This document shows, piece after piece, positions 1-64,000 of a stretch of DNA of 64,000 nt. The translations under genes were made by a program, and so were the position numbers. The DNA is from Planctomycetota bacterium (GTDB taxonomy: Bacteria > Planctomycetota > Planctomycetia > Pirellulales > UBA1268), in contig JAGWVR010000005.1 of the NCBI GenBank assembly GCA_018970785.1, forward strand, positions 6,067 through 70,066. Direction: 5' to 3'. Below the pieces are notes generated by a model. It saw nothing but the letters and a program-made list of their open reading frames with translations. It was not told the DNA's origin and did no database searches. How positions within the stretch are numbered: the first letter of the stretch is position 1; each line of letters starts with the position of its first letter.

Positions 1-91
1 AAAAACCGGGCCCAGCGTCACAGCCAAGCCCGCCGCCCGGGACACCGCCAGCATCCTCGCCGCGGCCCGTGCCGGGTCAAAGCCAGGCCCT

Positions 92-811
92 GTGTCGAAG
101 GCCGACGCTCCTGCCGGTGTCAAGGCAGCGCTCTCGGAAGCGGGTCGTCAGGCACGCGCCGATGCCGCCGGCCCGCGGCGCGATGGTCCCAAGCCGGAAG
201 CCGCCAAGACCGGACACGAGGCTCCCTCGCGCACGGCCGCGCTGAAGACCGCGCCGCCGATGCCGTCGCGTCCTCCAAAGGCGGCCAAGGTCGAGGAGGA
301 GACGGGGCGCCGTGGATTCCTCTCGTTGGCGGTCGGCTCGTTCATGGCCCTCGGGTTCACCTCACTGGCGGTGACCGGAGGGCTGTTTTCGCTCGGTCTG
401 GCCCGGTTCCTCTTCCCAAACGTGCTCGCCGAGCCGCCGAGCCGCTTCAAGGTCGGCTTCAAGGAAGGCTTCCCGGCTGGCAAGGTGGAGACGAAATTCG
501 TCGCGCAGTACGGCGTGTGGGTCGTCAACAGCGACGTCGGTGGCCAGCAGCAGATCTACGCCCTCAAGACGGTCTGCACCCATCTCGGGTGCACGCCCAA
601 CTGGCTCGAGGCAGAGCAGAAGTTCAAGTGCCCGTGCCACGGGAGCGGGTTTTACAAGGACGGTGTCAACTTCGAGGGCCCGGCGCCGCGACCGCTCGAA
701 CGCTACGCGATCAAGATCGCCGACGACGGTCAGTTGGAGGTCGACAAGAGCAAGGCTTTCCAAGAGGAACTCGGTCAGTGGAACGACCCTTCGTCGTACG
801 TTCCGGTGTGA
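92..811 (+). CDS. Rieske [2Fe-2S] subunit of a cytochrome bc-type complex (true start may lie upstream of the window)
   Basis: Both Rieske cluster boxes are present: CTHLGC (575-592) and CPCHGS (629-646). An RRGFL twin-arginine-like motif is followed by a TM helix. The frame is open from nt 2 with GC3-rich codons, so GTG-92 is only the first start codon inside the window. Confidence 0.9.
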   Translation: MSKADAPAGVKAALSEAGRQARADAAGPRRDGPKPEAAKTGHEAPSRTAALKTAPPMPSRPPKAAKVEEETGRRGFLSLAVGSFMALGFTSLAVTGGLFSLGLARFLFPNVLAEPPSRFKVGFKEGFPAGKVETKFVAQYGVWVVNSDVGGQQQIYALKTVCTHLGCTPNWLEAEQKFKCPCHGSGFYKDGVNFEGPAPRPLERYAIKIADDGQLEVDKSKAFQEELGQWNDPSSYVPV

Positions 812-942
812 GCGCTTCCGGTCGTTCCGCGGGGAACGACCGGCGCGCCGGTGGCGGCGACCGGCGGCAGTGACCCGACCTGCGGACATCCGATTCCCGC
901 AGCACGTGACAGTTCAACCCGATCAGCGAGACCACCCGATCC

Positions 943-1716
943 ATGGCCATCGGCGAGACGATCCGCAACTCTCAGATCTGGAAGAGCATCTTCCGCCACC
1001 CGATGCCGCTCGACCGGCGGAATCGGATCGTGGTCATGCTCACCAACTTCTTCCTCCACCTCCACCCGGTGTCGATCAAGAAGCAGGGGATCGCCCTGTC
1101 GTTCACCTGGTGCATGGGTGGGGTGACGTTCTTCCTGTTCCTCGTCGAGACGGTCACCGGCGTGTTGTTGATGTTCTACTACCGGCCGACGCTGGAGTGG
1201 GCCTACAACGACATCCTCGCCCTCCGCGACGTGACCAGCCTCGGCATCCTCCGCGAGCTCCATCGCTGGGGGGCGCACGCGATGGTGATCACCACGTGGC
1301 TCCACATGTACCGGGTGTTCCTCACCGGCAGCTACAAGCCACCGCGTGAGTTCAACTGGGTGATCGGGGTGATCCTGCTGTTGCTGACGCTGCTGTTGTC
1401 GTTCACCGGTTACCTGCTCCCCTGGGATCAGCTGGCGATCTGGGCGATCACCGTCGGGTCCAACATGGCCCGTGCGACGCCGTTCCTCGGCTACGAGGGC
1501 CCGGGGCAGCAGCTCCTCACCGTCGGCGGGATCGACATGATCACCGACGGCTCCGATGCCCGGTTCGGCCTCCTCGGCGCCAGGTTCGTCGGCGAGGAGA
1601 CGCTCAACCGGTTCTACGTCCTGCACTGCATCGCGATCCCGCTGGCGGTGGCGCTGCTGCTGGCGATCCACTTTTGGCGCGTACGAAAGGACGGCGGGAT
1701 CAGCGGACCGCTGTGA
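943..1716 (+). CDS. Cytochrome b, N-terminal (b6-like) half
   Basis: Paired haem-ligand histidines in '[20 protein letters not shown]' and '[21 protein letters not shown]'. 'KPPREFNW' and 'TGYLLPWDQ' motifs are typical of cytochrome b/b6. Lies directly downstream of the Rieske gene. Confidence 0.92.
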
Positions 1717-1728
1717 ACCCCGACAGTC

Positions 1729-3054
1729 ATGCATTCAAACGGCCAGTTTCTCAAAGACGTCGCCGGCTTCCTCGGGTCCTACTACACCGGCCTGGCGTTG
1801 ATGAACGCCGTGGCGGCGTACCTGCTGTGGCGGCGGTCGAAGCAGCCGGCGCTGGCGCTGGCGTGGACGGTGTTCTCGGCGGCGATGATGATCCTCGCCG
1901 GCCTCGCGCTGTCGGGGGAGGAACGCCTCGTCCCGAAGCTTCCGAGTGCGGTCACGTCGCTGGTCAACCAGCTTTCCGGGCCGGTGCTCTACACGCTCGG
2001 CACGACCGCGCTGCTGACAGTGCTGTTCGTGTTCCGGAGGTTCTTCGTCAAGCCGATGGTGGCATGGACGATCCTCAACGGCATGCTGCTGCTGATGGGC
2101 CTGTCGATGGCCGACGCGAACTTCGCCTCGATCGTCATGAAGCCCGACAACGTTCCGATCGTCGGGCTGGTGTTCCTACTTGCGTTCTTCACCTGGGTGG
2201 CGACCAAGCAGGCCGTGGTCAATGACGATCGCATCGCCCAGGGACTGCCGCCGATGGAGAAACTCGACGACGAAAAGGTTCTCGTGTGGCCCGATCTGGT
2301 CTACACCGAACTGATCTGCATGGTCGCCGTGTCGGCGTTCCTGTTGGTGTGGGCGATCTTCCTCCCCGCGCCTCTGGAAGAGCCGGCCTCGAGCGTCAAG
2401 ACGCCCAATCCCTCGAAGGCGCCGTGGTACTTCCTCGGCCTCCAGGAGATGCTCGTCTATTTCGACCCATGGTACGCCGGCGTCGTGCTGCCGAGCCTGG
2501 TGATCTTCGGGCTGATGGCGATGCCTTATCTCGACTTCAACAAGAAAGGCAATGGCTACTACTCGATCGCCGAGCGGAAGTTCAGCTACCTGACGTTCCA
2601 GTTCGGGTTTCTCGAGCTGTGGATCACGCTGATCATCCTCGGGACGTTCCTCCGCGGGCCGAATTGGAACTTCTTCGGGCCCTTCGAGTATTGGAGCCCG
2701 TACAAGGTCGAGGTCCTCAACAACGTCGACCTGCCGCAGATGTTCTGGGTCAACCTGCTCGACCGGCCTTTGCCACGGGCGCCGCAGGGCTCGGGGACGC
2801 TCGCTCAGATCGGCTACATCCTCCTCCGAGAGGCTCCGGGATTGCTCCTGCTGGGGGCCTACCTGGTGATCCTCCCGCCACTGCTGGCTGTCACGGTGTT
2901 CCGCGGGTTTTTCGCCAAGATGGGTTTCATCCGCTACATGGTGATGTCGAACCTGATGCTGCTGATGCTGTCGTTGCCCCTGAAGATGATTCTCCGCTGG
3001 ACGTTGAACCTGAAATACCTGGTGAGCATTCCGGAGTTCTCGCTCAATTTTTAG
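1729..3054 (+). CDS. Cytochrome b C-terminal half / subunit-IV-like protein with extra TM helices
   Basis: Polytopic 441-aa protein. 'PSKAPWYFLGLQEMLVYF' matches the Qo-site (PEWY-box) helix of cytochrome b C-terminal domains. Starts 12 nt after the b6-like gene. Confidence 0.85.
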   Translation: MHSNGQFLKDVAGFLGSYYTGLALMNAVAAYLLWRRSKQPALALAWTVFSAAMMILAGLALSGEERLVPKLPSAVTSLVNQLSGPVLYTLGTTALLTVLFVFRRFFVKPMVAWTILNGMLLLMGLSMADANFASIVMKPDNVPIVGLVFLLAFFTWVATKQAVVNDDRIAQGLPPMEKLDDEKVLVWPDLVYTELICMVAVSAFLLVWAIFLPAPLEEPASSVKTPNPSKAPWYFLGLQEMLVYFDPWYAGVVLPSLVIFGLMAMPYLDFNKKGNGYYSIAERKFSYLTFQFGFLELWITLIILGTFLRGPNWNFFGPFEYWSPYKVEVLNNVDLPQMFWVNLLDRPLPRAPQGSGTLAQIGYILLREAPGLLLLGAYLVILPPLLAVTVFRGFFAKMGFIRYMVMSNLMLLMLSLPLKMILRWTLNLKYLVSIPEFSLNF

Positions 3055-3166
3055 CGCCGGGCTTTTGCTCCGCGCCCGGCTTACGACCGACTCAAAGGCG
3101 ATACGGCGTCGGGCTTTGGCGCCCGGCTGAATGTCAATCACCCCTTAGGCACCTGCGCCTCAAACC

Positions 3167-6100
3167 ATGCCTGCCACAGAACAGACCTGGCGCGACTTGA
3201 AGGTTCTGCACGTGGTCTTCGGGCTCACCGCCCTCGGACTGCTGGCTTCGACCGTGGCGATGCTGGTCGCCGACCACAACCGGCCGTGGAAGAAGTACCA
3301 GCGCGAATTCCGCGCGTTGGAGACATGGTCGGCCCAGGCGCGGGTGGCCGAGCAGGGATCGCAGCAGTACGCGGACGAATCGGAAAAACTGGCCGCTGTC
3401 CTCGCCGAGACGCGCCAGGCCCCGATCGACCAGACCCTCGTCGAGCGGTTCGTCGCCCGTGCCCGCGAGGTCGACGAAGACCGCGAGGCTGCCGACCGGG
3501 TCCAAATCGACGCCGACGGGCTGGCGCGGCAGAGCGATTCCGGGCAGCGCCTCGCGCTGCGTGGCGACTTGCTCACTCGGATGCGCGACGTCGCCAAGCG
3601 GGCCCGTTTTCGTGAGGACCAGGCCGCAGGCCAACTGAAGTTGCGAAAAGCGGAGCTCGACAAGAACCGCGCCGACTACGAGCTCGCCGTCGCCGACGGC
3701 GCCGAGCAAGCACGGCTCGATTCTTTGCTGGCCCTGGCGGACAAGAAGCGCGAGGAGGTGGGCGCGGCGACGCTCGCCAGCCAGGCTGCCAACACGCACC
3801 GCAAGGAGCTCGAGGCGCTCGTCCGAGAGATGACCCGCGACGAGGATGCCGCAGCGAAGGCGTTGGCCGATCACCGTTCGCAGCTGGAGCAGCTGTCGAA
3901 GACCGTCAAGGACCGGGCGCCCAATTACGGCAAGACGCTTCTCGAGATGCCGGTGCTCGACGCCTTCAACGGGCCGTTGCGCGTCGACCAGATCTGGCTG
4001 CCGCAGCTGACCCTGAACAACAATTTCCGTGATGTCGCCCGCTTCGACCGCTGCACGACCTGCCACAAGGGGATCGAGAAGTCGGCCCCTGGTTCGCCGC
4101 ACGATCCCGCCTATCCACACGCCGAGACGCTCGCGCTCACGCTGGCGACTCCGTCGTCGGCCGACTCGGCCGGCGGAGGCGCGGATGCCGCCGCTCGGCT
4201 CGAGGCGGTCTACGGGTTCGGCCTCGCTGACCGCGGGCTGTTCGACGCCGATGACGCGACCGTGAATTTCGTCCGTCGCGAGTCCCCAGCCGCGATGGCC
4301 GGGCTGCAGACCGGTGACGTCATCGAAGCGGTCGCCGGCGGCCGGATGCTCGGCAACGGCATGGTCGCTGCGGCGCTTCTCGAGTCACCGGTCTGGGGCA
4401 AACCCGTGACGCTGACGGTGCGCCGCGGCGTGCCGCAGCCGTACGCCAGCCATCCGCGTCTCGACCTGTTCGTCGGCTCGACCAGCCCCCATCCGATGCA
4501 GTCGTTCGGCTGCACGATCTGCCACCAGGGGCAGGGGAGCGCGACGAGTTTCAAGTGGGCCTCCCACACCCCCGACTCGCCGAAGGAGGCGCGGGCCTGG
4601 CACGACGACCATGGCTGGTTCAACAACCACCACTGGATCCTGCCGATGCTCCCCGAGCGGTTCGAGGAGTCGAGCTGCCTGAAGTGCCATCACCAGGTCG
4701 TCGACTTGGAGCCGTCGGAGCGGTTTCCGGAGCCCCCGGCCCCCAAGCTCGTCGAGGGCTACCACCTCATCAGGCAGTACGGCTGCTACGGCTGCCACGA
4801 GATCAACGGCTGGGCCGGGCCCGACAAGCGGATCGGCCCCGACATGCGGCTGGCACCCAATTACCACGAGGTCGCCGCGGCGATCGCCGCCGATCCGACG
4901 CTCGACCGGTCCGATGACGGGGCGCAGCTGAAGCGCTGGGCCGAGGAGGTCGAGCGCAGCCCGGACGGGCGGCAGGCACGCGACCGGCTCCGGCAGGCGA
5001 TCGAGCGCGACGCCCTCGCCGGCGGGGACTCCGTGCTCTCCGACCGCACCCACCAGCTCGCGGCGCTGCTCAAGGATCCGGAGACTCCCGGGGCCTTTGC
5101 CAAGGTCGGCCCGAGCCTGCGGCATGTTTCGTCGAAGGTCGGTTTCGACTGGCTCTACTCCTGGCTGCGGAACCCGCAGGACTTCCGGCCGTCGACGAAG
5201 ATGCCGCGATTCTTCGGGCTCTGGGAGCACCTGTCGGGCAAGGGCCTGGCGGAGTCGGAGCGTTATGAACCGATCGAAATCCGATCGATGATCGCCTACC
5301 TGTCGAGCGTCAGCCAACCGTTCGACTACGTCGAGCCCCCGGCGGGGATCACGGCGCCGGCCGATCCGGAGCGCGGGCGCAAGGTCGTCGAGGTGCGCGG
5401 CTGCCTCGCCTGCCATCAGCACGCCGAGTTCCCTGGAGCGACGAGCACCCACGGCCCGAACCTGTCGCGGATCGGCGCCAAGGCCGCGTCGCACCCCGAC
5501 GGCGCCAAGTGGCTCTATTCATGGCTGCGGGAGCCCGCCCGTTATCACCCGCGCACGATCATGCCGAACGTCCTTCTCGAGCCGGTGACGCTCGCTGACG
5601 GCACGGTCAGCGATCCGGCGGCCGACGCGACCGCCTGGCTGCTCGGCTCCACCGAGGGGTGGAAGCCGTCCGACATCCCCGCCGCCGGTTCGCTCACCGA
5701 CGAGGAGCGCGATGCCACCAACGAGCTGGCGCTGATGTATCTGAAAGACCGGTTCCCTGCGGTCCGGGCCGAGCGCGTTCTGGCCGAGGGGATCCCCGCC
5801 GATCAGGCAGGCATCCAGGGTGACGAGCGGATGCTCGTCGGGATGACGGGCGCCGACCGGGAAGCCCGGCTCCTCGAGTACGTCGGCAAGAAGACGATCG
5901 CCAAGCTCGCCTGCTCGGCGTGCCACGACATCCCCGGGTTCGAGGATGCGAAGGCCGCCGGCGCGGCGCTGGCCGATTGGGGGCGCAAGGAATCGTCGAA
6001 GATCGCCTTCGAGCAGGTCGCCCACTATGTGATGCACCAACTCGAGCACGGCGGTGGACATGGCCACGGCGCGCCCGGCGGCATGCATCACGGTCATGAC

Positions 6101-7699
6101 GCCCATGGTGACAACGCGGGTTCGCCGGCGTCGGCCGAGGGCGCTGCCGGTGCGACCGGTGTGTCGGGCGTGGGCCTCGGCGACGACGGCCCATTGGCAC
6201 CGGACCTCGCCTATGCGGCGCCCCCGGAGCGGCACGTCGACCCGGAATCGCTCGACCCCGACACCGGATTTTTCCTCGAGAAGCTTCTCGCCCACGAGCG
6301 CGAGGGGTTCCTCTGGCAGAAGCTGCGTGCCCCGCGGAGCTACGACTACAAGAAAGCCGAGAACAAGTCGTACAACGAACGCTACCGGATGCCGCAGTTC
6401 CCGTTCGACGCCAAGCAGCGTGAAGCGGTGATGACGTTCGTGCTCGGACTGGTTTCGGAGCCTCCGGCGGCACAGTACGTCCATCGCCCGGATCCGCGCG
6501 AGCAGGCCCGGCTCGATGGCCTCGTGGCGGCCGAGAAGTACAACTGCAGCGGGTGCCACATCCTCCAGATGGACCGCTGGGACCTGCGCTACGCCCCGGA
6601 ATCGCTCGGCAGCGTCGAGCTACCGGCGGACTATCCGTTCCTCTCCCCCCACTTCACCCCCGACGAGGTGTCGCGGTCGCTCGCCGTCGACCGTCGTGGG
6701 CGGCGCCAGGCGCGGATCACCGGCATGCCAGTGCTCGATCCGGCGACAGGGAAGACGCAGTACGTGGACGAGGACGGGGTCGCGATCGAGGAGGGTGACA
6801 CCGAGTCGGTCCCCCACCTGCCGATCATGCTCTGGAAAGACGTGCTCGTCGACGGCGAGCCGCGTATCGTCGGCGGCCAAAACCTCTCGGTGCCGGTGGC
6901 GGCACTGCGTGAAGGGAAGCACTATCCGGCAAACGGCGGCGATCTGGCTCGGTTGCTCTACCCGACCGTGATCGCCGACGAGAAGCAGATCAACCCCAAC
7001 GTCAAGGCCGAGGATGCTTGGGGCTGGTTGCCGCCGCCGCTGGTCGGCGAGGGTCGGAAGGTGCAGTCGGACTGGCTCCACAGATTCCTGCTCAACCCGG
7101 GGATGATCCGGCCGTCCGCCGTGTTGCGGATGCCGAAGTTCAACTTCCACGCGTCGGAAGCGACGGCGCTGGTCAACTACTTCGCCGCGGTCGACGGAGC
7201 GGACTACCCGTACGTCTACGATCCGCGGCTCGACGACTCGGCGCTCGCCGCCAAGGAGCACGGATACCCAGGGCACCTCGACGGTGCGATGAAGATCGTC
7301 ACCAACACCAATTACTGCGTGAAGTGCCACCTCGTCGGTGGGTACACGCCGCCGGGCAACCCCAAGGCCCTCGCCCCGCAACTCGCCGAGGTCCACAAGC
7401 GGCTCCGTCCCGGCTACGTGCACGATTGGATCGCCAATCCGAAGCGCTTCCTGCCCTACACGGGAATGCCGGTGAATATCCCGTTTGACAAGCCGGTGAG
7501 CCAGGATCTCTACAAGGGCACGAGCGACCAGCAGGTCGACGCGCTCACCGATCTGCTCATGCACTTCGACGCCTTCGCCAAGCAGGGATTGTCGCTGGAG
7601 GCCTACCTGCGGCAGCAACCACCCGCGACCGACGCGGCGCCGGCGGCGAAGACGGAGTCCCCCGATCGGACCGCTCCCACGGGACTGAACGGCGGCTAG
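3167..7699 (+). CDS. Membrane-anchored octahaem c-type cytochrome (1510 aa) with coiled-coil and PDZ-like segments
   Basis: Eight CxxCH motifs: CTTCH, CTICH, CLKCH, CYGCH, CLACH, CSACH, CSGCH, CVKCH. Several are followed by class-I style Met-ligand motifs (KMPRFF, IMPNVL, RMPQFPF, RMPKFNF, GMPVNIPF). Has an N-terminal TM helix, a long Ala/Glu/Arg/Leu heptad-like region and the PDZ-like 'SPAAMAGLQTGDVIEAV'. Confidence 0.9.
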   Translation: MPATEQTWRDLKVLHVVFGLTALGLLASTVAMLVADHNRPWKKYQREFRALETWSAQARVAEQGSQQYADESEKLAAVLAETRQAPIDQTLVERFVARAREVDEDREAADRVQIDADGLARQSDSGQRLALRGDLLTRMRDVAKRARFREDQAAGQLKLRKAELDKNRADYELAVADGAEQARLDSLLALADKKREEVGAATLASQAANTHRKELEALVREMTRDEDAAAKALADHRSQLEQLSKTVKDRAPNYGKTLLEMPVLDAFNGPLRVDQIWLPQLTLNNNFRDVARFDRCTTCHKGIEKSAPGSPHDPAYPHAETLALTLATPSSADSAGGGADAAARLEAVYGFGLADRGLFDADDATVNFVRRESPAAMAGLQTGDVIEAVAGGRMLGNGMVAAALLESPVWGKPVTLTVRRGVPQPYASHPRLDLFVGSTSPHPMQSFGCTICHQGQGSATSFKWASHTPDSPKEARAWHDDHGWFNNHHWILPMLPERFEESSCLKCHHQVVDLEPSERFPEPPAPKLVEGYHLIRQYGCYGCHEINGWAGPDKRIGPDMRLAPNYHEVAAAIAADPTLDRSDDGAQLKRWAEEVERSPDGRQARDRLRQAIERDALAGGDSVLSDRTHQLAALLKDPETPGAFAKVGPSLRHVSSKVGFDWLYSWLRNPQDFRPSTKMPRFFGLWEHLSGKGLAESERYEPIEIRSMIAYLSSVSQPFDYVEPPAGITAPADPERGRKVVEVRGCLACHQHAEFPGATSTHGPNLSRIGAKAASHPDGAKWLYSWLREPARYHPRTIMPNVLLEPVTLADGTVSDPAADATAWLLGSTEGWKPSDIPAAGSLTDEERDATNELALMYLKDRFPAVRAERVLAEGIPADQAGIQGDERMLVGMTGADREARLLEYVGKKTIAKLACSACHDIPGFEDAKAAGAALADWGRKESSKIAFEQVAHYVMHQLEHGGGHGHGAPGGMHHGHDAHGDNAGSPASAEGAAGATGVSGVGLGDDGPLAPDLAYAAPPERHVDPESLDPDTGFFLEKLLAHEREGFLWQKLRAPRSYDYKKAENKSYNERYRMPQFPFDAKQREAVMTFVLGLVSEPPAAQYVHRPDPREQARLDGLVAAEKYNCSGCHILQMDRWDLRYAPESLGSVELPADYPFLSPHFTPDEVSRSLAVDRRGRRQARITGMPVLDPATGKTQYVDEDGVAIEEGDTESVPHLPIMLWKDVLVDGEPRIVGGQNLSVPVAALREGKHYPANGGDLARLLYPTVIADEKQINPNVKAEDAWGWLPPPLVGEGRKVQSDWLHRFLLNPGMIRPSAVLRMPKFNFHASEATALVNYFAAVDGADYPYVYDPRLDDSALAAKEHGYPGHLDGAMKIVTNTNYCVKCHLVGGYTPPGNPKALAPQLAEVHKRLRPGYVHDWIANPKRFLPYTGMPVNIPFDKPVSQDLYKGTSDQQVDALTDLLMHFDAFAKQGLSLEAYLRQQPPATDAAPAAKTESPDRTAPTGLNGG

Positions 7700-7813
7700 A
7701 GTTCCCTGGTGAGAGCCTACCGGTGGGAGTTTACGAGACGGTTGCAGCACCCCCGGCACCGTTCCCGCGATCCCCGTCCAACACCTTACGATCCGCACTT
7801 CCGGAGATTCGCC

Positions 7814-8584
7814 ATGAACCGTCGACTCGTCACCAGTCTCGCCCTCGTGCTGTTTACCGGAGTCGGTTCCGTCCGGGCCGACGACTGGGGCACGATCAGC
7901 GGCCGGTTCGTGTTCGGCGGTGCCAAGCCAACCGCCTCGGACATCAAGGCCGACAAGGATGTCGAGGTGTGCGGCAAGCACAAACTCCTCAACGAAGAAC
8001 TCGTCGTCGGTGCCGATGGCGGCGTCGCGAACGTGGTCGTCTTCGTCCGCGACAAAGACATCAAGATCCATCCTGACCTCGCGGCCACGAAGAACACCCC
8101 GGTCACGCTTGACAACAAGGACTGCCGGTTCGAGCCTCACGTGGCCGTCATCCAGACGGGTCAGCCGCTGGTCCTGAAGAACTCCGACACCATCGGCCAC
8201 AACAGCAACGTCGCGACGATCAAAAACAGCCCCTCCAACAGCCTGATTCCGGCCGGTGGCGATTCGAAGGTCACTTTCAATGCCGAGGAGGCGATCCCCG
8301 CCCAAGTGACCTGCAACATCCACCCGTGGATGAAGGCCTGGCTTGTGGTCCGGCCGAATCCCTACGCCGCCGTCTCGAAGCCCGACGGCTCATTTGAGAT
8401 CAAGGGCCTGCCGGCCGGTGAGGTGGAACTGCAGCTGTGGCACGAGAAGGCCGGCTACATCGGCGAGATCAAGGTCGGCGGCAAGTCGGAAAAGACAGCG
8501 AAGGGCCGGAAGAAGGTCACCGTCAAGGCCGGTGAGAACGCCATGGGAGACATCACGCTCGATGCGAGCCTGTTCAAGAAGTGA
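7814..8584 (+). CDS. Secreted amicyanin-type cupredoxin fused to a carboxypeptidase-regulatory-like (Ig-like) domain
   Basis: Signal peptide MNRRLVTSLALVLFTGVGSVRA. Type-1 Cu ligand pattern: 'GHNSNV' His plus 'CNIHPWM' (C-x2-H-x2-M, 8312-8332), as in the amicyanin motif CTPHPFM. C-terminal 'SKPDGSFEIKGLPAGEVEL' is a CarboxypepD_reg-like motif. ATG-7814 chosen over the upstream ORF start. Confidence 0.75.
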   Translation: MNRRLVTSLALVLFTGVGSVRADDWGTISGRFVFGGAKPTASDIKADKDVEVCGKHKLLNEELVVGADGGVANVVVFVRDKDIKIHPDLAATKNTPVTLDNKDCRFEPHVAVIQTGQPLVLKNSDTIGHNSNVATIKNSPSNSLIPAGGDSKVTFNAEEAIPAQVTCNIHPWMKAWLVVRPNPYAAVSKPDGSFEIKGLPAGEVELQLWHEKAGYIGEIKVGGKSEKTAKGRKKVTVKAGENAMGDITLDASLFKK

Positions 8585-9476
8585 TCGCCGCTCGACTGGC
8601 GGCTGCATCGCGTCGTGGTGCGCCGTCGTGCTCGTGCCGCTGGTGAGCGGTTGCGGCTCCGATCGGGTCGCCGCCCCATCGGCCGATGCCGGCCTTGCCA
8701 CCGAGCTGCGCTCGCGGTTGGCCTCGGCGTCGCCCGCCGCGGCAGCCGCCGACGCGGCCCCGGTCGGAACTGGCTGGGCGACGCTGAAAGGGCGGTTCGT
8801 CTTCGCCGGTGATCCGGGAACGCCCCGGGCGCTCGTGGCCGACAAAGACACCGAAGTGTGCTCCAAGGACGGCGTGAAGTTGCTCGATCGGTCGCTTCTC
8901 GTCGATCCGTCCGGCAAGGGGCTGGCGAACGTCGTCGTATTCGTGCGAAAGGCGAGCCGGGTGAAGGAGGCGACGCCGTCTTCGACGCCGGTCGTCTTCG
9001 ATCAGAAAAACTGCGAGTTCCTGGCCCCGGTGGTGGCGGCTCGGGTCGGCCAGCCGGTCGACGTCAAGAACAGCGATCCGATCGGTCACAACACCAACGT
9101 CGCCGGGTCGGACTTCAACCAGTTGATCCCCGCCGGCGGCAGCACCACCTACGTGCCGAAGGCGGAAACGGGGCTGCCGACGATGGTGACCTGCAACGTC
9201 CACCCGTGGATGAAGGCGTACATGGTGTTCCGCAAGGACGGCTACGTCGCCGTCTCGGCAGCCGACGGTTCGTTCGTGATTCCCGACCTGCCGGCCGGGG
9301 AGTTGCTCGAGTTCCAGGTGTGGCACGAGCGGTCGACCGGTGCCAACGGCGCCTTGGGGCTCGACAAGCCCGATCTCAAGTGGACCCCGAAAGGACGCTT
9401 CCAGATCAAGCTCGAGGAAAACGAAGTCAAGGATCTCGGCACGCTCGACGTTCCCGCATCAGCCATCGGAACCTGA
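8562..9476 (+). CDS. Paralogous cupredoxin lipoprotein with carboxypeptidase-regulatory-like domain
   Basis: Same architecture as the upstream gene: 'GHNTNV', 'CNVHPWM' (9192-9212) and 'AADGSFVIPDLPAGELLEF'. ATG-8562 gives a lipoprotein signal (..AVVLVPLVSGC). It overlaps the upstream stop by 23 nt. The start is uncertain. Confidence 0.7.
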   Translation: MRACSRSDRRSTGGCIASWCAVVLVPLVSGCGSDRVAAPSADAGLATELRSRLASASPAAAAADAAPVGTGWATLKGRFVFAGDPGTPRALVADKDTEVCSKDGVKLLDRSLLVDPSGKGLANVVVFVRKASRVKEATPSSTPVVFDQKNCEFLAPVVAARVGQPVDVKNSDPIGHNTNVAGSDFNQLIPAGGSTTYVPKAETGLPTMVTCNVHPWMKAYMVFRKDGYVAVSAADGSFVIPDLPAGELLEFQVWHERSTGANGALGLDKPDLKWTPKGRFQIKLEENEVKDLGTLDVPASAIGT

Positions 9477-9489
9477 CGAATCTCCTCCC

Positions 9490-10830
9490 ATGATCCCTTC
9501 AACGCATCCTTCGTCCGTCGCCTCCCGTGGCATCGCTGCCGGCTCGCTCTCGAGCACGGCCCCGGCGGTGTCGCGTCCGCCCGCGATCGGCTGGTCGTGG
9601 CTCGCGGTCGGTGTCGTCGTCACCGTGGCGATCGCCACGACGGGGTGCGGCGGCGCCCCGGCCGCTTCGTTCCGCGCGAATCTCGTCGAGTCGACGAAGC
9701 AGCGGCTGACCCCCCAGCAGGAGAGCCAGGTCGCGACGGTCATGCTGGCGCTGTTCGGCACGCCCGACGAACCGGTGGCCCTCCCCGAGACGGGGCTCGA
9801 CCAGGCCAAACTCACGCTCGCCGCAGGTCCGGTCCGCAGCGACATCGTCGGCCGCAAAAATGGCTTGTACCGCGAGCACTGTGCCCACTGCCACGGGATC
9901 ACCGGCGACGGTCTTGGACCCACGGCGGCGTTCCTCAATCCCTATCCGCGCGACTACCGCCCCGGAGTGTTCAAGTTCAAGAGCACCGAACGGGCCGACA
10001 AGCCGACCCGCGACGATCTGGTGCGCCTCCTTCACAACGGCGTGCCGGGGACCTCGATGCCGTCGTTCGCCCTGCTCAGCGAGACTCAGATCGACGCGCT
10101 CGTCGAGTACGTCAAGTATCTGTCGATCCGCGGCGAAACCGAATTGGCTCTCGCCCGGGCGTTCTTCGAGCTCGATGACGACGCCAAGGGGGAGCTGCCG
10201 CAGACGCGGGAATTCCTCGTCGACGAGATGCTCACGCCGGTCGCCGACAAGTGGCGGGCGGCGGACGAGGCGCGGATTCCGGTTCCCGAGATGCCGGCCG
10301 ACATCGACATGGCCGCATCGATCGCCAAGGGCAAGGAGCTGTTCTACGGCGACAAGGCCAACTGCGTGAAATGCCACGGCGTCACCGGTCTCGGCGATGG
10401 CCAGGCCAACGACTACGACGATTGGAACAAAAACATCGTCGAGATCACCAAGGAGATCGACGGCACCGCCGAGCGCGCCCGCGAGGCCAAGACCTCCGGC
10501 ATGACGGAGGAACAACGCGCCGAACACCGTGCCAACATCGCCTGGGTGAACCGCTTCCACGGCGTTCTCGACGGCGACGCACTGCAGCCGCGCACGATCC
10601 CGCCGCGCAACCTGCGCCAGGGGATCTACCGAGGCGGGAGGCGGCCGCTCGATCTGTATTACCGGATCCACGCCGGGATCAACGGCGCGCCGATGCCGGC
10701 CGCGAAGGGGACGGTTCCGCCGGAGGACATCTGGCACATCGTCAATTACGTGCGCTCGTTGCCCTACGGCTTCGATGGTGAGTTGGGTGCGGACCGGTCG
10801 ACCACGTCGGTGCAGCGCGACCGGATGTGA
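9490..10830 (+). CDS. Membrane-anchored dihaem c-type cytochrome
   Basis: Two CxxCH motifs (CAHCHG, CVKCHG), each followed by a Met-Pro ligand context (GTSMPSF, GAPMPAA). N-terminal TM segment (WLAVGVVVTVAIATTGC). Lies between the cupredoxin genes and ctaC. Confidence 0.85.
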   Translation: MIPSTHPSSVASRGIAAGSLSSTAPAVSRPPAIGWSWLAVGVVVTVAIATTGCGGAPAASFRANLVESTKQRLTPQQESQVATVMLALFGTPDEPVALPETGLDQAKLTLAAGPVRSDIVGRKNGLYREHCAHCHGITGDGLGPTAAFLNPYPRDYRPGVFKFKSTERADKPTRDDLVRLLHNGVPGTSMPSFALLSETQIDALVEYVKYLSIRGETELALARAFFELDDDAKGELPQTREFLVDEMLTPVADKWRAADEARIPVPEMPADIDMAASIAKGKELFYGDKANCVKCHGVTGLGDGQANDYDDWNKNIVEITKEIDGTAERAREAKTSGMTEEQRAEHRANIAWVNRFHGVLDGDALQPRTIPPRNLRQGIYRGGRRPLDLYYRIHAGINGAPMPAAKGTVPPEDIWHIVNYVRSLPYGFDGELGADRSTTSVQRDRM

Positions 10831-10915
10831 CGGCGGGGGCGGGGTCTGGTGGATGCCGGCGCCCCGGAGCGCCGGTCGGCGGTGGTGACCAAGGCGGTAA
10901 CGAGGAGCGACGACC

Positions 10916-11710
10916 GTGGGCAATCGTCTGGCCGGTATTTTTTGGAGCCTGCTGTTCCTCGCCGTGCCGGTGCTCGGCGTGGCGACGTTCGTCGTCGGCC
11001 CGCTGTATGACATCTGGCTGCCGAAGGACGTCTCGGTCCACGGCCGTTCGATCGACTCGCTGTTCTATTTCATCCTCGTCCTCACCGGCGTCGTGTTCGT
11101 CGTCACCGAGGTGCTGCTGTTCTGGTTCCTGTGGAAGTACGACGCCGCCCGCCCCAACCCGGTGGCGGCGTTCATCCACGGCAGCCACACGCTCGAGGTC
11201 GTGTGGACGATCATTCCCGCCGCGACGCTGCTGTTCCTCTCGATCTACCAGATGAACACCTGGGCCGACGTCAAGATGCGGCGGCCGCGGATCCCCCCCA
11301 CCGTCGAGGTCGTGGCGCGGCAGTTCGAGTGGCGTCTGCGCTACCCGGGGCGCGACGGCGAACTGGGCACGCCCGACGACTTGTTCCTCGTCAACGACCT
11401 GCACGTGCCGGTCGACGAGGAGGTGCTCGTGCAGCTCAAGAGCATGGACGTCCTCCACAGCTTCTTCCTCCCCAACCTCCGCATCAAGCAGGACGCGGTC
11501 CCGGGAATGAAGACACCGGTGTGGTTCAAGGCCACCGAGGTCGGGCAGTACGACATCGTCTGCGCCGAACTGTGCGGTTGGGGCCACTACAAGATGAAGG
11601 GTCGGATCACCGTCGATACCCGCGAGGATTACGAGCGTTGGCTCGAGGAGATCGAGGCCCGTCAGGAAGCCACACAGCCCGAGCCAGTCGCCGAGGTGGC
11701 CGGCCAGTGA
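10916..11710 (+). CDS. ctaC: Cytochrome c oxidase subunit II (CuA subunit, no fused cytochrome c domain)
   Basis: Two N-terminal TM helices. CuA site 'HSFFLP ... CAELCGWGHYKM' (11561-11596). GTG start with GAGGAG about 8 nt upstream. Confidence 0.93.
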   Translation: MGNRLAGIFWSLLFLAVPVLGVATFVVGPLYDIWLPKDVSVHGRSIDSLFYFILVLTGVVFVVTEVLLFWFLWKYDAARPNPVAAFIHGSHTLEVVWTIIPAATLLFLSIYQMNTWADVKMRRPRIPPTVEVVARQFEWRLRYPGRDGELGTPDDLFLVNDLHVPVDEEVLVQLKSMDVLHSFFLPNLRIKQDAVPGMKTPVWFKATEVGQYDIVCAELCGWGHYKMKGRITVDTREDYERWLEEIEARQEATQPEPVAEVAGQ

Positions 11711-11825
11711 CCGCCGCCGGCGGCCGAGGTCCCTTGGCTACCCCGCCGCCATCATTCACGTCGTCCTCCGCAGTTCATCGTTCCACCGTTCCCGATCACG
11801 TCGCGACCGTTCCGGAGACCATCCC

Positions 11826-13667
11826 ATGAGCACCGTCCACTCCCCGAGCACCGGCACCACCGTCAGCCCGACGGACCATGGCCACGCCGTCGCGGTCGGT
11901 GGCCGGGCGCCGCGGTCCTCGCGGCAGGTGGCCGAGTTCCTCTCGACCTACGTGTTCTCCAAGGACCACAAGGTCATCGGCCTGCAATTCCTGTTTTCGA
12001 CGCTGCTGTGGTTCCTCATCGGCGGCTTGCTCGCGCTGGCGGTCCGCTGGCAGATCGCCTGGCCGTGGTCGCAGGTTCCGGTGCTCGGCAAGCTGTTCGC
12101 CCAGGAGGGCGGGCAGATGGCGCCGGAGTTCTACACCATGCTGTTCACGATGCACGCCACGGTGATGATCTTCCTCGTGATCATCCCGATCCTCGCGGGT
12201 GCGTTCGGCAACTTCCTCATCCCGCTGATGATCGGTGCCGACGACATGGCGTTTCCGACGCTCAACATGCTGTCGTACTGGTTCATGTGGCCGGCGTTCC
12301 TCTGCTTCGGCGCCAGTTTCTTCGTCGAGGGGGGCGCGGCGTCGGGTGGGTGGACGAGCTACCCGCCGCTCTCGACCAACGTTGCCGCCAGCCCGGGAAG
12401 CGGCATGGGGCAGACGCTGTGGCTCCTCGGGCTGACGTTCGTCGGCGTCTCGAGCATGCTCGGCAGCGTCAACTACATGACGACGATCATCCTCATGCGC
12501 GCCCCGGGGATGACGATGTTCCGCCTGCCGATGACGATCTGGGCAATGTTCATCACCGCCGTCCTCCAGGCCTTCGCGCTGCCGGTGCTGACCGCCGCCG
12601 GGTTCATGCAGCTGTCCGACCGGATGCTCGGGACCGGGTTCTTCAATCCCGAGGGCAACGTCGTCAACAACCTGCTGACGAGCACCGGTGGCGGCCACCC
12701 GATCCTCTGGCAGCACCTGTTCTGGTTCTACAGCCACCCGGCGGTCTACATCATGATCCTGCCGGCGATGGGCATGGTGAGCGACATCCTCACGGTGTTC
12801 GCCCGCAAGCCGCTGTTCGGCTACCGGCCGATGGTCTACTCGATCGCCGGCATCGCCGGGCTCGGGTTCATCGTCTGGGGCCACCACATGTTCGTCTCCG
12901 GGATGAATCCGGCGCTCGGCATCACGTTCATGGTTTCGACGATGATGATCGCCTTGCCCAGTGCCGTGAAGACCTTCAACTGGCTGGGCACGCTGTGGGG
13001 CGGCAAGATCCAGTTCACGACCGCGATGCTGTTCGCGGTGTCTTTCGTGTCGATGTTCATCATTGGCGGCCTGTCGGGGATCTTCATGGCGGCCACGCCG
13101 GTCGACATCTTCATCCACGACACCTATTTCATCGTCGCCCACTTCCACTACGTGTTGTTCGCGGGCACCGCGATGGGTGTCTGGGCGGGGATTTACTACT
13201 GGTTCCCGAAGATGTTCGGTCGGTTGATGAACGAGTTCTGGGGCAAAGTCCACTTCTTCCTGACCTTCGTGTTCCTCAACGGCACGTTCTTCACGATGCA
13301 CATCCTCGGTGCCGTCGGCTTTCCGCGCCGGCTCGCGGATGCCTACCACTACGAGACCTTCCACCATCTCCAGCCGCTCAACGCCTTCATGACGTGGTGC
13401 GCGATCGGCATGGTGGCAACGCAGATCATCTTCGCGGTGAATTTCGTGTGGAGCATGTTCTACGGGCCGGTCGCCGGCCGGAATCCGTGGAATGCCAACA
13501 CCCTCGAGTGGACCGCACCGAGCCCTCCGGGCCACGGCAACTTCGACTTCCAGCCGATCGTCCACCGCGGCCCCTACGAGTACTCCGTCCCGGGCTGTGA
13601 GAAGGATCACCTGATGCAAACCGATCCCCCCGATGCCCGGGCCGCGGCGTTGGCCTCCGCCCACTGA
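11826..13667 (+). CDS. ctaD: Cytochrome c oxidase subunit I (haem-copper oxidase catalytic subunit)
   Basis: Hallmark motifs 'WFYSHPAVYIMILPAMG', 'WGHHMF' and 'HDTYFIVAHFHYV'. Twelve or more TM helices. Confidence 0.97.
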   Translation: MSTVHSPSTGTTVSPTDHGHAVAVGGRAPRSSRQVAEFLSTYVFSKDHKVIGLQFLFSTLLWFLIGGLLALAVRWQIAWPWSQVPVLGKLFAQEGGQMAPEFYTMLFTMHATVMIFLVIIPILAGAFGNFLIPLMIGADDMAFPTLNMLSYWFMWPAFLCFGASFFVEGGAASGGWTSYPPLSTNVAASPGSGMGQTLWLLGLTFVGVSSMLGSVNYMTTIILMRAPGMTMFRLPMTIWAMFITAVLQAFALPVLTAAGFMQLSDRMLGTGFFNPEGNVVNNLLTSTGGGHPILWQHLFWFYSHPAVYIMILPAMGMVSDILTVFARKPLFGYRPMVYSIAGIAGLGFIVWGHHMFVSGMNPALGITFMVSTMMIALPSAVKTFNWLGTLWGGKIQFTTAMLFAVSFVSMFIIGGLSGIFMAATPVDIFIHDTYFIVAHFHYVLFAGTAMGVWAGIYYWFPKMFGRLMNEFWGKVHFFLTFVFLNGTFFTMHILGAVGFPRRLADAYHYETFHHLQPLNAFMTWCAIGMVATQIIFAVNFVWSMFYGPVAGRNPWNANTLEWTAPSPPGHGNFDFQPIVHRGPYEYSVPGCEKDHLMQTDPPDARAAALASAH

Positions 13668-13734
13668 CCGCATCCGCTCCGGCCCGTTGGCGAACAGTCC
13701 GCGAGGGCCCCGGAGCGTTGCCCGCCGAGATCCG

Positions 13735-14790
13735 ATGACCACCCTCGCATCCGCCGCGCCGCGTAGCCTGCTGACCTTCGTGGTCGCCTGCCTGCTGGTG
13801 GGCACCACGGCGCTGCTGCTGTGCTTCGGGGCACTGGTCACGACCTACGACGCGGCGATGGCGGTCCCCGACTGGCCGGCGACTTACGGCCACAACATGT
13901 TCCTGTTTCCGCTGGCTGAGTGGCTCGGTGGGCCCTGGGATCTGTTTCTCGAGCACGGTCATCGTCTGCTCGGCGCCACCGTGGGCGTGATCACGCTCGT
14001 GCTGGCCGGGCTCGTGTTCGTGTGGCGCTCGCCGACGGTGCTCCGTGGTCTGGTGGCGGCCGCGGTGCTGCTGGTGATCGCGCAGGGGGTCCTCGGCGGG
14101 ATGCGCGTGCTGCTCGACGACAAGACGATCGCCAAGGTGCACGCCTGCACCGGGCCGCTGTTCTTCGCGGTGGCGACGGCGATCGCCACGCTGGTGTGGC
14201 GTGATCGCCGGCGGCCGGCCGTGGCGTCGGGCCCGGGGGGTGGCCGGCGCGTCGAAGCCGCCCTCGGATCCGGCCGAGGCCGGTCGTTGCCGACCGTCGC
14301 GCTGCCGTCATGGGCCACGGCGGGGTTCGTCCCTCCCGCCCTGGTCGTCGCGGCCTACCTGCAGCTCGTCGCCGGGGCCCAGCTTCGCCACATGGAGGCC
14401 AGTGCGACACCGCTCGACTTCCGCTGGCTGGTCACGCTCCATCTCCTCGGGGCAGCCGCGGTGACGGTGCTGGCGACGCTGGCGTGGCTGGCGTGGCAGC
14501 CTCACGATCCGTTGGCCGCCCGGCAGTGGTCGCGGGTGCTCGTCGGCTTGGTCGTCGGCCAGGTGCTCCTCGGATGTGGCGCGTGGCTGGTGAATTACGG
14601 TGTCCCGGGGGGCTGGCTCCCCGACACCTGGTCGGGTCCGCTGGTGGCCCGCAGCGTCCGCGCCGCTCTGGTGACCACCGGTCACGCCGTGCTCGGGATG
14701 CTGATCCTCGGAGCGGCGGTCGTGATGTCGCTCGTCTGGACCGGCGCGGGTGCCGCCGCTGGCCGATCGTGGGGGGAGGCCCCGGCGTGA
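13735..14790 (+). CDS. ctaA: Haem A synthase (COX15/CtaA family)
   Basis: 'GALVTTYDAAMAVPDWPATYGHNMF' and 'EHGHRLLG' are typical of COX15/CtaA. Polytopic membrane protein. Internal ATG-13735 chosen because the ORF's upstream part overlaps ctaD. Confidence 0.85.
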   Translation: MTTLASAAPRSLLTFVVACLLVGTTALLLCFGALVTTYDAAMAVPDWPATYGHNMFLFPLAEWLGGPWDLFLEHGHRLLGATVGVITLVLAGLVFVWRSPTVLRGLVAAAVLLVIAQGVLGGMRVLLDDKTIAKVHACTGPLFFAVATAIATLVWRDRRRPAVASGPGGGRRVEAALGSGRGRSLPTVALPSWATAGFVPPALVVAAYLQLVAGAQLRHMEASATPLDFRWLVTLHLLGAAAVTVLATLAWLAWQPHDPLAARQWSRVLVGLVVGQVLLGCGAWLVNYGVPGGWLPDTWSGPLVARSVRAALVTTGHAVLGMLILGAAVVMSLVWTGAGAAAGRSWGEAPA

Positions 14791-15806
14791 CACCCGTCGC
14801 CCACGTCGTCGTGCCCCGCACTGCCGCGCTTGCAGCCGACCACGTAACGCCGGTCGGTCCGGGCGTGGCGTCGGCGTTCCCGGCGCTGCCGCTGGAACTG
14901 TCCGAGGCGGGGGCTGGTGCGCTCGTCGCCGCCGACATCGGCCGGTTGTTGCGGCCGCGGATCACGGTCATGGTCCTTGCCACGGTGACCGCGGCCGCCT
15001 GGCTGACCGCCGGCCGCGGCGTCGACCTCCGTGAGCTGGTCGCGCTGCTGGTGGGCACTGCGCTGGTCGCGGCCAGTTCGAGCATCGCCAACCAGGTGCT
15101 CGAGCGGCGCACCGACAGACTGATGCCCAGAACGGCGAACCGACCGGTGAGCGCCGGGAGGATCGATCCCGTCCATGGATGGTGGATCGCCGCAGGCCTC
15201 GGCGGCGCGGGGCTGGTGCTCGTGGTGGCCGGCGGGGGCATCGGTGCGGCAGTGGCCGCCGCTCTCACCTGGCTGCTGTACGTCGTCGTCTACACGCCGC
15301 TCAAGCGCCTTTCGCCGCTCAACACGGCGGTGGGGGCGGTGCCGGGTGCCCTGCCAGTGGCGATCGGCTGGCTCGGGGCCGACGGACCGGCGCGGCTCGC
15401 GGCCGGGGATCATGCCGGTGCGGTCGCGGTCGCGGCCCTCGGCGCGGTTCTCTACCTGTGGCAGTTCCCCCACTTCATGGCGATCGCCTGGCTGTACCGC
15501 AGGCAGTACGCCGCTGCCGGTCTGAAGATGCTCACCGTCGTCGATCCCACCGGCATCCGCGCCGGGGCTCAGGCCGTGGCCACGGCCCTGGTGATGGTGC
15601 CGGCCAGCCTGTTGCTCGCCGTGCCCTCGGGGCGCTGGCCGCTGTTCTGCCTCGCTGCGGCACTGTCGGGCACCTACGTCGCTGCCGCGGCTCGTTTCGC
15701 TTTCGCCCGTGACGATCGATCGGCCCGCCGGCTGCTCCTCGTCTCGATCGTCGTCCTCCTCGGCCTGCTTCTGGCGACGGTGGGCTGTGGCCCGCCGCGC
15801 GCCTGA
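14787..15806 (+). CDS. ctaB: Protohaem IX farnesyltransferase (haem O synthase, UbiA family)
   Basis: '[25 protein letters not shown]' matches the UbiA-family Asp/Arg-rich motif of CtaB/CyoE. GTG start overlaps the ctaA stop (GTGA at 14787-14790). The upstream part of the ORF overlaps ctaA out of frame. Confidence 0.85.
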
Positions 15807-15853
15807 TCGTCGCCATCCCGATCCACCGACCGCCTTTCCGCCTGGAAACCGAC

Positions 15854-16825
15854 ATGTCCGCCCCCGCCCTCAGCCTGCCGCATGGCGACGGCCACGATCA
15901 CGCCCACGGCCATGACGACGGCCATGGCCACCATGGCCACGTCACGCTCCAGTACCAGCCCGGCCTGCCACTGTCGCGCGGCAAGCTGATCATGTGGCTG
16001 TTCTTGTCGACCGAGATCATGTTCTTCGCGGCGCTGCTCGGCAGCTATGTCGTGCTGCGCTTCGGGTCGCCGGTCTGGCCGCTGCCGCACCACGTCCACC
16101 TCAGCGAGCCGATCGGGGCGTTCAACACGTTCGTCCTGATCTGCTCGAGCGTCACGATCGTCCTGGCGCTCGAGGCGGCGCGGGCCGACAAGGCACCGCA
16201 AGCGAAGCTGTGGATGCTGCTGACGCTGCTGCTGGGGACGTTGTTCCTCGGGGTGAAGGCCTACGAGTACTCGGCGAAGTTCTCGCACGGGATCTATCCC
16301 TGGTCGCCGCGGAGCCGCGTGTTCGAGAAACCCGACCTGTACTACGGCTCGGCCGTGCGTGCCCGGCTCGGTGAGCCGGCGATCATCGACAAGCTCAAGG
16401 AGCTCGACGACACGCCTGCCGACAAACTCACTTCCGAGCAGGTCGCCGCCCGCGGCCGGCTCCAGCAAATCCGCAAGATGGTCACCAACCCCGATCAGCA
16501 GCCGTTCGACCTGGCGGTGATCGCCGACCAGGTGATGCCGCTGCCCAGTGCCGGCAGCCACGGCCACTCGTCCGGCCTCAACGACGCGTTTCCCTGGCTT
16601 CGCCTGCCGGCGGTCATCCCCGGTGGCAACATGTGGGCGAGCACCTACTTCCTGCTCACCGGCTTCCACGCCATCCACGTGGGGGTCGGTCTGCTCGTGT
16701 TCGCGATCCTCCTCGGCTACCGGCTCGACCACGCCCGCGCCGGGATGATCGAGAACGCCGGCCTGTACTGGCACTTCGTCGACCTGGTTTGGATCTTCCT
16801 GTTCCCGCTGCTTTACCTGTTCTGA
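15854..16825 (+). CDS. ctaE: Cytochrome c oxidase subunit III (with His-rich N-terminus and an internal soluble insert)
   Basis: '[17 protein letters not shown]', '[15 protein letters not shown]' and '[18 protein letters not shown]' are COX3 signatures. N-terminal [20 protein letters not shown] tract. Confidence 0.9.
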
Positions 16826-16877
16826 CCACGGTCCGGCCGCCGTCGCCGCCCGCCCACACACCGTCACGAGGCCGAGC

Positions 16878-17432
16878 ATGTCCGATCACTCCCATTCCCC
16901 TCAGCCGCACGCCACGCACGCGCCGGTGACGCGGCCCGGGGAGACGACCGAGATCCACGAGACCGTGCCCCACGCCCACGCCACGGCGGCACCGGCGGCG
17001 CACGCTGCCGGTCATGGCGGGGACCACGGTGGCGAGCATGCCCACGGCGGCATCGGCACCTACCTGATGGTGTTCCTCGCGTTGTGCGTCCTGACGACGA
17101 TGTCGTTCTTCACCTATTCGTCGGCCTGGCCGTGGCGCGATCAGCCGCAGGTCGGCTGGGCATTCATGATGGCGGTGTCGTGCACGAAGGCGATGCTCGT
17201 CGTGCTGTTTTTCATGCACGTCCTCTGGGAGGCGAACTGGAAGTACGTCCTCACCATCCCCGCGGCCATGATGGCGGTGTTCCTCGCGTTGATGCTCGTG
17301 CCCGACGTCGGCATGCGGACGCGGATGGTGGCGCAGGAACGGGCGCTGTACATGCCGCGGCAGTCGGACGTGCGCCTGATGGAGCGAGCCGCGGAGGCCG
17401 GGAACGCGGAGAGGGGTGGGGAAGCCCATTGA
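16878..17432 (+). CDS. Prokaryotic cytochrome c oxidase subunit IV family protein with His-rich N-terminal extension
   Basis: C-terminal three-TM core ('YLMVFLALCVLTTMSFF', 'AVSCTKAMLVVLFFMH') resembles bacterial COX4_pro proteins. Lies directly after ctaE. Confidence 0.75.
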   Translation: MSDHSHSPQPHATHAPVTRPGETTEIHETVPHAHATAAPAAHAAGHGGDHGGEHAHGGIGTYLMVFLALCVLTTMSFFTYSSAWPWRDQPQVGWAFMMAVSCTKAMLVVLFFMHVLWEANWKYVLTIPAAMMAVFLALMLVPDVGMRTRMVAQERALYMPRQSDVRLMERAAEAGNAERGGEAH

Positions 17433-17437
17433 CACCG

Positions 17438-18112
17438 ATGGACCGCGAGGCCGCGCCGTGTGGCGTCGGGACGGCTGCCCTGCTCGCGGGCTGGCTGACG
17501 GTCTGTGGGGTGACTGCCGGATGCGGGCGGAAGGACCCGCCTCCCCCCCGCGTCGCCGTTGCCGTCACGCCGGCCCCGGCGACCGTCGAGCCAGGGGAGC
17601 CGGCGGCGCCGTTCACGCTCACAGACCAGACCGGGATGGCGTTCGATTCGGCCGGCCTGCGCGGCCGTGTGTGGGTGGCGAGCGTGTTCTTCGCCAACTG
17701 TCCCAGTCCCTGCTTCCGTGAGAACCAGGCGATCGCCGACATCCTCCGCGAAGTCGCCGATCCCGACCTCGTCGCCGTCAGCCTGACGTGCGACCCCGAC
17801 AACGACACGCCCGACGTGCTCCGCCGCTACGCTGACCGGTTCGGTGCCGATCCGGCCCGCTGGAAGTTTCTCACCGGCGACATGGACACGATCCGCTCGG
17901 TCGCCAACAACACGTTCCGGCTTCCCGCCGAGGTCGGCGTTCATTCGGAGCGGGGGGTCGTGTTCGATCGTGCCGGCCGGCTCCGGGGCAGCTACCACCT
18001 CCTTCAGCCCGATCGCGTGGAACTGCTCGTCAAGCTGGTCCGCGAGGTGCTCGCCGAACCCGCCGACTCCCCCGCGGCGGTCCCGGCAGCGTCCGGGGGA
18101 GCCGCGCCGTGA
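17438..18112 (+). CDS. SCO1/SenC copper chaperone (thioredoxin fold) lipoprotein
   Basis: Lipobox (..VCGVTAGC). Cu-binding CxxxC 'CPSPC' (17699-17713) in the context 'VFFANCPSPC'. 'SLTCDPDNDTP' and 'ADRFGAD..WKFLTG' are typical of SCO1. Confidence 0.88.
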   Translation: MDREAAPCGVGTAALLAGWLTVCGVTAGCGRKDPPPPRVAVAVTPAPATVEPGEPAAPFTLTDQTGMAFDSAGLRGRVWVASVFFANCPSPCFRENQAIADILREVADPDLVAVSLTCDPDNDTPDVLRRYADRFGADPARWKFLTGDMDTIRSVANNTFRLPAEVGVHSERGVVFDRAGRLRGSYHLLQPDRVELLVKLVREVLAEPADSPAAVPAASGGAAP

Positions 18113-18648
18113 GCGGAGCCGCAATCATCGCCGCCGCCGTCGGTTGGCTACCGGGGGCGGGCATGCCGGTCGCGGCGCTGCTCGCCGTCCATCCGCTGGC
18201 GACGCTCAATGCCCTGCTCAACGGCCTGGCAACGGTCCTGCTGGTGACGGGTTGGATCGCGATCGCCCGTGGGCAGTGGCGGGTCCATCGCAACCTGATG
18301 GTCGCCGCGTTCGCGGTGTCGACGGTGTTCCTGGTGAGTTACCTCACCTACCACGCCCTCGTCGGCCACGTTCCGTTCCGGGGCACCGGCGTCGTGCGGA
18401 CTGTGTACCTGACGATCCTCGCGACCCACGTCGTGTTGGCGGCGCTCGTGCCGCTGTTGGCCGTGGCAATGGTCCTGCTCGCCTGGCGCGGCCGGTGGCA
18501 GGCCCACCGCCGCCTCGGCCGGATCACGCTGCCAGTGTGGCTCTATGTGTCGGTCACCGGCGTCGTCATCTACCTGATGCTCTACCAGTTGTTTCCCGGG
18601 CCCGACCCCGCGGCAGCCGCCTCTCCGGCCGTGGCGTCGGGGATATAA
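18109..18648 (+). CDS. DUF420 membrane protein (CtaM-like oxidase accessory factor)
   Basis: Four or five TM helices with 'HRNLMVAAFAVSTVFLVSYLTYH'. GTG start overlaps the sco1 stop (GTGA). Confidence 0.75.
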   Translation: MSGAAIIAAAVGWLPGAGMPVAALLAVHPLATLNALLNGLATVLLVTGWIAIARGQWRVHRNLMVAAFAVSTVFLVSYLTYHALVGHVPFRGTGVVRTVYLTILATHVVLAALVPLLAVAMVLLAWRGRWQAHRRLGRITLPVWLYVSVTGVVIYLMLYQLFPGPDPAAAASPAVASGI

Positions 18649-18655
18649 TTCGGAC

Positions 18656-18985
18656 ATGAACACCCACCTCAACCCCGTCGCGCGGCGGATCCTCCGTGGG
18701 CTGTTGCCGGCATGCGTGGCCCTCGCGGTGCTGTCGGCGGCCGAAGCCCTCGGTTGCCCGACCTGCAAGGATTCCCTCGCCGACGGAGACGACACCGCCG
18801 CCAACCTGGCGCGGGGCTACTTCTACAGCATCCTGCTGATGCTCGGGATGCCGTTCACGCTCGCCAGTTCGTTCGGGCTCTACATGTGGCGCGAACTGCG
18901 CCGGGCCCGGCACCAGGCCGAGTCGGGGGGAGCGTCGGCTCCCGGCATCCGCCCTCCCGACCACGCCCGAGACGGGCTACCGTGA
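18656..18985 (+). CDS. Small exported CxxC membrane protein, function unknown
   Basis: Signal peptide, CPTC motif (18755-18766) immediately after the predicted cleavage region, then one TM helix (YFYSILLMLGMPFTLASSFGLYMW). Starts 8 nt after the DUF420 gene. Confidence 0.6.
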   Translation: MNTHLNPVARRILRGLLPACVALAVLSAAEALGCPTCKDSLADGDDTAANLARGYFYSILLMLGMPFTLASSFGLYMWRELRRARHQAESGGASAPGIRPPDHARDGLP

Positions 18986-20046
18986 GCGCCGCGTCGCCCG
19001 CCGGTGGCACACACGACCCCGGCGGCGAGGGAGGGCAGGGCAGGGAACGGGACCGGACTGGGACGCCGCGGAACTATCTCGCCGGAGCGGAGCGTCATCG
19101 TCTTCTGTGGCGCGTCGGACCTCCGGCACTGGTGCTGTTGCTGGTCTGCGGCTGGATCGAGAAGACCTGGTTGCAGCCGCAGCCAAATCCTCCGCCGGCA
19201 CAGGTGGACACCGTGCTCGCACGGCTCCCGGCCGAACCGGCCGTCGGCGATGCGGTGCGAATCGCAACGGAGGAGGCCAAACCCGGGGGCGACGGGGGCG
19301 CCGGCACGTCTCCACCGACCGACCGGCACCCGCGCGGGGCTTCCGCCGCGGCCCTCGGCCGCGTCCGTGACGACACGTTGTTCCGCTCCGACGACGAACC
19401 GGCCTGGTCGGACCTCTGTGCGTCGCTCGCGGCGTTCCCAGCCTGGCCCCCGGACCGCGGGCTCGTCCGGCCGGTGTCGTATGCGGATCTCCACGGACAG
19501 TCGCGGGCGCTGCGCGGCCAACTCGTCGGATTCCGTGGCATCCTCCGCCGCCTCGTGGCAGTCGAACCGAACCCGGCGCGCGACGGACCCCAGCCGCGCT
19601 GGCAGGGATGGATCGAGCCCGACGGCGGTCCGCCGACACCGATCGTCGTGTACTTCCTCGACGTTCCCGCCGACATGCCCCGAGGGCTGAATACCACCGA
19701 GACGGTCGACGTCAGCGGTTATTTCTTCAAACGCTGGGCGTACCAGGCGACCGATGCCGTCCGGACCGCCCCCCTGGTCCTCTCCCGGTCGCCGCGCTGG
19801 TCGCCGCGCCGCCCGGCCGAGCCGGGGGGGCATCGCTGGGGCGGCTGGGGAATCGGCGCGATCACCGGCCTGATGCTCGTCACCTGGGTGGGCCTCCACC
19901 TTGCGGCGCGCGCTCCCCGCGCACGGCCCCGGGACGCGACGCCGGCATGGGACGGCATCGATGTCCCCGATCGCCACCCGCTCCGCTTCCCGGGAGACGA
20001 TGGTCCGGAGCCTGGCGAGCTCGACGATGGCGGGAGGGAACCGTGA
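18982..20046 (+). CDS. Hypothetical bitopic membrane protein sharing a repeated domain with the downstream gene
   Basis: GTG start overlaps the upstream stop (GTGA). N-terminal TM (PPALVLLLVCGWI) and C-terminal TM (GWGIGAITGLMLVTWVGL). The motif 'PADMPRGLNTTETVDVSGYFFKRWAY' recurs in the next gene. Confidence 0.6.
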   Translation: MSAASPAGGTHDPGGEGGQGRERDRTGTPRNYLAGAERHRLLWRVGPPALVLLLVCGWIEKTWLQPQPNPPPAQVDTVLARLPAEPAVGDAVRIATEEAKPGGDGGAGTSPPTDRHPRGASAAALGRVRDDTLFRSDDEPAWSDLCASLAAFPAWPPDRGLVRPVSYADLHGQSRALRGQLVGFRGILRRLVAVEPNPARDGPQPRWQGWIEPDGGPPTPIVVYFLDVPADMPRGLNTTETVDVSGYFFKRWAYQATDAVRTAPLVLSRSPRWSPRRPAEPGGHRWGGWGIGAITGLMLVTWVGLHLAARAPRARPRDATPAWDGIDVPDRHPLRFPGDDGPEPGELDDGGREP

Positions 20047-21458
20047 TCACTCGCGCCGATCGCGTGCCGCAAAGATCGCTGGCGTTCGTCGTGGCCGCGA
20101 CGGTCGTGGTCGCCTCGGGTATCCCTCGGGCCCGCGGGGCCGACCCCGACACCGCGGTGGATGTCGGCGTCCCCGCGACTTCGACGTTGCCGGGATACCT
20201 CGCCGCGTTCGGCCTCGACCGCCCCGAGCGCTCGCTCCTCGAGGAGCCCCTCGCCTGGGACGACGCGAAGCAGCACCTCGCGGAGCGCGTGCTCGCGCGG
20301 CTCCTCCTGGCGCCCGCCGAACGGGCCGCCGAGTGGGAATCTGCCGCCGCGCCCATCGCACCTGACGGTGCCGATCCGGCATCCCTCGTCGGGGATGTCC
20401 TGCTCCGGGTCGGTGGCCGCGCCCTCCAGGTGGCCTCCGTCGCCGCGGTCGCGACCGACGCCGACGCGCTCCCGTCGGGCGTGCCCGACGCCGTCGTGGT
20501 GCGCGTCCGCGACCCGGCCGGTCGGGTCATCGACGTCCTCACTGCCGGCGCGCCGCGTGGCTGGCCGCGCGGGATGCCGATCGACGAGCCGGTCACGGTC
20601 GCCGGTCTGCCTCTCGTGGCCGGCACCGGACCACCGTCGGCCGCCGCTGCCACGGGCGAGCGTCCCGGCGCGGCCGCCGATCTGTTGCTCGCCGCGCGCC
20701 GCGTCGCCTGGCATCCCCGCACCCCGCTCGGCGCTGCGGGAATGGACTACGGGCTGTTCGACGGCGTCGTCGACGGCCAGGGGCTGACCGCCGCTGAAGG
20801 GGATGCCTTCTACACCCTGCTCGGTGCGACGGTCCGGGCGGCGCTCCCCGCCACGCCCGTCACGCCGCCGATCACCGACCTCATCGACCCGGCACGGAGG
20901 TGGTTCACGCGGCAGCGCGGCGACGTCGTCACCCTGCCCGGTGTCTGCCGTCGGGTGACGCGGATCGAGGTCGACGATCCGCTCCGGCGCCGCCAGGCGG
21001 AACTCGACCACTACTGGGAGCTGTACGTGTTCGTCGACACGCCGCTCCTCCAGGTCCATGGCGAACTCCACGATACCTACCCGGTGGTGTGCTGCGTCCG
21101 CGAGTTGCCACCGGGGATGCCGACGGGGCAGACGGTCAATGAACCGGTCACCGTCACGGGATTCGCGTTCAAACGCTACGCCTATCCGCTGCCGGTGACC
21201 GGCAAGGCGGCGGGGGTGAGTCGCCGGCTCGAGGTCCCGCTGCTGGTCGCTCGCGGCGTGGCATGGCGGCCGGTGGCTGCCGGCGCGCCGGGCGCGGCGC
21301 CGGAGCGGCCCGCGACCCTGCTCCCCCTGCTGCTCGTGCTCCCGCTGCTGGCCGTCGTGGGCTGGTGGCTGTGGAGCCAGCGTCACGGCAGCCGCACCGG
21401 CCCCGGTCGGATCCTCCCCGACCGCGTCCGCCTGCCGGAGGACGAGGCCGGTTCCTGA
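20043..21458 (+). CDS. Hypothetical secreted/anchored protein with two copies of the same repeated domain
   Basis: GTG start overlaps the upstream stop (GTGA). Signal peptide (SLAFVVAATVVVASGIPRARG). Repeats 'PRGMPIDEPVTVAGLPLV' and 'PPGMPTGQTVNEPVTVTGFAFKRYAY'. C-terminal TM (LLPLLLVLPLLAVVGWWLW). Confidence 0.6.
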   Translation: MITRADRVPQRSLAFVVAATVVVASGIPRARGADPDTAVDVGVPATSTLPGYLAAFGLDRPERSLLEEPLAWDDAKQHLAERVLARLLLAPAERAAEWESAAAPIAPDGADPASLVGDVLLRVGGRALQVASVAAVATDADALPSGVPDAVVVRVRDPAGRVIDVLTAGAPRGWPRGMPIDEPVTVAGLPLVAGTGPPSAAAATGERPGAAADLLLAARRVAWHPRTPLGAAGMDYGLFDGVVDGQGLTAAEGDAFYTLLGATVRAALPATPVTPPITDLIDPARRWFTRQRGDVVTLPGVCRRVTRIEVDDPLRRRQAELDHYWELYVFVDTPLLQVHGELHDTYPVVCCVRELPPGMPTGQTVNEPVTVTGFAFKRYAYPLPVTGKAAGVSRRLEVPLLVARGVAWRPVAAGAPGAAPERPATLLPLLLVLPLLAVVGWWLWSQRHGSRTGPGRILPDRVRLPEDEAGS

Positions 21459-22496
<1,038 letters not shown>

Positions 22497-22703
22497 CCCT
22501 CCCTCCGACCGGAGCGCGGGCGGCCGGAGGGTCGCCCGGTCGATTCTCTGCCTTTTCCCCGGTTTGCCCCACCTGCCAGAGCCGTTTCGGCACCGCAGCG
22601 CTGGCGTTGTGGCACGGTGACCGGTTCGGCTAGAAACCCCCGGCCATGAACCGGCGAGGACCTCCACGGGGAGGGACCTCTCCGGAGGGCGGAGGCCACG
22701 GCC

Positions 22704-23414
22704 ATGTCGGCGAACCCAGTCGGGGGTGGGCGGGACGAATCGACTGCCGGAAGCGGCACGTCGCGGCGGCGCTGGCGGCGCGGCTTGTCCCGCGCGGCGG
22801 CGCGGCAGGCCCCGCGCGTGTTCCTTCCCCAGGGCTACGAGCCCGGCTATGCCTACCCGCTGGTCGTCTGGCTACCCGGTGCGCGGCGGTTCGACCTCGG
22901 CAGGGCGATGCAGCGCCTCAGCACGCGGAATTACCTCGCGGTCGAGCCGGCCTTCGCGGCCGACGACGGTGTCGACGCCGTCGAAGAGGCGGTGTTCGAC
23001 GCGATCCACGAGGCGGTCGCGCGGGGCAACGTCCATCCCGATCGCGTATGTCTCGTCGGTCGCGGTACGGGGGGCACCGACGCCTTCCGGATCGCCTGCC
23101 GGCATGCCGAACGCTTCGCGGGAATGGTGTCGCTGGGGGGCGCGTTTCCCCACGCCGAGGCGCTGTTCGCGCGGCTCGCCGCGGTCCGCCGGCTTCCGTT
23201 CCTGCTCTGCTGCCGGCGTGACGCCGAGGCCCGCCTGGTCGCCACCACCGCCACCACGCTCCGCCTCTTCCACGCCGCCGGCGCCCAGCTCTCGATGAGG
23301 ATCTACGAGGAGCCCAACGACCTCGCTCCGGCGATCCTCCGCGACGTCAATCGCTGGCTGATGGAGGGGATCTGCGGTCCCACGGCCGACGTCGGCGCCG
23401 ATTGCCCCGCTTGA
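22704..23414 (+). CDS. Alpha/beta-hydrolase (phospholipase/carboxylesterase-like) fold protein, probably non-catalytic
   Basis: 'YPLVVWLPGA' and 'RVCLVGRGTGGTDAF' resemble esterase strand/elbow segments. The GxSxG nucleophile position reads G-R-G-T-G. Confidence 0.5.
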   Translation: MSANPVGGGRDESTAGSGTSRRRWRRGLSRAAARQAPRVFLPQGYEPGYAYPLVVWLPGARRFDLGRAMQRLSTRNYLAVEPAFAADDGVDAVEEAVFDAIHEAVARGNVHPDRVCLVGRGTGGTDAFRIACRHAERFAGMVSLGGAFPHAEALFARLAAVRRLPFLLCCRRDAEARLVATTATTLRLFHAAGAQLSMRIYEEPNDLAPAILRDVNRWLMEGICGPTADVGADCPA

Positions 23415-23454
23415 GCGGCGCCGGTCCTGCCCCCTTCCTCCGCGGAGCGCTGCG

Positions 23455-23928
23455 ATGACCGAAACCCCCCGCGTTCCCGAGCGACCCTCGATCCTTCCCT
23501 GGCGTGCCGATCGCGCACCCGGTGCGACCTGGATCCCGGTTCACGCCGTCGTCGCTGCCGCCGTCGGTGCGGTCCCTGCCGACGTGTCGATCGACGTGTC
23601 GCGCGACCACGTGCTCCACGCCGATCCCGCCGTGCTTTCCGACCTCCTCGCCGACCTCGTCGCGCGGGCGCGGCGTGCCAATCACGCCGCCACCGGACCG
23701 GGGCGGCCCGAAGTGGTGGTGACCAGCGTGCTGCTCGCCGACGCGATCGAGGTCGAGGTCGCCGACTCCGGCCCCGCCCTGTCCATGGTCGAGCGCGCCT
23801 GGCTCGATCGCCAGAACGCCCGCGCCGCGCGGCTCGGCGGCACCCTCGAGGTGCGCGCCTGCCCCGAGGGGGGCACCGCGCTGACCCTCCGCCTCCCCCG
23901 CCGTCTCACCGAGCGCCGCGCGGCCTGA
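23455..23928 (+). CDS. Stand-alone HATPase_c-like protein (RsbW/SpoIIAB-size anti-sigma-type kinase candidate)
   Basis: 157 aa. N-box-like 'LLADLVARARRAN', G1-like 'EVADSGPAL' and G2-like 'LGGTLEVRACPEGGTALTLRLP'. No DHp/His phosphotransfer domain. Confidence 0.55.
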   Translation: MTETPRVPERPSILPWRADRAPGATWIPVHAVVAAAVGAVPADVSIDVSRDHVLHADPAVLSDLLADLVARARRANHAATGPGRPEVVVTSVLLADAIEVEVADSGPALSMVERAWLDRQNARAARLGGTLEVRACPEGGTALTLRLPRRLTERRAA

Positions 23929-23973
23929 CGGCCCGGCGCCGCTCCCCTCTCCCCCCGTTCGCGAAACGTCGAC

Positions 23974-25377
23974 ATGGATCTGGATTCCCGGCTCACCGCG
24001 TCCGTGCGCCCTCCGCGCGTCGCCCCCGTGCAGGCGATGGCCCTGGGCCTGGTGGTTCTCGCCTGCGCCGCGGCCGCCTGGACGCTCCGCGTCCGCCCCG
24101 CCCGTGAGGAGACCGAACTCCTCCCCGGGTCGGTCCTCCCGCAGTCCGAACTGGCGATCATGGAAGCGGCCTTCGACCGCGCCCAACTCACCGACCACCG
24201 CAGCGAAGGAGGACGGGTGTACGTGCCCCGTGCACGGCACAGCGCCTACATGCGGGCCCTGGTCGATGCCGAGGCGCTGCCGCGCGAGTTCGGCGCCAGC
24301 CTCCGCCGCGCGTTGGCGGCCAACGGACCGTGGACGAGCGCGGCGCTCCGTGCCGATTCGCTCCGCGTCGCGGTCCAGGACGAGTTGTCGCTCGTGCTCT
24401 GCTCGATGCCGGGGATCGAGCGTGCCGCGGTCCTCTACGACGACGCCCCTCGCGCGGGGCTCGCCGGCGGCGTGGAACGCACCGCGAGCGTCAGCATCCG
24501 CACACAGCCCGACACCGATCTCGACCCGGCACGCGTCCAGGCGATCCGCGTCCTCGTCGCGGCGGCGATCGCCGGGTTGTCCGTCGAGCGGGTCGCGGTG
24601 ACCGACCTGCGCAGTGGCCGCGTCTACGCCGGGCCGCTCGACCCGAGCGAGGGCGTCGCCGATCCGGCCCGCGCCGCGCGGCTCGGGCTGGAGCGTGCGA
24701 CCGCCGCCAAGGTCCGCCAGGCGCTGGGCTTCATCCGTGGGGTCGTCGTCGACGTCACGCTCGGCGCCGCCGCCGCTCCGGTCGCCGCGGCTTCCGCTGC
24801 CGGGATCAACTCGCCGGCTGCCGTCGGTGCCACGGTGCCGGCCACCGCTGAGGCCGGGAGCGGCGACTCCGTCCACGTCCTCGTCGCCGTCCCGGACACC
24901 TATCTCGAGTCGGTCGTCACGGCGACCCGCGGCCGTCGCCAGCGCCGCGGGGAAGCCACGTGGACCGAGGAGGATCGGGAGCGGGCCGAACGGGAGGAGA
25001 TCGATCGGCTGACGCACCTCGTGGCCGCGATGCTGCCGGAGGTGGCCGACGCGACCCGGACGAAGATCGCGGTCACCCCGTTCACCTCCGGTCTGGCGAC
25101 ATCCCGGCCGGTGGCGGCCGACGAGCCCGCCGTGGCGCGGTCGGACAGCCCGGTGTCGTGGCCCTGGGGTCGCGCCGGGAGCGAATCGACCGCCGCGCTG
25201 GCCAACCCGACGGTCGCGCTGACCGTGTTCTCACTCGCCGCGCTGGCGCTGGCGGCGGTCCTGTGGCGGGCCGGGAACCGGCGTCCCGTCGTCGATCCCG
25301 CTCCCGCCGCGCTTCCCGAGGGCGTGGCGGTGAAGCTCTCGCCGGAGCCACCGGCGCGGTGGCGGGAGGCGGCCTGA
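23974..25377 (+). CDS. fliF: FliF / YscJ-family MS-ring-like protein
   Basis: N-terminal TM, then 'LPQSELAIMEAAFDRAQL..GGRVYVPRARHSAYMRALVDAEALP' and 'LSLVLCSMPGIERAAVLYDD...ASVSIRT', which match the FliF/YscJ ring-building motifs. C-terminal TM (LTVFSLAALALAAVLW). Directly precedes fliOPQR. Confidence 0.7.
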   Translation: MDLDSRLTASVRPPRVAPVQAMALGLVVLACAAAAWTLRVRPAREETELLPGSVLPQSELAIMEAAFDRAQLTDHRSEGGRVYVPRARHSAYMRALVDAEALPREFGASLRRALAANGPWTSAALRADSLRVAVQDELSLVLCSMPGIERAAVLYDDAPRAGLAGGVERTASVSIRTQPDTDLDPARVQAIRVLVAAAIAGLSVERVAVTDLRSGRVYAGPLDPSEGVADPARAARLGLERATAAKVRQALGFIRGVVVDVTLGAAAAPVAAASAAGINSPAAVGATVPATAEAGSGDSVHVLVAVPDTYLESVVTATRGRRQRRGEATWTEEDRERAEREEIDRLTHLVAAMLPEVADATRTKIAVTPFTSGLATSRPVAADEPAVARSDSPVSWPWGRAGSESTAALANPTVALTVFSLAALALAAVLWRAGNRRPVVDPAPAALPEGVAVKLSPEPPARWREAA

Positions 25378-25934
25378 TGCGATCCCGCCGACGCTGCCTG
25401 AAACACGTGCCGATCGCGATCGCCCTCCTCACGCTGGCGGCAAGCGCGGCGGGCGACGAGGGGCCAGCGCCGGCCGGCGATCCCCTGTCCGCGCCAGGGC
25501 GCCTCGCCCCGGCACCGATCGAGCTGGAGAGCGATGCCGGCGCCGTGCTTCGCGACCGGCCCCGCCCGCGGGCCGAGGTTTCGCCGTGGGGCTGGCAGTT
25601 GGTGGCGTTCCTGGCCGCGTTGGCCGCGGCGGTCGCCGTGCTGCGCGGGCTCACGGTGCCGCGCCACGTGTCGTTCCCCTCCGATGCGGTCTCCCTCCTC
25701 GGAACGCTTCCCCTCGGCGGCCAGCATGCCCTCAGGGTCGTGCGTTTCGGGCGCCGGACGCTGCTGGTCGGCGTCTCGCCGGCGGGTTGCCAGGTGCTCG
25801 CCGAGACGGACGAGCCGCTCACCGCGCCGCTCGCCCGCCCAGCGGACGTCGCACCTCTTCCGCCAGCCCCCCCGGCGGTCCTCGCGGCGCCGGTACCCGC
25901 GCCGTCGGGCAGCGGCGCACGGGGTGCGGCATGA
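25377..25934 (+). CDS. fliO: FliO-like export-gate accessory protein
   Basis: ATG overlaps the fliF stop (ATGA). One TM (WQLVAFLAALAAAVAVL), then 'LGTLPLGGQHALRVVRFGRRTLLVGVSPAGCQVLAE', which matches the FliO C-terminal motif. Lies upstream of fliP. Confidence 0.6.
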   Translation: MRSRRRCLKHVPIAIALLTLAASAAGDEGPAPAGDPLSAPGRLAPAPIELESDAGAVLRDRPRPRAEVSPWGWQLVAFLAALAAAVAVLRGLTVPRHVSFPSDAVSLLGTLPLGGQHALRVVRFGRRTLLVGVSPAGCQVLAETDEPLTAPLARPADVAPLPPAPPAVLAAPVPAPSGSGARGAA

Positions 25935-26779
25935 CCGGCGGGCGCCGCGCGACGGGATGGCGCTGTGCGGTCGCCGTGGCGCTGGCTCTCTGGCCGGTCG
26001 CCGCAGTCCGCGGCGACGGCGCCGGCAGCGACCCGGCCGCGGTCCGGGCGATGCCGATGGACACCGCCGCCGCGCCGACCGATCCGGCGCCGTTGACCCT
26101 GCTGGCGCGGCTGCTCGGCGGCCGGTCGCTCGACGCCTCGGTGTCGGCCGCGGTCGCGCTTGGGGTGATGAGCCTCGCGCCGGCGGTGCTGCTGATGACG
26201 ACGTCGTTCGTGCGGATCTCGATCGTGCTGGCGCTGGTCCGGCAGGGGCTCGGCACCCCGCAACTCCCCTCCAACCAGATCCTCGCCAGCCTTGCGCTGT
26301 TCCTCGCGGCGCTGGTGGTCTGGCCGGTGTGGCGGCAGGCCTGGGACGACGGCGTGGTGCCCTACCAGGAGGGGCGGCTGGAGCTGGCGGCCGCGGTCGA
26401 CCGGGGCAGCCTCCCGGTGCGCCGGTGGATGGCGGGCCAGATCGAGGAGGCGGGCAACCGCGACACGATGCTCCTGTTCCTCGAGCGCCACCCGTCGCAC
26501 GGTGCCGCGGTGCGGACGTACGACGACGTGCCGCTGGAGAGCCTGCTGCCGGCGTACCTCGTCAGCGAGCTCGACGTCGCCTTCCGGATCGGGTTCCGCC
26601 TGCTCGTTCCGTTCCTGGTGATCGACCTGCTGGTCGCGGTGCTCGTGGTGTCGAGCGGGTTGATCACGCTGCCACCGCCGGCGGTGGCATTGCCGTTGAA
26701 GCTGATGGTGTTCGTGATGGCCGACGGCTGGTCGCTGATCGTGCGCACGCTGCTCGACGGGCTCCAGCACGCGGGCTGA
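25931..26779 (+). CDS. fliP: Type III export gate protein FliP/SctR
   Basis: 'MTTSFVRISIVLALVRQGLGTPQLPSNQILASLALFL' and 'LLPAYLVSELDVAFRIGFRLLVPFLVIDLLVA..LPPPAVALPLKLMVFVMADGW' are hallmark FliP motifs. ATGA overlap with fliO. Confidence 0.9.
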   Translation: MTGGRRATGWRCAVAVALALWPVAAVRGDGAGSDPAAVRAMPMDTAAAPTDPAPLTLLARLLGGRSLDASVSAAVALGVMSLAPAVLLMTTSFVRISIVLALVRQGLGTPQLPSNQILASLALFLAALVVWPVWRQAWDDGVVPYQEGRLELAAAVDRGSLPVRRWMAGQIEEAGNRDTMLLFLERHPSHGAAVRTYDDVPLESLLPAYLVSELDVAFRIGFRLLVPFLVIDLLVAVLVVSSGLITLPPPAVALPLKLMVFVMADGWSLIVRTLLDGLQHAG

Positions 26780-26789
26780 GGGAGGGCTG

Positions 26790-27041
26790 ATGGCCGAAAT
26801 CGTCGACCTCGTCCGCGACGCCCTGTGGACGGTGCTGCTGGTCGGCACGCCACTGCTGCTGGTCGGCCTCCTCGTCGCGCTGTGCGTCGGGGTCGTGCAG
26901 ACCGCCACCGGAATCCACGAGCCGCTCCTGGCGCTCGTCCCGCGGCTGGCGGCGATGGCGGCGGTGCTCATGATCACCCTCCCCTGGATGGTCGAACGAC
27001 TCGTCGATCTGGTCCTCCACGCCGCGCGGTCCCCCCACTGA
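26790..27041 (+). CDS. fliQ: Type III export gate protein FliQ/SctS
   Basis: 83-aa two-TM hairpin protein. 'LLLVGLLVALCVGVVQTATGIHEPLLALVPRL' matches the FliQ family pattern. Lies between fliP and fliR. Confidence 0.85.
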   Translation: MAEIVDLVRDALWTVLLVGTPLLLVGLLVALCVGVVQTATGIHEPLLALVPRLAAMAAVLMITLPWMVERLVDLVLHAARSPH

Positions 27042-27056
27042 TCCCCTCCAGGCGGC

Positions 27057-27839
27057 GTGCCGACCATGCCCGTCCCCGTGCCCGATCCCGCGCTGCTGGT
27101 CGTCGTCGGCCCTGCCGCAGGGGCGGCGCTGCGGATCGCCGTCGCCACGGCCGTCACGGCGCGGACCGCATGCCCTGGCGTGCCGGTCCAGGTCGTGACG
27201 TGCCTGGCGCTGGCGCTGGTGCTGGCGGCATCCCCGGCGCTGGCGAAGCTCACCACGGCGACCGGGGATGGCGCGGCGCCGCTGCCGCTGCTGCTGGCCG
27301 GTGAGGCGGCCTGCGGCGCGGTGCTGGGGTTGATCGCCGGCGCGGCCCTGGGAATCGGCGGCTACGCCGGAAGCCTTCTGGCAGGGACCACCGGCCTGTC
27401 GTGGGACGACGACCTTCCCGCCGGCGATCCACAGGCTCCCGGCCTCGCCCGGCTGGCGTGGTGGGTCGGGGCCGCCGCGTTCCTCGCGACCGGCGGTGTC
27501 CGCGGCATGGTGGCCGCGCTGCTCGACAGCCTGCACACGTTTCCGGTCGGCGTGGTGGCCAACGGCCTCGGCACCGGCCCGGTCGCGCTGCTCGAGCGCC
27601 TGCCGGGATTGCTCGTCGAATTGGCACTCGGCCTGGCGGCCCCGGCCCTGGTCGCGGTGGTTGCATTCCACTTCAGCACCGCGATCTGTCTCCGCGCCGT
27701 GCGCCTCGCCCCCGGACCGGGGCTCGTCGCCGGGGTCGTCGGCGCCGCCCTGATCGCCACGCTCCTCGCCGCCGCACCCGCCTGGAGCGGTCAGGCGGCG
27801 GCCGCGGCCGCCGTGTTCCTCGAGCGCGCCACCACCTGA
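27057..27839 (+). CDS. fliR: Type III export gate protein FliR/SctT (divergent)
   Basis: 260-aa polytopic protein in the conserved fliQ-fliR-flhB position. Has a Gly/Ala-rich TM pattern but weak motif identity. GTG-27057 or ATG-27066 start. Confidence 0.65.
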   Translation: MPTMPVPVPDPALLVVVGPAAGAALRIAVATAVTARTACPGVPVQVVTCLALALVLAASPALAKLTTATGDGAAPLPLLLAGEAACGAVLGLIAGAALGIGGYAGSLLAGTTGLSWDDDLPAGDPQAPGLARLAWWVGAAAFLATGGVRGMVAALLDSLHTFPVGVVANGLGTGPVALLERLPGLLVELALGLAAPALVAVVAFHFSTAICLRAVRLAPGPGLVAGVVGAALIATLLAAAPAWSGQAAAAAAVFLERATT

Positions 27840-27860
27840 TCCGGAGCGGCGGAAGTCGCC

Positions 27861-28598
27861 ATGGAAGCCACGAGCACCGACCGGAGCCTGCCCCCGACGC
27901 CGCGGCGCCGTGAAGCCGCGCGCCGGGCCGGGATGATTCCCGGCGCTGCCGCGCCGGCCTGGGGCGCGTCGTGCCTGGTCACGGTCCTGCTGCTGCCGCG
28001 CTGGCTGGAGGGCACGCTCGCCGCCGGAGCCGATCTGCTCCGTGACATCCTGCCCGCCGTGCTCCGCGGCGAGCCGCTGCTGCCGTACGCTGCCGCGGTG
28101 GTCGTGCTCGCCCGGCCGACGATTCTCCTGGCGCTGGCCGCGTCGGCCGCCGGGATCGCCGTCCAGATCGCCTGGGACGGCCTCGTGTGGGAGCCGGCGC
28201 GGGTCTCGTTCCAGGTCGGTCGGCTCGCCCCGTGGGCGCGGCTCGCCCAGATCGCCTCCACCGACACGCTCCGCCAGATGCTGGCGACGACGGTCGTACT
28301 CGTCGCGCTGGCGGGCACGGCGGTGTGGTCACTCCGGGCGCTGCTGGTCGGCCTTGCCGGCGACGGGGCCTCCGCGGCCGGCGGCCTCGAGGCCGCCTGG
28401 CGGGCAGCGGCGGCCGTGACGGTCGCGGCGGCCCTGGCCGCGGTCGTGGGGTTCGTGTTCGCGCGGCGCCGCGCCGAAGCCCGCCTGTGGATGACGCCCG
28501 AGGAGTTTGCCGCCGAGCAGCGGACCCTGGAGGCGGGCAAGCGCGTCCGGTTCCACCTCCGTGGCGGCGGTGCCCCTCATGCCTCCGGCGGACGGTAA
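27861..28598 (+). CDS. flhB: FlhB/SctU transmembrane domain only (C-terminal autocleavage domain absent)
   Basis: N-terminus 'SLPPTPRRREAARRAGMIPG' matches the FlhB 'TE.PTP.R..ARKKGQV' motif. Four TM segments. Ends at aa 245 just after the linker 'WMTPEEFAAEQRTLEAGKRVR'. No NPTH region. The 3' end overlaps the convergent sulfotransferase gene by 22 nt. Confidence 0.7.
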   Translation: MEATSTDRSLPPTPRRREAARRAGMIPGAAAPAWGASCLVTVLLLPRWLEGTLAAGADLLRDILPAVLRGEPLLPYAAAVVVLARPTILLALAASAAGIAVQIAWDGLVWEPARVSFQVGRLAPWARLAQIASTDTLRQMLATTVVLVALAGTAVWSLRALLVGLAGDGASAAGGLEAAWRAAAAVTVAAALAAVVGFVFARRRAEARLWMTPEEFAAEQRTLEAGKRVRFHLRGGGAPHASGGR

Positions 28599-29752
28599 CC
28601 ATAGCGGGCGATGAAGTCGCCCCACCGGTGCGCGACCGCGGCGACGATCCGGGGATCGTGGCGGTAGGTGTTCGTCCGGTAGGAACGCATGTTCTCCGCC
28701 TCCGCCTCCAGCGCCGGCCGCACGGCGGCGAAATCGCCCAGCCCGAGGCATTCGTAGACTTCGGCGAGGCGGCCCACCGGGTCGGCCACGAGGTCTTCGT
28801 AGCGCAGTTCGTGGAGGCTCCCCGGCGGCAGGGCGCCGCGGTCGCGCTCGAAGGCCCGGTACATCGTCTCGAAGGCGTTGAACACGTAGTCCTCCAGCGC
28901 GGTCCCCGGATCGACCTGCAGCCCCTGGGTGTGGTGCAGCGATCGCCACAGGCGGACCGTCGACGGGAAGACGACGAACGGGTCGCGGACCACGTGGATG
29001 AACCGGGCTCCGGGGAACATCCGCGCGAGGAGCGCCGTCCGCGCGGTGTGGGGCGGGCTCTTGAGGACGGCGCGGCGGGGGTCACGGACAGCGAGCGCCG
29101 CGAGGAACGCGCGCATCGCCTCCTCCCAGCGGACGCGCTGGTGCGGTGTGAGCGCGTCGACGTCGAGCGCGACCGGAGTCGGCGGGCTGGTCACCGGGAA
29201 CGCCATCCGCCGGTACGGCGATGGCGCCCCGAGGTTGGCGAGGGCGAATTCGTCCTCCTGCGGGCGGTCGGGACCGGCGGCGACGTCGTCCATCGGCCGT
29301 TTCGATGGCGACAGCCAGGCCACCACCGGGGCCATCCAGCGCTCGGTGAGGAGGAAGTGGGCCGGGGCGAAGCACTGGTAGGTGTTGGGGCAGCAGAAGC
29401 GGCGGTCGAGCATCAGCAGCTCGTGGAGCAGCGTCGTGCCGCTGCGCCAATGTCCGATGATGAACACCGGAGGCGGTGTCGGCGGGGGGCGCCGCAGCCG
29501 TGCCCCGTGGACGAGCGTCGTCAGCGCGGCGGCGGCGGAGTTGAACGCCGTCGCGGTGCTGATGCTGAGGAACAGCGGGATCCGGCTCGGTGAGACGCGG
29601 CAATGGTGCTCGGCGACCAGCCCAGCCCACACCGACACCGGCATCCCGTGCCAGAACCGCGGCGTCCACACCGGATAGGGGTGGAACGGCCGTTCCGCGG
29701 GCGGAGCCGGACGGAGCCGGTCCGGGCCGTCGGTCCCCTGCACGCCGGTCAT
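28577..29752 (-). CDS. Sulfotransferase family protein
   Basis: PAPS 5'-phosphosulfate-binding loop 'IIGHWRSGTTLLHELL', then 'RAVLKSPPHT' and 'FIHVVRDP'. Internal ATG-29752 chosen because the 672-aa ORF is a composite reading through the upstream gene. Confidence 0.8.
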   Translation of the reverse strand: MTGVQGTDGPDRLRPAPPAERPFHPYPVWTPRFWHGMPVSVWAGLVAEHHCRVSPSRIPLFLSISTATAFNSAAAALTTLVHGARLRRPPPTPPPVFIIGHWRSGTTLLHELLMLDRRFCCPNTYQCFAPAHFLLTERWMAPVVAWLSPSKRPMDDVAAGPDRPQEDEFALANLGAPSPYRRMAFPVTSPPTPVALDVDALTPHQRVRWEEAMRAFLAALAVRDPRRAVLKSPPHTARTALLARMFPGARFIHVVRDPFVVFPSTVRLWRSLHHTQGLQVDPGTALEDYVFNAFETMYRAFERDRGALPPGSLHELRYEDLVADPVGRLAEVYECLGLGDFAAVRPALEAEAENMRSYRTNTYRHDPRIVAAVAHRWGDFIARYGYRPPEA

Positions 29753-29829
29753 GGAAGCTCCTCGCCCTGTGCGCGGCGTCTGACCGCGGCCCTCGATCGT
29801 ATCAGTAGCCTCGCCGTCACGGGGGGCGC

Positions 29830-30471
29830 TCAGCGCGGACGGTCGTTCGCCTCGCTGGCGATCCGCTCTCCCCGGTGCGCCGGTGGCAGCTCGAGCAGCC
29901 CCGCCAGCTCCACGGCCGACGGCTTGCCGACGAGGCGGCGCGTTTCGACGCCCAGTTCGTCGACGGTGATGACCGTCGGAAACGCGGTGACCCCGAAGCG
30001 ACGGCAGACCTCCGGCTCGCGGTCGGCATCGATCACCGCCCACACCGCCCCCGGGGCACGGGCCACGATCCGTGGGTCGGTCAGCGTCCGGGAGACCAGC
30101 AGCGCCGAGTGGCGGCACCAGGTCGCCTTGAACACGAGCACCAGCCGGAGCCCGTCGTCGCGGGCCCGGCGCGCCGCCGCGTCGTAACCCTCGACGAGCG
30201 CCACCGCCGTCCGCGCCGTACCCGTGGTGCCGGCCCGGGGGATGGTCGGGCCCGGAGGCCTGTCGAGGAGACGACCGACGCCCGTCAGGGGCGTCGGGGT
30301 TGGCGGGGGACGGCCGACTTCGTCGCGCAGGTCGCAGCCGCCGAGAAACGTCGCCAGCGCGGTCGCGAGCAAGGGGCCGGCGCCCGGCGTGGCGCGCCGT
30401 GCCCGTCCCCGGACCGTGGCGCGGCGGTCGGGCGGGGGTGCGTCGGGCGATGTCGAGGACCAGCCGGGCAT
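29830..30471 (-). CDS. Thioredoxin-fold lipoprotein with monothiol WCxxS motif
   Basis: Lipobox (LATALATFLGGC). 'VLVFKATWCRHSALL' and 'VCRRFGVTAFPTVITVD' show thioredoxin-fold topology with the second Cys replaced by Ser. Start is uncertain (TTG-30573 alternative). Confidence 0.65.
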   Translation of the reverse strand: MPGWSSTSPDAPPPDRRATVRGRARRATPGAGPLLATALATFLGGCDLRDEVGRPPPTPTPLTGVGRLLDRPPGPTIPRAGTTGTARTAVALVEGYDAAARRARDDGLRLVLVFKATWCRHSALLVSRTLTDPRIVARAPGAVWAVIDADREPEVCRRFGVTAFPTVITVDELGVETRRLVGKPSAVELAGLLELPPAHRGERIASEANDRPR

Positions 30472-30736
30472 GGCGGCCGTGAGGAGAACGTGGCCACGGT
30501 GATCGGCCGCTGGCTGCGGCCGACGGCGCCCCGGGAAACCCTCTGCGGTTCCCGCGGTCGCCCACGCGGACAAACGCCATCGACGGCATGTCCACGGAAA
30601 CCTAGGTACGCGGCTCGTCCCCCAGGGGCAAGGGCGTCATCGACGACTGGTCCGACCGGCCGTGGTGACCTGCGCAGGCTGGGCCGGTGCCGGAGCGATT
30701 GCCCCTGCAACGGCCGGCCGCTACCCTCCCGCCCCC

Positions 30737-31567
30737 GTGAAGCCCTTCCTGCCGTTCGTCGTGCCTCTGGTGACCTCCGCCCTCATCGGGCCGATGGTCG
30801 GGTGCCGCTTCATGCCCCGTGTCGGCCCGGCGCCGGCGGCCGTGGCGAACTCGCGGCGCTTGGCCAACGAAGGCCTCGCCGCCGCCGATCGGCAGCAGTA
30901 CGACGAGGCCGAGGCTCTGCTCGACCGCGCGGTCAAGAGCTGCCCGGCCGACGTCGAGGCCCGCCGGCACTACGCCGAGGTCCTGTGGGAACGTGGCGAA
31001 CGCCTCGCGGCGGTCCAGCAGATCACCACGGCGCTGGGGCAGAGCCCGGGTGACGCCGATCTGTGCGTCGTCGGGGCGCGGATGTACACCGAGATGGGGC
31101 TGCTGGAGGATGCCGACCGGCTCGCGCGCGAGGCGGCCCGCACCGCCCCGCAGATGGCGGTGGCGTGGCGCGTGCGCGGCCAGGTGGCACTGGCGCGCGG
31201 CAACGATCGCGAGGCGCTGGCCGCGTTCCACCGGGGGTTGGCGCTCGCGCCCGACGACCGGTCGTTGCTCCTCGACACCGCCGAGGTCTACCGCCGGCTC
31301 GGCCAGCCGCGCCGCGTCCTCTCGACCCTCGCGATCCTCGGCGAGACCTACGGTGCCGATCGCGTGCCCCCCGAAGTCCTCGTCCTGGAGGGGGCGGCCC
31401 AGGAGTCATTGGGGCGCACCGCCGACGCGGTCGCGAGTTACCGCCGCGCCCTCGACGCGGCGGGGACGGAGGGATCACCGCAGGCGGCGGCCCGGCTCGC
31501 CGCCCTCCTCACGCCCCCCTCGTCGGCGGTCGCGGCGTCACCCGACCCGGCCACGACCCGGCGTTGA
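30737..31567 (+). CDS. TPR-repeat lipoprotein
   Basis: GTG-30737 gives a signal peptide plus lipobox (..ALIGPMVGC). The body consists of repeated Ala/Leu/Arg TPR-like helices (e.g. 'AEALLDRAVKSCPADVEARRHYAEVL'). Start is uncertain (GTG-30662, ATG-30794). Confidence 0.65.
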   Translation: MKPFLPFVVPLVTSALIGPMVGCRFMPRVGPAPAAVANSRRLANEGLAAADRQQYDEAEALLDRAVKSCPADVEARRHYAEVLWERGERLAAVQQITTALGQSPGDADLCVVGARMYTEMGLLEDADRLAREAARTAPQMAVAWRVRGQVALARGNDREALAAFHRGLALAPDDRSLLLDTAEVYRRLGQPRRVLSTLAILGETYGADRVPPEVLVLEGAAQESLGRTADAVASYRRALDAAGTEGSPQAAARLAALLTPPSSAVAASPDPATTRR

Positions 31568-31582
31568 CACCCACCCCGCGCG

Positions 31583-33256
31583 TCAGTCGCCGGCCGACTT
31601 CCGCCCGGTGAGGAGATCGAAGGCCCCGATCGCCGGCACGAGCAATGCCGTCGTCGCGAACCCGTAGGCGACGAGGACCACCAGCAGCACTTGGAGGCTG
31701 TTGCCCTGGAGAAATCCGGTGATCGCCACGAAGGTCAGTGCCGGGAGCAGCGCCGACGCCCAGGCGATCGCCGCCGACGGATTGCGCGCCGACAGCGCCG
31801 CGTACAGGCCGACCGCACCGCCGACGATCACGGCGAGGAACGGCGCGAGCTGGAGTTCGAAGCTCGTGTCGAAGGCGACCATGATCCGCATCGCCGTCGC
31901 CACGCCGATGAACAGGAAGGCGACCGTCCCCAGCGCGACCGCGATCGCCTGCCGCGACGACGTGTAGGACAGCCCGACGTGGAAGCCGAGGACGGCGACG
32001 AAAAACACCAGCGCGGCCATCCCGGCGGCGAGGTACAGGGCGTGTTCGGCGGTGGTGATCCCCGTGACCGCCATCACGGCGCAGGTCGCCAGCGGCAGGA
32101 GCACCATCTCCCGGGCGACGACGAGCACCCCGATCAGCTTCCCCCAGACGAATTCCTTCGGCTCCAGGTCGCTGACCAGCAGCAAGTCGAGCGCCCCGCG
32201 ATCGCGTTCGGTGGTGATGCTGGTGACCGCCAGAGCCGCCACGGCGACGAGGCTGGCCAGCGCCATCGGGATGACGGCGATCGCGACCGCGAGGCGGTCG
32301 GGGCGCGGCGAGCCGGCCTCGCGCAGGATGCCCGCCACGGCGACCGCGAACAGTGCCAGCCAGGCCAAGCGCACGAGGATCAGCATCCGCCCGTAGGCGC
32401 GGGTGCAGGTCTCACGCCACAGGATCGGGTTCCGCCACACCCGCCGCGCGGGGCGGAAGGCTGCCGCCTCGCGTTCGGCGGTCGCCGGGAGCCGTTGCTC
32501 GCGGGCGACGTTCCAACGGCGCAGGCAGGCCACTGCCACGGCATTGGCCCCGATCACGATCGCGGCACAGATCCCGAGGAACGGCGCCAGGGTCCGGCCG
32601 CCGTCGGGCGCCAAGGCGGCGAACACCGCCCGGGCCGGTGACACCGCCGCACCGGCGTCGGGCCCGCGTGTCGCGGCGAGGGTCTCTCCCAAGGCGGTCC
32701 AGGTCGCGAGCAGGAACAGCGTGATCGACAGCGTCTGGAAGGTGGTGTCCTTCCAGAAGGCGACGGTCGTGGCGATGCTCGCGGCAGTCAGCGCCGCTGC
32801 CAGCGTGACCACGAACAGCCGGACGAGTTGCGGCATCGTGACCCCGCCGAACAGCGAGGTGATCGCGAACATCGGCACCGCGGCCAGCAGCAGCAGCACG
32901 ACCCGCACCAGGCTCCCGGCGAGCTTGCCGAGGACCAACTCGCGGTCGGTGAGTCGGCTGACGAGGAGCAATTCGAGCGTCCGCCGGTCCTTTTCGGTGC
33001 TCACCGCGACCGCGGCGGCCAGCGCGGCGGCGAGGATCGCCAGGGCGAGCTGGAGCGGCCCGAGGATCCGCAGCAGGGTCGCGCCGAATCGGGCCGTGTC
33101 GCCGGCGGTCGACACCGACTGGGTCCCGGTGACGACCAGCCAGCAGGTGGCGATGATCGCCAAGAGCGCGCCGCAGTACACCGCCCGGGCGACGAACAGG
33201 CCGCGGGCCCGGGGCGCGACGGTCACCTCGCGTTCGAACACCGCGCCGAGCAGCAT
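31583..33256 (-). CDS. ABC-2 type transporter permease, internally duplicated
   Basis: Two homologous six-TM halves, each carrying the ABC-2 motif: 'EKDRRTLELLLVSRLTDRELVLGKL' and 'ERDRGALDLLLVSDLEPKEFVWGKL'. Confidence 0.75.
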   Translation of the reverse strand: MLLGAVFEREVTVAPRARGLFVARAVYCGALLAIIATCWLVVTGTQSVSTAGDTARFGATLLRILGPLQLALAILAAALAAAVAVSTEKDRRTLELLLVSRLTDRELVLGKLAGSLVRVVLLLLAAVPMFAITSLFGGVTMPQLVRLFVVTLAAALTAASIATTVAFWKDTTFQTLSITLFLLATWTALGETLAATRGPDAGAAVSPARAVFAALAPDGGRTLAPFLGICAAIVIGANAVAVACLRRWNVAREQRLPATAEREAAAFRPARRVWRNPILWRETCTRAYGRMLILVRLAWLALFAVAVAGILREAGSPRPDRLAVAIAVIPMALASLVAVAALAVTSITTERDRGALDLLLVSDLEPKEFVWGKLIGVLVVAREMVLLPLATCAVMAVTGITTAEHALYLAAGMAALVFFVAVLGFHVGLSYTSSRQAIAVALGTVAFLFIGVATAMRIMVAFDTSFELQLAPFLAVIVGGAVGLYAALSARNPSAAIAWASALLPALTFVAITGFLQGNSLQVLLVVLVAYGFATTALLVPAIGAFDLLTGRKSAGD

Positions 33257-33483
33257 GCCGTGCTCCCGTTTGCCAACCCCGGGACGCTCCCCCGGATCTC
33301 TCGGCGGCCACGCCCTTGGCCAGGTTCCCACGCGTGCCGGTCCGGGCGAGGGTATCACAAAACGCCCCCCTGGTGACGCCTCCGGCCCGTGGCTCGTGGA
33401 CGGCGGGCGGAGGCTTGAGCCGGTGCCGGCAGCGTGTATCGTGACGGGTCCAACCTCCGTTCCGCCCGTAGGAGATCCTGCGA

Positions 33484-34893
33484 ATGCTCCGCCGCCGATT
33501 CCCGCTCCCGTCCGCCGCGGCTGTCCGCGGGATCCACTTCCAGCCCCGGTGCGCCCCGGCCCTCGCGGTCGTCGCGGCCCTGGTGTGCGGAGGCGTCGCC
33601 GCGGCCCAGCAGCAGCCGACCGCGCAGATGCTCATCGGCAAGGCGGTCTCCGACGACGACAACTCCGAGGAGGTCAACAACGCCATCGGTCGGTTCATGG
33701 CCAGCGACATCGATGGCTGCAAGGCGATCCTCGAGCGCGTCAGATCGAACAACCCCAAGCTGCCGCCGTCGGGGGTGATGATGGCGATGCTGTGGATGAA
33801 CGTGAATCGGCTCGCCGAAGCGCGTGGCGAGCTCGAGGACACGACGAACAAGTTTCCCGCCGACCCCGAGCCCTACCTGATGCTCGGTGACCTGGCCTTC
33901 CAGGACCGGCGGATCACCGAGTCGAGCCTGCTGTTCAACAAGGCCACCGAGCTGACCAAGGCGTTCATGGACAATCCGAAGCGGAAGCGCGACTTCGAGA
34001 TCCGCAGCAATGCCGGGCTCGCCGCGGTGGCGGAAGCGCGACGCCAGTGGGAGACGGCCCGCAAGCACATCGATGCCTGGATGGCCCTCGATCCAGACAA
34101 TGCCAGCGCCCGGCAGCGGCTCGGGATCGTCCTCTTCCAGCTCGGCGAGACCGACAAGGCCCTGGAACAGTTCCGGGAGTCGAAGAAGCTCGACCCGAAG
34201 TCGCTGCAGCCCGAGCTGTGGATGGCCCGCTTGTACAGCGATGCCAAGAAGCGCGACGTCGCCCGCAAGCAGATCGAGGCGGCGGTCAAGGCCGCCCCCA
34301 AGGACATCACCGTCCTCCTCGGGGCGGCGGAATGGTTCCTCGGCCAGAACGACCTCGAAGCGGCGAAGACCAACGCCGATGCGGCGCTGGCGCTCGACGA
34401 GAAGAACCTCGGTGCCAAGCTGGTGCGTGGCACCGTGGCCCGGATCGCGCGTGATTACCGCGGCGCCGAGAAGTATTTCAACGACGCCCACACCCAATCA
34501 CCGGGGAATTTCGCCGCCGCGAATTCGCTGGCCCTGGTGCTCGTCGAGTCGGAGGACCGCGACGCCCGGCAGCGTGCCGTCGAGCTCGCCGAGGGCAACG
34601 TGAAGATGACCCGCGACAACGCCGCGATCGGTCCAGCGGCGCTGACGACCCTGGCCTGGGTCTACTACCGTGTCGGCCGGCGCGAGGAGGCGGAGCGGAT
34701 CTTCGCCCAGGTGATGCAGAGCAACCAGCTGCCGACCGACGGCGGCTACTACCTGGCCCGCGTCCTGGCCGACAAGGGAGACAAGGACAAGGCCCGGCAG
34801 ATCCTCGAGCAGATGCTCGGCAGCGAGCCGTTTTTCGCGACCCGTGCCGAGGCTGTCGACCTCCTCGACAAGATCAAGGCGGCGCCGAAGTGA
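33484..34893 (+). CDS. Secreted TPR-repeat protein
   Basis: Signal peptide (ALAVVAALVCGGVAAAQ), then about nine TPR-like repeats (e.g. 'NASARQRLGIVLFQLGETDKALEQFRESKKLDP'). Confidence 0.8.
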   Translation: MLRRRFPLPSAAAVRGIHFQPRCAPALAVVAALVCGGVAAAQQQPTAQMLIGKAVSDDDNSEEVNNAIGRFMASDIDGCKAILERVRSNNPKLPPSGVMMAMLWMNVNRLAEARGELEDTTNKFPADPEPYLMLGDLAFQDRRITESSLLFNKATELTKAFMDNPKRKRDFEIRSNAGLAAVAEARRQWETARKHIDAWMALDPDNASARQRLGIVLFQLGETDKALEQFRESKKLDPKSLQPELWMARLYSDAKKRDVARKQIEAAVKAAPKDITVLLGAAEWFLGQNDLEAAKTNADAALALDEKNLGAKLVRGTVARIARDYRGAEKYFNDAHTQSPGNFAAANSLALVLVESEDRDARQRAVELAEGNVKMTRDNAAIGPAALTTLAWVYYRVGRREEAERIFAQVMQSNQLPTDGGYYLARVLADKGDKDKARQILEQMLGSEPFFATRAEAVDLLDKIKAAPK

Positions 34894-34911
34894 CCTGCCA
34901 GGCGGGCGCGG

Positions 34912-35280
34912 TCAGCGGCTCTTCGGCGTGAGCAGCGGTTCTGGATCGGCGACCGGGCTGGGCACGCTTCCCCGCGGTAACGGGGGAGCGGGTGACGGCC
35001 GGGATGCCGCGCCGGTGGCACCGCCGCGTGCCGGTGGCGTCGGTGGACGTGTGGGCTGGGACCGCGACAGTGGCGTACGCAGGGCCCTCCGCGCCCTGAT
35101 CCGGTCGCTGCGGAGGGGGATTCCCGGGTAGGCCTCGATCGGAACTTCGAGGCTCGGCAGACCGATCCGGCTCCCGTCGCCGAAGTTGGTGAACATCTCG
35201 ATCGCCGCGGCCCTGTGGCCGATGGCGACGACGACGACTGCGACCGCCAGAGCGGCGGTTTCGCGGGGCTTCACGGGCAT
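34912..35280 (-). CDS. Possible small membrane-anchored protein (weak call)
   Basis: ATG-35280 gives 'MPVKPRETAALAVAVVVVAIGHRAAAIEMF...', a signal-anchor-like start. The C-terminus is Pro/Arg-rich and low complexity. It fills an otherwise empty 550-nt gap. No recognisable family. Confidence 0.25.
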   Translation of the reverse strand: MPVKPRETAALAVAVVVVAIGHRAAAIEMFTNFGDGSRIGLPSLEVPIEAYPGIPLRSDRIRARRALRTPLSRSQPTRPPTPPARGGATGAASRPSPAPPLPRGSVPSPVADPEPLLTPKSR

Positions 35281-35443
35281 CACTCGGGTTCCACGACGGT
35301 CCGGAACGGGGGCCTCCGCCGAAACCCCTCCCGAAGATGTTCGGATCCTCGCTGCCTCCCCCTGCCGCGGAGCGTCGCCGTCCCGCACCACCGGCACGAT
35401 CGCTACCAGAGGGCATGCCGGCGAGGGCGGGTAGTCTTGCGGC

Positions 35444-36295
35444 ATGGAACCGACGGCGTTGCTCGGAGTGGCGGCAGGCCTGCTGGTCGTGGGTGCGGCG
35501 CTCGTCGGGGCGTGGCGGGCCCGGGGCTCGACCGCCGTGCCGGCGTGTTGGTGGGCGGCGGCCGCGGGAGTGGCGCTGGCGATCGAGCGTTTCAACGCGC
35601 CCGGGGCCGATCCCGGCGCAGCGGCCTGCCGGCGGCTCGCCCTGGTCGCCCTCGGCGTCTGCCCGGCGCTCTCCCTGCTCGGTGCAAAGCGGCCGCAGCA
35701 CGGGGTCTGGCAGGCGATCGTCGCGACCGCCGCGGTCGTCATCGCGTTGCCGGCGGCGACCGCCGCGCTCGTCCGCCCGGGGACCGTGCCCGACGTCCCG
35801 GTCGTGCTCAGGGGGCTCGTGGCCGTGATGATCCTCGTCGGTTGGCTCAACCATGCCGCGACGCGTCGCGGCATGGCCGCGACGGCGATCGCGGGCGGTC
35901 AACTCCTCGTGGCGCTGCCCTGTCTGGTCGGTTTCGATGACCGCGGCGTGAGCGGGCAGCGCGACACGGCCGCGGCCCTCGTGATCGGGGTGGCGGCGAT
36001 GGCTGCGGCGGTCTGGCCTGCCCGCCGCGGCCTGCAACCGGTCGATGCCGCCTGGTCGGCATTTCGCGAGACGTTCGGCGCCGCGTGGGCACTGCGGGTG
36101 GCGGAGCGCGTCGATGCGGTCGGCCGCGAGCGGGGGTGGTCGCGGCGCCTCGGCTGGCGGGGCTGGGAGATGGCCGACGGCGGGGAAACGCCCGACGATG
36201 GCGACTCACGGCGCCTGTTCATGGCGCTTGTGCGCCGATTCGTCAGCGCCGGCTGGCTTTCACGCCATGGGCTCCCGCCCCGCGGCCGGTGGTGA
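35444..36295 (+). CDS. Hypothetical polytopic membrane protein
   Basis: Six or seven hydrophobic helices followed by a Trp/Arg-rich cytoplasmic tail. GC3-rich codons. No recognisable family. Confidence 0.55.
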   Translation: MEPTALLGVAAGLLVVGAALVGAWRARGSTAVPACWWAAAAGVALAIERFNAPGADPGAAACRRLALVALGVCPALSLLGAKRPQHGVWQAIVATAAVVIALPAATAALVRPGTVPDVPVVLRGLVAVMILVGWLNHAATRRGMAATAIAGGQLLVALPCLVGFDDRGVSGQRDTAAALVIGVAAMAAAVWPARRGLQPVDAAWSAFRETFGAAWALRVAERVDAVGRERGWSRRLGWRGWEMADGGETPDDGDSRRLFMALVRRFVSAGWLSRHGLPPRGRW

Positions 36296-36466
36296 TGCCT
36301 GTCGGCGGAGACGCTGCCGACGGCCATTCTCCGCCGGATCGTTCGCCCGCCGGGGCGGGGGGCGGTAAACTCCGCCGGCGGTTGCGTGGGTGGGCGGCGA
36401 CCGGGAAGCGTCCCGTGTCGGCCGGTCACCGGTCGTGACCTCCTTTTCCAACGTTGTGGAGCGAGC

Positions 36467-36805
36467 ATGTCCGAAGAACCGCGCGTCGTCCCCCAGGCCC
36501 GTCCCGTCGGTGAGCCGATGCAGGTGCCCGTCGACGAGTCGCACATCGTCGCCACCTACGCCAACTTCTGCCGCGTCACCGGGACGCCGGAGGAACTGAT
36601 CGTCGACTTCGGCCTGAACAAGCAGGTTGCCGGCACGTCGCCCGAGACGATCCAACTGACGCAGAGGATCATCGTCAACTTCTTCACCGCCAAGCGTCTG
36701 GCCTACGCGCTCGGCATGGCTGTCCAGCGCTACGAGCAGGCGTTCGGCATGCTCGAGACCGACGTCCAGAAGCGGGTCGTCCACCAACAGGTGACGAAGG
36801 CCTGA
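36467..36805 (+). CDS. DUF3467 family protein
   Basis: 'IVATYANFCRVTGTPEELIVDFGLN' and 'RIIVNFFTAKRLAYAL' match the DUF3467 pattern (YAN...TPEEF.LDFG). Confidence 0.7.
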   Translation: MSEEPRVVPQARPVGEPMQVPVDESHIVATYANFCRVTGTPEELIVDFGLNKQVAGTSPETIQLTQRIIVNFFTAKRLAYALGMAVQRYEQAFGMLETDVQKRVVHQQVTKA

Positions 36806-37073
36806 CGCGGGAGCCGGTCAGCGTGGGCCCCTCGATGGTCGGGGTCCCGTGATCGGCGTCACGGCTTCCGGCAGGCCGTCGGCGGCGCGGGCCTCGCGGT
36901 ACCGCGCCGCCCGACGGCGTGCGCCCGGGCCGCACATTTCGCGGTGACCGCCGTACCATTGGGATATCCTGGGAACCGTCCGTCGTCCTCCGGCGCCGCC
37001 CGTAGCCGGGGGTGGCTTCCACCCCGGGCGGGTGGCATCCGGCCGGCGGTCCTTGCGGAGGGTGGTGGATCGC

Positions 37074-39167
37074 ATGAGTACCGTAGACCGACACGTCGTC
37101 GAGGAGTCGCGGCAGCAGATCCGAGCGATCATCGGCGAAATCGACCAACTCGGCCGGACCGACATCGCCGAGGCCGACTTCTTCCGGGGTGTCCTCGACC
37201 GGGTGATCGAGGCGATGGGGGCCGTCGGCGGGCTGGTGTGGCTCGTCGGCGACGAAGGACGCTGCGAACCGATCTGCCACGCCGGGATTCCCGCCACCGG
37301 CTTGGCGCAGTCGAACGAGGCCCAGGAATCGCACGGCCGGCTCGTCCAGTCGCTGCTGACCGCACCGCACGGGATGCTCGTTCCGGCCCGGGCCAGCCTC
37401 GCGGGCCCCGATGGCAAGGCGATCGCCGACAACCCGACCGACCTGCTGGTGATCGCGGCCCCGCTCGACAAGAGCGGGGCGCGGGCGGGGCTGGTCGAGG
37501 TCTTCCACCACCACAACCAACCGGAGGTCGAGCAGGGCTACCTGGTGTTCGTCGACCAGGTGGCGGGCGTCGCCAGTGGCTATCTCGTCCGGCGCCAGGT
37601 CAAGGCCCTCGACAGCCAGCAGGCGGCGCTCGTGCAGGTCGACCGGTTCAGCCGGCAGGTTCACGAGTCGCTCGATCCGGTCGCCACCGCCTTCATCCTC
37701 GCCAATGAGGCCAGGCGGATCATCGGCTGCGATCGGGTCAGCGTGCTGGTGCGCCGCGGCCGCCGCCTCCGGCTCGAGGCGGTCAGCGGCCAGGAATCGG
37801 TCGAGCGTCGCGCGACCGCGGTCCAGGCGATCGAGGCCCTGGCGCGGGTCGTCGCCCGGGCGCGGGAAGCGCTCTGGCATCCCGATCCGGCGCGTGAACT
37901 GCCGCCACAGATCGAGGAGGCGCTCGAGCAGTCGATCGACGAATCGCACGCCACGAGCCTGGCGATCATCCCGCTGGTCCGGCCGCGCAAGACCCCGGTC
38001 GTCAAGCCCGGCGGAGTCGACGCCGTCGCGGTCGCCAAGGCCGAGACCGTGCCCCCGGCCGACGTCGGCGCCGAGCCGATCGGCGTCCTCGTCGCCGAGT
38101 GGTTCACGTCGAGCACGTTCGACGGCGGACGGAAGGCGCGGGTCGAGGTGTGCGCCGAGCATGGCAGCATCGCGCTGGCCAACGCATTGGACCACACCGG
38201 GCTGCCGCTGTTTCCGGTCGTCGATCTCCTCGGCCGGTCGCGCGTGCTGACCAGCGCCCGCAACCTGCCGCGGACGGTGCTCGCCGGCCTCGCTGCCCTG
38301 GCGACGGTGGCCGCATTGGTGTTCATCCCGGCCGAACTGCGGCTCGAGGGGAAGGGCACGCTCGAGCCGGTCCGCAAGCGCGACGTCTTCGCCGGCGTCG
38401 ACGGCGTCGTCAAGGAGATCGCGCCGGGGATCGTCCACGGCGCCGAGGTCCGCCAGGGTCAGCTCCTCCTCACGCTCCGCAACACCGATCTTGAAGTCGC
38501 CCTCACCGACGTCCTTGGGCGGAAGGCGTCGAGCGAGGAGCAGTTGGTCTCGACGCGCCGGGCGCTTCTCGAGGACAAGCGGATCTCGGCCGACGAGCGG
38601 ACCCGGATGCAGGGGCGGGCCGCGCAGCTCCAGCGCGAGATCGAGAGCCTCGACGCCCAGCGGAAGCTCTACGAAAGCAAAAAGCGGGAGCTCGACGTCG
38701 CCAGCCCGATCGACGGCCAGGTCGTGACGTGGCAGGTCGCCGACCGGCTGCTGCTGCGCCCCGTCGAGAAGGGGCAGGTGCTGCTCACCGTCGCCGACAA
38801 GCAGGGGCCGTGGGAGCTCGAGCTCCACCTCCCCGACGACCGGCTCGGCCATGTCAACGCCGCCGCGGCCGCGGCGAAGCAGGCCGGGCGTGAGTTGGAG
38901 GTCGACTACATCGTCGCCACCGACCCCGGCACCCGGCACCGTGGCACCGTCAAGGAGATCCACGAGCAGGCGGAGGTCCGTGGAGAGAGCGGCAACGTCG
39001 CCCTGGTGCGCGTGACGATCGACCCGTCGGACCACGACCGCGAGGAGCTCGGTGCCGGAGCGACGGTGACGGCGCGGATCGCCTGCGGCCGGCGCTCGCT
39101 GGGGTACGTCTGGTTTCACGACGTCCTCGCCTTCATCCAATCGCAGGTCTTGTTCCGGCTTTTCTGA
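37074..39167 (+). CDS. Tandem-GAF sensor fused to a TM helix and a HlyD-type periplasmic adaptor domain
   Basis: About 400 cytoplasmic residues with two GAF-like modules ('AMGAVGGLVWLV..' and 'IIGCDRVSVLVRRG..LRLEAVSG'). TM helix (TVLAGLAALATVAALVFIPA). Then a HlyD-like lipoyl/coiled-coil/beta-barrel pattern ('GVDGVVKEI..V..GQLLLTL', long heptad region, 'VASPIDGQVVTW'). Confidence 0.75.
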   Translation: MSTVDRHVVEESRQQIRAIIGEIDQLGRTDIAEADFFRGVLDRVIEAMGAVGGLVWLVGDEGRCEPICHAGIPATGLAQSNEAQESHGRLVQSLLTAPHGMLVPARASLAGPDGKAIADNPTDLLVIAAPLDKSGARAGLVEVFHHHNQPEVEQGYLVFVDQVAGVASGYLVRRQVKALDSQQAALVQVDRFSRQVHESLDPVATAFILANEARRIIGCDRVSVLVRRGRRLRLEAVSGQESVERRATAVQAIEALARVVARAREALWHPDPARELPPQIEEALEQSIDESHATSLAIIPLVRPRKTPVVKPGGVDAVAVAKAETVPPADVGAEPIGVLVAEWFTSSTFDGGRKARVEVCAEHGSIALANALDHTGLPLFPVVDLLGRSRVLTSARNLPRTVLAGLAALATVAALVFIPAELRLEGKGTLEPVRKRDVFAGVDGVVKEIAPGIVHGAEVRQGQLLLTLRNTDLEVALTDVLGRKASSEEQLVSTRRALLEDKRISADERTRMQGRAAQLQREIESLDAQRKLYESKKRELDVASPIDGQVVTWQVADRLLLRPVEKGQVLLTVADKQGPWELELHLPDDRLGHVNAAAAAAKQAGRELEVDYIVATDPGTRHRGTVKEIHEQAEVRGESGNVALVRVTIDPSDHDREELGAGATVTARIACGRRSLGYVWFHDVLAFIQSQVLFRLF

Positions 39168-39266
39168 CCCCGTCTCCGACACGGTGAATCAGTGGTCCGC
39201 GTGCGTGTCATCCCCGTGCCGCCGTCGTCCCGGCGAGCAGCCCCCGTCGCCGGAGTGAGCTCCCCC

Positions 39267-40307
39267 ATGGCCCGACCTCCCGTCCGCCGATCGGCCGCAC
39301 GGATCGCTCCACTGGCGGTGATCGCGTTGGCCCTCGCACCCGCGTTGCCAGGGGCGGCGAACGCCGCTGATCCGCCAACGCCGCGTCCGCGGTCGGTCGA
39401 GACGGAGTCGCCGGCGAACGAACCGATCCTCTCCAACTGCCTGGTGTCACTCGTCGAGGAGGCCAAGGTGCCCGCCCGCGAGGCCGGTGTCCTCGTCGAC
39501 CTGGTGATCCGCGAGGGGGACACGGTCGCCCGCGGGGCGGTGATCGCCCGGATCGACGACAGCCAGCCGCAATCCGACCGCCGCAAGGCCCGCGCCGAGT
39601 ACGAGCAGGCGGTGGCCAAAGCGGAGAACGACGTCGACATCCGCTACGCAGTCGCCGCCAAGGACGTCGCCGAAGCGGAATTGGAGAAGGCGATCAATGC
39701 CAACCGCACGTCGCCTGGGGCGATCACCGAGATCGACATCTATCGCCTCCGACTCAACCAGCAGAAGAGCGAACTGTCGATCGAGCAGGCCCGCCTCGAG
39801 CAGCGGATCGCCGGCCTGACCGCGACCGCCAAGCAGGTCGAGGTCGAGGCCGCCGGCGACGCCATCGCCCGGCGGTTGATCACCGCGCCGCTCGACGGCG
39901 TCGTCGTCGAGGTGTTTCCGCACCGTGGGGAGTGGATGCAGCCGGGTGATCCCCTCGCCAGGGTCGTCCGTGCCGACACGCTCCGTGTCGAGGGCTACGT
40001 CAATTCGGCGCGGCACGATCCCGCGGCGGTCCGCGACCGGCCCGTGACGGTGGACATCACGCTCGCCGACCAGCGCGTCGAGACGTTCCCCGGGCGGATC
40101 GTGTTCACCAGCCCGATCGTCGAGTCAGGGGGGGAGTATCGGGTGTGGGCCGAAGTCACCAATCGGCTCGCGTCCGATGCCGGTACGTGGCTGATGCGCC
40201 CCGGTCAGACGGCGCGGATGACGATCCATTCCAACCAGCCGCCGCTGCCGCCGGTGCGCCGCGAGGTCGCCGCCCCGGTCGACGACGCCGCGCCCGCGGC
40301 GCGCTGA
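39267..40307 (+). CDS. HlyD-family membrane-fusion (periplasmic adaptor) protein
   Basis: Signal peptide (IAPLAVIALALAPALPGAANA). 'VPAREAGVLVDLVIREGDTVARGAVIARID', a coiled-coil hairpin, and 'ITAPLDGVVVEVFPHRGEWMQPGDPLARVV'. Confidence 0.8.
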   Translation: MARPPVRRSAARIAPLAVIALALAPALPGAANAADPPTPRPRSVETESPANEPILSNCLVSLVEEAKVPAREAGVLVDLVIREGDTVARGAVIARIDDSQPQSDRRKARAEYEQAVAKAENDVDIRYAVAAKDVAEAELEKAINANRTSPGAITEIDIYRLRLNQQKSELSIEQARLEQRIAGLTATAKQVEVEAAGDAIARRLITAPLDGVVVEVFPHRGEWMQPGDPLARVVRADTLRVEGYVNSARHDPAAVRDRPVTVDITLADQRVETFPGRIVFTSPIVESGGEYRVWAEVTNRLASDAGTWLMRPGQTARMTIHSNQPPLPPVRREVAAPVDDAAPAAR

Positions 40308-40323
40308 CGACCGGAGGCGTCCG

Positions 40324-42558
40324 ATGTCGACCGCCGCCGACGCCTTCCGGTCGAGCACGACGCGCGCCATCGGCCTGCGGCGCCGTGGCGATCTGGTCGC
40401 CAACCGGCAGATCCACCAGGGGCAGGCCTGGTGGGTGGTGAAGGATCCGATCTCGTTGGCCTACTACCGTTTCCGCCCCGAGGAGTACGCGCTGCTCGAG
40501 ATGCTCGACGGCCGGGTCAGCCTGGAGACGCTCCAGGCGCGCTTCGAGGAACGGTTCCCGCCGCGGCGGATCGGGCTCGACGAACTGTCGCGGTTCATTG
40601 CCACCCTCCACCGGTCCGGGCTGGTGATCGGCGACCGCTCCGGCCAGGGGCCGCAGCTCTTCGAGCGCCGCCGGCAGCGGCTCTGGCGGCAGTGGCAGGC
40701 GTGGCTGGCGAACATCATGGCGATGCGGTTCCGGGGCATCGACCCCGACCGCCTCCTCGCCCGCCTCGATCCGCTGTTCGGCTGGCTGTTCGAGCCGCCG
40801 GCGATCGCCGCGATGCTGGTCCTGGTCGCGTCGGCGGTCGGCCTGGTGCTGGTGAACTTCGACGAGTTCCGCAGCCGGCTGCCGGCATTCAACCAGTTCT
40901 TCGCCTCGGGCAACTGGATCTACCTCGCGGCCGCGCTGGCGGTGACGAAGGTGATCCACGAGTTCGGCCACGGGCTGTCGTGCAAGCACTACGGCGGTGA
41001 GTGCCACGAGATGGGGGTGATGCTCCTGGTGTTCACGCCGTGCCTGTACTGCGACGTCTCCGACAGCTGGATGCTGCCGAGCAAGTGGAAGCGGGCGGCG
41101 ATCGGCGCCGCCGGGATGTACGTCGAGCTGATCATCGCCTCGATCGCCACGTACCTGTGGTGGAATTCCCACGCCGGCACGTTCAACCAGTTGTGCCTCG
41201 ACGTGATGTTCGTCTCCAGCGTGTCGACGATCCTGTTCAACGCCAATCCGTTGATGCGCTACGACGGCTACTACATCCTCTCCGACGTCCTCGAGATCCC
41301 CAACCTCCGCCAGAAGGCGACGTCGATCCTCGGCCGGTTCGCCAGCCGGTGGTGCCTGGGGATCGAGCAGCCCGAGGATCCGTTCCTCCCGACGCGCAAC
41401 CGTTGGGCGTTCGCCGCCTACGCCGTGGCCAGCAGCCTGTATGGCTGGCTGGTGACGGCGTCGATCTTCTTGTTCGTGTGGAACGTCTTCAAACCGTACC
41501 GCCTCGAGATCATCGGGCAGGTGCTCGCCGCCGGCGCGCTGTGGGGTTTGGTGGTCCGCCCGGTGCATGGGATGATCAAGTTCCTCAGCGTGCCCGGGAG
41601 GCGCGACGAAGTGAAATCCCGCAATCTCCTCGCTACCGCCGCCGCCGCCACCGCGGTCGTCGCGGCGTTGGGGCTGGTGCCCTTGCCGCACCGCGTCTGG
41701 TGCCCGGTCGAACTGCGGCCGCGTGGCGAGGAGACGGTGTACGTCGCGGTCGCGGGCCGGCTGGAGAGCGTCGCGGTCCGCCCCGGCGACCGCGTGAGCC
41801 GCGGGCAGGAGGTGGCGCGGCTGGCGAGCGTCGATCTCGACTTGGCGATCGCCGATCTCGAGGGGCGTGCGGCCCAGCAACGCACCCGGCTCGAGAGCCT
41901 GCGCCGCGAGCGGTTCGAGGATCCGGCCGCGGGCCTCGAGGTCGGGACCGCCGAGGAGACGCTCGCCAGCCTCGAGGAGCAGCTCGAGGAGAAGCAGCGC
42001 GACCGCCGCGATCTGATCCTCGTCGCTCCGCGCGACGGCGTCGTCCTGCCGGCGCCGGTGGTGGCGGCCCCGCCGCAGGATGCCGACCGGCTGCCGTCCT
42101 GGAGCGGGCACGTCCTCGACGAGGCGAATCTCGGTGCCATGCTGGCGGAGGGCACGGTGCTGTGCCACGTCGGCGAGGCCGGCATCCTCGAGGCGGCGCT
42201 CGTCGTCGACCAGTCGGAGATCGAGTTCATCGCCCGCGGGCAGCCGGTGGAGATGAAGCTCGATGCCTTGCCATGGCGCACGCTCGGCGGCACCGTCGAG
42301 GAGGTGGCGGTCATGCAGCTCTCCGCGGGTGCGGAGCGCCTCAGCGTCAAGGCGGGTGGTCAGGTGCCGACGCAGACGGACGCCGCCGGCCGCGAGCAGC
42401 CGATCTCCACCAGCTACGAGGCGCTGGTCCACCTCGACGACGGCGACGGGCTGCTGACGCCCGGGATGCGCGGCACGGCACGGATCCGCGTCGGTGGCCG
42501 CACCGTGGCGCAGTGGCTGTTGCGCCTGCTCTGGCAGACGTTCAACTTCCGGATGTGA
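40324..42558 (+). CDS. M50 (site-2 protease-like) zinc metalloprotease fused to a HlyD-type adaptor domain
   Basis: HExxH 'HEFGH' in a TM helix (40957-40971). Second M50 motif 'NANPLMRYDGYY'. The C-terminal third has a HlyD-like lipoyl/coiled-coil pattern ('VAVAGRLESVAVRPGDRVSRGQEVARL', 'LVAPRDGVVL'). Confidence 0.8.
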   Translation: MSTAADAFRSSTTRAIGLRRRGDLVANRQIHQGQAWWVVKDPISLAYYRFRPEEYALLEMLDGRVSLETLQARFEERFPPRRIGLDELSRFIATLHRSGLVIGDRSGQGPQLFERRRQRLWRQWQAWLANIMAMRFRGIDPDRLLARLDPLFGWLFEPPAIAAMLVLVASAVGLVLVNFDEFRSRLPAFNQFFASGNWIYLAAALAVTKVIHEFGHGLSCKHYGGECHEMGVMLLVFTPCLYCDVSDSWMLPSKWKRAAIGAAGMYVELIIASIATYLWWNSHAGTFNQLCLDVMFVSSVSTILFNANPLMRYDGYYILSDVLEIPNLRQKATSILGRFASRWCLGIEQPEDPFLPTRNRWAFAAYAVASSLYGWLVTASIFLFVWNVFKPYRLEIIGQVLAAGALWGLVVRPVHGMIKFLSVPGRRDEVKSRNLLATAAAATAVVAALGLVPLPHRVWCPVELRPRGEETVYVAVAGRLESVAVRPGDRVSRGQEVARLASVDLDLAIADLEGRAAQQRTRLESLRRERFEDPAAGLEVGTAEETLASLEEQLEEKQRDRRDLILVAPRDGVVLPAPVVAAPPQDADRLPSWSGHVLDEANLGAMLAEGTVLCHVGEAGILEAALVVDQSEIEFIARGQPVEMKLDALPWRTLGGTVEEVAVMQLSAGAERLSVKAGGQVPTQTDAAGREQPISTSYEALVHLDDGDGLLTPGMRGTARIRVGGRTVAQWLLRLLWQTFNFRM

Positions 42559-42590
42559 CCGACGAAGCACCGTTCGGGGCGCGGAGACGC

Positions 42591-43439
42591 ATGGCCGATC
42601 CGGACGGGATCCTCGGACGGATCACGATCTACCCGGTGAAGAGCCTCGACGGCATCGACATCGACGACGCGCTGGTGCAGGAAGGCGGCAGCCTCGCCGG
42701 GGATCGGCGCTGGCGGCTGGTCGATCTCGACGGGCGCGTCGTCAATGCCAAGCGCACCCCCCGGCTCCATGGCGTCCGGGCCGCGTTCGATCTCGACGCG
42801 CGGCGGGTCCGGCTGGAAGTCGACGCGGCTGCCGACCTGCCGCCGCGTTGCCGGGCCACCGCCGAGGAGTTTCCGCTCGTGCCCGGGGAGGCCGGGCCCT
42901 GTGCCTGGTTGAGCGCCGTCCTCGCCATGCCCGTGCTCCTCGAGGAGCGCGTGGAGGGCGGGTTTCCCGACGATCGCGATGCCCCCGGGGCGACGGTCGC
43001 CGCCGCCGCCACGCTCGACGCCGTGGCGGAATGGTTCCGCCTGCCCCACGCCGAGGTGCGGCGCCGGTTCCGCGTCAACCTCGAGGTCGTCGGCCCGGCG
43101 CCGTTTTGGGAAGACGCGCTGGCCTGCCCGGCTGCGGCCGACGCGTCCGGCACGCTCGCTGACCGGCCTCCGGCGGAACCGCGGCGGTTCGCCGTCGGAG
43201 GCCAGACCTGGTTGGCGACGGGCGTCTGCCGCCGCTGCCCCGTGCCGACCCGCGACAGCGCCAGCGGCCGCGACGACGGGTTGTTCCGCGCCGCCTTCGA
43301 ATCGCGCCGGCGGGTGAGCCTCCGCGGCGACGTCGATGCCGCCTCGTGGGGGCACCTCTACCGCCTCGCCATCAACACCCGCGGGCTGTCGGGTCCAGGG
43401 CCGATCCGCCGTGGTGACGCGGTCTGCGTCCTGCCGTGA
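42591..43439 (+). CDS. MOSC domain protein (MOSC_N beta-barrel plus MOSC)
   Basis: 'ITIYPVKSLDGIDIDDALV..GGSLAGDRRWRLVD' is the MOSC N-terminal barrel motif. C-terminal conserved Cys context 'CRRCPVPTRD'. Confidence 0.8.
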   Translation: MADPDGILGRITIYPVKSLDGIDIDDALVQEGGSLAGDRRWRLVDLDGRVVNAKRTPRLHGVRAAFDLDARRVRLEVDAAADLPPRCRATAEEFPLVPGEAGPCAWLSAVLAMPVLLEERVEGGFPDDRDAPGATVAAAATLDAVAEWFRLPHAEVRRRFRVNLEVVGPAPFWEDALACPAAADASGTLADRPPAEPRRFAVGGQTWLATGVCRRCPVPTRDSASGRDDGLFRAAFESRRRVSLRGDVDAASWGHLYRLAINTRGLSGPGPIRRGDAVCVLP

Positions 43440-43451
43440 CCCTGCGGGGCA

Positions 43452-45782
43452 TCACTGCGGCGGCACCGGGACGAACAGGGCGGGATCGTAGATCGGCTGC
43501 GGCGGGATGTACGTGATGTCGTCCCAGGTGAACTGGCCGGGGACCTCGAAGATCCTCGCGTTGTTGTTGATCGCACTGAGGTTCGTGCTGTCGCTGGCCT
43601 TGATGTAGATCTCGCCGAAGCTCGGATCGTAGACGACGATGTCGGGATCGGCGGCCGTGATCACGCCCCAGGCGGCGCCGGTGTTGGTGAGCCGGATCGT
43701 GCCACCGCTGGTCGTCGTATCCTTGCCGGCGACGAGCCGGTTGCCGACGAGGTTGGCGTTCACGATCGCCCCCACCTGGTCGGCGACCGACAGGCTGATG
43801 CCGTCGCCACCGCTGACGGTGCCGATGCGGTTGTCGGTGAGCGTGATGTCGAGCGTCTCGGCACCGTTGGCGAAGCCGTTGACCCCGATCGTCTCGCCGA
43901 TGAATTCCGAGTTGGCCACCTGGACCACCGAATTGCCGGTGGCGCTGACACCGGCGTTGCCATTGGTCTCGAATGTCGTCTGGAAGACCGCCAGCTGCCC
44001 GCCCTCGACCGTGATCCCGGCCGCCGAGGAGTTGCTGATGCTGGAGTTGGTGACGTAGACGCGGCCGTCGTTGTACAGGTCCTTGATATAGATTCCCGAG
44101 TTGGTGTTCCCGTCGAACGTCGAGTTCGTGACGTTGACCTTCGGGTCGCCGCCGGCACTGGTGATCACCGCCAGACCGTCGTTGGTCATGTTGGTGACGG
44201 AGAGGTTTGAGAAGTTGAACTGGGCATTGCCGCCGGCGAGATCCTGGATGAGGATGCCGCGCTGGTTGGGGCCGCTGCCGATGAGCCGGACGTCGTTGAC
44301 GATCGTGTAGCTCCCGGCCGGCAGCCCGGCGCCGTCGGAGATGCCGATCGCGCTGCCGGTGACCTCGAGGTGGTCGACCACCGACCCGGCGGCGAGCGTG
44401 ATCGCCGTACCGGCACCGTTGGCGAGGACCGGATACTCCGCTCCGGGTGTGTTGCCCCACAGCGGCACCAGCCCGCAGGTCGTCGTCGGCACCCGCATCG
44501 CCGTGCCCTGGCCGACGAGGAATTGATTGGCGGCCGCGAACGTGTAGCCGCCGGTGTACGGAGTGACCGCGCTGACGCCCTGGTGGACGAAGACGATGTC
44601 GTACGGGAGCGTCGCCACCGCCTGGGCACCGGCCAGCGACGAGACCGGCGCTTCGGCGGTGCCCGTGCCGCCGGCGGCGACCGAATTGTCGACGTGGATC
44701 ACGCGCCACGGGCTGCCGGTGAGCGGATTGATCGCCTGGCGGGCCGGCTGGTAGGCGCGGACGATGTGCTCGTTGCGCATCATCGGCTGCTCCATCTGGT
44801 CGGCCACCGTGCGGCGCCGCGATCCGCCCATCCGGTAGGTGAGGCGGGCGAAGCCGGTCCAGTCGAAGTAGCTGTCGTTGTTGGCCTGGAGGGAGAAGTC
44901 CCAGTTGTCGAGGAACGTCATGTCGAGACGGGTGTAGACGCCGCCGAAGTAGGGGACGACGTCTTGGCCCCCAGGCACGTTGTAGCGGGCATTGCCGAAG
45001 GTGTAGCCGCCGACGCTCACCATGCCCGCCCAGTCAGACAATCCCGGGACGTAGGCGCCGACCTCGAGGTCGGCACCGGCGAGGGCGGCCGTGATCCCGA
45101 GGTCGCACAGCAGCGAGCTGCCGACGTACGGGCCACTCACCGACGCGGTGCTGCCGACGGGGATGTAGCCGTTGCTGCGCAGATTGCCCCAGTCGGTGAG
45201 GAACTCGCCAGACACACCGACCTGGTTGTAGGACTGTCCGCCATTGGCGACGTAGGTTCCGGTGGAGTCGGTGATGATGCTGTCGGCATACATGTTCTCG
45301 TCGCCGTCGTAGTCCCAGTAGACGCCGACGCCCGCCAGCGCCCCGCCCCAGAACTGCTTGCGGACGAAGCCGACGTTGGAGAAGAAGCCGCCGTAATTGG
45401 ACAGATGGCTGCGGAGATCGGTCGCCCAGAATCCGCCGAGGTCGTCCTCGGCATACGGGATGAACGCCCCCAGGGTCATGTAGCTGCCCTGGTAGCCGAG
45501 GCCACGGTCGGCAGCGTTGAGGCCGTAATAGAACCAGCCGGGGCCGTTGGCGTTGAGGTTGCCGAATCCCGCCGCCGCGCGGTTGACGATGCCGCCGGCA
45601 GGGGCCATCGCCACCTGGCCGGTCTGCGCGCTGGCCCGTTCGGCGCCGCCGCCGACGAGCGCGAGGAGGAGGGCTGCAACCGCGCGCCGCCGCCGCCGGC
45701 GACGCTGCCGCTCCCGAGCCCCGGGGTTCTCCTGCCGCTCGAGGTCGACCGCGCTGGCCGGACCGAAATCTGCGGTGCTCAT
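43452..45782 (-). CDS. Inverse-autotransporter-like outer-membrane protein with right-handed beta-helix passenger
   Basis: Arg-rich signal peptide. N-terminal roughly 330-aa Gly/Tyr/aromatic beta-barrel-like domain whose motifs resemble the intimin/invasin beta-domain ('GVGVYWDYDGD', 'VGVSGEFLTDWGNLRSNGYIPVG', 'GADLEVGAYVPGLSDW'). C-terminal parallel beta-helix repeats ('VTNSSISNSSAAGITVEGG..', 'NGNAGVSATGNS'). Confidence 0.6.
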   Translation of the reverse strand: MSTADFGPASAVDLERQENPGARERQRRRRRRRAVAALLLALVGGGAERASAQTGQVAMAPAGGIVNRAAAGFGNLNANGPGWFYYGLNAADRGLGYQGSYMTLGAFIPYAEDDLGGFWATDLRSHLSNYGGFFSNVGFVRKQFWGGALAGVGVYWDYDGDENMYADSIITDSTGTYVANGGQSYNQVGVSGEFLTDWGNLRSNGYIPVGSTASVSGPYVGSSLLCDLGITAALAGADLEVGAYVPGLSDWAGMVSVGGYTFGNARYNVPGGQDVVPYFGGVYTRLDMTFLDNWDFSLQANNDSYFDWTGFARLTYRMGGSRRRTVADQMEQPMMRNEHIVRAYQPARQAINPLTGSPWRVIHVDNSVAAGGTGTAEAPVSSLAGAQAVATLPYDIVFVHQGVSAVTPYTGGYTFAAANQFLVGQGTAMRVPTTTCGLVPLWGNTPGAEYPVLANGAGTAITLAAGSVVDHLEVTGSAIGISDGAGLPAGSYTIVNDVRLIGSGPNQRGILIQDLAGGNAQFNFSNLSVTNMTNDGLAVITSAGGDPKVNVTNSTFDGNTNSGIYIKDLYNDGRVYVTNSSISNSSAAGITVEGGQLAVFQTTFETNGNAGVSATGNSVVQVANSEFIGETIGVNGFANGAETLDITLTDNRIGTVSGGDGISLSVADQVGAIVNANLVGNRLVAGKDTTTSGGTIRLTNTGAAWGVITAADPDIVVYDPSFGEIYIKASDSTNLSAINNNARIFEVPGQFTWDDITYIPPQPIYDPALFVPVPPQ

Positions 45783-46110
45783 GGCGCCTTGTTCCCGACG
45801 GTGGCCGGTTGTCCGGGCGGCAATGTCCCCGGTGAAGGTGCAACCGGCATGATCGTCAGGTGTGATCGACTCCCCGCCATGCGCACCATGAGCATTTCCG
45901 GGACAAAGCCCGGAACCGGTCGATCCCCCCCGGCCTGCCCCCTCCGCGCGGAAGCCGCGTCGTTCCTCTCCTGCGCCGGATCCGGCCGAAGTGAACCCCA
46001 GGGCGGTGGCGTGCGTACCCGGTGCTGGCGTCGTTTCGACCCCCGCGGTACGCTCAAAGCGGGAAAATGGGGCGTTTGCGCTGATCATTTGGGGAGAAGG
46101 GGAGGATTCC

Positions 46111-48036
46111 ATGCGTGCGAAACGGCAGCGTCGGCACCCGCGGCGGCAGACCGGAGTGGAATCCCTCGAGCCGCGTGTCGTGATGGACGTTTCGGCCGGC
46201 TGGTCCGATCCGGTCGCGGATGTCGGCCCCGGCGATGACTTCGGCAGCCAGGCCGCCGTCCCACCCGCCGCCGCCGTCCTCGCCCGGCCGACGACGTCGT
46301 TCGCTGCTTCGGCTGATTTCTCCTTCACCCAGATGGCGGCACCCCCAGCGGCGCCTCCGGGACTGAGCATGAGGGTCGCCGCCACGGTGATCCGCGGTTC
46401 GGCCGCCGCCTTCGAACTTACGCTGCCGGCGCCAGCCGGCGCCGCCGGCGCGAGCGTGTCCTACCGCACGGCCGACATCGGTGCGAAGGCGGGAATCGAC
46501 TACCAGGCGATGAGCGGACGGATCACGTTCGCCCCCGGTGAGCGTTTCAAGCAGGTCGCCGTGCCGACGATCGCCGGACTTCCTGCGGGAAGCAAACCGC
46601 TGACGTTCGCCGTGGTTCTCTCGGAGCCAGTCAACGTCAAGCTCAACTCGGCCCAGGCCGTGACGACGATCGTCACCCGTGCGCAGCAATTCAACCCCGT
46701 GTTCGGTTTCGGCTTGGTCAACGCGGCCGCTGCCGTCGCCCAGGCGTCGGGTCGGATCGAGCCGTTCGTCCAGACGCCCGATCTCGGTGGCAACGCCTGG
46801 GGGCAGGATCTCGTCAAGGCTCCCGAAGCCTGGGCACGCGGGTACACCGGCCGTGGCGTCACCGTCGCGGTGATCGACAGCGGTGTCGATTACACGCATC
46901 CCGATCTGGCGAGCAATATCTGGGTGAATGCCCGCGAGGTGCCCGGCGACGGCATCGACAACGACGGCAACGGCTACGTCGACGACATCCGGGGCTGGAA
47001 CTTCAACGGCAACGGCGGTCGCGGCAGCAACGACCCGATGGATGACGACGGTCACGGAACCCATGTGGCCGGCACGATCGCCGCCCTCCGCAACGGCATC
47101 GGCGTCACCGGCGTGGCTCCGGATGCCAAGATCATGCCGCTCAAGGTGAAGGATCCGACGTTCCCGACGTTCGACGACTACCACACGTCGGTCGCCAAGG
47201 CGATCCGCTACGCCGTCGACAACGGCGCCCGCGTGATCAACATGAGCATCCGCACGCTGCCCGAGGTCGGGCCGACCCTGTCGTTCGGCTCGCGCCCGGT
47301 GGCGGCGATCCAGGACGCCCTCGCCTATGCCGCGTCGCGCAACGTCATCGCTGTCGCCGCGGCAGGCAATTCCCAGGAGTCGGCGAGCTTTTTCGGCTAC
47401 CCCGAAATCGCCGCGTCGCCGCTCTATCCGGCAGCGTACTCGACAATGTACGGCCTGTCGGTGGGCGCGGTGGACTACCAGGGGATGATTGCCTCGTTTT
47501 CCAACTACGCCAGTAATTCGCCGACGCAGCACCAGGTGATGGCCCCCGGCGTCGAGGTCTACTCGACGTTTCCCCGTGGTACCTACGAGTACCTCAGTGG
47601 GACGTCGATGGCCTCGCCGCATGTCGCCGGCGTCGTGGCGCTGATGGTCGGAGCCAATCCGCGGATCACGTCCAACCAGGTGCGCTCGATCGTCCCCAAC
47701 ACGTCGCAGCGGCTGCTCGGCACGATCATCACGGCCCGGCCCACGAAGGCCGCGTCGCTCCCCTTGTTGGCGGCAGCCAGCGGCCTGGATCAACCGATCT
47801 GGGTCGTGCCCGGCAGCGCGGCCCGGGGGAGTGACCGGGTCCGCGTGTTGGCGACGGCGCCTGTCGCGGCCCCGGCGCCCGCCGCCGCCGCTCTCCCGGC
47901 GTCGGCCTTCGCCGCGCTGGGGGCCGACGAGCCCAGTGCCGCCCGTCGGTCGCGGGGTGCGTCGGCGGTGGACCCGGAGGCTCCAGCGGTCGCCGGCGGA
48001 GTCGCGGTCCATGTCGGGGCCGGCCTGCCCGGCTGA
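46111..48036 (+). CDS. Subtilisin-family (S8) serine protease with Calx-beta domain
   Basis: Catalytic triad motifs 'VAVIDSGVDYTHPDL', 'HGTHVAGTIAA' and 'GTSMASPHVAG'. Calx-beta-like 'GIDYQAMSGRITFAPGERFKQVAVP'. N-terminal 'RR..VESLEPRVVM' motif. GGAGG-rich RBS upstream of ATG-46111. Confidence 0.88.
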   Translation: MRAKRQRRHPRRQTGVESLEPRVVMDVSAGWSDPVADVGPGDDFGSQAAVPPAAAVLARPTTSFAASADFSFTQMAAPPAAPPGLSMRVAATVIRGSAAAFELTLPAPAGAAGASVSYRTADIGAKAGIDYQAMSGRITFAPGERFKQVAVPTIAGLPAGSKPLTFAVVLSEPVNVKLNSAQAVTTIVTRAQQFNPVFGFGLVNAAAAVAQASGRIEPFVQTPDLGGNAWGQDLVKAPEAWARGYTGRGVTVAVIDSGVDYTHPDLASNIWVNAREVPGDGIDNDGNGYVDDIRGWNFNGNGGRGSNDPMDDDGHGTHVAGTIAALRNGIGVTGVAPDAKIMPLKVKDPTFPTFDDYHTSVAKAIRYAVDNGARVINMSIRTLPEVGPTLSFGSRPVAAIQDALAYAASRNVIAVAAAGNSQESASFFGYPEIAASPLYPAAYSTMYGLSVGAVDYQGMIASFSNYASNSPTQHQVMAPGVEVYSTFPRGTYEYLSGTSMASPHVAGVVALMVGANPRITSNQVRSIVPNTSQRLLGTIITARPTKAASLPLLAAASGLDQPIWVVPGSAARGSDRVRVLATAPVAAPAPAAAALPASAFAALGADEPSAARRSRGASAVDPEAPAVAGGVAVHVGAGLPG

Positions 48037-48104
48037 GCCGGCCCGGCGCCCGTCGAGCGCGTCGCGGCGGACAGTGGCAGGGGTGCGTGGTGTGCCCGCC
48101 GGAT

Positions 48105-50216
48105 TCAGGACCCCGTCTCTTCGAGCCTGACACCGGCCGGCGGGGCCGGCGCCATCGTGACCCCGCGCGGCGGAGTCGCGAATGACCCCGGGCGATCATC
48201 GCCGCCCTCCCCTTCGACACGGAACCGGCTGACGGCGTTGGTGAGCCCCTCGACCGCGTGCACCATGTGCCGTGCCGCTTCCTCGAAGTCGCGGAGGGTC
48301 TCGGTGGTCGAGCGCGTGCCGTCGCTGAGCGTCAGCAGGGCCTCGGTGATCTGCTGCGCCCCGGTGGCCTGGGCATGCATCCCCTGATTGACGTATTCGA
48401 AGCGTGTCGAGAGCCCGTGCACCTTGTCGATCACTTCGACGAATTGACCGCTGATCGCCGACACCCTGCCGACACCCGTCTTCACGTCGGTCGCGAACCG
48501 ATCCATCTCCTCCACGCCGGCGCTCACCGCCTCCTGCATCTGGGCGACGAGCCGCTCGATGTCGAGCGTGGCCACCGCGGTCTGGTCGGCCAGCCGGCGG
48601 ATCTCGCGGGCCACGACGATGAATCCCTGGCCATATTCTCCGGCCTTCTCCGCCTCGATGGCGGCGTTGATCGAGAGGAGGTTGGTCTGGTCGGCGACTT
48701 TCGTGATCGTCGTGATCACCATGTTGATGTCCTCCGCCCGTTCACGGATCAGGGCGAGGCGCTCGGTGAACTCGGCGGTCGATTCCTCGAGGCGGGTCAT
48801 CGTCTCACCGATGCCGGCGATGTCGGTCCGCCCGGCGCTGGCGACCTGGGCCGTCTCGGCAGCGACCGTGGCGACTTCGTTCATCGTGCCGAGGAGCTCG
48901 TGACCGGTGACGGCGATCTGCCGGCTGGCGACCGCGGCCTGGCTGGTGCTCGAGCCGAGCGATTGGATCGCCTGGCGTTGGCGTTCGCCCGCCGCCGACA
49001 GGCTCCGCGTGGTGTCGTCGAGCTCGTGCCCCGCCCGCTTCACCTCGCTGACCAGACCGCGGAGGCTGCCGGTCATCCGGCCGATGTCGCGGAGCAACTG
49101 CCCTGATTCGTCGCCTCCGCGGGTATCGAGCTGGCCGGTCAGGTCGCCGGCGGCGACGCGGCGTGCCATCGCGGTCGCCTGATCGACCCGTCGCGTGAAC
49201 CGGGTCGCCAGCCAGGCGAGGAATCCGAGCAGCGCCGCGAACACCGGCGCCGCCAGGGCCGCGAGGCGGAAGAGCGACGCTCGGGCCGGGGCGAGGATCG
49301 CGCGCTCGGGAAACACCGACACGACCTCCCACTGGGCGGTCTCCGACCGGGCGCTGGCCACCAGGCGGCGGCCCCCATGATCGGCATCGACGATCGATAC
49401 GAACGTGCCCGGCGACAGGTCGAGTTGCCCGAGCGTCTCCGCCAGCGTGCCGCGCGGGTCGCCGTCGGGCCGCGCGTCGGTCGCCGTCGATGCCAGCACC
49501 CGACCTGAGCTGCTGAAGACGACGATGTCGCCGGCTGGGGCACCGACGCCGAGGGACCCCGTCGCGAACGGTGCCTCGCGCTCGAGGACCCGCTGCAACT
49601 CGGCCTCCAGATCGGCGAGTGACCGCTCGACCGACGCCGCCCCGGCGAACCGCTCGGCTCGGACGATCGGATGGACATGCTCGACCACCAACCGTCCCCC
49701 GATCAGGCGCGGTTCGGCGACGAGCGTCTTGTCGGGGCGCGTCGGATCGAGATGCCGTGCGCGGCTCGCGGCGATCGTTCCGCCGTCGGAGGCCTCGGCC
49801 GCGATCGTCGCGTCGGGGCCGTCGCTCCGGATCCAGCGCGTGCCCGAGGCATCGGGCCCTGCGGGGCCCGTGGCGGGCGCGTCGTCGACGAGAGCGACTG
49901 CCGTCGCCAGGAACCGCGGCTCGGCCACGAGGACGTCGCGCGCGAGCCTCGCCCCGAGGTCGGCAGCATCTCCGGCGGCTGCCTCCTCCACCGCCTGGGC
50001 GAGCGTCCGCGCTGCGGTCGCGGCCTCGACGGTGACCCGCTCGATCCCGGCGGCGATCGTCTGGCTGCGGGCGACCAGGGTCCGCCCCGCCATGTCGACC
50101 AGCACCGCGTGCACCTGCCGGACCGACAGCCAGGCGAGGACCCCGAGGATCAGTGCCGCGGGCACCAGGCCGAGGAGCAGCAGGCGTTGGCGGATGCCGA
50201 GGAAGGGGGTCTGCAT
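48105..50216 (-). CDS. Methyl-accepting chemotaxis protein
   Basis: Two TM helices flank a roughly 290-aa periplasmic domain. HAMP domain, then the conserved MCP signalling hairpin ('IADQTNLLSINAAIEAEKAGEYGQGFIVVAREIRRLADQT'). ATG-50216 chosen; the upstream part of the 975-aa ORF is antisense to the HAD gene. Confidence 0.9.
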   Translation of the reverse strand: MQTPFLGIRQRLLLLGLVPAALILGVLAWLSVRQVHAVLVDMAGRTLVARSQTIAAGIERVTVEAATAARTLAQAVEEAAAGDAADLGARLARDVLVAEPRFLATAVALVDDAPATGPAGPDASGTRWIRSDGPDATIAAEASDGGTIAASRARHLDPTRPDKTLVAEPRLIGGRLVVEHVHPIVRAERFAGAASVERSLADLEAELQRVLEREAPFATGSLGVGAPAGDIVVFSSSGRVLASTATDARPDGDPRGTLAETLGQLDLSPGTFVSIVDADHGGRRLVASARSETAQWEVVSVFPERAILAPARASLFRLAALAAPVFAALLGFLAWLATRFTRRVDQATAMARRVAAGDLTGQLDTRGGDESGQLLRDIGRMTGSLRGLVSEVKRAGHELDDTTRSLSAAGERQRQAIQSLGSSTSQAAVASRQIAVTGHELLGTMNEVATVAAETAQVASAGRTDIAGIGETMTRLEESTAEFTERLALIRERAEDINMVITTITKVADQTNLLSINAAIEAEKAGEYGQGFIVVAREIRRLADQTAVATLDIERLVAQMQEAVSAGVEEMDRFATDVKTGVGRVSAISGQFVEVIDKVHGLSTRFEYVNQGMHAQATGAQQITEALLTLSDGTRSTTETLRDFEEAARHMVHAVEGLTNAVSRFRVEGEGGDDRPGSFATPPRGVTMAPAPPAGVRLEETGS

Positions 50217-50459
50217 GGGAAGCGGTCGGAGGGCCTGGTGCGGAACCGGCTCAAGACTAGCAAGGCGCGGCCTGCCCGGGGCGGACGGGGCCACGGCGGC
50301 CGGAAACCGCCCCTGCCACCCGTGCGGTCGTCGTCGACCCGGACCCCCCACGCGGCAACGCCGGTTCCGCCGTGGACACGCCGCCGGCGGGGCGCCACGA
50401 TGGCATGCCGGCCCTCGGAGCGCCCCTGGGGCGGAACCCCACTTCACAGAGTCCTGCCG

Positions 50460-51056
50460 ATGTGGCACCGTCCTCGATACGACGCCCTCCTCTTCGACTG
50501 CGACGGCACGCTCGCCGACACCATGCCGGCTCATTACCGGGCGTGGCTGGCGGTCACGTCGTCGCACGGGATCGCGTTTCCGGAGAGCCGGTTCTACGCC
50601 CTCGGCGGCCGTCCGACACGCGACATCGTCGCCACGCTGGCCCGTGAGGCGGGGATCGAACTCGACATCACCGCCGCCGCCCGCCGCAAGGAAGAGGCGT
50701 TCCTCGCCGGCCTCGGTGCCGTGCAGCCGATCGAACCGGTCGTCGCCGTCGTTCGCCGCTGCCGGGGCCGCGTGCCGATGGCGGTGGTCACCGGCGGCCA
50801 CCGTGCCGTCTGCCGGAGAATCCTCGCCCACATCGGCCTCGCCGACGGCTTCGACGATCTCGTCGCCAGCGAGGACACTGCCCGCCACAAGCCCGACCCC
50901 GATCCGTTCCTGGAGGCAGCCCGGCGGCTCGGAGTCGAGCCTCGCCGCTGCGTCGTCTGGGAGGACAGCGATCTGGGCATCGCCGCCGCCCGCGCTGCCG
51001 GGATGGAGTGGGTCGACGTCCGTGGCTTCCACCGCCCCGCACCGGTGAGCCGATGA
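50460..51056 (+). CDS. HAD-superfamily hydrolase (beta-phosphoglucomutase-like subfamily IA)
   Basis: Motif I 'LLFDCDGTLADT', motif II 'VVTGG', and motif III/IV 'HKPDPDPFLEAARRLGV..CVVWEDSDLGIAAARAAGM'. Confidence 0.85.
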   Translation: MWHRPRYDALLFDCDGTLADTMPAHYRAWLAVTSSHGIAFPESRFYALGGRPTRDIVATLAREAGIELDITAAARRKEEAFLAGLGAVQPIEPVVAVVRRCRGRVPMAVVTGGHRAVCRRILAHIGLADGFDDLVASEDTARHKPDPDPFLEAARRLGVEPRRCVVWEDSDLGIAAARAAGMEWVDVRGFHRPAPVSR

Positions 51057-52276
51057 GCGGTGCGGCCTCGGTGTCGCTGGCCGACATCCGCGCCGCCCGT
51101 GAGCGGATCAGCGGCGCGATCTACCATTCCCCCTGCCCGGTGAGCGTGCCCCTCTCGGAGTTGGTCGGCGCGACGGTGTTTTGCAAGCTCGACCTCCTCC
51201 AGCGAACCGGGTCGTTCAAGGAACGCGGTGCCCGCAACGCCCTGGTGCTTCTCGATCCCGCCGCCCGGCGCCGTGGCGTCGTCGCCGCGTCGGCCGGCAA
51301 TCACGCCCTCGGGCTCGCCTGGCACGGGCGTCTCCTCGGCATCCCGGTGACGGTCGTGATGCCGCGGTTCGCCCCGCTGGTGAAGGTCGCGACCTGCCGC
51401 CGCCTCGGAGCGACGGTGATCCTCCATGGCGACTCGTTCGACGAGGCCCGGGCCGAGGCGGTGCGGATCGCCGCCGCCGACGGGCTCGAGCGGATCCATG
51501 GGTTCGACGATCCGCGCGTGATCGCCGGCCAGGGGACGATGGCCCTCGAAGTGCTCGAGGACGTCCCCGATGCCGAGGTGATCGTCGTACCCACCGGCGG
51601 TGCCGGCCTGCTCGCCGGCGTGGCCACGGTCGCCAAGGCGCTCGCTCCTTCGATCCGCATCGTCGCCGTCGAGCCCGCCGCGGCGCCGAGCCTGTCGGCG
51701 TCGCTCGCCGCCGGCCATCCTGTGGCGGTGCCGGTGCGGCCGACGCTCGCCGACGGCCTCGCCGTGGGGCGCGTCGGCGACGTTGCCTTCCCGATCGCGG
51801 CGCCGCTGATCGACCACGTCGTCACCGTCGGCGAGGAGGCCCTCGCCCTGGCGGTGTTGCGCCTCGCGGAGCTCGAGAAGCTGGTGGTCGAGGGGGCAGG
51901 GGCGGCGGCGTTGGCGGCGCTGCTGGCGGAGGGCTGTCCGGATGTCCGCGGCCGCCGCGTCGTCCTCCTCCTCTGCGGCGGCAACATCGACCTCTCGATC
52001 CTCGGTAGGGTGATCGACCACGGCCTGGCTGCCGACGGCAGGCTGTGGCGGTTCACGACGCGGGTCACCGACCGCCCCGGCGGGATCGCCCGGCTCGCGG
52101 CGGTGATCGCCGAGGCCGGCGCCAGCGTTCTCGAGATCGCCCACGACCGCACCTTCTCCGGCCCCGACGTGTTCTCCGTCCGCGTCGCGGTCACGGTGGA
52201 GACCGCCGACCGGGCCCAGATCGATGCGCTGGCAGCCGCCCTCGCCGCCGCCGGTTTTCCCCTCGGCGCCGGCTGA
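51053..52276 (+). CDS. ilvA: Threonine ammonia-lyase (threonine dehydratase) with C-terminal ACT-like domain
   Basis: PLP-lysine context 'QRTGSFKERGARN', 'SAGNHA', and a glycine-rich loop 'VPTGGAGLLAG'. ACT-like tail 'RFTTRVTDRPGGIARLAAVI'. ATGA overlap with the HAD gene. Confidence 0.88.
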   Translation: MSGAASVSLADIRAARERISGAIYHSPCPVSVPLSELVGATVFCKLDLLQRTGSFKERGARNALVLLDPAARRRGVVAASAGNHALGLAWHGRLLGIPVTVVMPRFAPLVKVATCRRLGATVILHGDSFDEARAEAVRIAAADGLERIHGFDDPRVIAGQGTMALEVLEDVPDAEVIVVPTGGAGLLAGVATVAKALAPSIRIVAVEPAAAPSLSASLAAGHPVAVPVRPTLADGLAVGRVGDVAFPIAAPLIDHVVTVGEEALALAVLRLAELEKLVVEGAGAAALAALLAEGCPDVRGRRVVLLLCGGNIDLSILGRVIDHGLAADGRLWRFTTRVTDRPGGIARLAAVIAEAGASVLEIAHDRTFSGPDVFSVRVAVTVETADRAQIDALAAALAAAGFPLGAG

Positions 52277-52359
52277 TCGACCCTGCCGACGGCGCATGTG
52301 GTGCCGGTCGTGCCACCCGGGCAGGCGCCGGAGTTTTTTCCCGCGGCGGAGGCCGGGGA

Positions 52360-52548
52360 ATGCCGATCGACCTTGATCGGGAGCGATGGCCGGCGGCGGA
52401 GGGCGCGATGGTGACACACGCGGGGAACACGCACCGCCCCTCGGCGACGGAGCAGGAGCGTGAACGGCGCCGGCTGCGCCGCGAGCTGCTGCGGCGGATC
52501 CTCGACCGGGAGACACGCCGGCGCCGGTCGCGGGGCGTCGGGCGCTGA
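52360..52548 (+). CDS. Possible 62-aa Arg-rich small protein (weak call)
   Basis: ATG-52360 preceded by GGAGG. The C-terminal half, 'EQERERRRLRRELLRRILDRETRRRRS', is a highly charged helix. No recognisable family. Confidence 0.25.
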   Translation: MPIDLDRERWPAAEGAMVTHAGNTHRPSATEQERERRRLRRELLRRILDRETRRRRSRGVGR

Positions 52549-52580
52549 CACCTCCGTCGCCTTGCCGTGGAGACCGACCG

Positions 52581-53657
52581 GTGCGACACGCGGCACACCT
52601 CGCCAGCGTCGTGGCGGCAGGGCTCTGGCTCGCGGCGGCCGCGCCGGCGGCTGCCCAGTGGTGGCCATGGTGGCCGCAGCCGAGAGGGCCGGCGCCTTTC
52701 GAGCCGGAACTGTTCGCCGATTACCTCGCCTCCGGTCAGGCGCCCCATCCGGCCGTGGTGCGGATCGTGGCGGCGGAGCGCGGTGCCACCTCGCTTGGCT
52801 CCGGCGTGCTCGTCGACGTCGATGCCACCCGCGGCCTGATCGTCACCAACCACCACGTCGTCCGCGACACGCGCTCCGCGGTGCTCGTGCAGTTTCCCGA
52901 CGGCTTTCAGTCGGCCGGGACGGTCCTCCGCGAGGATCCGACCTGGGACCTCGCCGTGATCGTCGTCTGGCGCCCGCCCGCGAGCCCGGTGATCCTCGCC
53001 GACGCGCCCCCGGCGATCGGTGCGCCCCTCACGATCGCCGGCTGGGGCCGCGGCACGTTCCGCGCCCAGTCCGGCCCCTGCACGCAGTACCTCTCCCCGG
53101 GCTCGGGCCAGCCGCGGGAGCTGGTTGAGCTGGTCGCTGCGGCGCGCCAGGGGGACTCCGGCGGACCGATCCTCGATGCCTCCGGCCGTCTGGCGGGCGT
53201 TCTGTTCGGTGAGAACGACGGCCGCACCGTCGGCAGTGCCGTGACGCGCGTCCGGGCGATCCTGGCGACTGTGGGTTCGGCGGGGGCCAGCCCGATGCCC
53301 ACTCCCTTCGTCCCGCCGCTGCCGGGGCCGGTACCGGCGCTTGCCGCGGCGAATCCCGCCGGTTTGCCCTCCGCGCCCGCCGCCGCCGCTCCTGCCTGGG
53401 CCGAAGCCGACCCGGGCCCACTTCCCGAGTCAGCTGCCGTCTCCGGCGCTGCCACCGACGAGACCGCTGCACCGCCGACGGTCGCGCCGGACGGCGTTCC
53501 GGTCGAGCCGGTGTCGCCGCGACTTCCCGACGTCGGCGAGCTCGTCGGCAAGTTGCGCACGCCGGAGGGGCGCGAGGCGGCGGTGCAGGCCGCCGGCGGC
53601 ATCGCGCTGTCGCTGCTCGGCCTCCGCGCCGTGTTTCGCCGCCGGCGGCGTCCGTGA
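52581..53657 (+). CDS. Trypsin-like (S1) serine protease with C-terminal membrane anchor
   Basis: Signal peptide. Triad contexts 'IVTNHHVV', 'DLAVIVV' and 'GDSGGPIL'. Pro/Ala-rich linker and terminal TM plus Arg cluster (GGIALSLLGLRAVFRRRRRP). Confidence 0.8.
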   Translation: MRHAAHLASVVAAGLWLAAAAPAAAQWWPWWPQPRGPAPFEPELFADYLASGQAPHPAVVRIVAAERGATSLGSGVLVDVDATRGLIVTNHHVVRDTRSAVLVQFPDGFQSAGTVLREDPTWDLAVIVVWRPPASPVILADAPPAIGAPLTIAGWGRGTFRAQSGPCTQYLSPGSGQPRELVELVAAARQGDSGGPILDASGRLAGVLFGENDGRTVGSAVTRVRAILATVGSAGASPMPTPFVPPLPGPVPALAAANPAGLPSAPAAAAPAWAEADPGPLPESAAVSGAATDETAAPPTVAPDGVPVEPVSPRLPDVGELVGKLRTPEGREAAVQAAGGIALSLLGLRAVFRRRRRP

Positions 53658-53704
53658 GCGGCACTCCCCAAGCGGCCGTCCGGGCGCCCGACGCGCGGGG
53701 GCGT

Positions 53705-54253
53705 TCAGCGCTTCTTCGGGATCTTTTCGACGGTCGCCTTCCGGATCGTCACCGGCGTCAGTGGCCGATCCTGGGCTCCGGTGCGCACCTCGCCGATCTT
53801 CTTGACGACCGCGAGGCTGGCGTCGTCGGCGGTCTTGCCGAAGGCCGTGTACTGTCCGTCGAGGTGCGGGACGCGCTCGAGGCAGATGAAGAACTGGCTG
53901 CCGGCGGAGTCCGGATCACTCGTCCGGGCCATCGACAGCACGCCCGGCTCGTGGCGTGTGGAGTTGAACTCGGCGGGGATCTTGTAGCCGGGGCCGCCGG
54001 TGCCGGTGCCCTCGGGGCAGCCCCCCTGGATCATGAACCCCTTGATGATCCGGTGGAACGTGACGCCGTCGTAAAACCCGTTCTCCGCCAGCGCGACGAG
54101 ATTGCGCACGTGCCCCGGGGCCGTCTTGGAATCGAGCGTGAGGCGGATCGGGCCTTCGCTCGTGTCGAGGAGCACGGCGTAGTCGAAAGCGTCGAGGTCG
54201 AGATCCTTCGCCGCCTTCTGGAGGACGGCGGCGGAGGGTTTGGGCTGCGGCAT
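53705..54253 (-). CDS. Cyclophilin-type peptidyl-prolyl cis-trans isomerase
   Basis: 'FHRIIKGFMIQGGCPEGTGTGGPGY', 'GVLSMARTSDPDSAGSQFFI' and 'HLDGQYTAFG'. ATG-54253 preferred over TTG-54259. Confidence 0.93.
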   Translation of the reverse strand: MPQPKPSAAVLQKAAKDLDLDAFDYAVLLDTSEGPIRLTLDSKTAPGHVRNLVALAENGFYDGVTFHRIIKGFMIQGGCPEGTGTGGPGYKIPAEFNSTRHEPGVLSMARTSDPDSAGSQFFICLERVPHLDGQYTAFGKTADDASLAVVKKIGEVRTGAQDRPLTPVTIRKATVEKIPKKR

Positions 54254-54425
54254 GGGCAACGCTCCGGTGTCGGGTCCGTTGGAAGAGGTGCCGTCGTGGC
54301 AGCCTTCCAGGACCGTCAGTCTCGCGGCAGGGTGCCGCGGGCGTCAAACGCCGCCCCCGCGTCGGGCCGCGCCGCGGCGTCACGTTGCCCCTCTGCTGCC
54401 CACCGCCGATACTGACCGCTCCCCG

Positions 54426-55607
54426 ATGACCGGCATGGAACCCTCCCCGTCCGCTCCGCCGCCGCCCGACGATCTTTCCGGCCGACGGCTGGGGGGCTAT
54501 CGGCTCCTGCGCCTGCTCGGCCGCGGGGCGATGGCCGACGTCTACCTCGCCGAGCAGCAGTCGCTCGGCCGCCACGTGGCGGTGAAGATCCTCCGCCCGC
54601 GGACTGTCGCCCAGCCGGGCGCCGTGCAGCGCTTCACGCAGGAGGCGCGGGCGGCGGCGGCGCTGGTCCACGGCAACATCGTGCAGATCCACGAGGTCGC
54701 GTGCATCGACGGCACGCACCTGCTCGCCGAGGAATACGTCGCCGGCCCCACGCTCCGCGCCTGGCTCGACCGCCGTGGCACGCTCGACGGCCGGCAAGCC
54801 CTCTCGGTCCTCGGGCAGGTCGGGGCGGCGCTGGAGCGCGCCGCGGGGCAGGGGATCGTCCACCGCGACATCAAGCCGGAAAACCTCCTCGTCGCCCCGA
54901 CCGGCGAGGTCAAGGTGGCCGACTTCGGCCTCGCCCGGGTGCTCACCGACGGTGTCGGCAGCGACCTGACGCAGGACGGGACGACACTCGGGACTCCGCT
55001 CTACATGAGTCCCGAGCAGGCGGAGGGGAAGGCGGTCGACACCCGCAGCGACCTGTATTCGCTCGGCGCCACCCTCTACCACCTCCTCGCCGGGACGCCG
55101 CCGTTCTCCGGGGCGACGCCGATCGCCGTGGCGATGGCCCATGTCACGCAGCCCTGCCCGCCGCTGGCGACGCGGCGTGGCGACCTGCCCGCCGACGTGG
55201 TGGCGATCGTGACCCGGCTGCTGGCGAAGGATCCGCAGGACCGGTTCGCGACGCCGGCCGAGTTGCTCGGCGCCGTGGCGGCGGCGGAGCACGCCCTCGA
55301 TCCGCCGATGCGCCGCCACGACCCCTCGCCGATGGCCTGGTCGGCCTCCGGCGCGCCGTGGGATTCGGCGTTGGCGGTGGGGACGGCGGCTCCGCCGGGG
55401 CGCAGCTGGCTCCAGACGCGGACCGTCGAGATGCGCGACGCGACCAAGCGGCTCCAGGACGCGATGGAGCGTGAGCACCTCCGCCGCGAGAGCGACCGGC
55501 GGATGTGGTTGGCGGTGGTGGCGGCCGGGGTGGCCAGTGCGAGCCTGGGCTACGTCGTCGGCCGCGCGCGGCCGCGGACGAGCCGGCTGTTCCGCTCGTC
55601 GCGCTGA
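54426..55607 (+). CDS. Hanks-type Ser/Thr protein kinase with C-terminal TM segment
   Basis: 'LGRGAMADVY', 'VAVKIL', 'HRDIKPENLLV', 'DFGLAR' and 'GTPLYMSPEQ'. C-terminal TM (MWLAVVAAGVASASLGYVVG). Confidence 0.92.
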   Translation: MTGMEPSPSAPPPPDDLSGRRLGGYRLLRLLGRGAMADVYLAEQQSLGRHVAVKILRPRTVAQPGAVQRFTQEARAAAALVHGNIVQIHEVACIDGTHLLAEEYVAGPTLRAWLDRRGTLDGRQALSVLGQVGAALERAAGQGIVHRDIKPENLLVAPTGEVKVADFGLARVLTDGVGSDLTQDGTTLGTPLYMSPEQAEGKAVDTRSDLYSLGATLYHLLAGTPPFSGATPIAVAMAHVTQPCPPLATRRGDLPADVVAIVTRLLAKDPQDRFATPAELLGAVAAAEHALDPPMRRHDPSPMAWSASGAPWDSALAVGTAAPPGRSWLQTRTVEMRDATKRLQDAMEREHLRRESDRRMWLAVVAAGVASASLGYVVGRARPRTSRLFRSSR

Positions 55608-55768
55608 GCGCGGCGGTGCTCCGGCGCCGATCCGGTCAGCGCGACCTCTCCGATCGTCACCGGCACCCGTCGGCTCCTTTGGCAGCGGGCGAATGCCGAT
55701 GGAACGACGGTGAGAATGAGAGCCGGCGAGGGGACATGTGTCCGATCGGTCGACCTGATCGGAAAACC

Positions 55769-55796
55769 TTGACACCCCGATCGGCTCTGCTACAAG
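55769..55796 (+). promoter_or_regulatory. Candidate sigma70-type promoter for tRNA-Glu
   Basis: Perfect -35 TTGACA (55769-55774), a 16-nt spacer, and -10-like TACAAG (55791-55796), ending 12 nt before the tRNA 5' end. An AT-containing hexamer pair is rare in this GC-rich DNA. Confidence 0.4.
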
Positions 55797-55808
55797 GATT
55801 TGGAACGC

Positions 55809-55881
55809 GCCCCCATCGTCTAGTGGCCCAGGACGTCGGGTTCTCAGTCCGAAAACCGGGGTTCGACTCCCCGTGGGGGTA
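55809..55881 (+). tRNA. tRNA-Glu (anticodon CUC), CCA not encoded
   Basis: Folded by hand. Acceptor GCCCCCA/TGGGGGT, D-arm 'TCGTCTAGTGGCCCAGGAC' typical of tRNA-Glu, anticodon stem TCGGG/TCCGA with loop TT-CTC-AG, T-arm CGGGG-TTCGACT-CCCCG, discriminator A. Confidence 0.9.
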
Positions 55882-55898
55882 GTGCGGTGCAGGCAGCG

Positions 55899-55947
55899 AC
55901 GGCCGCGTCATTCGCCACGGCGAGTGACGCGGCCGTTTCGCGTTCTT
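55899..55947 (+). terminator. Rho-independent terminator-like hairpin after tRNA-Glu
   Basis: A 17-18 bp GC-rich inverted repeat, ACGGCCGCGTCATTCGCC / GGCGAGTGACGCGGCCGT (55899-55936, one G-U pair), followed by TTTCGCGTTCTT. Confidence 0.6.
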
Positions 55948-56014
55948 GACCGGACCAGCGGTCGATCAGGTGGTCCACGGCCTGCTCGGCGCCGTCGCGC
56001 GGAGGAATCTCCCG

Positions 56015-56515
56015 TCACGGGACGACGGGCATGTCGGGGGCCGGCTGTGGGCTGGGCTTCGATCCTTCCTCGACGTGGATCTCGGCTGCGACCTTCTTCA
56101 CCGCCCGCTCGAGGTTTTCCCAGGCCCGGATCGCTTCCTCGCGAAGGTCGTTCCAGGCGTCGCTTGCCGGCTCCTCGAGATCCCCGAGTTTCTTTCTCAT
56201 CGCGCTGGCATCCGCCTCGAGGTGTTCGACCGTCTTGCTCCACTCGGCTCGGGCCTCGTCTGGAAGAGCAGCCACCCTCGCGGCGATCTCGGCGAGTTCC
56301 GACTCCACCTTCTCGAACCGTTCCGCGAGCGTCGCTCGGGAAGGGGCCTTCTCGGTCGCTGCCCGATCGTCGTTCGTCGGCGCGGGCGGTTCGGCACCCC
56401 CGTCGGCGGTGGGTGGGGCAGCCTTCTTCTCGGCCTGACCGGTACCGGTCGATCCGCACCCGCTCGCGACCACGAAGACGATGACGGCTGCCAGCAAATG
56501 GAGAACGTGTCCCAT
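56015..56515 (-). CDS. Lipoprotein with helical/coiled-coil body, function unknown
   Basis: Signal peptide plus lipobox (LLAAVIVFVVASGC), a Pro/Ala linker, then charged helical segments ('LAERFEKVESELAEIAARVAAL', 'LREEAIRAWENLERAVKKV'). Confidence 0.65.
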   Translation of the reverse strand: MGHVLHLLAAVIVFVVASGCGSTGTGQAEKKAAPPTADGGAEPPAPTNDDRAATEKAPSRATLAERFEKVESELAEIAARVAALPDEARAEWSKTVEHLEADASAMRKKLGDLEEPASDAWNDLREEAIRAWENLERAVKKVAAEIHVEEGSKPSPQPAPDMPVVP

Positions 56516-57016
56516 GATCTGTGCTCCCGGTGTCCGCTCGGTCACGGTGAATGCCGTCCCTGGAAGCGATGGGCCGAAGTCTTCCGATGCCGTCACGCGC
56601 GACGTTCGCGACGGGATCGACCCCCTGCGGCGATCGTAGGGTGACGACGGGCGGCGAGGCTCGCGGGCACGAACGGCCGGCGGAGCCGTTCGATCATCGG
56701 AGTGGACACCCGCAGCCGATGGGATCCCGGGGAGCGCACCGATGACGGCCCAAAGGCTGCTGGTGTTGGCGGTCGCCGTGTGGCTGACGGCCATGACTGC
56801 ATCCGACACGGTCGTCGCCCAGACCGGTCGTCCTGCTCCACTCGGCAACGACCGGACGATCTCCGTCGGCCGCCGGGAGGTCGCCACGGTCGAGTCCGAC
56901 GGCGGGCCCGTCGATCATCGAGGCGATCTGCCGCCGCCGACTGCCGCACCGGTCCGCTTCTCGGATCCACGAAGCGCCTCGACCGAATCGACAAGCGCGT
57001 TCATGGTGGCAATGAA

Positions 57017-58120
57017 TCAGACCCGGCGCGGCACTCGCGTGCGGCGCCGTTCGAGGAACGCGAGGGCTCCGCCGACGAGCGACGCCACCGGGATGAACCC
57101 CTGCGGATCGATCTCGGGCACGGGCGTGCCGCCGGCCGGACCCGCGAGGCGGAATCCGGTGATCCCGTTCTGCACGTCGGGAAACGGCTGGCCGCGGGCA
57201 CCCGACGAGATCGTGAAGGCGGTGCTGCCGATGCTGCCGCCCCGCTGACCCTTGCTGACGCTGGCGGCTCCCGTCAGGTCGTTGAGCTCGAAGACATTGC
57301 CACTCATGTCGAAGGTGCCGTAGGCGCTCGCGCTGCTGGAGTAGGCGCCGACGTCGCTGAGGTAATTCTGCGTGGGTGACTGGATCCCCGACTGGGTCAC
57401 CGAATACTTGCCGGCGACCATGTAGTTGGCCTGGTTGGCCTGACTCCCGAGGGCGTTGCCAGGGGCGGAATCGCTCTGCGTCCCGTAGGTCCAGTAGCCG
57501 GCATTCGTGCTGCCCCCCTTGTAATACGCGGCCTTGTACCACTGGTCTTCCGTGGGAAGGTAGTACTGGGCGCCGGGGTTCCGTGCCGGAGCGATGCCGG
57601 TGGTGGCGCCGGCGAGCGTGTAGGCACCCGTCTCGGTGCTGCCCGTGCCCTGGCCGTTTTGCATCCAGTTGGCGAAGCGCGCCGCGTCGAACCAGCTCAC
57701 GTAGGTGATCGGCCGGTTCGCCGGGCTCGAGGCGCCCGTCGGCGTGACGCCGGCCGGGCCGGTGACGGTGTAGGCATACGCCCCCGAAATCCCGGTGCGC
57801 GCGATACCGGCGATGTTTTGGTTGGTTTCCATCTCGATCGTCCACAATCCGTAGGGGTCGGACTTGGCGGCCGCGTTGAGGAACTCTGTGTACTGCCCGA
57901 TCGTGACCTCGTGTTTCATGATCCGGTACGACTCGGCGACGGCCCCGAAGGTCATCGCCGTGCCGCCGTAGGTCAGCGTCTGCCCGGCGTTTCCAGCGTC
58001 TCCCACCGAGGCCCAGTCGAGCGTGACCGCCGGCGACGTCGCCGGGAGAAGGGCCAGGCTGACCGCGGCCGACGCCGCAGCGAGAACCAGTCGGTGGGCG
58101 ATGCGGGTGAAGCTACGCAT
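57017..58120 (-). CDS. FGE-sulfatase (SUMF1-like) domain protein with PEP-CTERM-like C-terminal sorting tail
   Basis: Signal peptide. 'YRIMKHEVTIGQYTEFLN', 'PITYVSWFDAARFANW' and 'RGGS' are typical of the FGE-sulfatase domain. Tail 'VPEIDPQGFIPVASLVGGALAFLERRRTR' gives PEP-like motif, TM and Arg cluster. Confidence 0.75.
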   Translation of the reverse strand: MRSFTRIAHRLVLAAASAAVSLALLPATSPAVTLDWASVGDAGNAGQTLTYGGTAMTFGAVAESYRIMKHEVTIGQYTEFLNAAAKSDPYGLWTIEMETNQNIAGIARTGISGAYAYTVTGPAGVTPTGASSPANRPITYVSWFDAARFANWMQNGQGTGSTETGAYTLAGATTGIAPARNPGAQYYLPTEDQWYKAAYYKGGSTNAGYWTYGTQSDSAPGNALGSQANQANYMVAGKYSVTQSGIQSPTQNYLSDVGAYSSSASAYGTFDMSGNVFELNDLTGAASVSKGQRGGSIGSTAFTISSGARGQPFPDVQNGITGFRLAGPAGGTPVPEIDPQGFIPVASLVGGALAFLERRRTRVPRRV

Positions 58121-58396
58121 GGTTCGGTTTCCGGTTGGCGGGGATTCCCACGGCGTCACCACGCCGCAGTGGTGGACTACCTACGCAAATCTGATGCCAA
58201 GAGCTGCAGCCACTGTCTGTCCCAGCCCAACCAAACGTTTTTATGCGTGATCCACCTCCGCGGTGGGGTATGTGTGCGCCTCCAGGGGACTCAGGCTGGG
58301 GCAGGGAACACCACCTCGTGGAGCGATCTGCACCAGCGGCCGGTGGCTCTCGCGGGCGGTATGTGGCCGGTGCGGGGGCTTGTCGCCGCACCGGTG

Positions 58397-59287
58397 TCAG
58401 CGCGGAGGGCGGGCCCTGCCTCCGCGGAGCCAATGGAGTGCCACGAGCAGGCAGGGCGCGATCACGAGCACCGCTCCCGTCACGAGCAGTCCGGCGCTGG
58501 CCGGCTCGGCGTCGGTCCGCGACCGTCCCGAGAAGGTCTGGACCAGCGAGTAGACGAGCACCAGTCCCGTGCCGGCGGTGGCCAGGCCGACAGCCAGCGC
58601 GCGTGTCCGTGGCGTCAGCCCCGCACGCCGTGCTCCCCAAGCCAGCGCCGGCAGCCACTGCAGCGCGTGGATCACGCTCCCGTGGGGAAACTTCGGCACC
58701 CCGGCCGCGCCATAGCGTTCCGGCTCGAGCCCGGCGGCGGCGCGGAGGTCGCCGTGGACGCTCACCCAGATCCCCAGCGCGCAGGAGACGACGAGAAACA
58801 GCATCCCCGCGCGGGCGGCCAGGCGCGCGTCGGGCTCGAGATCGACCGGTTGGAGGAACAGCCGGATGCAGAGATCGACCGCGACGGCGGTCACGAACAG
58901 GATCAGGACCCCCATCGCGTCGTAGAGGATCGAGTCGAGCGGCGTGGCGCGGTTGAAGTGGCTCGCCACGCCGCGCCAGCGCTGCAGGTCGATGAGGCCC
59001 ACTTCCACCACGAGCGCTCCGGCGGTGAGGGCAGCCAGCACGGCATCGCCGCGCCGCCAGGGGAGCTTCGACCAGACCCAGCCGAGCGACAGGCTCGTGA
59101 GGCCGCCGGAGATCCCGAACAGGATCGGCTTCCGCCAGGTCACCGCGCCTTCCCAGGGCCCGCCGAGCGCTCCCCAGACGGCCAGATGCACCAGGCCGCT
59201 GGCAACGAGCACGCCGCCCCACGTGGCCAGCGCCCGCGCCCGCGGCTCGCGCCACCAGGCCGGCTCGGAGTCGGGGGGCGGCGTCAT
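58397..59287 (-). CDS. Hypothetical polytopic membrane protein
   Basis: Eight predicted TM helices and GC3-rich codons. No recognisable family. Confidence 0.6.
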   Translation of the reverse strand: MTPPPDSEPAWWREPRARALATWGGVLVASGLVHLAVWGALGGPWEGAVTWRKPILFGISGGLTSLSLGWVWSKLPWRRGDAVLAALTAGALVVEVGLIDLQRWRGVASHFNRATPLDSILYDAMGVLILFVTAVAVDLCIRLFLQPVDLEPDARLAARAGMLFLVVSCALGIWVSVHGDLRAAAGLEPERYGAAGVPKFPHGSVIHALQWLPALAWGARRAGLTPRTRALAVGLATAGTGLVLVYSLVQTFSGRSRTDAEPASAGLLVTGAVLVIAPCLLVALHWLRGGRARPPR

Positions 59288-59510
59288 GGGAACGGCAGGC
59301 GCCGCCGACGGGAGGATCAGGTTTCGTGGAACTCGATTTCGATCGGGCGCTGCTGCTCGCCGCTGACCGGATCGGCGGTGAGCAGAACGACGTCGGAATG
59401 GTAGAGGCGGATCCTCGATCGCGTCGACCTCGGCCTCTCAGGCCCGCCCCTTTTCGCACCGCCCCGGAGCGGGTGAACTGTCTCCCGCGACCCCGCCACG
59501 GAAACCGCGC

Positions 59511-60380
59511 ATGCTCCACACACGACTGGTCGCCGGCGACGGCGTGCGGCTGGCGCTGGCCGAAACCGGGACCGACGCCGCGCGGGCGATCCTTTTCCTG
59601 CACGGTGTCGGCCGACGGTTCGGATCGTTCGCACCGCTCCTGCCGCACGTCCTGCCGGGGTGGCGGATCGCCGGACTCGACCACCGCGGCCACGGGGCCT
59701 CCGACCGGGCCGCCGACGGCTACCGGGTCGTCGACTACGCAGCCGACACCGTCGCCGTCGTCAGCCATGAGCTCCCGGGGCCCGTGATCCTCCATGGCCA
59801 TTCGCTCGGGGCGCTGGTCGCCCTCGCCACCGCCGCGGCCGCGCCCGAGCGCGTCGCCGCCGTCGTCCTCGAGGATCCCCCCGGCCCGTCGTTCGTCAGG
59901 GACATCGCCCACACCGGCTACCACGACCTCTTCGCGCTGTTCCGGGAGCACGCCGGCAGCCGGCTCCCCGTGGCGGCACTGGCCCATGAGTTGGCCGAGG
60001 CACGGTTGCCGCCCCCCGGCGGTGGAGCGCCGCGGCGGCTCGGCGACGTCCGCGACGCCGCCGGCCTCCGCTTCACGGCGCGGTGCCTCGCCGACGTCGA
60101 CCCACGCGTGTTCGCACCGCTGTTCGACGGCTCGTGGCTCGCGGGGCTGCCCTGGGAGGCGACGCTCGCCGCGGTCCGCTGCCCCGTGCTCCTCCTCCGC
60201 GCCGACATCGCGCTGGGAGGTATGCTGCCCGCCGACGATGCCGAGGTGCTCGAGCGGCACGTCGGCGACCTGACCCGGATCGAGTGCCGCGGCGTCGGCC
60301 ACACGATCCACGGACAGGCGCCGGAATTGCTCGCACGGTTCCTGCTGCCGTTCCTCGAGTCTCTCGACGACGGCGGCTGA
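59511..60380 (+). CDS. Alpha/beta hydrolase
   Basis: 'ILFLHGVGRRFGSF' and the nucleophile elbow 'LHGHSLGALVA'. C-terminal 'GHTIHGQAPE' supplies the catalytic His context. Confidence 0.85.
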   Translation: MLHTRLVAGDGVRLALAETGTDAARAILFLHGVGRRFGSFAPLLPHVLPGWRIAGLDHRGHGASDRAADGYRVVDYAADTVAVVSHELPGPVILHGHSLGALVALATAAAAPERVAAVVLEDPPGPSFVRDIAHTGYHDLFALFREHAGSRLPVAALAHELAEARLPPPGGGAPRRLGDVRDAAGLRFTARCLADVDPRVFAPLFDGSWLAGLPWEATLAAVRCPVLLLRADIALGGMLPADDAEVLERHVGDLTRIECRGVGHTIHGQAPELLARFLLPFLESLDDGG

Positions 60381-60421
60381 CGGTGGCGACGGGGGGACGG
60401 GCTGGCGCGGAGGAGTGAGCC

Positions 60422-61699
60422 ATGCACGCGGCCACGGGCTCGACGGTGATCACGGCCGACCGGCTGTTCGACGGCACGGGGAAGCCGCCGCTCGCCGCGG
60501 CAACGCTGATCATCGACGAGGGCACGATCGCCTACGCCGGCAGCGCCGCCGCCGCACCGCTCCGCCCTGGGGCGCGGCGGATCGACGCCCCCGGCTGCAC
60601 GCTCCTTCCCGGCCTCGTCGAGGCCCACTTCCATCCCACCTACTTCAACGTCGCGGCCCTCGAGGACCTCGACATCAAGTACCCGGTCGAATACGTCACG
60701 CTCCTCGCCGCCGCCAACGCCCGGCTCGCGCTGGAATGCGGCTACACCGCGGCGCGGAGCGGGGGGAGCCTGTTCAACATCGACGTCTGGCTGAAGAAGG
60801 CCATCGAGGCAGGGATCACGCCGGGGCCGCGCCTCGCCGCCAGCGGCCGCGAGATCTGCGGCGTCGGCGGGCTGATGGACTGGAACCCCGACTACCGCAA
60901 GATCGGCATGGAGGGGCTCGTGCTCCTGGTCAACGGGCCCGACGAGGCGCGGGCCGCGGTCCGCAAGCTCGTCAAGGACGGCGTCGAGTGGGTGAAGACC
61001 TACCCCACCGGTGACGCCGCCGCCCCCGACACCAACGACCACCACACGCTGTGCATGACGTTCGAGGAAATGCACGCCGTGGTCACCACCGCCCACAACC
61101 ACTCGCTCAAGGTCACCGGCCATTGCCGGGCGACGGTGGGGATCGTCAACGCCCTCCGCGCCGGCTACGACGCGATCGAGCACGGCACGTTCATCGACGA
61201 CGAGGGGCTCGATCTGCTGCTGGCGCGCGACGTGCCGTGCGTGCCGGCGCTGTATTTCGAGCATGCGAGCATCGAGCGGGGGCGCGAGTTCGGCCTCTCG
61301 CAGCGTGTCATCGACGGCCATCAGGAGACGCTCGACGGCGGCGCCGAGAGCGCCCGGCGGATCCTCCGCGCCGGCGGCCGGCTGGGGATGGGGGGCGACT
61401 ACGGCTTCGCCTGGAATCCCCACGGCGACTACGCGCGCGAGTTGACGTTCTTCGTCGAGCACGTCGGGTTCACGCCGCTCGAGGTCCTCACCTGCGCCAC
61501 GAAGACCGGAGCCGAGATCATGGGGCGCGGCGCCGACCTCGGCACGCTCGAGGCGGGAAAGCTCGCCGACGTCCTCGTCGTCGAGGGGGACCCGACGACC
61601 GACATCCGGATCCTCGAGGACCGGCGCCGGTTCCGGGCCGTGATCCAAGGGGGGGCGATCAAGGCGGGGAGGCTCGCCACCGGGGGGGCGGGATCGTGA
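60422..61699 (+). CDS. Metal-dependent amidohydrolase
   Basis: 'CTLLPGLVEAHFHP' (HxH metal site), 'VTGHC', 'AIEHGTF' and 'GGDYGF'. C-terminal 'GTLEAGKLADVLVVEGDP' is typical of amidohydrolase_1 enzymes. Confidence 0.85.
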   Translation: MHAATGSTVITADRLFDGTGKPPLAAATLIIDEGTIAYAGSAAAAPLRPGARRIDAPGCTLLPGLVEAHFHPTYFNVAALEDLDIKYPVEYVTLLAAANARLALECGYTAARSGGSLFNIDVWLKKAIEAGITPGPRLAASGREICGVGGLMDWNPDYRKIGMEGLVLLVNGPDEARAAVRKLVKDGVEWVKTYPTGDAAAPDTNDHHTLCMTFEEMHAVVTTAHNHSLKVTGHCRATVGIVNALRAGYDAIEHGTFIDDEGLDLLLARDVPCVPALYFEHASIERGREFGLSQRVIDGHQETLDGGAESARRILRAGGRLGMGGDYGFAWNPHGDYARELTFFVEHVGFTPLEVLTCATKTGAEIMGRGADLGTLEAGKLADVLVVEGDPTTDIRILEDRRRFRAVIQGGAIKAGRLATGGAGS

Positions 61700-64000
61700 C
61701 GAGGATCGTGGGGTGCGTCCTTGTGCTCGTGGCGCTGGCCGCGATGCCGGCCCGGGGCGCCGAGCCGACGCACAGGGTCGGCCTGGCGACGGTCGGGATC
61801 ACGCCGCCGTATCCGGTCCGTCTCAGCGGCTTCGGCAGCCGCTCGCGCGAGTCGCAGGGAGTGCGGCTGCCGATCCACGCCCGGGCCTTGGCGATCGGGC
61901 CGCTCGGTCGCGAACCCACCGCGGGCCCCGAGCCGCGCGGCGACGGCTGCGTGGTCATGATCGTCGTCGAGACGCTCGGCATCCCCGCCGGGATCACCGA
62001 ACGGCTCGCGGCGCGGCTCGCAACGCGTGGGATCGCGCGTGAGAACCTCGCGCTGTGCGCCACCCACACCCACTCGGCGCCGATGGTCCGCGACTGTGCC
62101 CCGACGCTGTTCGGGAAGCCGATCCCGGCCGCGGAGTGGGGGCGGATCCTCGCCCACACCGCCGACCTCGAGGCGAAGCTCGAGGAGGTGGCACTGGCGG
62201 CGCTCGCCGACCTCGAGCCGGCCACGCTCGGCCATGCCACCGGCCGACTCGGGTTCGCTTTCAACCGCCGCACCCCCGGCGGACCGGTCGACCACGACCT
62301 GCCGCTGCTGGTCGTCCGCGCGCCCGACGGGGCCCTGCGCGGGCTGTTTTCCACCTACGCCTGCCACGCCGTCACCCTCTCCGACGACCTCGTCAGCGGC
62401 GATTGGGTGGGCTACGCGATGCACCACCTCGAGCGCCGCCATCCCGGGTGCACGGCGCTTGTCTCGATCGGTTGCGGGGCCGATGCCAATCCGCGCGGCG
62501 GCGTCCTCGGCGGCGCCACCGAAGCCGCCGACCTCCTCGGCCGCGAATACGCCGACGAGATCGATCGCCTCCTCGCCGGTGCGGTGAGGCCGATCACGGC
62601 GCTTCCCGTGGGCCGGCTCGACCGGGTGGCGCTGGCGCTGGCGCCGCTGCCGTCGCGCGCCGAGTGGGAAAGCCGGGCAGGGCAGGGGGGGGCGGTCGGC
62701 CACCATGCCCGCACGCAGCTCGAGCGCCTCGACCGCGGCGAGGCGCTGGCGACGACGATCGACCACCCGGTGCAGTCGATCGCGTTCGGCGCCGAGCTGG
62801 CGTGGGTGTTTCTCGCCGGCGAGGTCGTCGTCGACTATGCCACGCGGCTGAAGCAGCAGCTCGACGGGGGCCGGGTCTGGCTCCACGCCTACGCCAACGC
62901 CTGCCCGGGGTATGTGCCCTCGGAACGGATCCTCCGCGAAGGAGGCTACGAGGGGGGCGGGGCGATGATCTATTACGACATCCCCGGCCCCTACGCGGTC
63001 GGCCTCGAGGAGAAGCTCGTCGGCGCCGTGACGGGCCAGCTCGCGGCGCGGTTTGCCGACGGCCGGGGCGCCGTCGGGCCCGCCCTCGAGTCGTTCCGGG
63101 TCGCCCCCGGGTTCCGCGTCGAACTGGTCGCGGCGGAGCCGATGGTGCACAGCCCCGTGGCGGTGGCCTTCGGCCCCGATCGGCGGACCTGGGTCGCGGA
63201 GATGATCGACTACCCGTCGGGGCTGCCCGACGGCCGGCCGGCGGGGCGGGTGCGCTGCCTCCACGACGACGACGGCGACGGGCGCCCCGACCGGGCGACG
63301 ACGTTCCTCGACGGGATCCCCTTTCCCACGGGCGTCACGCCATGGCGCGACGGCCTACTCGTCTGCGCCGCCCCCGACATCCTCCTGGCCCGCGACGGCG
63401 ATGGCGACGGCCACGCCGATGCCGTCGAGCCGCTGTTCACCGGGTTCGCGACCCACAATGCCCAGGCACGCGTCAATGGCCTCGAAGCGGGGCTCGACGG
63501 CTGGCTCGAGGGCGCCTGTGGGCTGTTCGGCGGCCGGATCACGAGCGTCCGCACTGGCGACGTCGTCGATCTCGGCGGCCGCGACTTCCGCATCGACCCC
63601 GACCGCGGGTTGCTCGAACCGCTCGTCGGGGCGTCGCAGCAGGGGCGCGTGCGCGACGACGAGGGGAACTGGTTCGGCTGCCACAGCGGCGCCCTGGCGA
63701 TCCATTTCCCGCTGCGGCACGAGTGGCTGCGGCGCAATCCGCTCGTCGCCGCGCGACGGCTCGCCGTGCCGATCGCCGCCGAGCCGGGGCCGGGGGATCT
63801 GTTTCCGGTGTCGCAACCGGAGCTGTTCGCCCTCTCGGGGCCGGTCGGGCGGCCGACGGCGGCCTGCGGGCTGGCCGTCTACCGCGACGACCTCCTCGGC
63901 GCCGATGGCACGCCCTTCACCGGCGACCTGTTCACCTGCGAGCCCGCCCAGAACCTCGTCCATCATCAGCGGCCGGCCGTCCGGGGAGCGTCGTTCACCG
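61696..64000 (+). CDS. Fusion protein (3' partial): neutral-ceramidase-like hydrolase domain plus PVC-type membrane-bound dehydrogenase (beta-propeller) domain
   Basis: GTG start overlaps the upstream stop (GTGA). Signal peptide VTRIVGCVLVLVALAAMPARG. 'LCATHTHSAP' and 'LVSIGCGADANP' are ceramidase-like. From about 63100, 'FRVELVAAEPMVHSPVAVAFGPDRRTWVAEMIDYP..DDDGDGRPD' matches the PVC dehydrogenase domain. I translated 62041-63460 by hand and found no stop. The ORF is absent from the track because it runs off the window. Confidence 0.75.
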   Translation, partial: MTRIVGCVLVLVALAAMPARGAEPTHRVGLATVGITPPYPVRLSGFGSRSRESQGVRLPIHARALAIGPLGREPTAGPEPRGDGCVVMIVVETLGIPAGITERLAARLATRGIARENLALCATHTHSAPMVRDCAPTLFGKPIPAAEWGRILAHTADLEAKLEEVALAALADLEPATLGHATGRLGFAFNRRTPGGPVDHDLPLLVVRAPDGALRGLFSTYACHAVTLSDDLVSGDWVGYAMHHLERRHPGCTALVSIGCGADANPRGGVLGGATEAADLLGREYADEIDRLLAGAVRPITALPVGRLDRVALALAPLPSRAEWESRAGQGGAVGHHARTQLERLDRGEALATTIDHPVQSIAFGAELAWVFLAGEVVVDYATRLKQQLDGGRVWLHAYANACPGYVPSERILREGGYEGGGAMIYYDIPGPYAVGLEEKLVGAVTGQLAARFADGRGAVGPALESFRVAPGFRVELVAAEPMVHSPVAVAFGPDRRTWVAEMIDYPSGLPDGRPAGRVRCLHDDDGDGRPDRATTFLDGIPFPTGVTPWRDGLLVCAAPDILLARDGDGDGHADAVEPLFTGFATHNAQARVNGLEAGLDGWLEGACGLFGGRITSVRTGDVVDLGGRDFRIDPDRGLLEPLVGASQQGRVRDDEGNWFGCHSGALAIHFPLRHEWLRRNPLVAARRLAVPIAAEPGPGDLFPVSQPELFALSGPVGRPTAACGLAVYRDDLLGADGTPFTGDLFTCEPAQNLVHHQRPAVRGASFT

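Follow-up and report, generated by a model that had tools for sequence, protein, structure and literature searches.

What do three membrane-fusion protein (MFP) adaptors do when no pump is encoded beside them? The question is raised by a 64,000-nucleotide stretch of planctomycete DNA, hereafter the window, in which three genes for HlyD-type adaptors (g1, g2, and g3) follow a gene for a DUF3467 protein, all four co-directional on the + strand. A sequence-only reading of this DNA had assigned the adaptor trio to positions 36467-42558; that interval does contain it, but 36467 is the start of DUF3467 and not of the first adaptor gene. The tight spacing it described was reproduced, with 99 nt between g1 and g2, 16 nt between g2 and g3, and 32 nt between g3 and a MOSC gene. 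The locus is laid out as follows:

31583-33358, − strand, ABC-2 permease, the sole transporter-like gene in the window
35444..36295, + strand, polytopic membrane protein of 283 aa with ~6-7 hydrophobic segments, upstream of DUF3467
36467..36805, + strand, DUF3467 protein of 112 aa (PF11950, E 1e-20)
37074..39167, + strand, g1, GAF-TM-HlyD MFP of 697 aa (ATG start; GTG alternative at 37032)
39267..40307, + strand, g2, periplasmic HlyD/MFP adaptor of 346 aa (ATG start; GTG alternative at 39192)
40324..42558, + strand, g3, RRE-M50-HlyD fusion of 744 aa
40366-40638, + strand, PqqD/RRE-like leader-binding domain of g3, cytoplasmic, residues ~15-105 (fold match)
40741-41688, + strand, M50/S2P intramembrane metalloprotease domain of g3, residues ~140-455 (HEFGH at 40957-40971)
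41689-42555, + strand, periplasmic HlyD adaptor domain of g3, residues 456-744 (HlyD_D23 E 4e-10; TIGR01843 E 5e-14)
42591..43439, + strand, MOSC_N-domain protein (PF03476, E 6e-16), 32 nt downstream of g3
46111..48036, + strand, candidate client, an S8 subtilase of 641 aa with a Calx-beta domain, starting MRAKRQRRHPRRQTGVESLEPRVVMDVSAG

The earlier statement that neither a pump nor TolC lies nearby was upheld. Searches with phmmer seeds found no ORF for an ABC ATPase, a SecA-like protein, TolC, or BBP7 in the 64-kb window, and the same searches gave no cognate inner-membrane pump (RND, MFS, or ABC) in the operon. Two TolC seeds, which divergent outer-membrane factors could escape, matched nothing in the window and nothing in the 82 planctomycete loci. 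The orphan ABC-2 permease lies on the opposite strand about 3.7-4 kb from g1, has no ATPase partner, and is syntenic with the module in the closest orthologs only. The window represents a variant of the module with neither a SecA-like gene nor an outer-membrane gene in cis.

The module is a genuine, widespread conserved unit. Of the 56 planctomycete loci whose upstream DNA reaches far enough, 48 keep the gene order of the trio, at 40-77% identity, and 50 have g2 between g1 and g3; solitary M50-MFP genes were seen in 6 of the 56 and once in Azospirillum. Intergenic gaps in orthologous loci measure 30-85 nt. At E <= 1e-30, the g3 fusion family numbers 4,566 clusters formed at 50% identity; nearly all of the top 150 are full-length, at about 700-760 aa. 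A truncated SecA paralog lies immediately beside the trio at nine planctomycete loci, and a BBP7 porin is present at some. An ABC pair adjoins the module at 2/82 planctomycete loci, and no ABC, RND, or MFS pump occurs inside any of 14 proteobacterial modules. The sequence-only reading had named, as grounds for its own refutation, a trio normally embedded in a standard efflux operon that had merely been relocated here; the comparison did not refute it, and pump absence is the system's norm.

DUF3467 was suggested to belong to the same unit, and its distribution agrees: it adjoins the trio, just upstream of g1 or just downstream of g3, in 15/43 planctomycete loci, switching flank between loci while keeping its adjacency, and is present in 6/7 alphaproteobacterial type-A modules. 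The protein is cytoplasmic, with no TM helix or signal peptide, and 40 columns of its alignment are invariant across 38 sequences. Its AF2 model (pLDDT 74) consists of three strands and a long helix, for which Foldseek returned no PDB fold match at E <= 0.001; a profile search against PDB was also empty. A SecB-like chaperone identity was considered and rejected, as the 50 Foldseek matches listed do not include SecB. DUF3467 is a fourth conserved component, putatively an adaptor or chaperone. The MOSC gene, also put forward as a possible member, is not part of the core. It accompanies the closest orthologs only (at least 69% identity, the L001-L009 group), a HicB-like gene stands between it and g3 at L001 and L002, and it is probably a neighbour outside the system. 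Membership of the polytopic protein at 35444..36295, which has no Pfam, NCBIfam, or PADLOC match and keeps its position in nine close orthologous loci only, is uncertain.

Profile matches placed a HlyD domain in all three adaptors, as had been claimed, and g1, g2, and g3 all have the TM anchor and the periplasmic lipoyl, barrel, and hairpin domain of an MFP, with HlyD/RND_mfp matches in each. In g1 (TIGR01730 E 2e-15, residues 432-688), the anticipated TM helix was located by hydropathy at residues 416-434, numbered from the GTG; it joins a cytoplasmic N-terminal part of ~400 aa to an adaptor part in the periplasm that bears a coiled-coil hairpin. Two GAF domains, a module type common in sensors, had been assigned to this protein. 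One of them is probable: residues ~218-381 of the window protein score 18.9 bits, under the Pfam gathering score of 22.4, and the profile reaches E <= 0.01 in 20 of 22 family members (5e-13 at best). The N-terminal one can be called GAF-like and no further, with an hhalign P of 0.007 against the first GAF and a GAF domain as best PDB sequence match (E 0.16). Proteobacterial counterparts of g1 combine GAF (E 5e-13) with HlyD_3 (E 2e-19). The second gene encodes a plain secreted adaptor, as described earlier (HlyD_3 E 2e-12; TIGR01730 E 1e-25), whose N-terminus has a signal peptide or anchor by hydropathy (..ALAPALPGAANA/AD..). What g1 and g2 share with their counterparts in Proteobacteria is for the most part the general resemblance among HlyD proteins (E ~1e-7).

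The description of g3 as a polytopic M50 metalloprotease was corroborated. Its Pfam M50 score is narrowly over threshold (28.3 against 27.2 bits), and ~7 TM helices were identified from hydropathy and the AF2 model; the model of residues 1-474 (pLDDT 85, pTM 0.78) has the site-2 protease (S2P) fold, with S2P 3b4r as its top Foldseek match (probability 1.0). Across 24 homologs of 35-51% identity, HEFGH (residues 212-216), D247, and N306-x-N308-P309-x4-D314 are invariant and G315 nearly so, completing NxxPxxxxDG. Residues 18-97 of the model form strands followed by helices, in the three-stranded sheet and three-helix winged-helix arrangement of an RRE, and Foldseek matched them to TbiB1-leader, PqqD, and lasso B1 (probability 0.99-1.0, TM 0.61-0.68). 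The Pfam PqqD profile matches 5 of the 24 homologs and a Methylosinus protein; the window protein itself does not match. The sequence-only reading had overlooked this N-terminal PqqD/RRE leader-binding domain of the M50 fusion.

An analogy to YydH-type proteases had been drawn, and profile matches lend it weight: g3 matches NCBIfam daptide_HExxH (NF041824) at E 1e-56 over residues 32-421 and YydH/LiaK (NF058609) at E 6e-13, both under the curated cut-offs (192.7 bits against 300, and 49.1 against 225). These RiPP leader peptidases, daptide MpaP and YydH/LiaK, are the closest by sequence and share HExxH, NxxPxxxxDG, and an RRE-like N-terminus. In contrast to them, g3 continues into a periplasmic MFP domain of 290 aa, has no precursor or modification genes, and is set among adaptors, DUF3467, and SecA-like genes. 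With scores under the NCBIfam cut-offs and no conserved precursor or modification genes adjacent in 82 loci, g3 was rejected as an equivalog of MpaP or YydH/LiaK. Site-2 proteases (M. jannaschii S2P 3b4r, RseP, and SpoIVFB) share the core fold and catalytic motifs, whereas g3 has an RRE and an MFP domain, lacks PDZ and CBS domains, and has no sigma/anti-sigma context.

The proteobacterial relatives, for which 14 contexts including E. coli plasmids were read, indicate what the module may act on. A giant repeat protein gene of 7 to 38.7 kb adjoins the module in 12/14 contexts. All eight giants checked have an LE[PSA]R motif at the N-terminus (seven read directly and one from its RefSeq LEPR-XLL name), in the form of a basic stretch and then LE(P)RxLL; the neighbours score 31-33 bits against NF012209 (cut-off 17), and PF07595 matches occur among them. 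A truncated SecA paralog is found in 7/14 contexts and TolC in cis in 6/14, and the minimal modules have no ATPase whatsoever. The paralog (~640-690 aa, NBD1-PPXD-NBD2) does not cover the last third of the SecA profile (finger and wing) and retains the preprotein-binding domain. When the search was begun from this paralog, all four new loci contained GAF-MFP, RRE-M50-MFP, and SecA-like genes, three of the four contained DUF3467, and three had a giant gene annotated beside them. In E. coli, IS elements bound a block of five genes (giant, TolC, MFP, MFP, and M50-MFP) that has no pump, and the giant gene and the transport genes each occur in 24/5,426 genomes. Across Proteobacteria, RefSeq gives the transport genes next to LEPR-XLL proteins various labels: "HlyD family efflux transporter", "PqqD family protein", "DEAD/DEAH box helicase", and "prepilin peptidase". 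The M50 membrane domain had been read as the inner-membrane partner of the adaptors. The pump-less part of that claim survives; with a dedicated ATPase, the truncated SecA paralog, and an outer-membrane channel (TolC or possibly BBP7) linked in many relatives, the domain may not be the sole partner. The S2P fold is not known as a conduit for proteins.

The N-terminal motif connects these giants to planctomycetes. The Tuwongella genome, which we take to be ~6.7 Mb, serves as the reference for its frequency. Over that assumed size, the 52 Tuwongella motif genes (PMC8567305) give a background of ~0.8 per 100 kb. The LEPR-type motif is seen there as a novel export signal, heads eight of the ten longest Tuwongella proteins, and is assigned to no named machinery (PMC8567305). 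The view that the form RRLxxExLExRxLLA serves in export dates back to Studholme et al. 2004, a work cited in PMC8567305. Near planctomycete trios, 8 motif starts were counted in 460 kb within 4 kb of the trio; at 4-10 kb the count was 3 in 389 kb. In the window, the S8/Calx-beta protease gene, about 3.5-3.6 kb downstream of g3, is the only gene with such an N-terminal motif. Its product opens with a basic stretch followed by a LEPR motif (46165-46188) and has no hydrophobic Sec-type core; it scores 11.7 bits (E 0.15) against the cut-off of 17 for NF012209 LEPR-XLL and has no match to PF07595 Planc_extracel. Motif-bearing genes lie immediately downstream at L001 and L003, which are orthologs of the window locus, and at L020 and L036. 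The S8/Calx-beta protease is a probable candidate LEPR-signal client. Substrate linkage is strong in Proteobacteria and marginal in Planctomycetota. The Planc_extracel (PF07595) and LEPR-XLL (NF012209) families describe the motif that heads the window's S8 protease and the proteins next to related modules; they differ from the present system in covering the client motif only, with no export machinery assigned to them in the literature searched.

Since the trio and DUF3467 stand beside LEPR-signal giants in other bacteria, they are probably the missing export and processing machine of these proteins, and the co-occurrence of TolC in six modules, three MFPs, and a SecA paralog with a preprotein-binding domain argues for transport rather than mere proteolysis. 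On this comparative-genomic basis, from which the proposed export, cleavage, and channel all derive, we favor the reading that the module is a dedicated ABC-free export apparatus that cleaves the leaders of LEPR-signal proteins. DUF3467, g1, g2, and g3 would form its envelope-spanning inner-membrane and periplasmic core, without an ABC, RND, or MFS pump, and its clients would be proteins that open with a basic stretch and LE(P)RxLL and lack a Sec-type hydrophobic core. The cytoplasmic RRE of g3 may bind the N-terminal leader, as its fold and its homology to RiPP leader-binding domains suggest. The M50 site, with its invariant catalytic motifs and its homology to the daptide and YydH peptidases, could then cut off the leader where the membrane faces the cytoplasm. 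The three distinct adaptors, each with a coiled-coil hairpin, are predicted to form a periplasmic duct to an outer-membrane channel, which would be TolC in six proteobacterial modules and the BBP7 porin in some planctomycete loci, and which has no counterpart in the window. Speculatively, energy might come from the truncated SecA paralog where it is in cis; elsewhere the proton-motive force, host factors, or Ca2+-dependent folding outside the cell might supply it. The GAF domains of g1, together with DUF3467, may provide a cytoplasmic docking, chaperone, or regulatory platform. Gating by a cytoplasmic ligand through the GAF domains, as the sequence-only reading had it, is speculative.

Other readings of the same genes were weighed. 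The RRE-M50 part could trim a small precursor in the manner of daptide MpaP or YydH/LiaK, with the adaptors carrying the peptide out; RiPP leader peptidases are the nearest sequence relatives of the N-terminal half of g3, and RRE domains are a hallmark of RiPP pathways. Against this, both family scores fall far under their cut-offs, and when the ORFs flanking 82 loci were clustered all against all, neither a small precursor nor a radical-SAM or other modification enzyme proved conserved. The 30-85-nt gaps of the orthologs also count against it, the sole small conserved gene, DUF3467, is nearly invariant, unlike RiPP precursors, and a giant protein is the constant neighbour in Proteobacteria. 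We regard peptide maturation as decidedly improbable. The small secreted peptide that the sequence-only reading had proposed as substrate gives way to the recurrent neighbour, a large or giant LEPR-XLL/Planc_extracel surface protein. Still harder to credit is that the trio serves as ordinary adaptors of a conventional pump encoded elsewhere, such as an ABC-2 type exporter, with the M50 fusion as an accessory. ABC ATPase and ABC-2 permease genes do stand immediately upstream of DUF3467 at L001 and L002, and the ABC-2 permease is about 4 kb upstream in the window and its close orthologs; yet an ABC pair is adjacent at so few planctomycete loci, the permease in the window is on the opposite strand with no ATPase and is syntenic in the closest orthologs only, and neither the 14 proteobacterial modules nor the IS-bounded E. 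coli block has a pump.

A role other than export, in regulated intramembrane proteolysis, quality control, or anchoring, is unlikely, and is the least improbable of these alternatives. The S2P domain would cut membrane-tethered LEPR proteins exported otherwise, or an unrelated signalling substrate, with the MFPs acting as a scaffold or sensing the envelope. S2P proteases have a classical role in signalling, which, with the 3b4r fold match, the GAF sensor modules, and the absence of an ATPase from the window and the minimal modules, speaks for such a role. However, flanking-ORF clustering of the 82 loci showed no conserved sigma/anti-sigma factor or other regulator nearby, the LEPR leaders, read at the N-termini, have no TM segment of the kind expected of classical S2P substrates, and co-operonic TolC in six modules, three distinct MFPs, and a SecA paralog with a preprotein-binding domain fit export instead.

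The favored export apparatus resembles several known systems in part. Type I secretion (HlyBD-TolC and LapBCE) has in common with it MFPs built of a cytoplasmic extension, a TM helix, and a coiled-coil hairpin, an operon-borne TolC (in the module's proteobacterial relatives), and giant repeat clients with Ca2+-binding Ig-like, cadherin, VCBS, or Calx-beta domains. It differs in its ABC transporter, its single MFP rather than three, the lack of a protease fused to an MFP, a C-terminal uncleaved signal where that of the module's clients is N-terminal and probably cleaved, and the lack of the SecA-like ATPase found in many modules. Classification of the module as a Type I system was rejected, with no ABC ATPase in the window (2/82 planctomycete and 0/14 proteobacterial loci) and no TolC in the window. 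PCATs working with an MFP and TolC, such as colicin V CvaAB-TolC, provide a functional analogy in that an exporter-borne protease domain recognises and cuts an N-terminal leader; theirs is a C39 cysteine peptidase on an ABC pump and their clients are peptides, whereas the module has an M50 intramembrane metalloprotease fused to an MFP, leader recognition by an RRE, and clients of up to about 12,900 aa. The accessory SecA2 system of Gram-positive bacteria, which handles large serine-rich adhesins, likewise has a dedicated SecA paralog linked to very large surface proteins, as in the module's relatives; in contrast, the module's paralog is truncated (~640-690 aa), comes with no SecY2 or Asp proteins, and is absent from the window. 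No published description of a system with this combination was found in the literature. We tentatively propose, at somewhat less than an even chance, an unrecognised type of secretion system extending from Planctomycetota to E. coli plasmids, in which an RRE would read a LEPR-type leader, an MFP-fused S2P protease would remove it, and a three-adaptor duct would lead to TolC or another channel with no ABC transporter, powered by a truncated SecA where present.

In each planctomycete genome, dozens of surface proteins have the LEPR motif at the N-terminus, most of the largest among them, and it has so far been tied to no machinery; in Proteobacteria, LEPR-XLL heads the products of genes of up to 38.7 kb. 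Once this signal is tied to a defined set of genes, conserved and in part mobile, the question can be put to experiment, and the simplest place to do so is the IS-flanked block of five genes on E. coli plasmids. If true, the proposal would establish a secretion route that does without an ABC pump, an RRE domain that recognises a protein leader outside RiPP biosynthesis, and new roles both for an S2P protease and for a paralog of SecA. Thousands of gene annotations would be corrected as well, and a signal specific to planctomycetes would gain its missing export route, as would some of the largest proteins of bacteria.

Open reading frames in the window (G+C ~71%) were called with GC3 guidance and from translations. 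They include a co-directional run containing the trio, i.e., g1 (GAF-TM-HlyD protein), g2 (plain HlyD-type adaptor, or MFP), and g3 (fusion of a PqqD-like, putatively leader-binding domain [RRE], an M50 protease, and an MFP domain), and, farther downstream, an S8 protease gene:

35444-36295, + strand, polytopic membrane protein of 283 aa with ~6-7 hydrophobic segments
36467-36805, + strand, DUF3467 protein
37074-39167, + strand, g1 (alternative start, GTG at 37032)
39267-40307, + strand, g2
40324-42558, + strand, g3
42591-43439, + strand, MOSC_N protein
46111-48036, + strand, S8/Calx-beta protease starting MRAKRQRRHPRRQTGVESLEPRVVMD, the sole gene in the window with a LEPR-like N terminus

The gaps of 99, 16, and 32 nt agree with those in the sequence-only reading, whose start coordinate (36467) is that of the DUF3467 gene. 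Scans for promoters and terminators at the operon boundaries gave nothing exceeding shuffled expectation. The 283-aa protein had no family match in Pfam, NCBIfam, or PADLOC, and its gene is kept directly 5' of DUF3467 in nine close orthologous loci. Anti-phage defense was considered and rejected (PADLOC matches in 0 of 6 proteins). The phmmer seeds used for ABC ATPases, SecA-like proteins, TolC, and BBP7 had no matching ORF in the 64 kb. The remaining window is core chromosome, with a cytochrome oxidase cluster and genes for malate dehydrogenase, flagellar/T3SS-type export, an MCP, and a Ser/Thr kinase. By its best hits, the source organism belongs to Planctomycetota, near Pirellulales. The export-apparatus run (23929-28598, + strand) precedes the module (the trio plus DUF3467) by 8 kb and has the order YscJ/FliF-like, long FliP, 101-aa ORF, FliR-like, FlhB-like; its FliP is unusually long at 481 aa, with the FliP domain confined to residues 276-473. 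Between the MOSC and S8 genes, the opposite strand (43452-46385) encodes a 977-aa protein that is absent as a conserved neighbor from orthologous loci. It carries a Sec-type signal (RRRRRRAVAALLLALVGGGAERASA). Its N-terminal region is rich in aromatic residues and glycine and has the look of an outer-membrane β-barrel, and its C-terminal part is a right-handed β-helix (PF13229), a layout resembling an inverse autotransporter.

Pfam and NCBIfam searches confirmed the HlyD-type domains proposed for all three proteins and matched M50 in g3; the GAF match in g1 itself was below threshold. One of the two GAF domains claimed for g1 is found in 20 of 22 homologs, and the second, N-terminal domain is weakly indicated as GAF-like. 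Hydropathy places residues 1-415 of g1 in the cytoplasm, followed by one TM helix and a periplasmic MFP domain; g2 has a signal peptide or anchor before its MFP domain, and g3 a cytoplasmic N terminus, ~7 TM helices, and a periplasmic MFP domain. The N-terminal half of g3 aligned with almost the whole length of the NCBIfam model for the daptide intramembrane leader peptidase (E 1e-56) and with the YydH/LiaK model (E 6e-13). Neither score reached its family cut-off; the suggested analogy to YydH is backed to that extent. The HExxH, D247, and NxxPxxxxDG motifs are invariant among 24 g3 homologs of 35-51% identity. Sequence searches found no solved close relative of g3. An AF2 model covering residues 1-474 (pLDDT 85, pTM 0.78) comprises an N-terminal sheet, three helices, and then the membrane protease. 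Foldseek comparison with the PDB returned M. jannaschii S2P at probability 1.0, and TbiB1, lasso B1, and PqqD at 0.99-1.0 with TM-scores (normalized to the target) of 0.61-0.68. TbiB1 and lasso B1 are RiPP recognition elements solved with leader peptides. Pfam matches to PqqD were obtained for 5 of the 24 homologs and the Methylosinus protein, and RefSeq labels several proteobacterial relatives "PqqD family." DUF3467 is a nearly invariant cytoplasmic protein. Its AF2 model (pLDDT 74) combines a long helix with three strands, and no PDB sequence was matched in a profile search.

Homologs of g3 number >6,000 in a 90%-identity collection, the best 120 being 73-99% identical and ~743 aa long. An exhaustive HMMER search (E ≤ 1e-30) gave 4,566 clusters at 50% identity, and nearly all of the best 150 are full-length fusions. 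Eighty Planctomycetota loci were fetched and their ORFs labeled by phmmer, with gene order counted in the 56 having at least 3.6 kb upstream. The g1-g2-g3 order is kept in 48, g2 and g3 occur alone in 2, and g3 is solitary in 6. DUF3467 adjoins the trio in 15 of 43 informative loci. Orthologs of the window have it 5' of g1, and one group (40-50% identity) has it immediately 3' of g3; it moves between sides yet remains linked, in keeping with its proposed membership. Planctomycete modules form at least three groups: one has DUF3467 upstream; another has it downstream, where a SecA-like gene may or may not accompany it; and the third lacks DUF3467. Paralogous pairs of M50-MFP modules occur on different contigs of a single MAG (loci L059/L077, L017/L038, L031/L057, and L014/L069). 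The MOSC protein, the 283-aa protein, a TPR protein, and the ABC-2 permease are conserved solely among orthologs of at least 69% identity, which is therefore taken as local synteny; they were rejected as components, including the MOSC gene that had been suggested as a possible member of the same unit and accompanies the closest orthologs only. A small precursor ORF between DUF3467 and g1 was likewise rejected, as just 30-85 nt separate them in orthologs. Two loci carry insertions: an ABC ATPase and ABC-2 permease pair between the 283-aa gene and DUF3467 (L001 4351-6320; also L002), adjoining the module only there, and a HicB-like antitoxin gene between g3 and MOSC (L001 12335-12580; also L002). 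The flanks are thus plastic, and the four core genes stay together.

Proteobacterial relatives were found by tblastn of g3 against plasmids, with full-length g3-type fusions in Alpha-, Beta-, and Gammaproteobacteria. Fourteen contexts were read. The seven of type A (Methylosinus, two Pseudosulfitobacter loci, Rhizobium beringeri, Pontibrevibacter, Mesorhizobium ciceri, and Rhodobacteraceae M382) usually contain a giant gene, DUF3467, GAF-MFP, RRE-M50-MFP, a 640-670-aa protein, and often a short MFP, with TolC and SapC once each and slight variation in gene order. The five of type B (E. coli/Citrobacter, Azospirillum brasilense, Eleftheria, Niveispirillum, and Kosakonia) have a giant gene, TolC, a short MFP, a ~450-aa MFP, and M50-MFP, without an ATPase; the Eleftheria order differs. 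In Tistrella, the giant gene is 4 kb downstream, and in Azospirillum B510, the fusion is solitary. Overall, a giant protein gene adjoins 12 of the 14 contexts, a SecA-like gene 7, and TolC 6. By pairwise BLASTP, g1 and g2 resemble their counterparts only at the HlyD level, so orthology would be argued from architecture, DUF3467, the SecA paralog, and gene order. No ABC, RND, or MFS pump lies inside any of the 14 modules, and the planctomycete ABC pair is confined to two loci, which bears out the claim of a pump-less system.

Several of these contexts have further features. In E. coli pABWA45_1 (118682-138427) and Citrobacter p6_A (L086/L087/L090), a five-gene block of ~20 kb, encoding a 4,457-aa Ig-like/DUF4347 protein, TolC, two MFPs, and M50-MFP, is bounded by IS5 and IS1. 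Of 5,426 complete E. coli genomes, 24 (human isolates among them) carry the block at ≥99% identity, for the most part on plasmids of the IncF type. Three "tail fiber protein" genes (~225 aa each) lie directly 3' of M50-MFP on a Kosakonia plasmid (L098 16624-18731). In Methylosinus (L093 1804-5001; pMSC49a 207803-212553), a conventional CusA/CzcA RND pump with its own adaptor is divergent, upstream of the giant LamG gene. No other pump was seen within 5 kb of a module, and this one looks like a heavy-metal efflux operon in its own right.

Annotations of the 640-670-aa protein of type A range from "prepilin peptidase" and "DEAD/DEAH box helicase" to "translocase" and "SecA"; by its sequence, it is a truncated SecA paralog (SecA_DEAD, E 1e-103; SecA_PP_bind; P-loop_SecA). 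It aligns to only roughly the first 550-600 of ~790 SecA profile positions; therefore, the motor and preprotein-binding domain are kept and the C-terminal third is absent. Two members of 638-674 aa (L083 10168-12084 and L084 11516-13540; WP_244635385.1 and WP_114295152.1) are named "prepilin peptidase" in RefSeq, and such differing names indicate that the family is annotated inconsistently across records. The 693-aa planctomycete version scores 470-500 bits against the proteobacterial one and directly adjoins the trio in 9 of 80 loci. A reverse test starting from the SecA paralog recovered the same module in 4 of 4 new loci. DUF3467 was considered as a SecB-like chaperone for this paralog and rejected, as Foldseek gave no significant PDB match and SecB was not among the 50 matches listed. 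In six of the nine planctomycete SecA-like loci, a gene for the predicted β-barrel porin BBP7 (PF07585) is divergent (L020 2521-4038, - strand, E 2e-80; also L026, L030, L034, L046, and L073). No TolC was found near planctomycete trios, and BBP7 is a candidate outer-membrane partner. In Pseudosulfitobacter, a SapC-family gene lies between the M50-MFP and SecA-like genes (L084 10702-11523). In Chlorochromatium, sapC and tolC flank the giant proteins Cag_663/665, said to "lack known signals" (2026 bioRxiv preprint 10.64898/2026.03.19.712371), and the two could represent the same kind of system.

The giant neighbors open with a basic stretch, after which comes LE[PSA]R-x-[LMFV]-[LMF]-[SDN]-[AG] (the LEPR signal). 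The motif is present in 7 of 7 N termini read (examples: ..MEALEPRFLLSAD, ..DTLEPRVLLNAD, MALEPRFMFDAAG, ..ALEARLMFDAAA, ..FALESRQLFDGAA, ..ALEPRMMFDAAG, and ..SLEPRMLFDGA), and the Pontibrevibacter giant is annotated LEPR-XLL. Two giants scored 31-33 bits with NF012209 (LEPR-XLL; cut-off 17); the Pseudosulfitobacter giant and several planctomycete proteins matched PF07595 below threshold (E 3e-5 to 0.06). No Sec-type hydrophobic core was found in the LEPR leaders of these neighbors. The related sequence RRLxxExLExRxLLA, first reported by Studholme et al. 2004 as cited in PMC8567305, is a presumed novel export signal (PMC8567305); 52 Tuwongella proteins bear it, 8 of the 10 longest among them, and the machinery was not named (PMC8567305). 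In orthologous loci L001-L003, a 1,731-2,129-aa protein beginning ..RRSRRRRGREAGLLAESLEKRQLLAV follows MOSC, and in L020 and L036, a LEPR-motif gene is directly 3' of DUF3467. Motif genes are only ~2-fold enriched within 4 kb of planctomycete trios, a marginal value that was not relied upon; it fits many dispersed clients per genome and is no proof of linkage.

Comparison across loci shows that three predicted MFPs and DUF3467 form a conserved module, in which one MFP is joined to an RRE and to an S2P protease that looks active. In Proteobacteria, the module repeatedly lies in cis with LEPR-signal giants, TolC, and a SecA paralog. On balance, the module seems somewhat likely, from sequence comparisons, to be an export and leader-processing apparatus for LEPR-signal proteins. 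The leader would be bound by the RRE domain of g3 and cut off by M50 at the inner face of the membrane, and the adaptors would build a duct to an outer-membrane channel. Threading may be driven by the SecA paralog, where present, and Ca2+-binding repeat domains in the clients could add an extracellular folding ratchet. The sequence-only reading keeps its pump-less, proteolytic core, the likeness to YydH, and DUF3467, and loses MOSC and the peptide substrate; with giant genes at 12 of 14 proteobacterial contexts, the clients are probably large LEPR-signal proteins instead. A SecA paralog and an outer-membrane channel join its list of parts from the relatives.

Known systems share some of these features. 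RiPP leader peptidases are nearest to g3 by sequence, but precursor and modification genes are missing from the module and its scores fall below cut-off; therefore, it is not a RiPP pathway. The nearest functional analogies are PCAT/MFP/TolC bacteriocin exporters and the type I secretion systems (T1SSs) for giant adhesins, and since there is no ABC transporter, the module is neither a T1SS nor a PCAT. Lacking a pump, it is not an efflux system either, and the lack of regulatory context argues against S2P signaling. The SecA paralog is reminiscent of accessory SecA2 systems. A literature search outside subscription-only journals found no description of the module. In each comparison, a defining feature of the class was missing, and the module is therefore filed as a new kind of system, one built from known parts.
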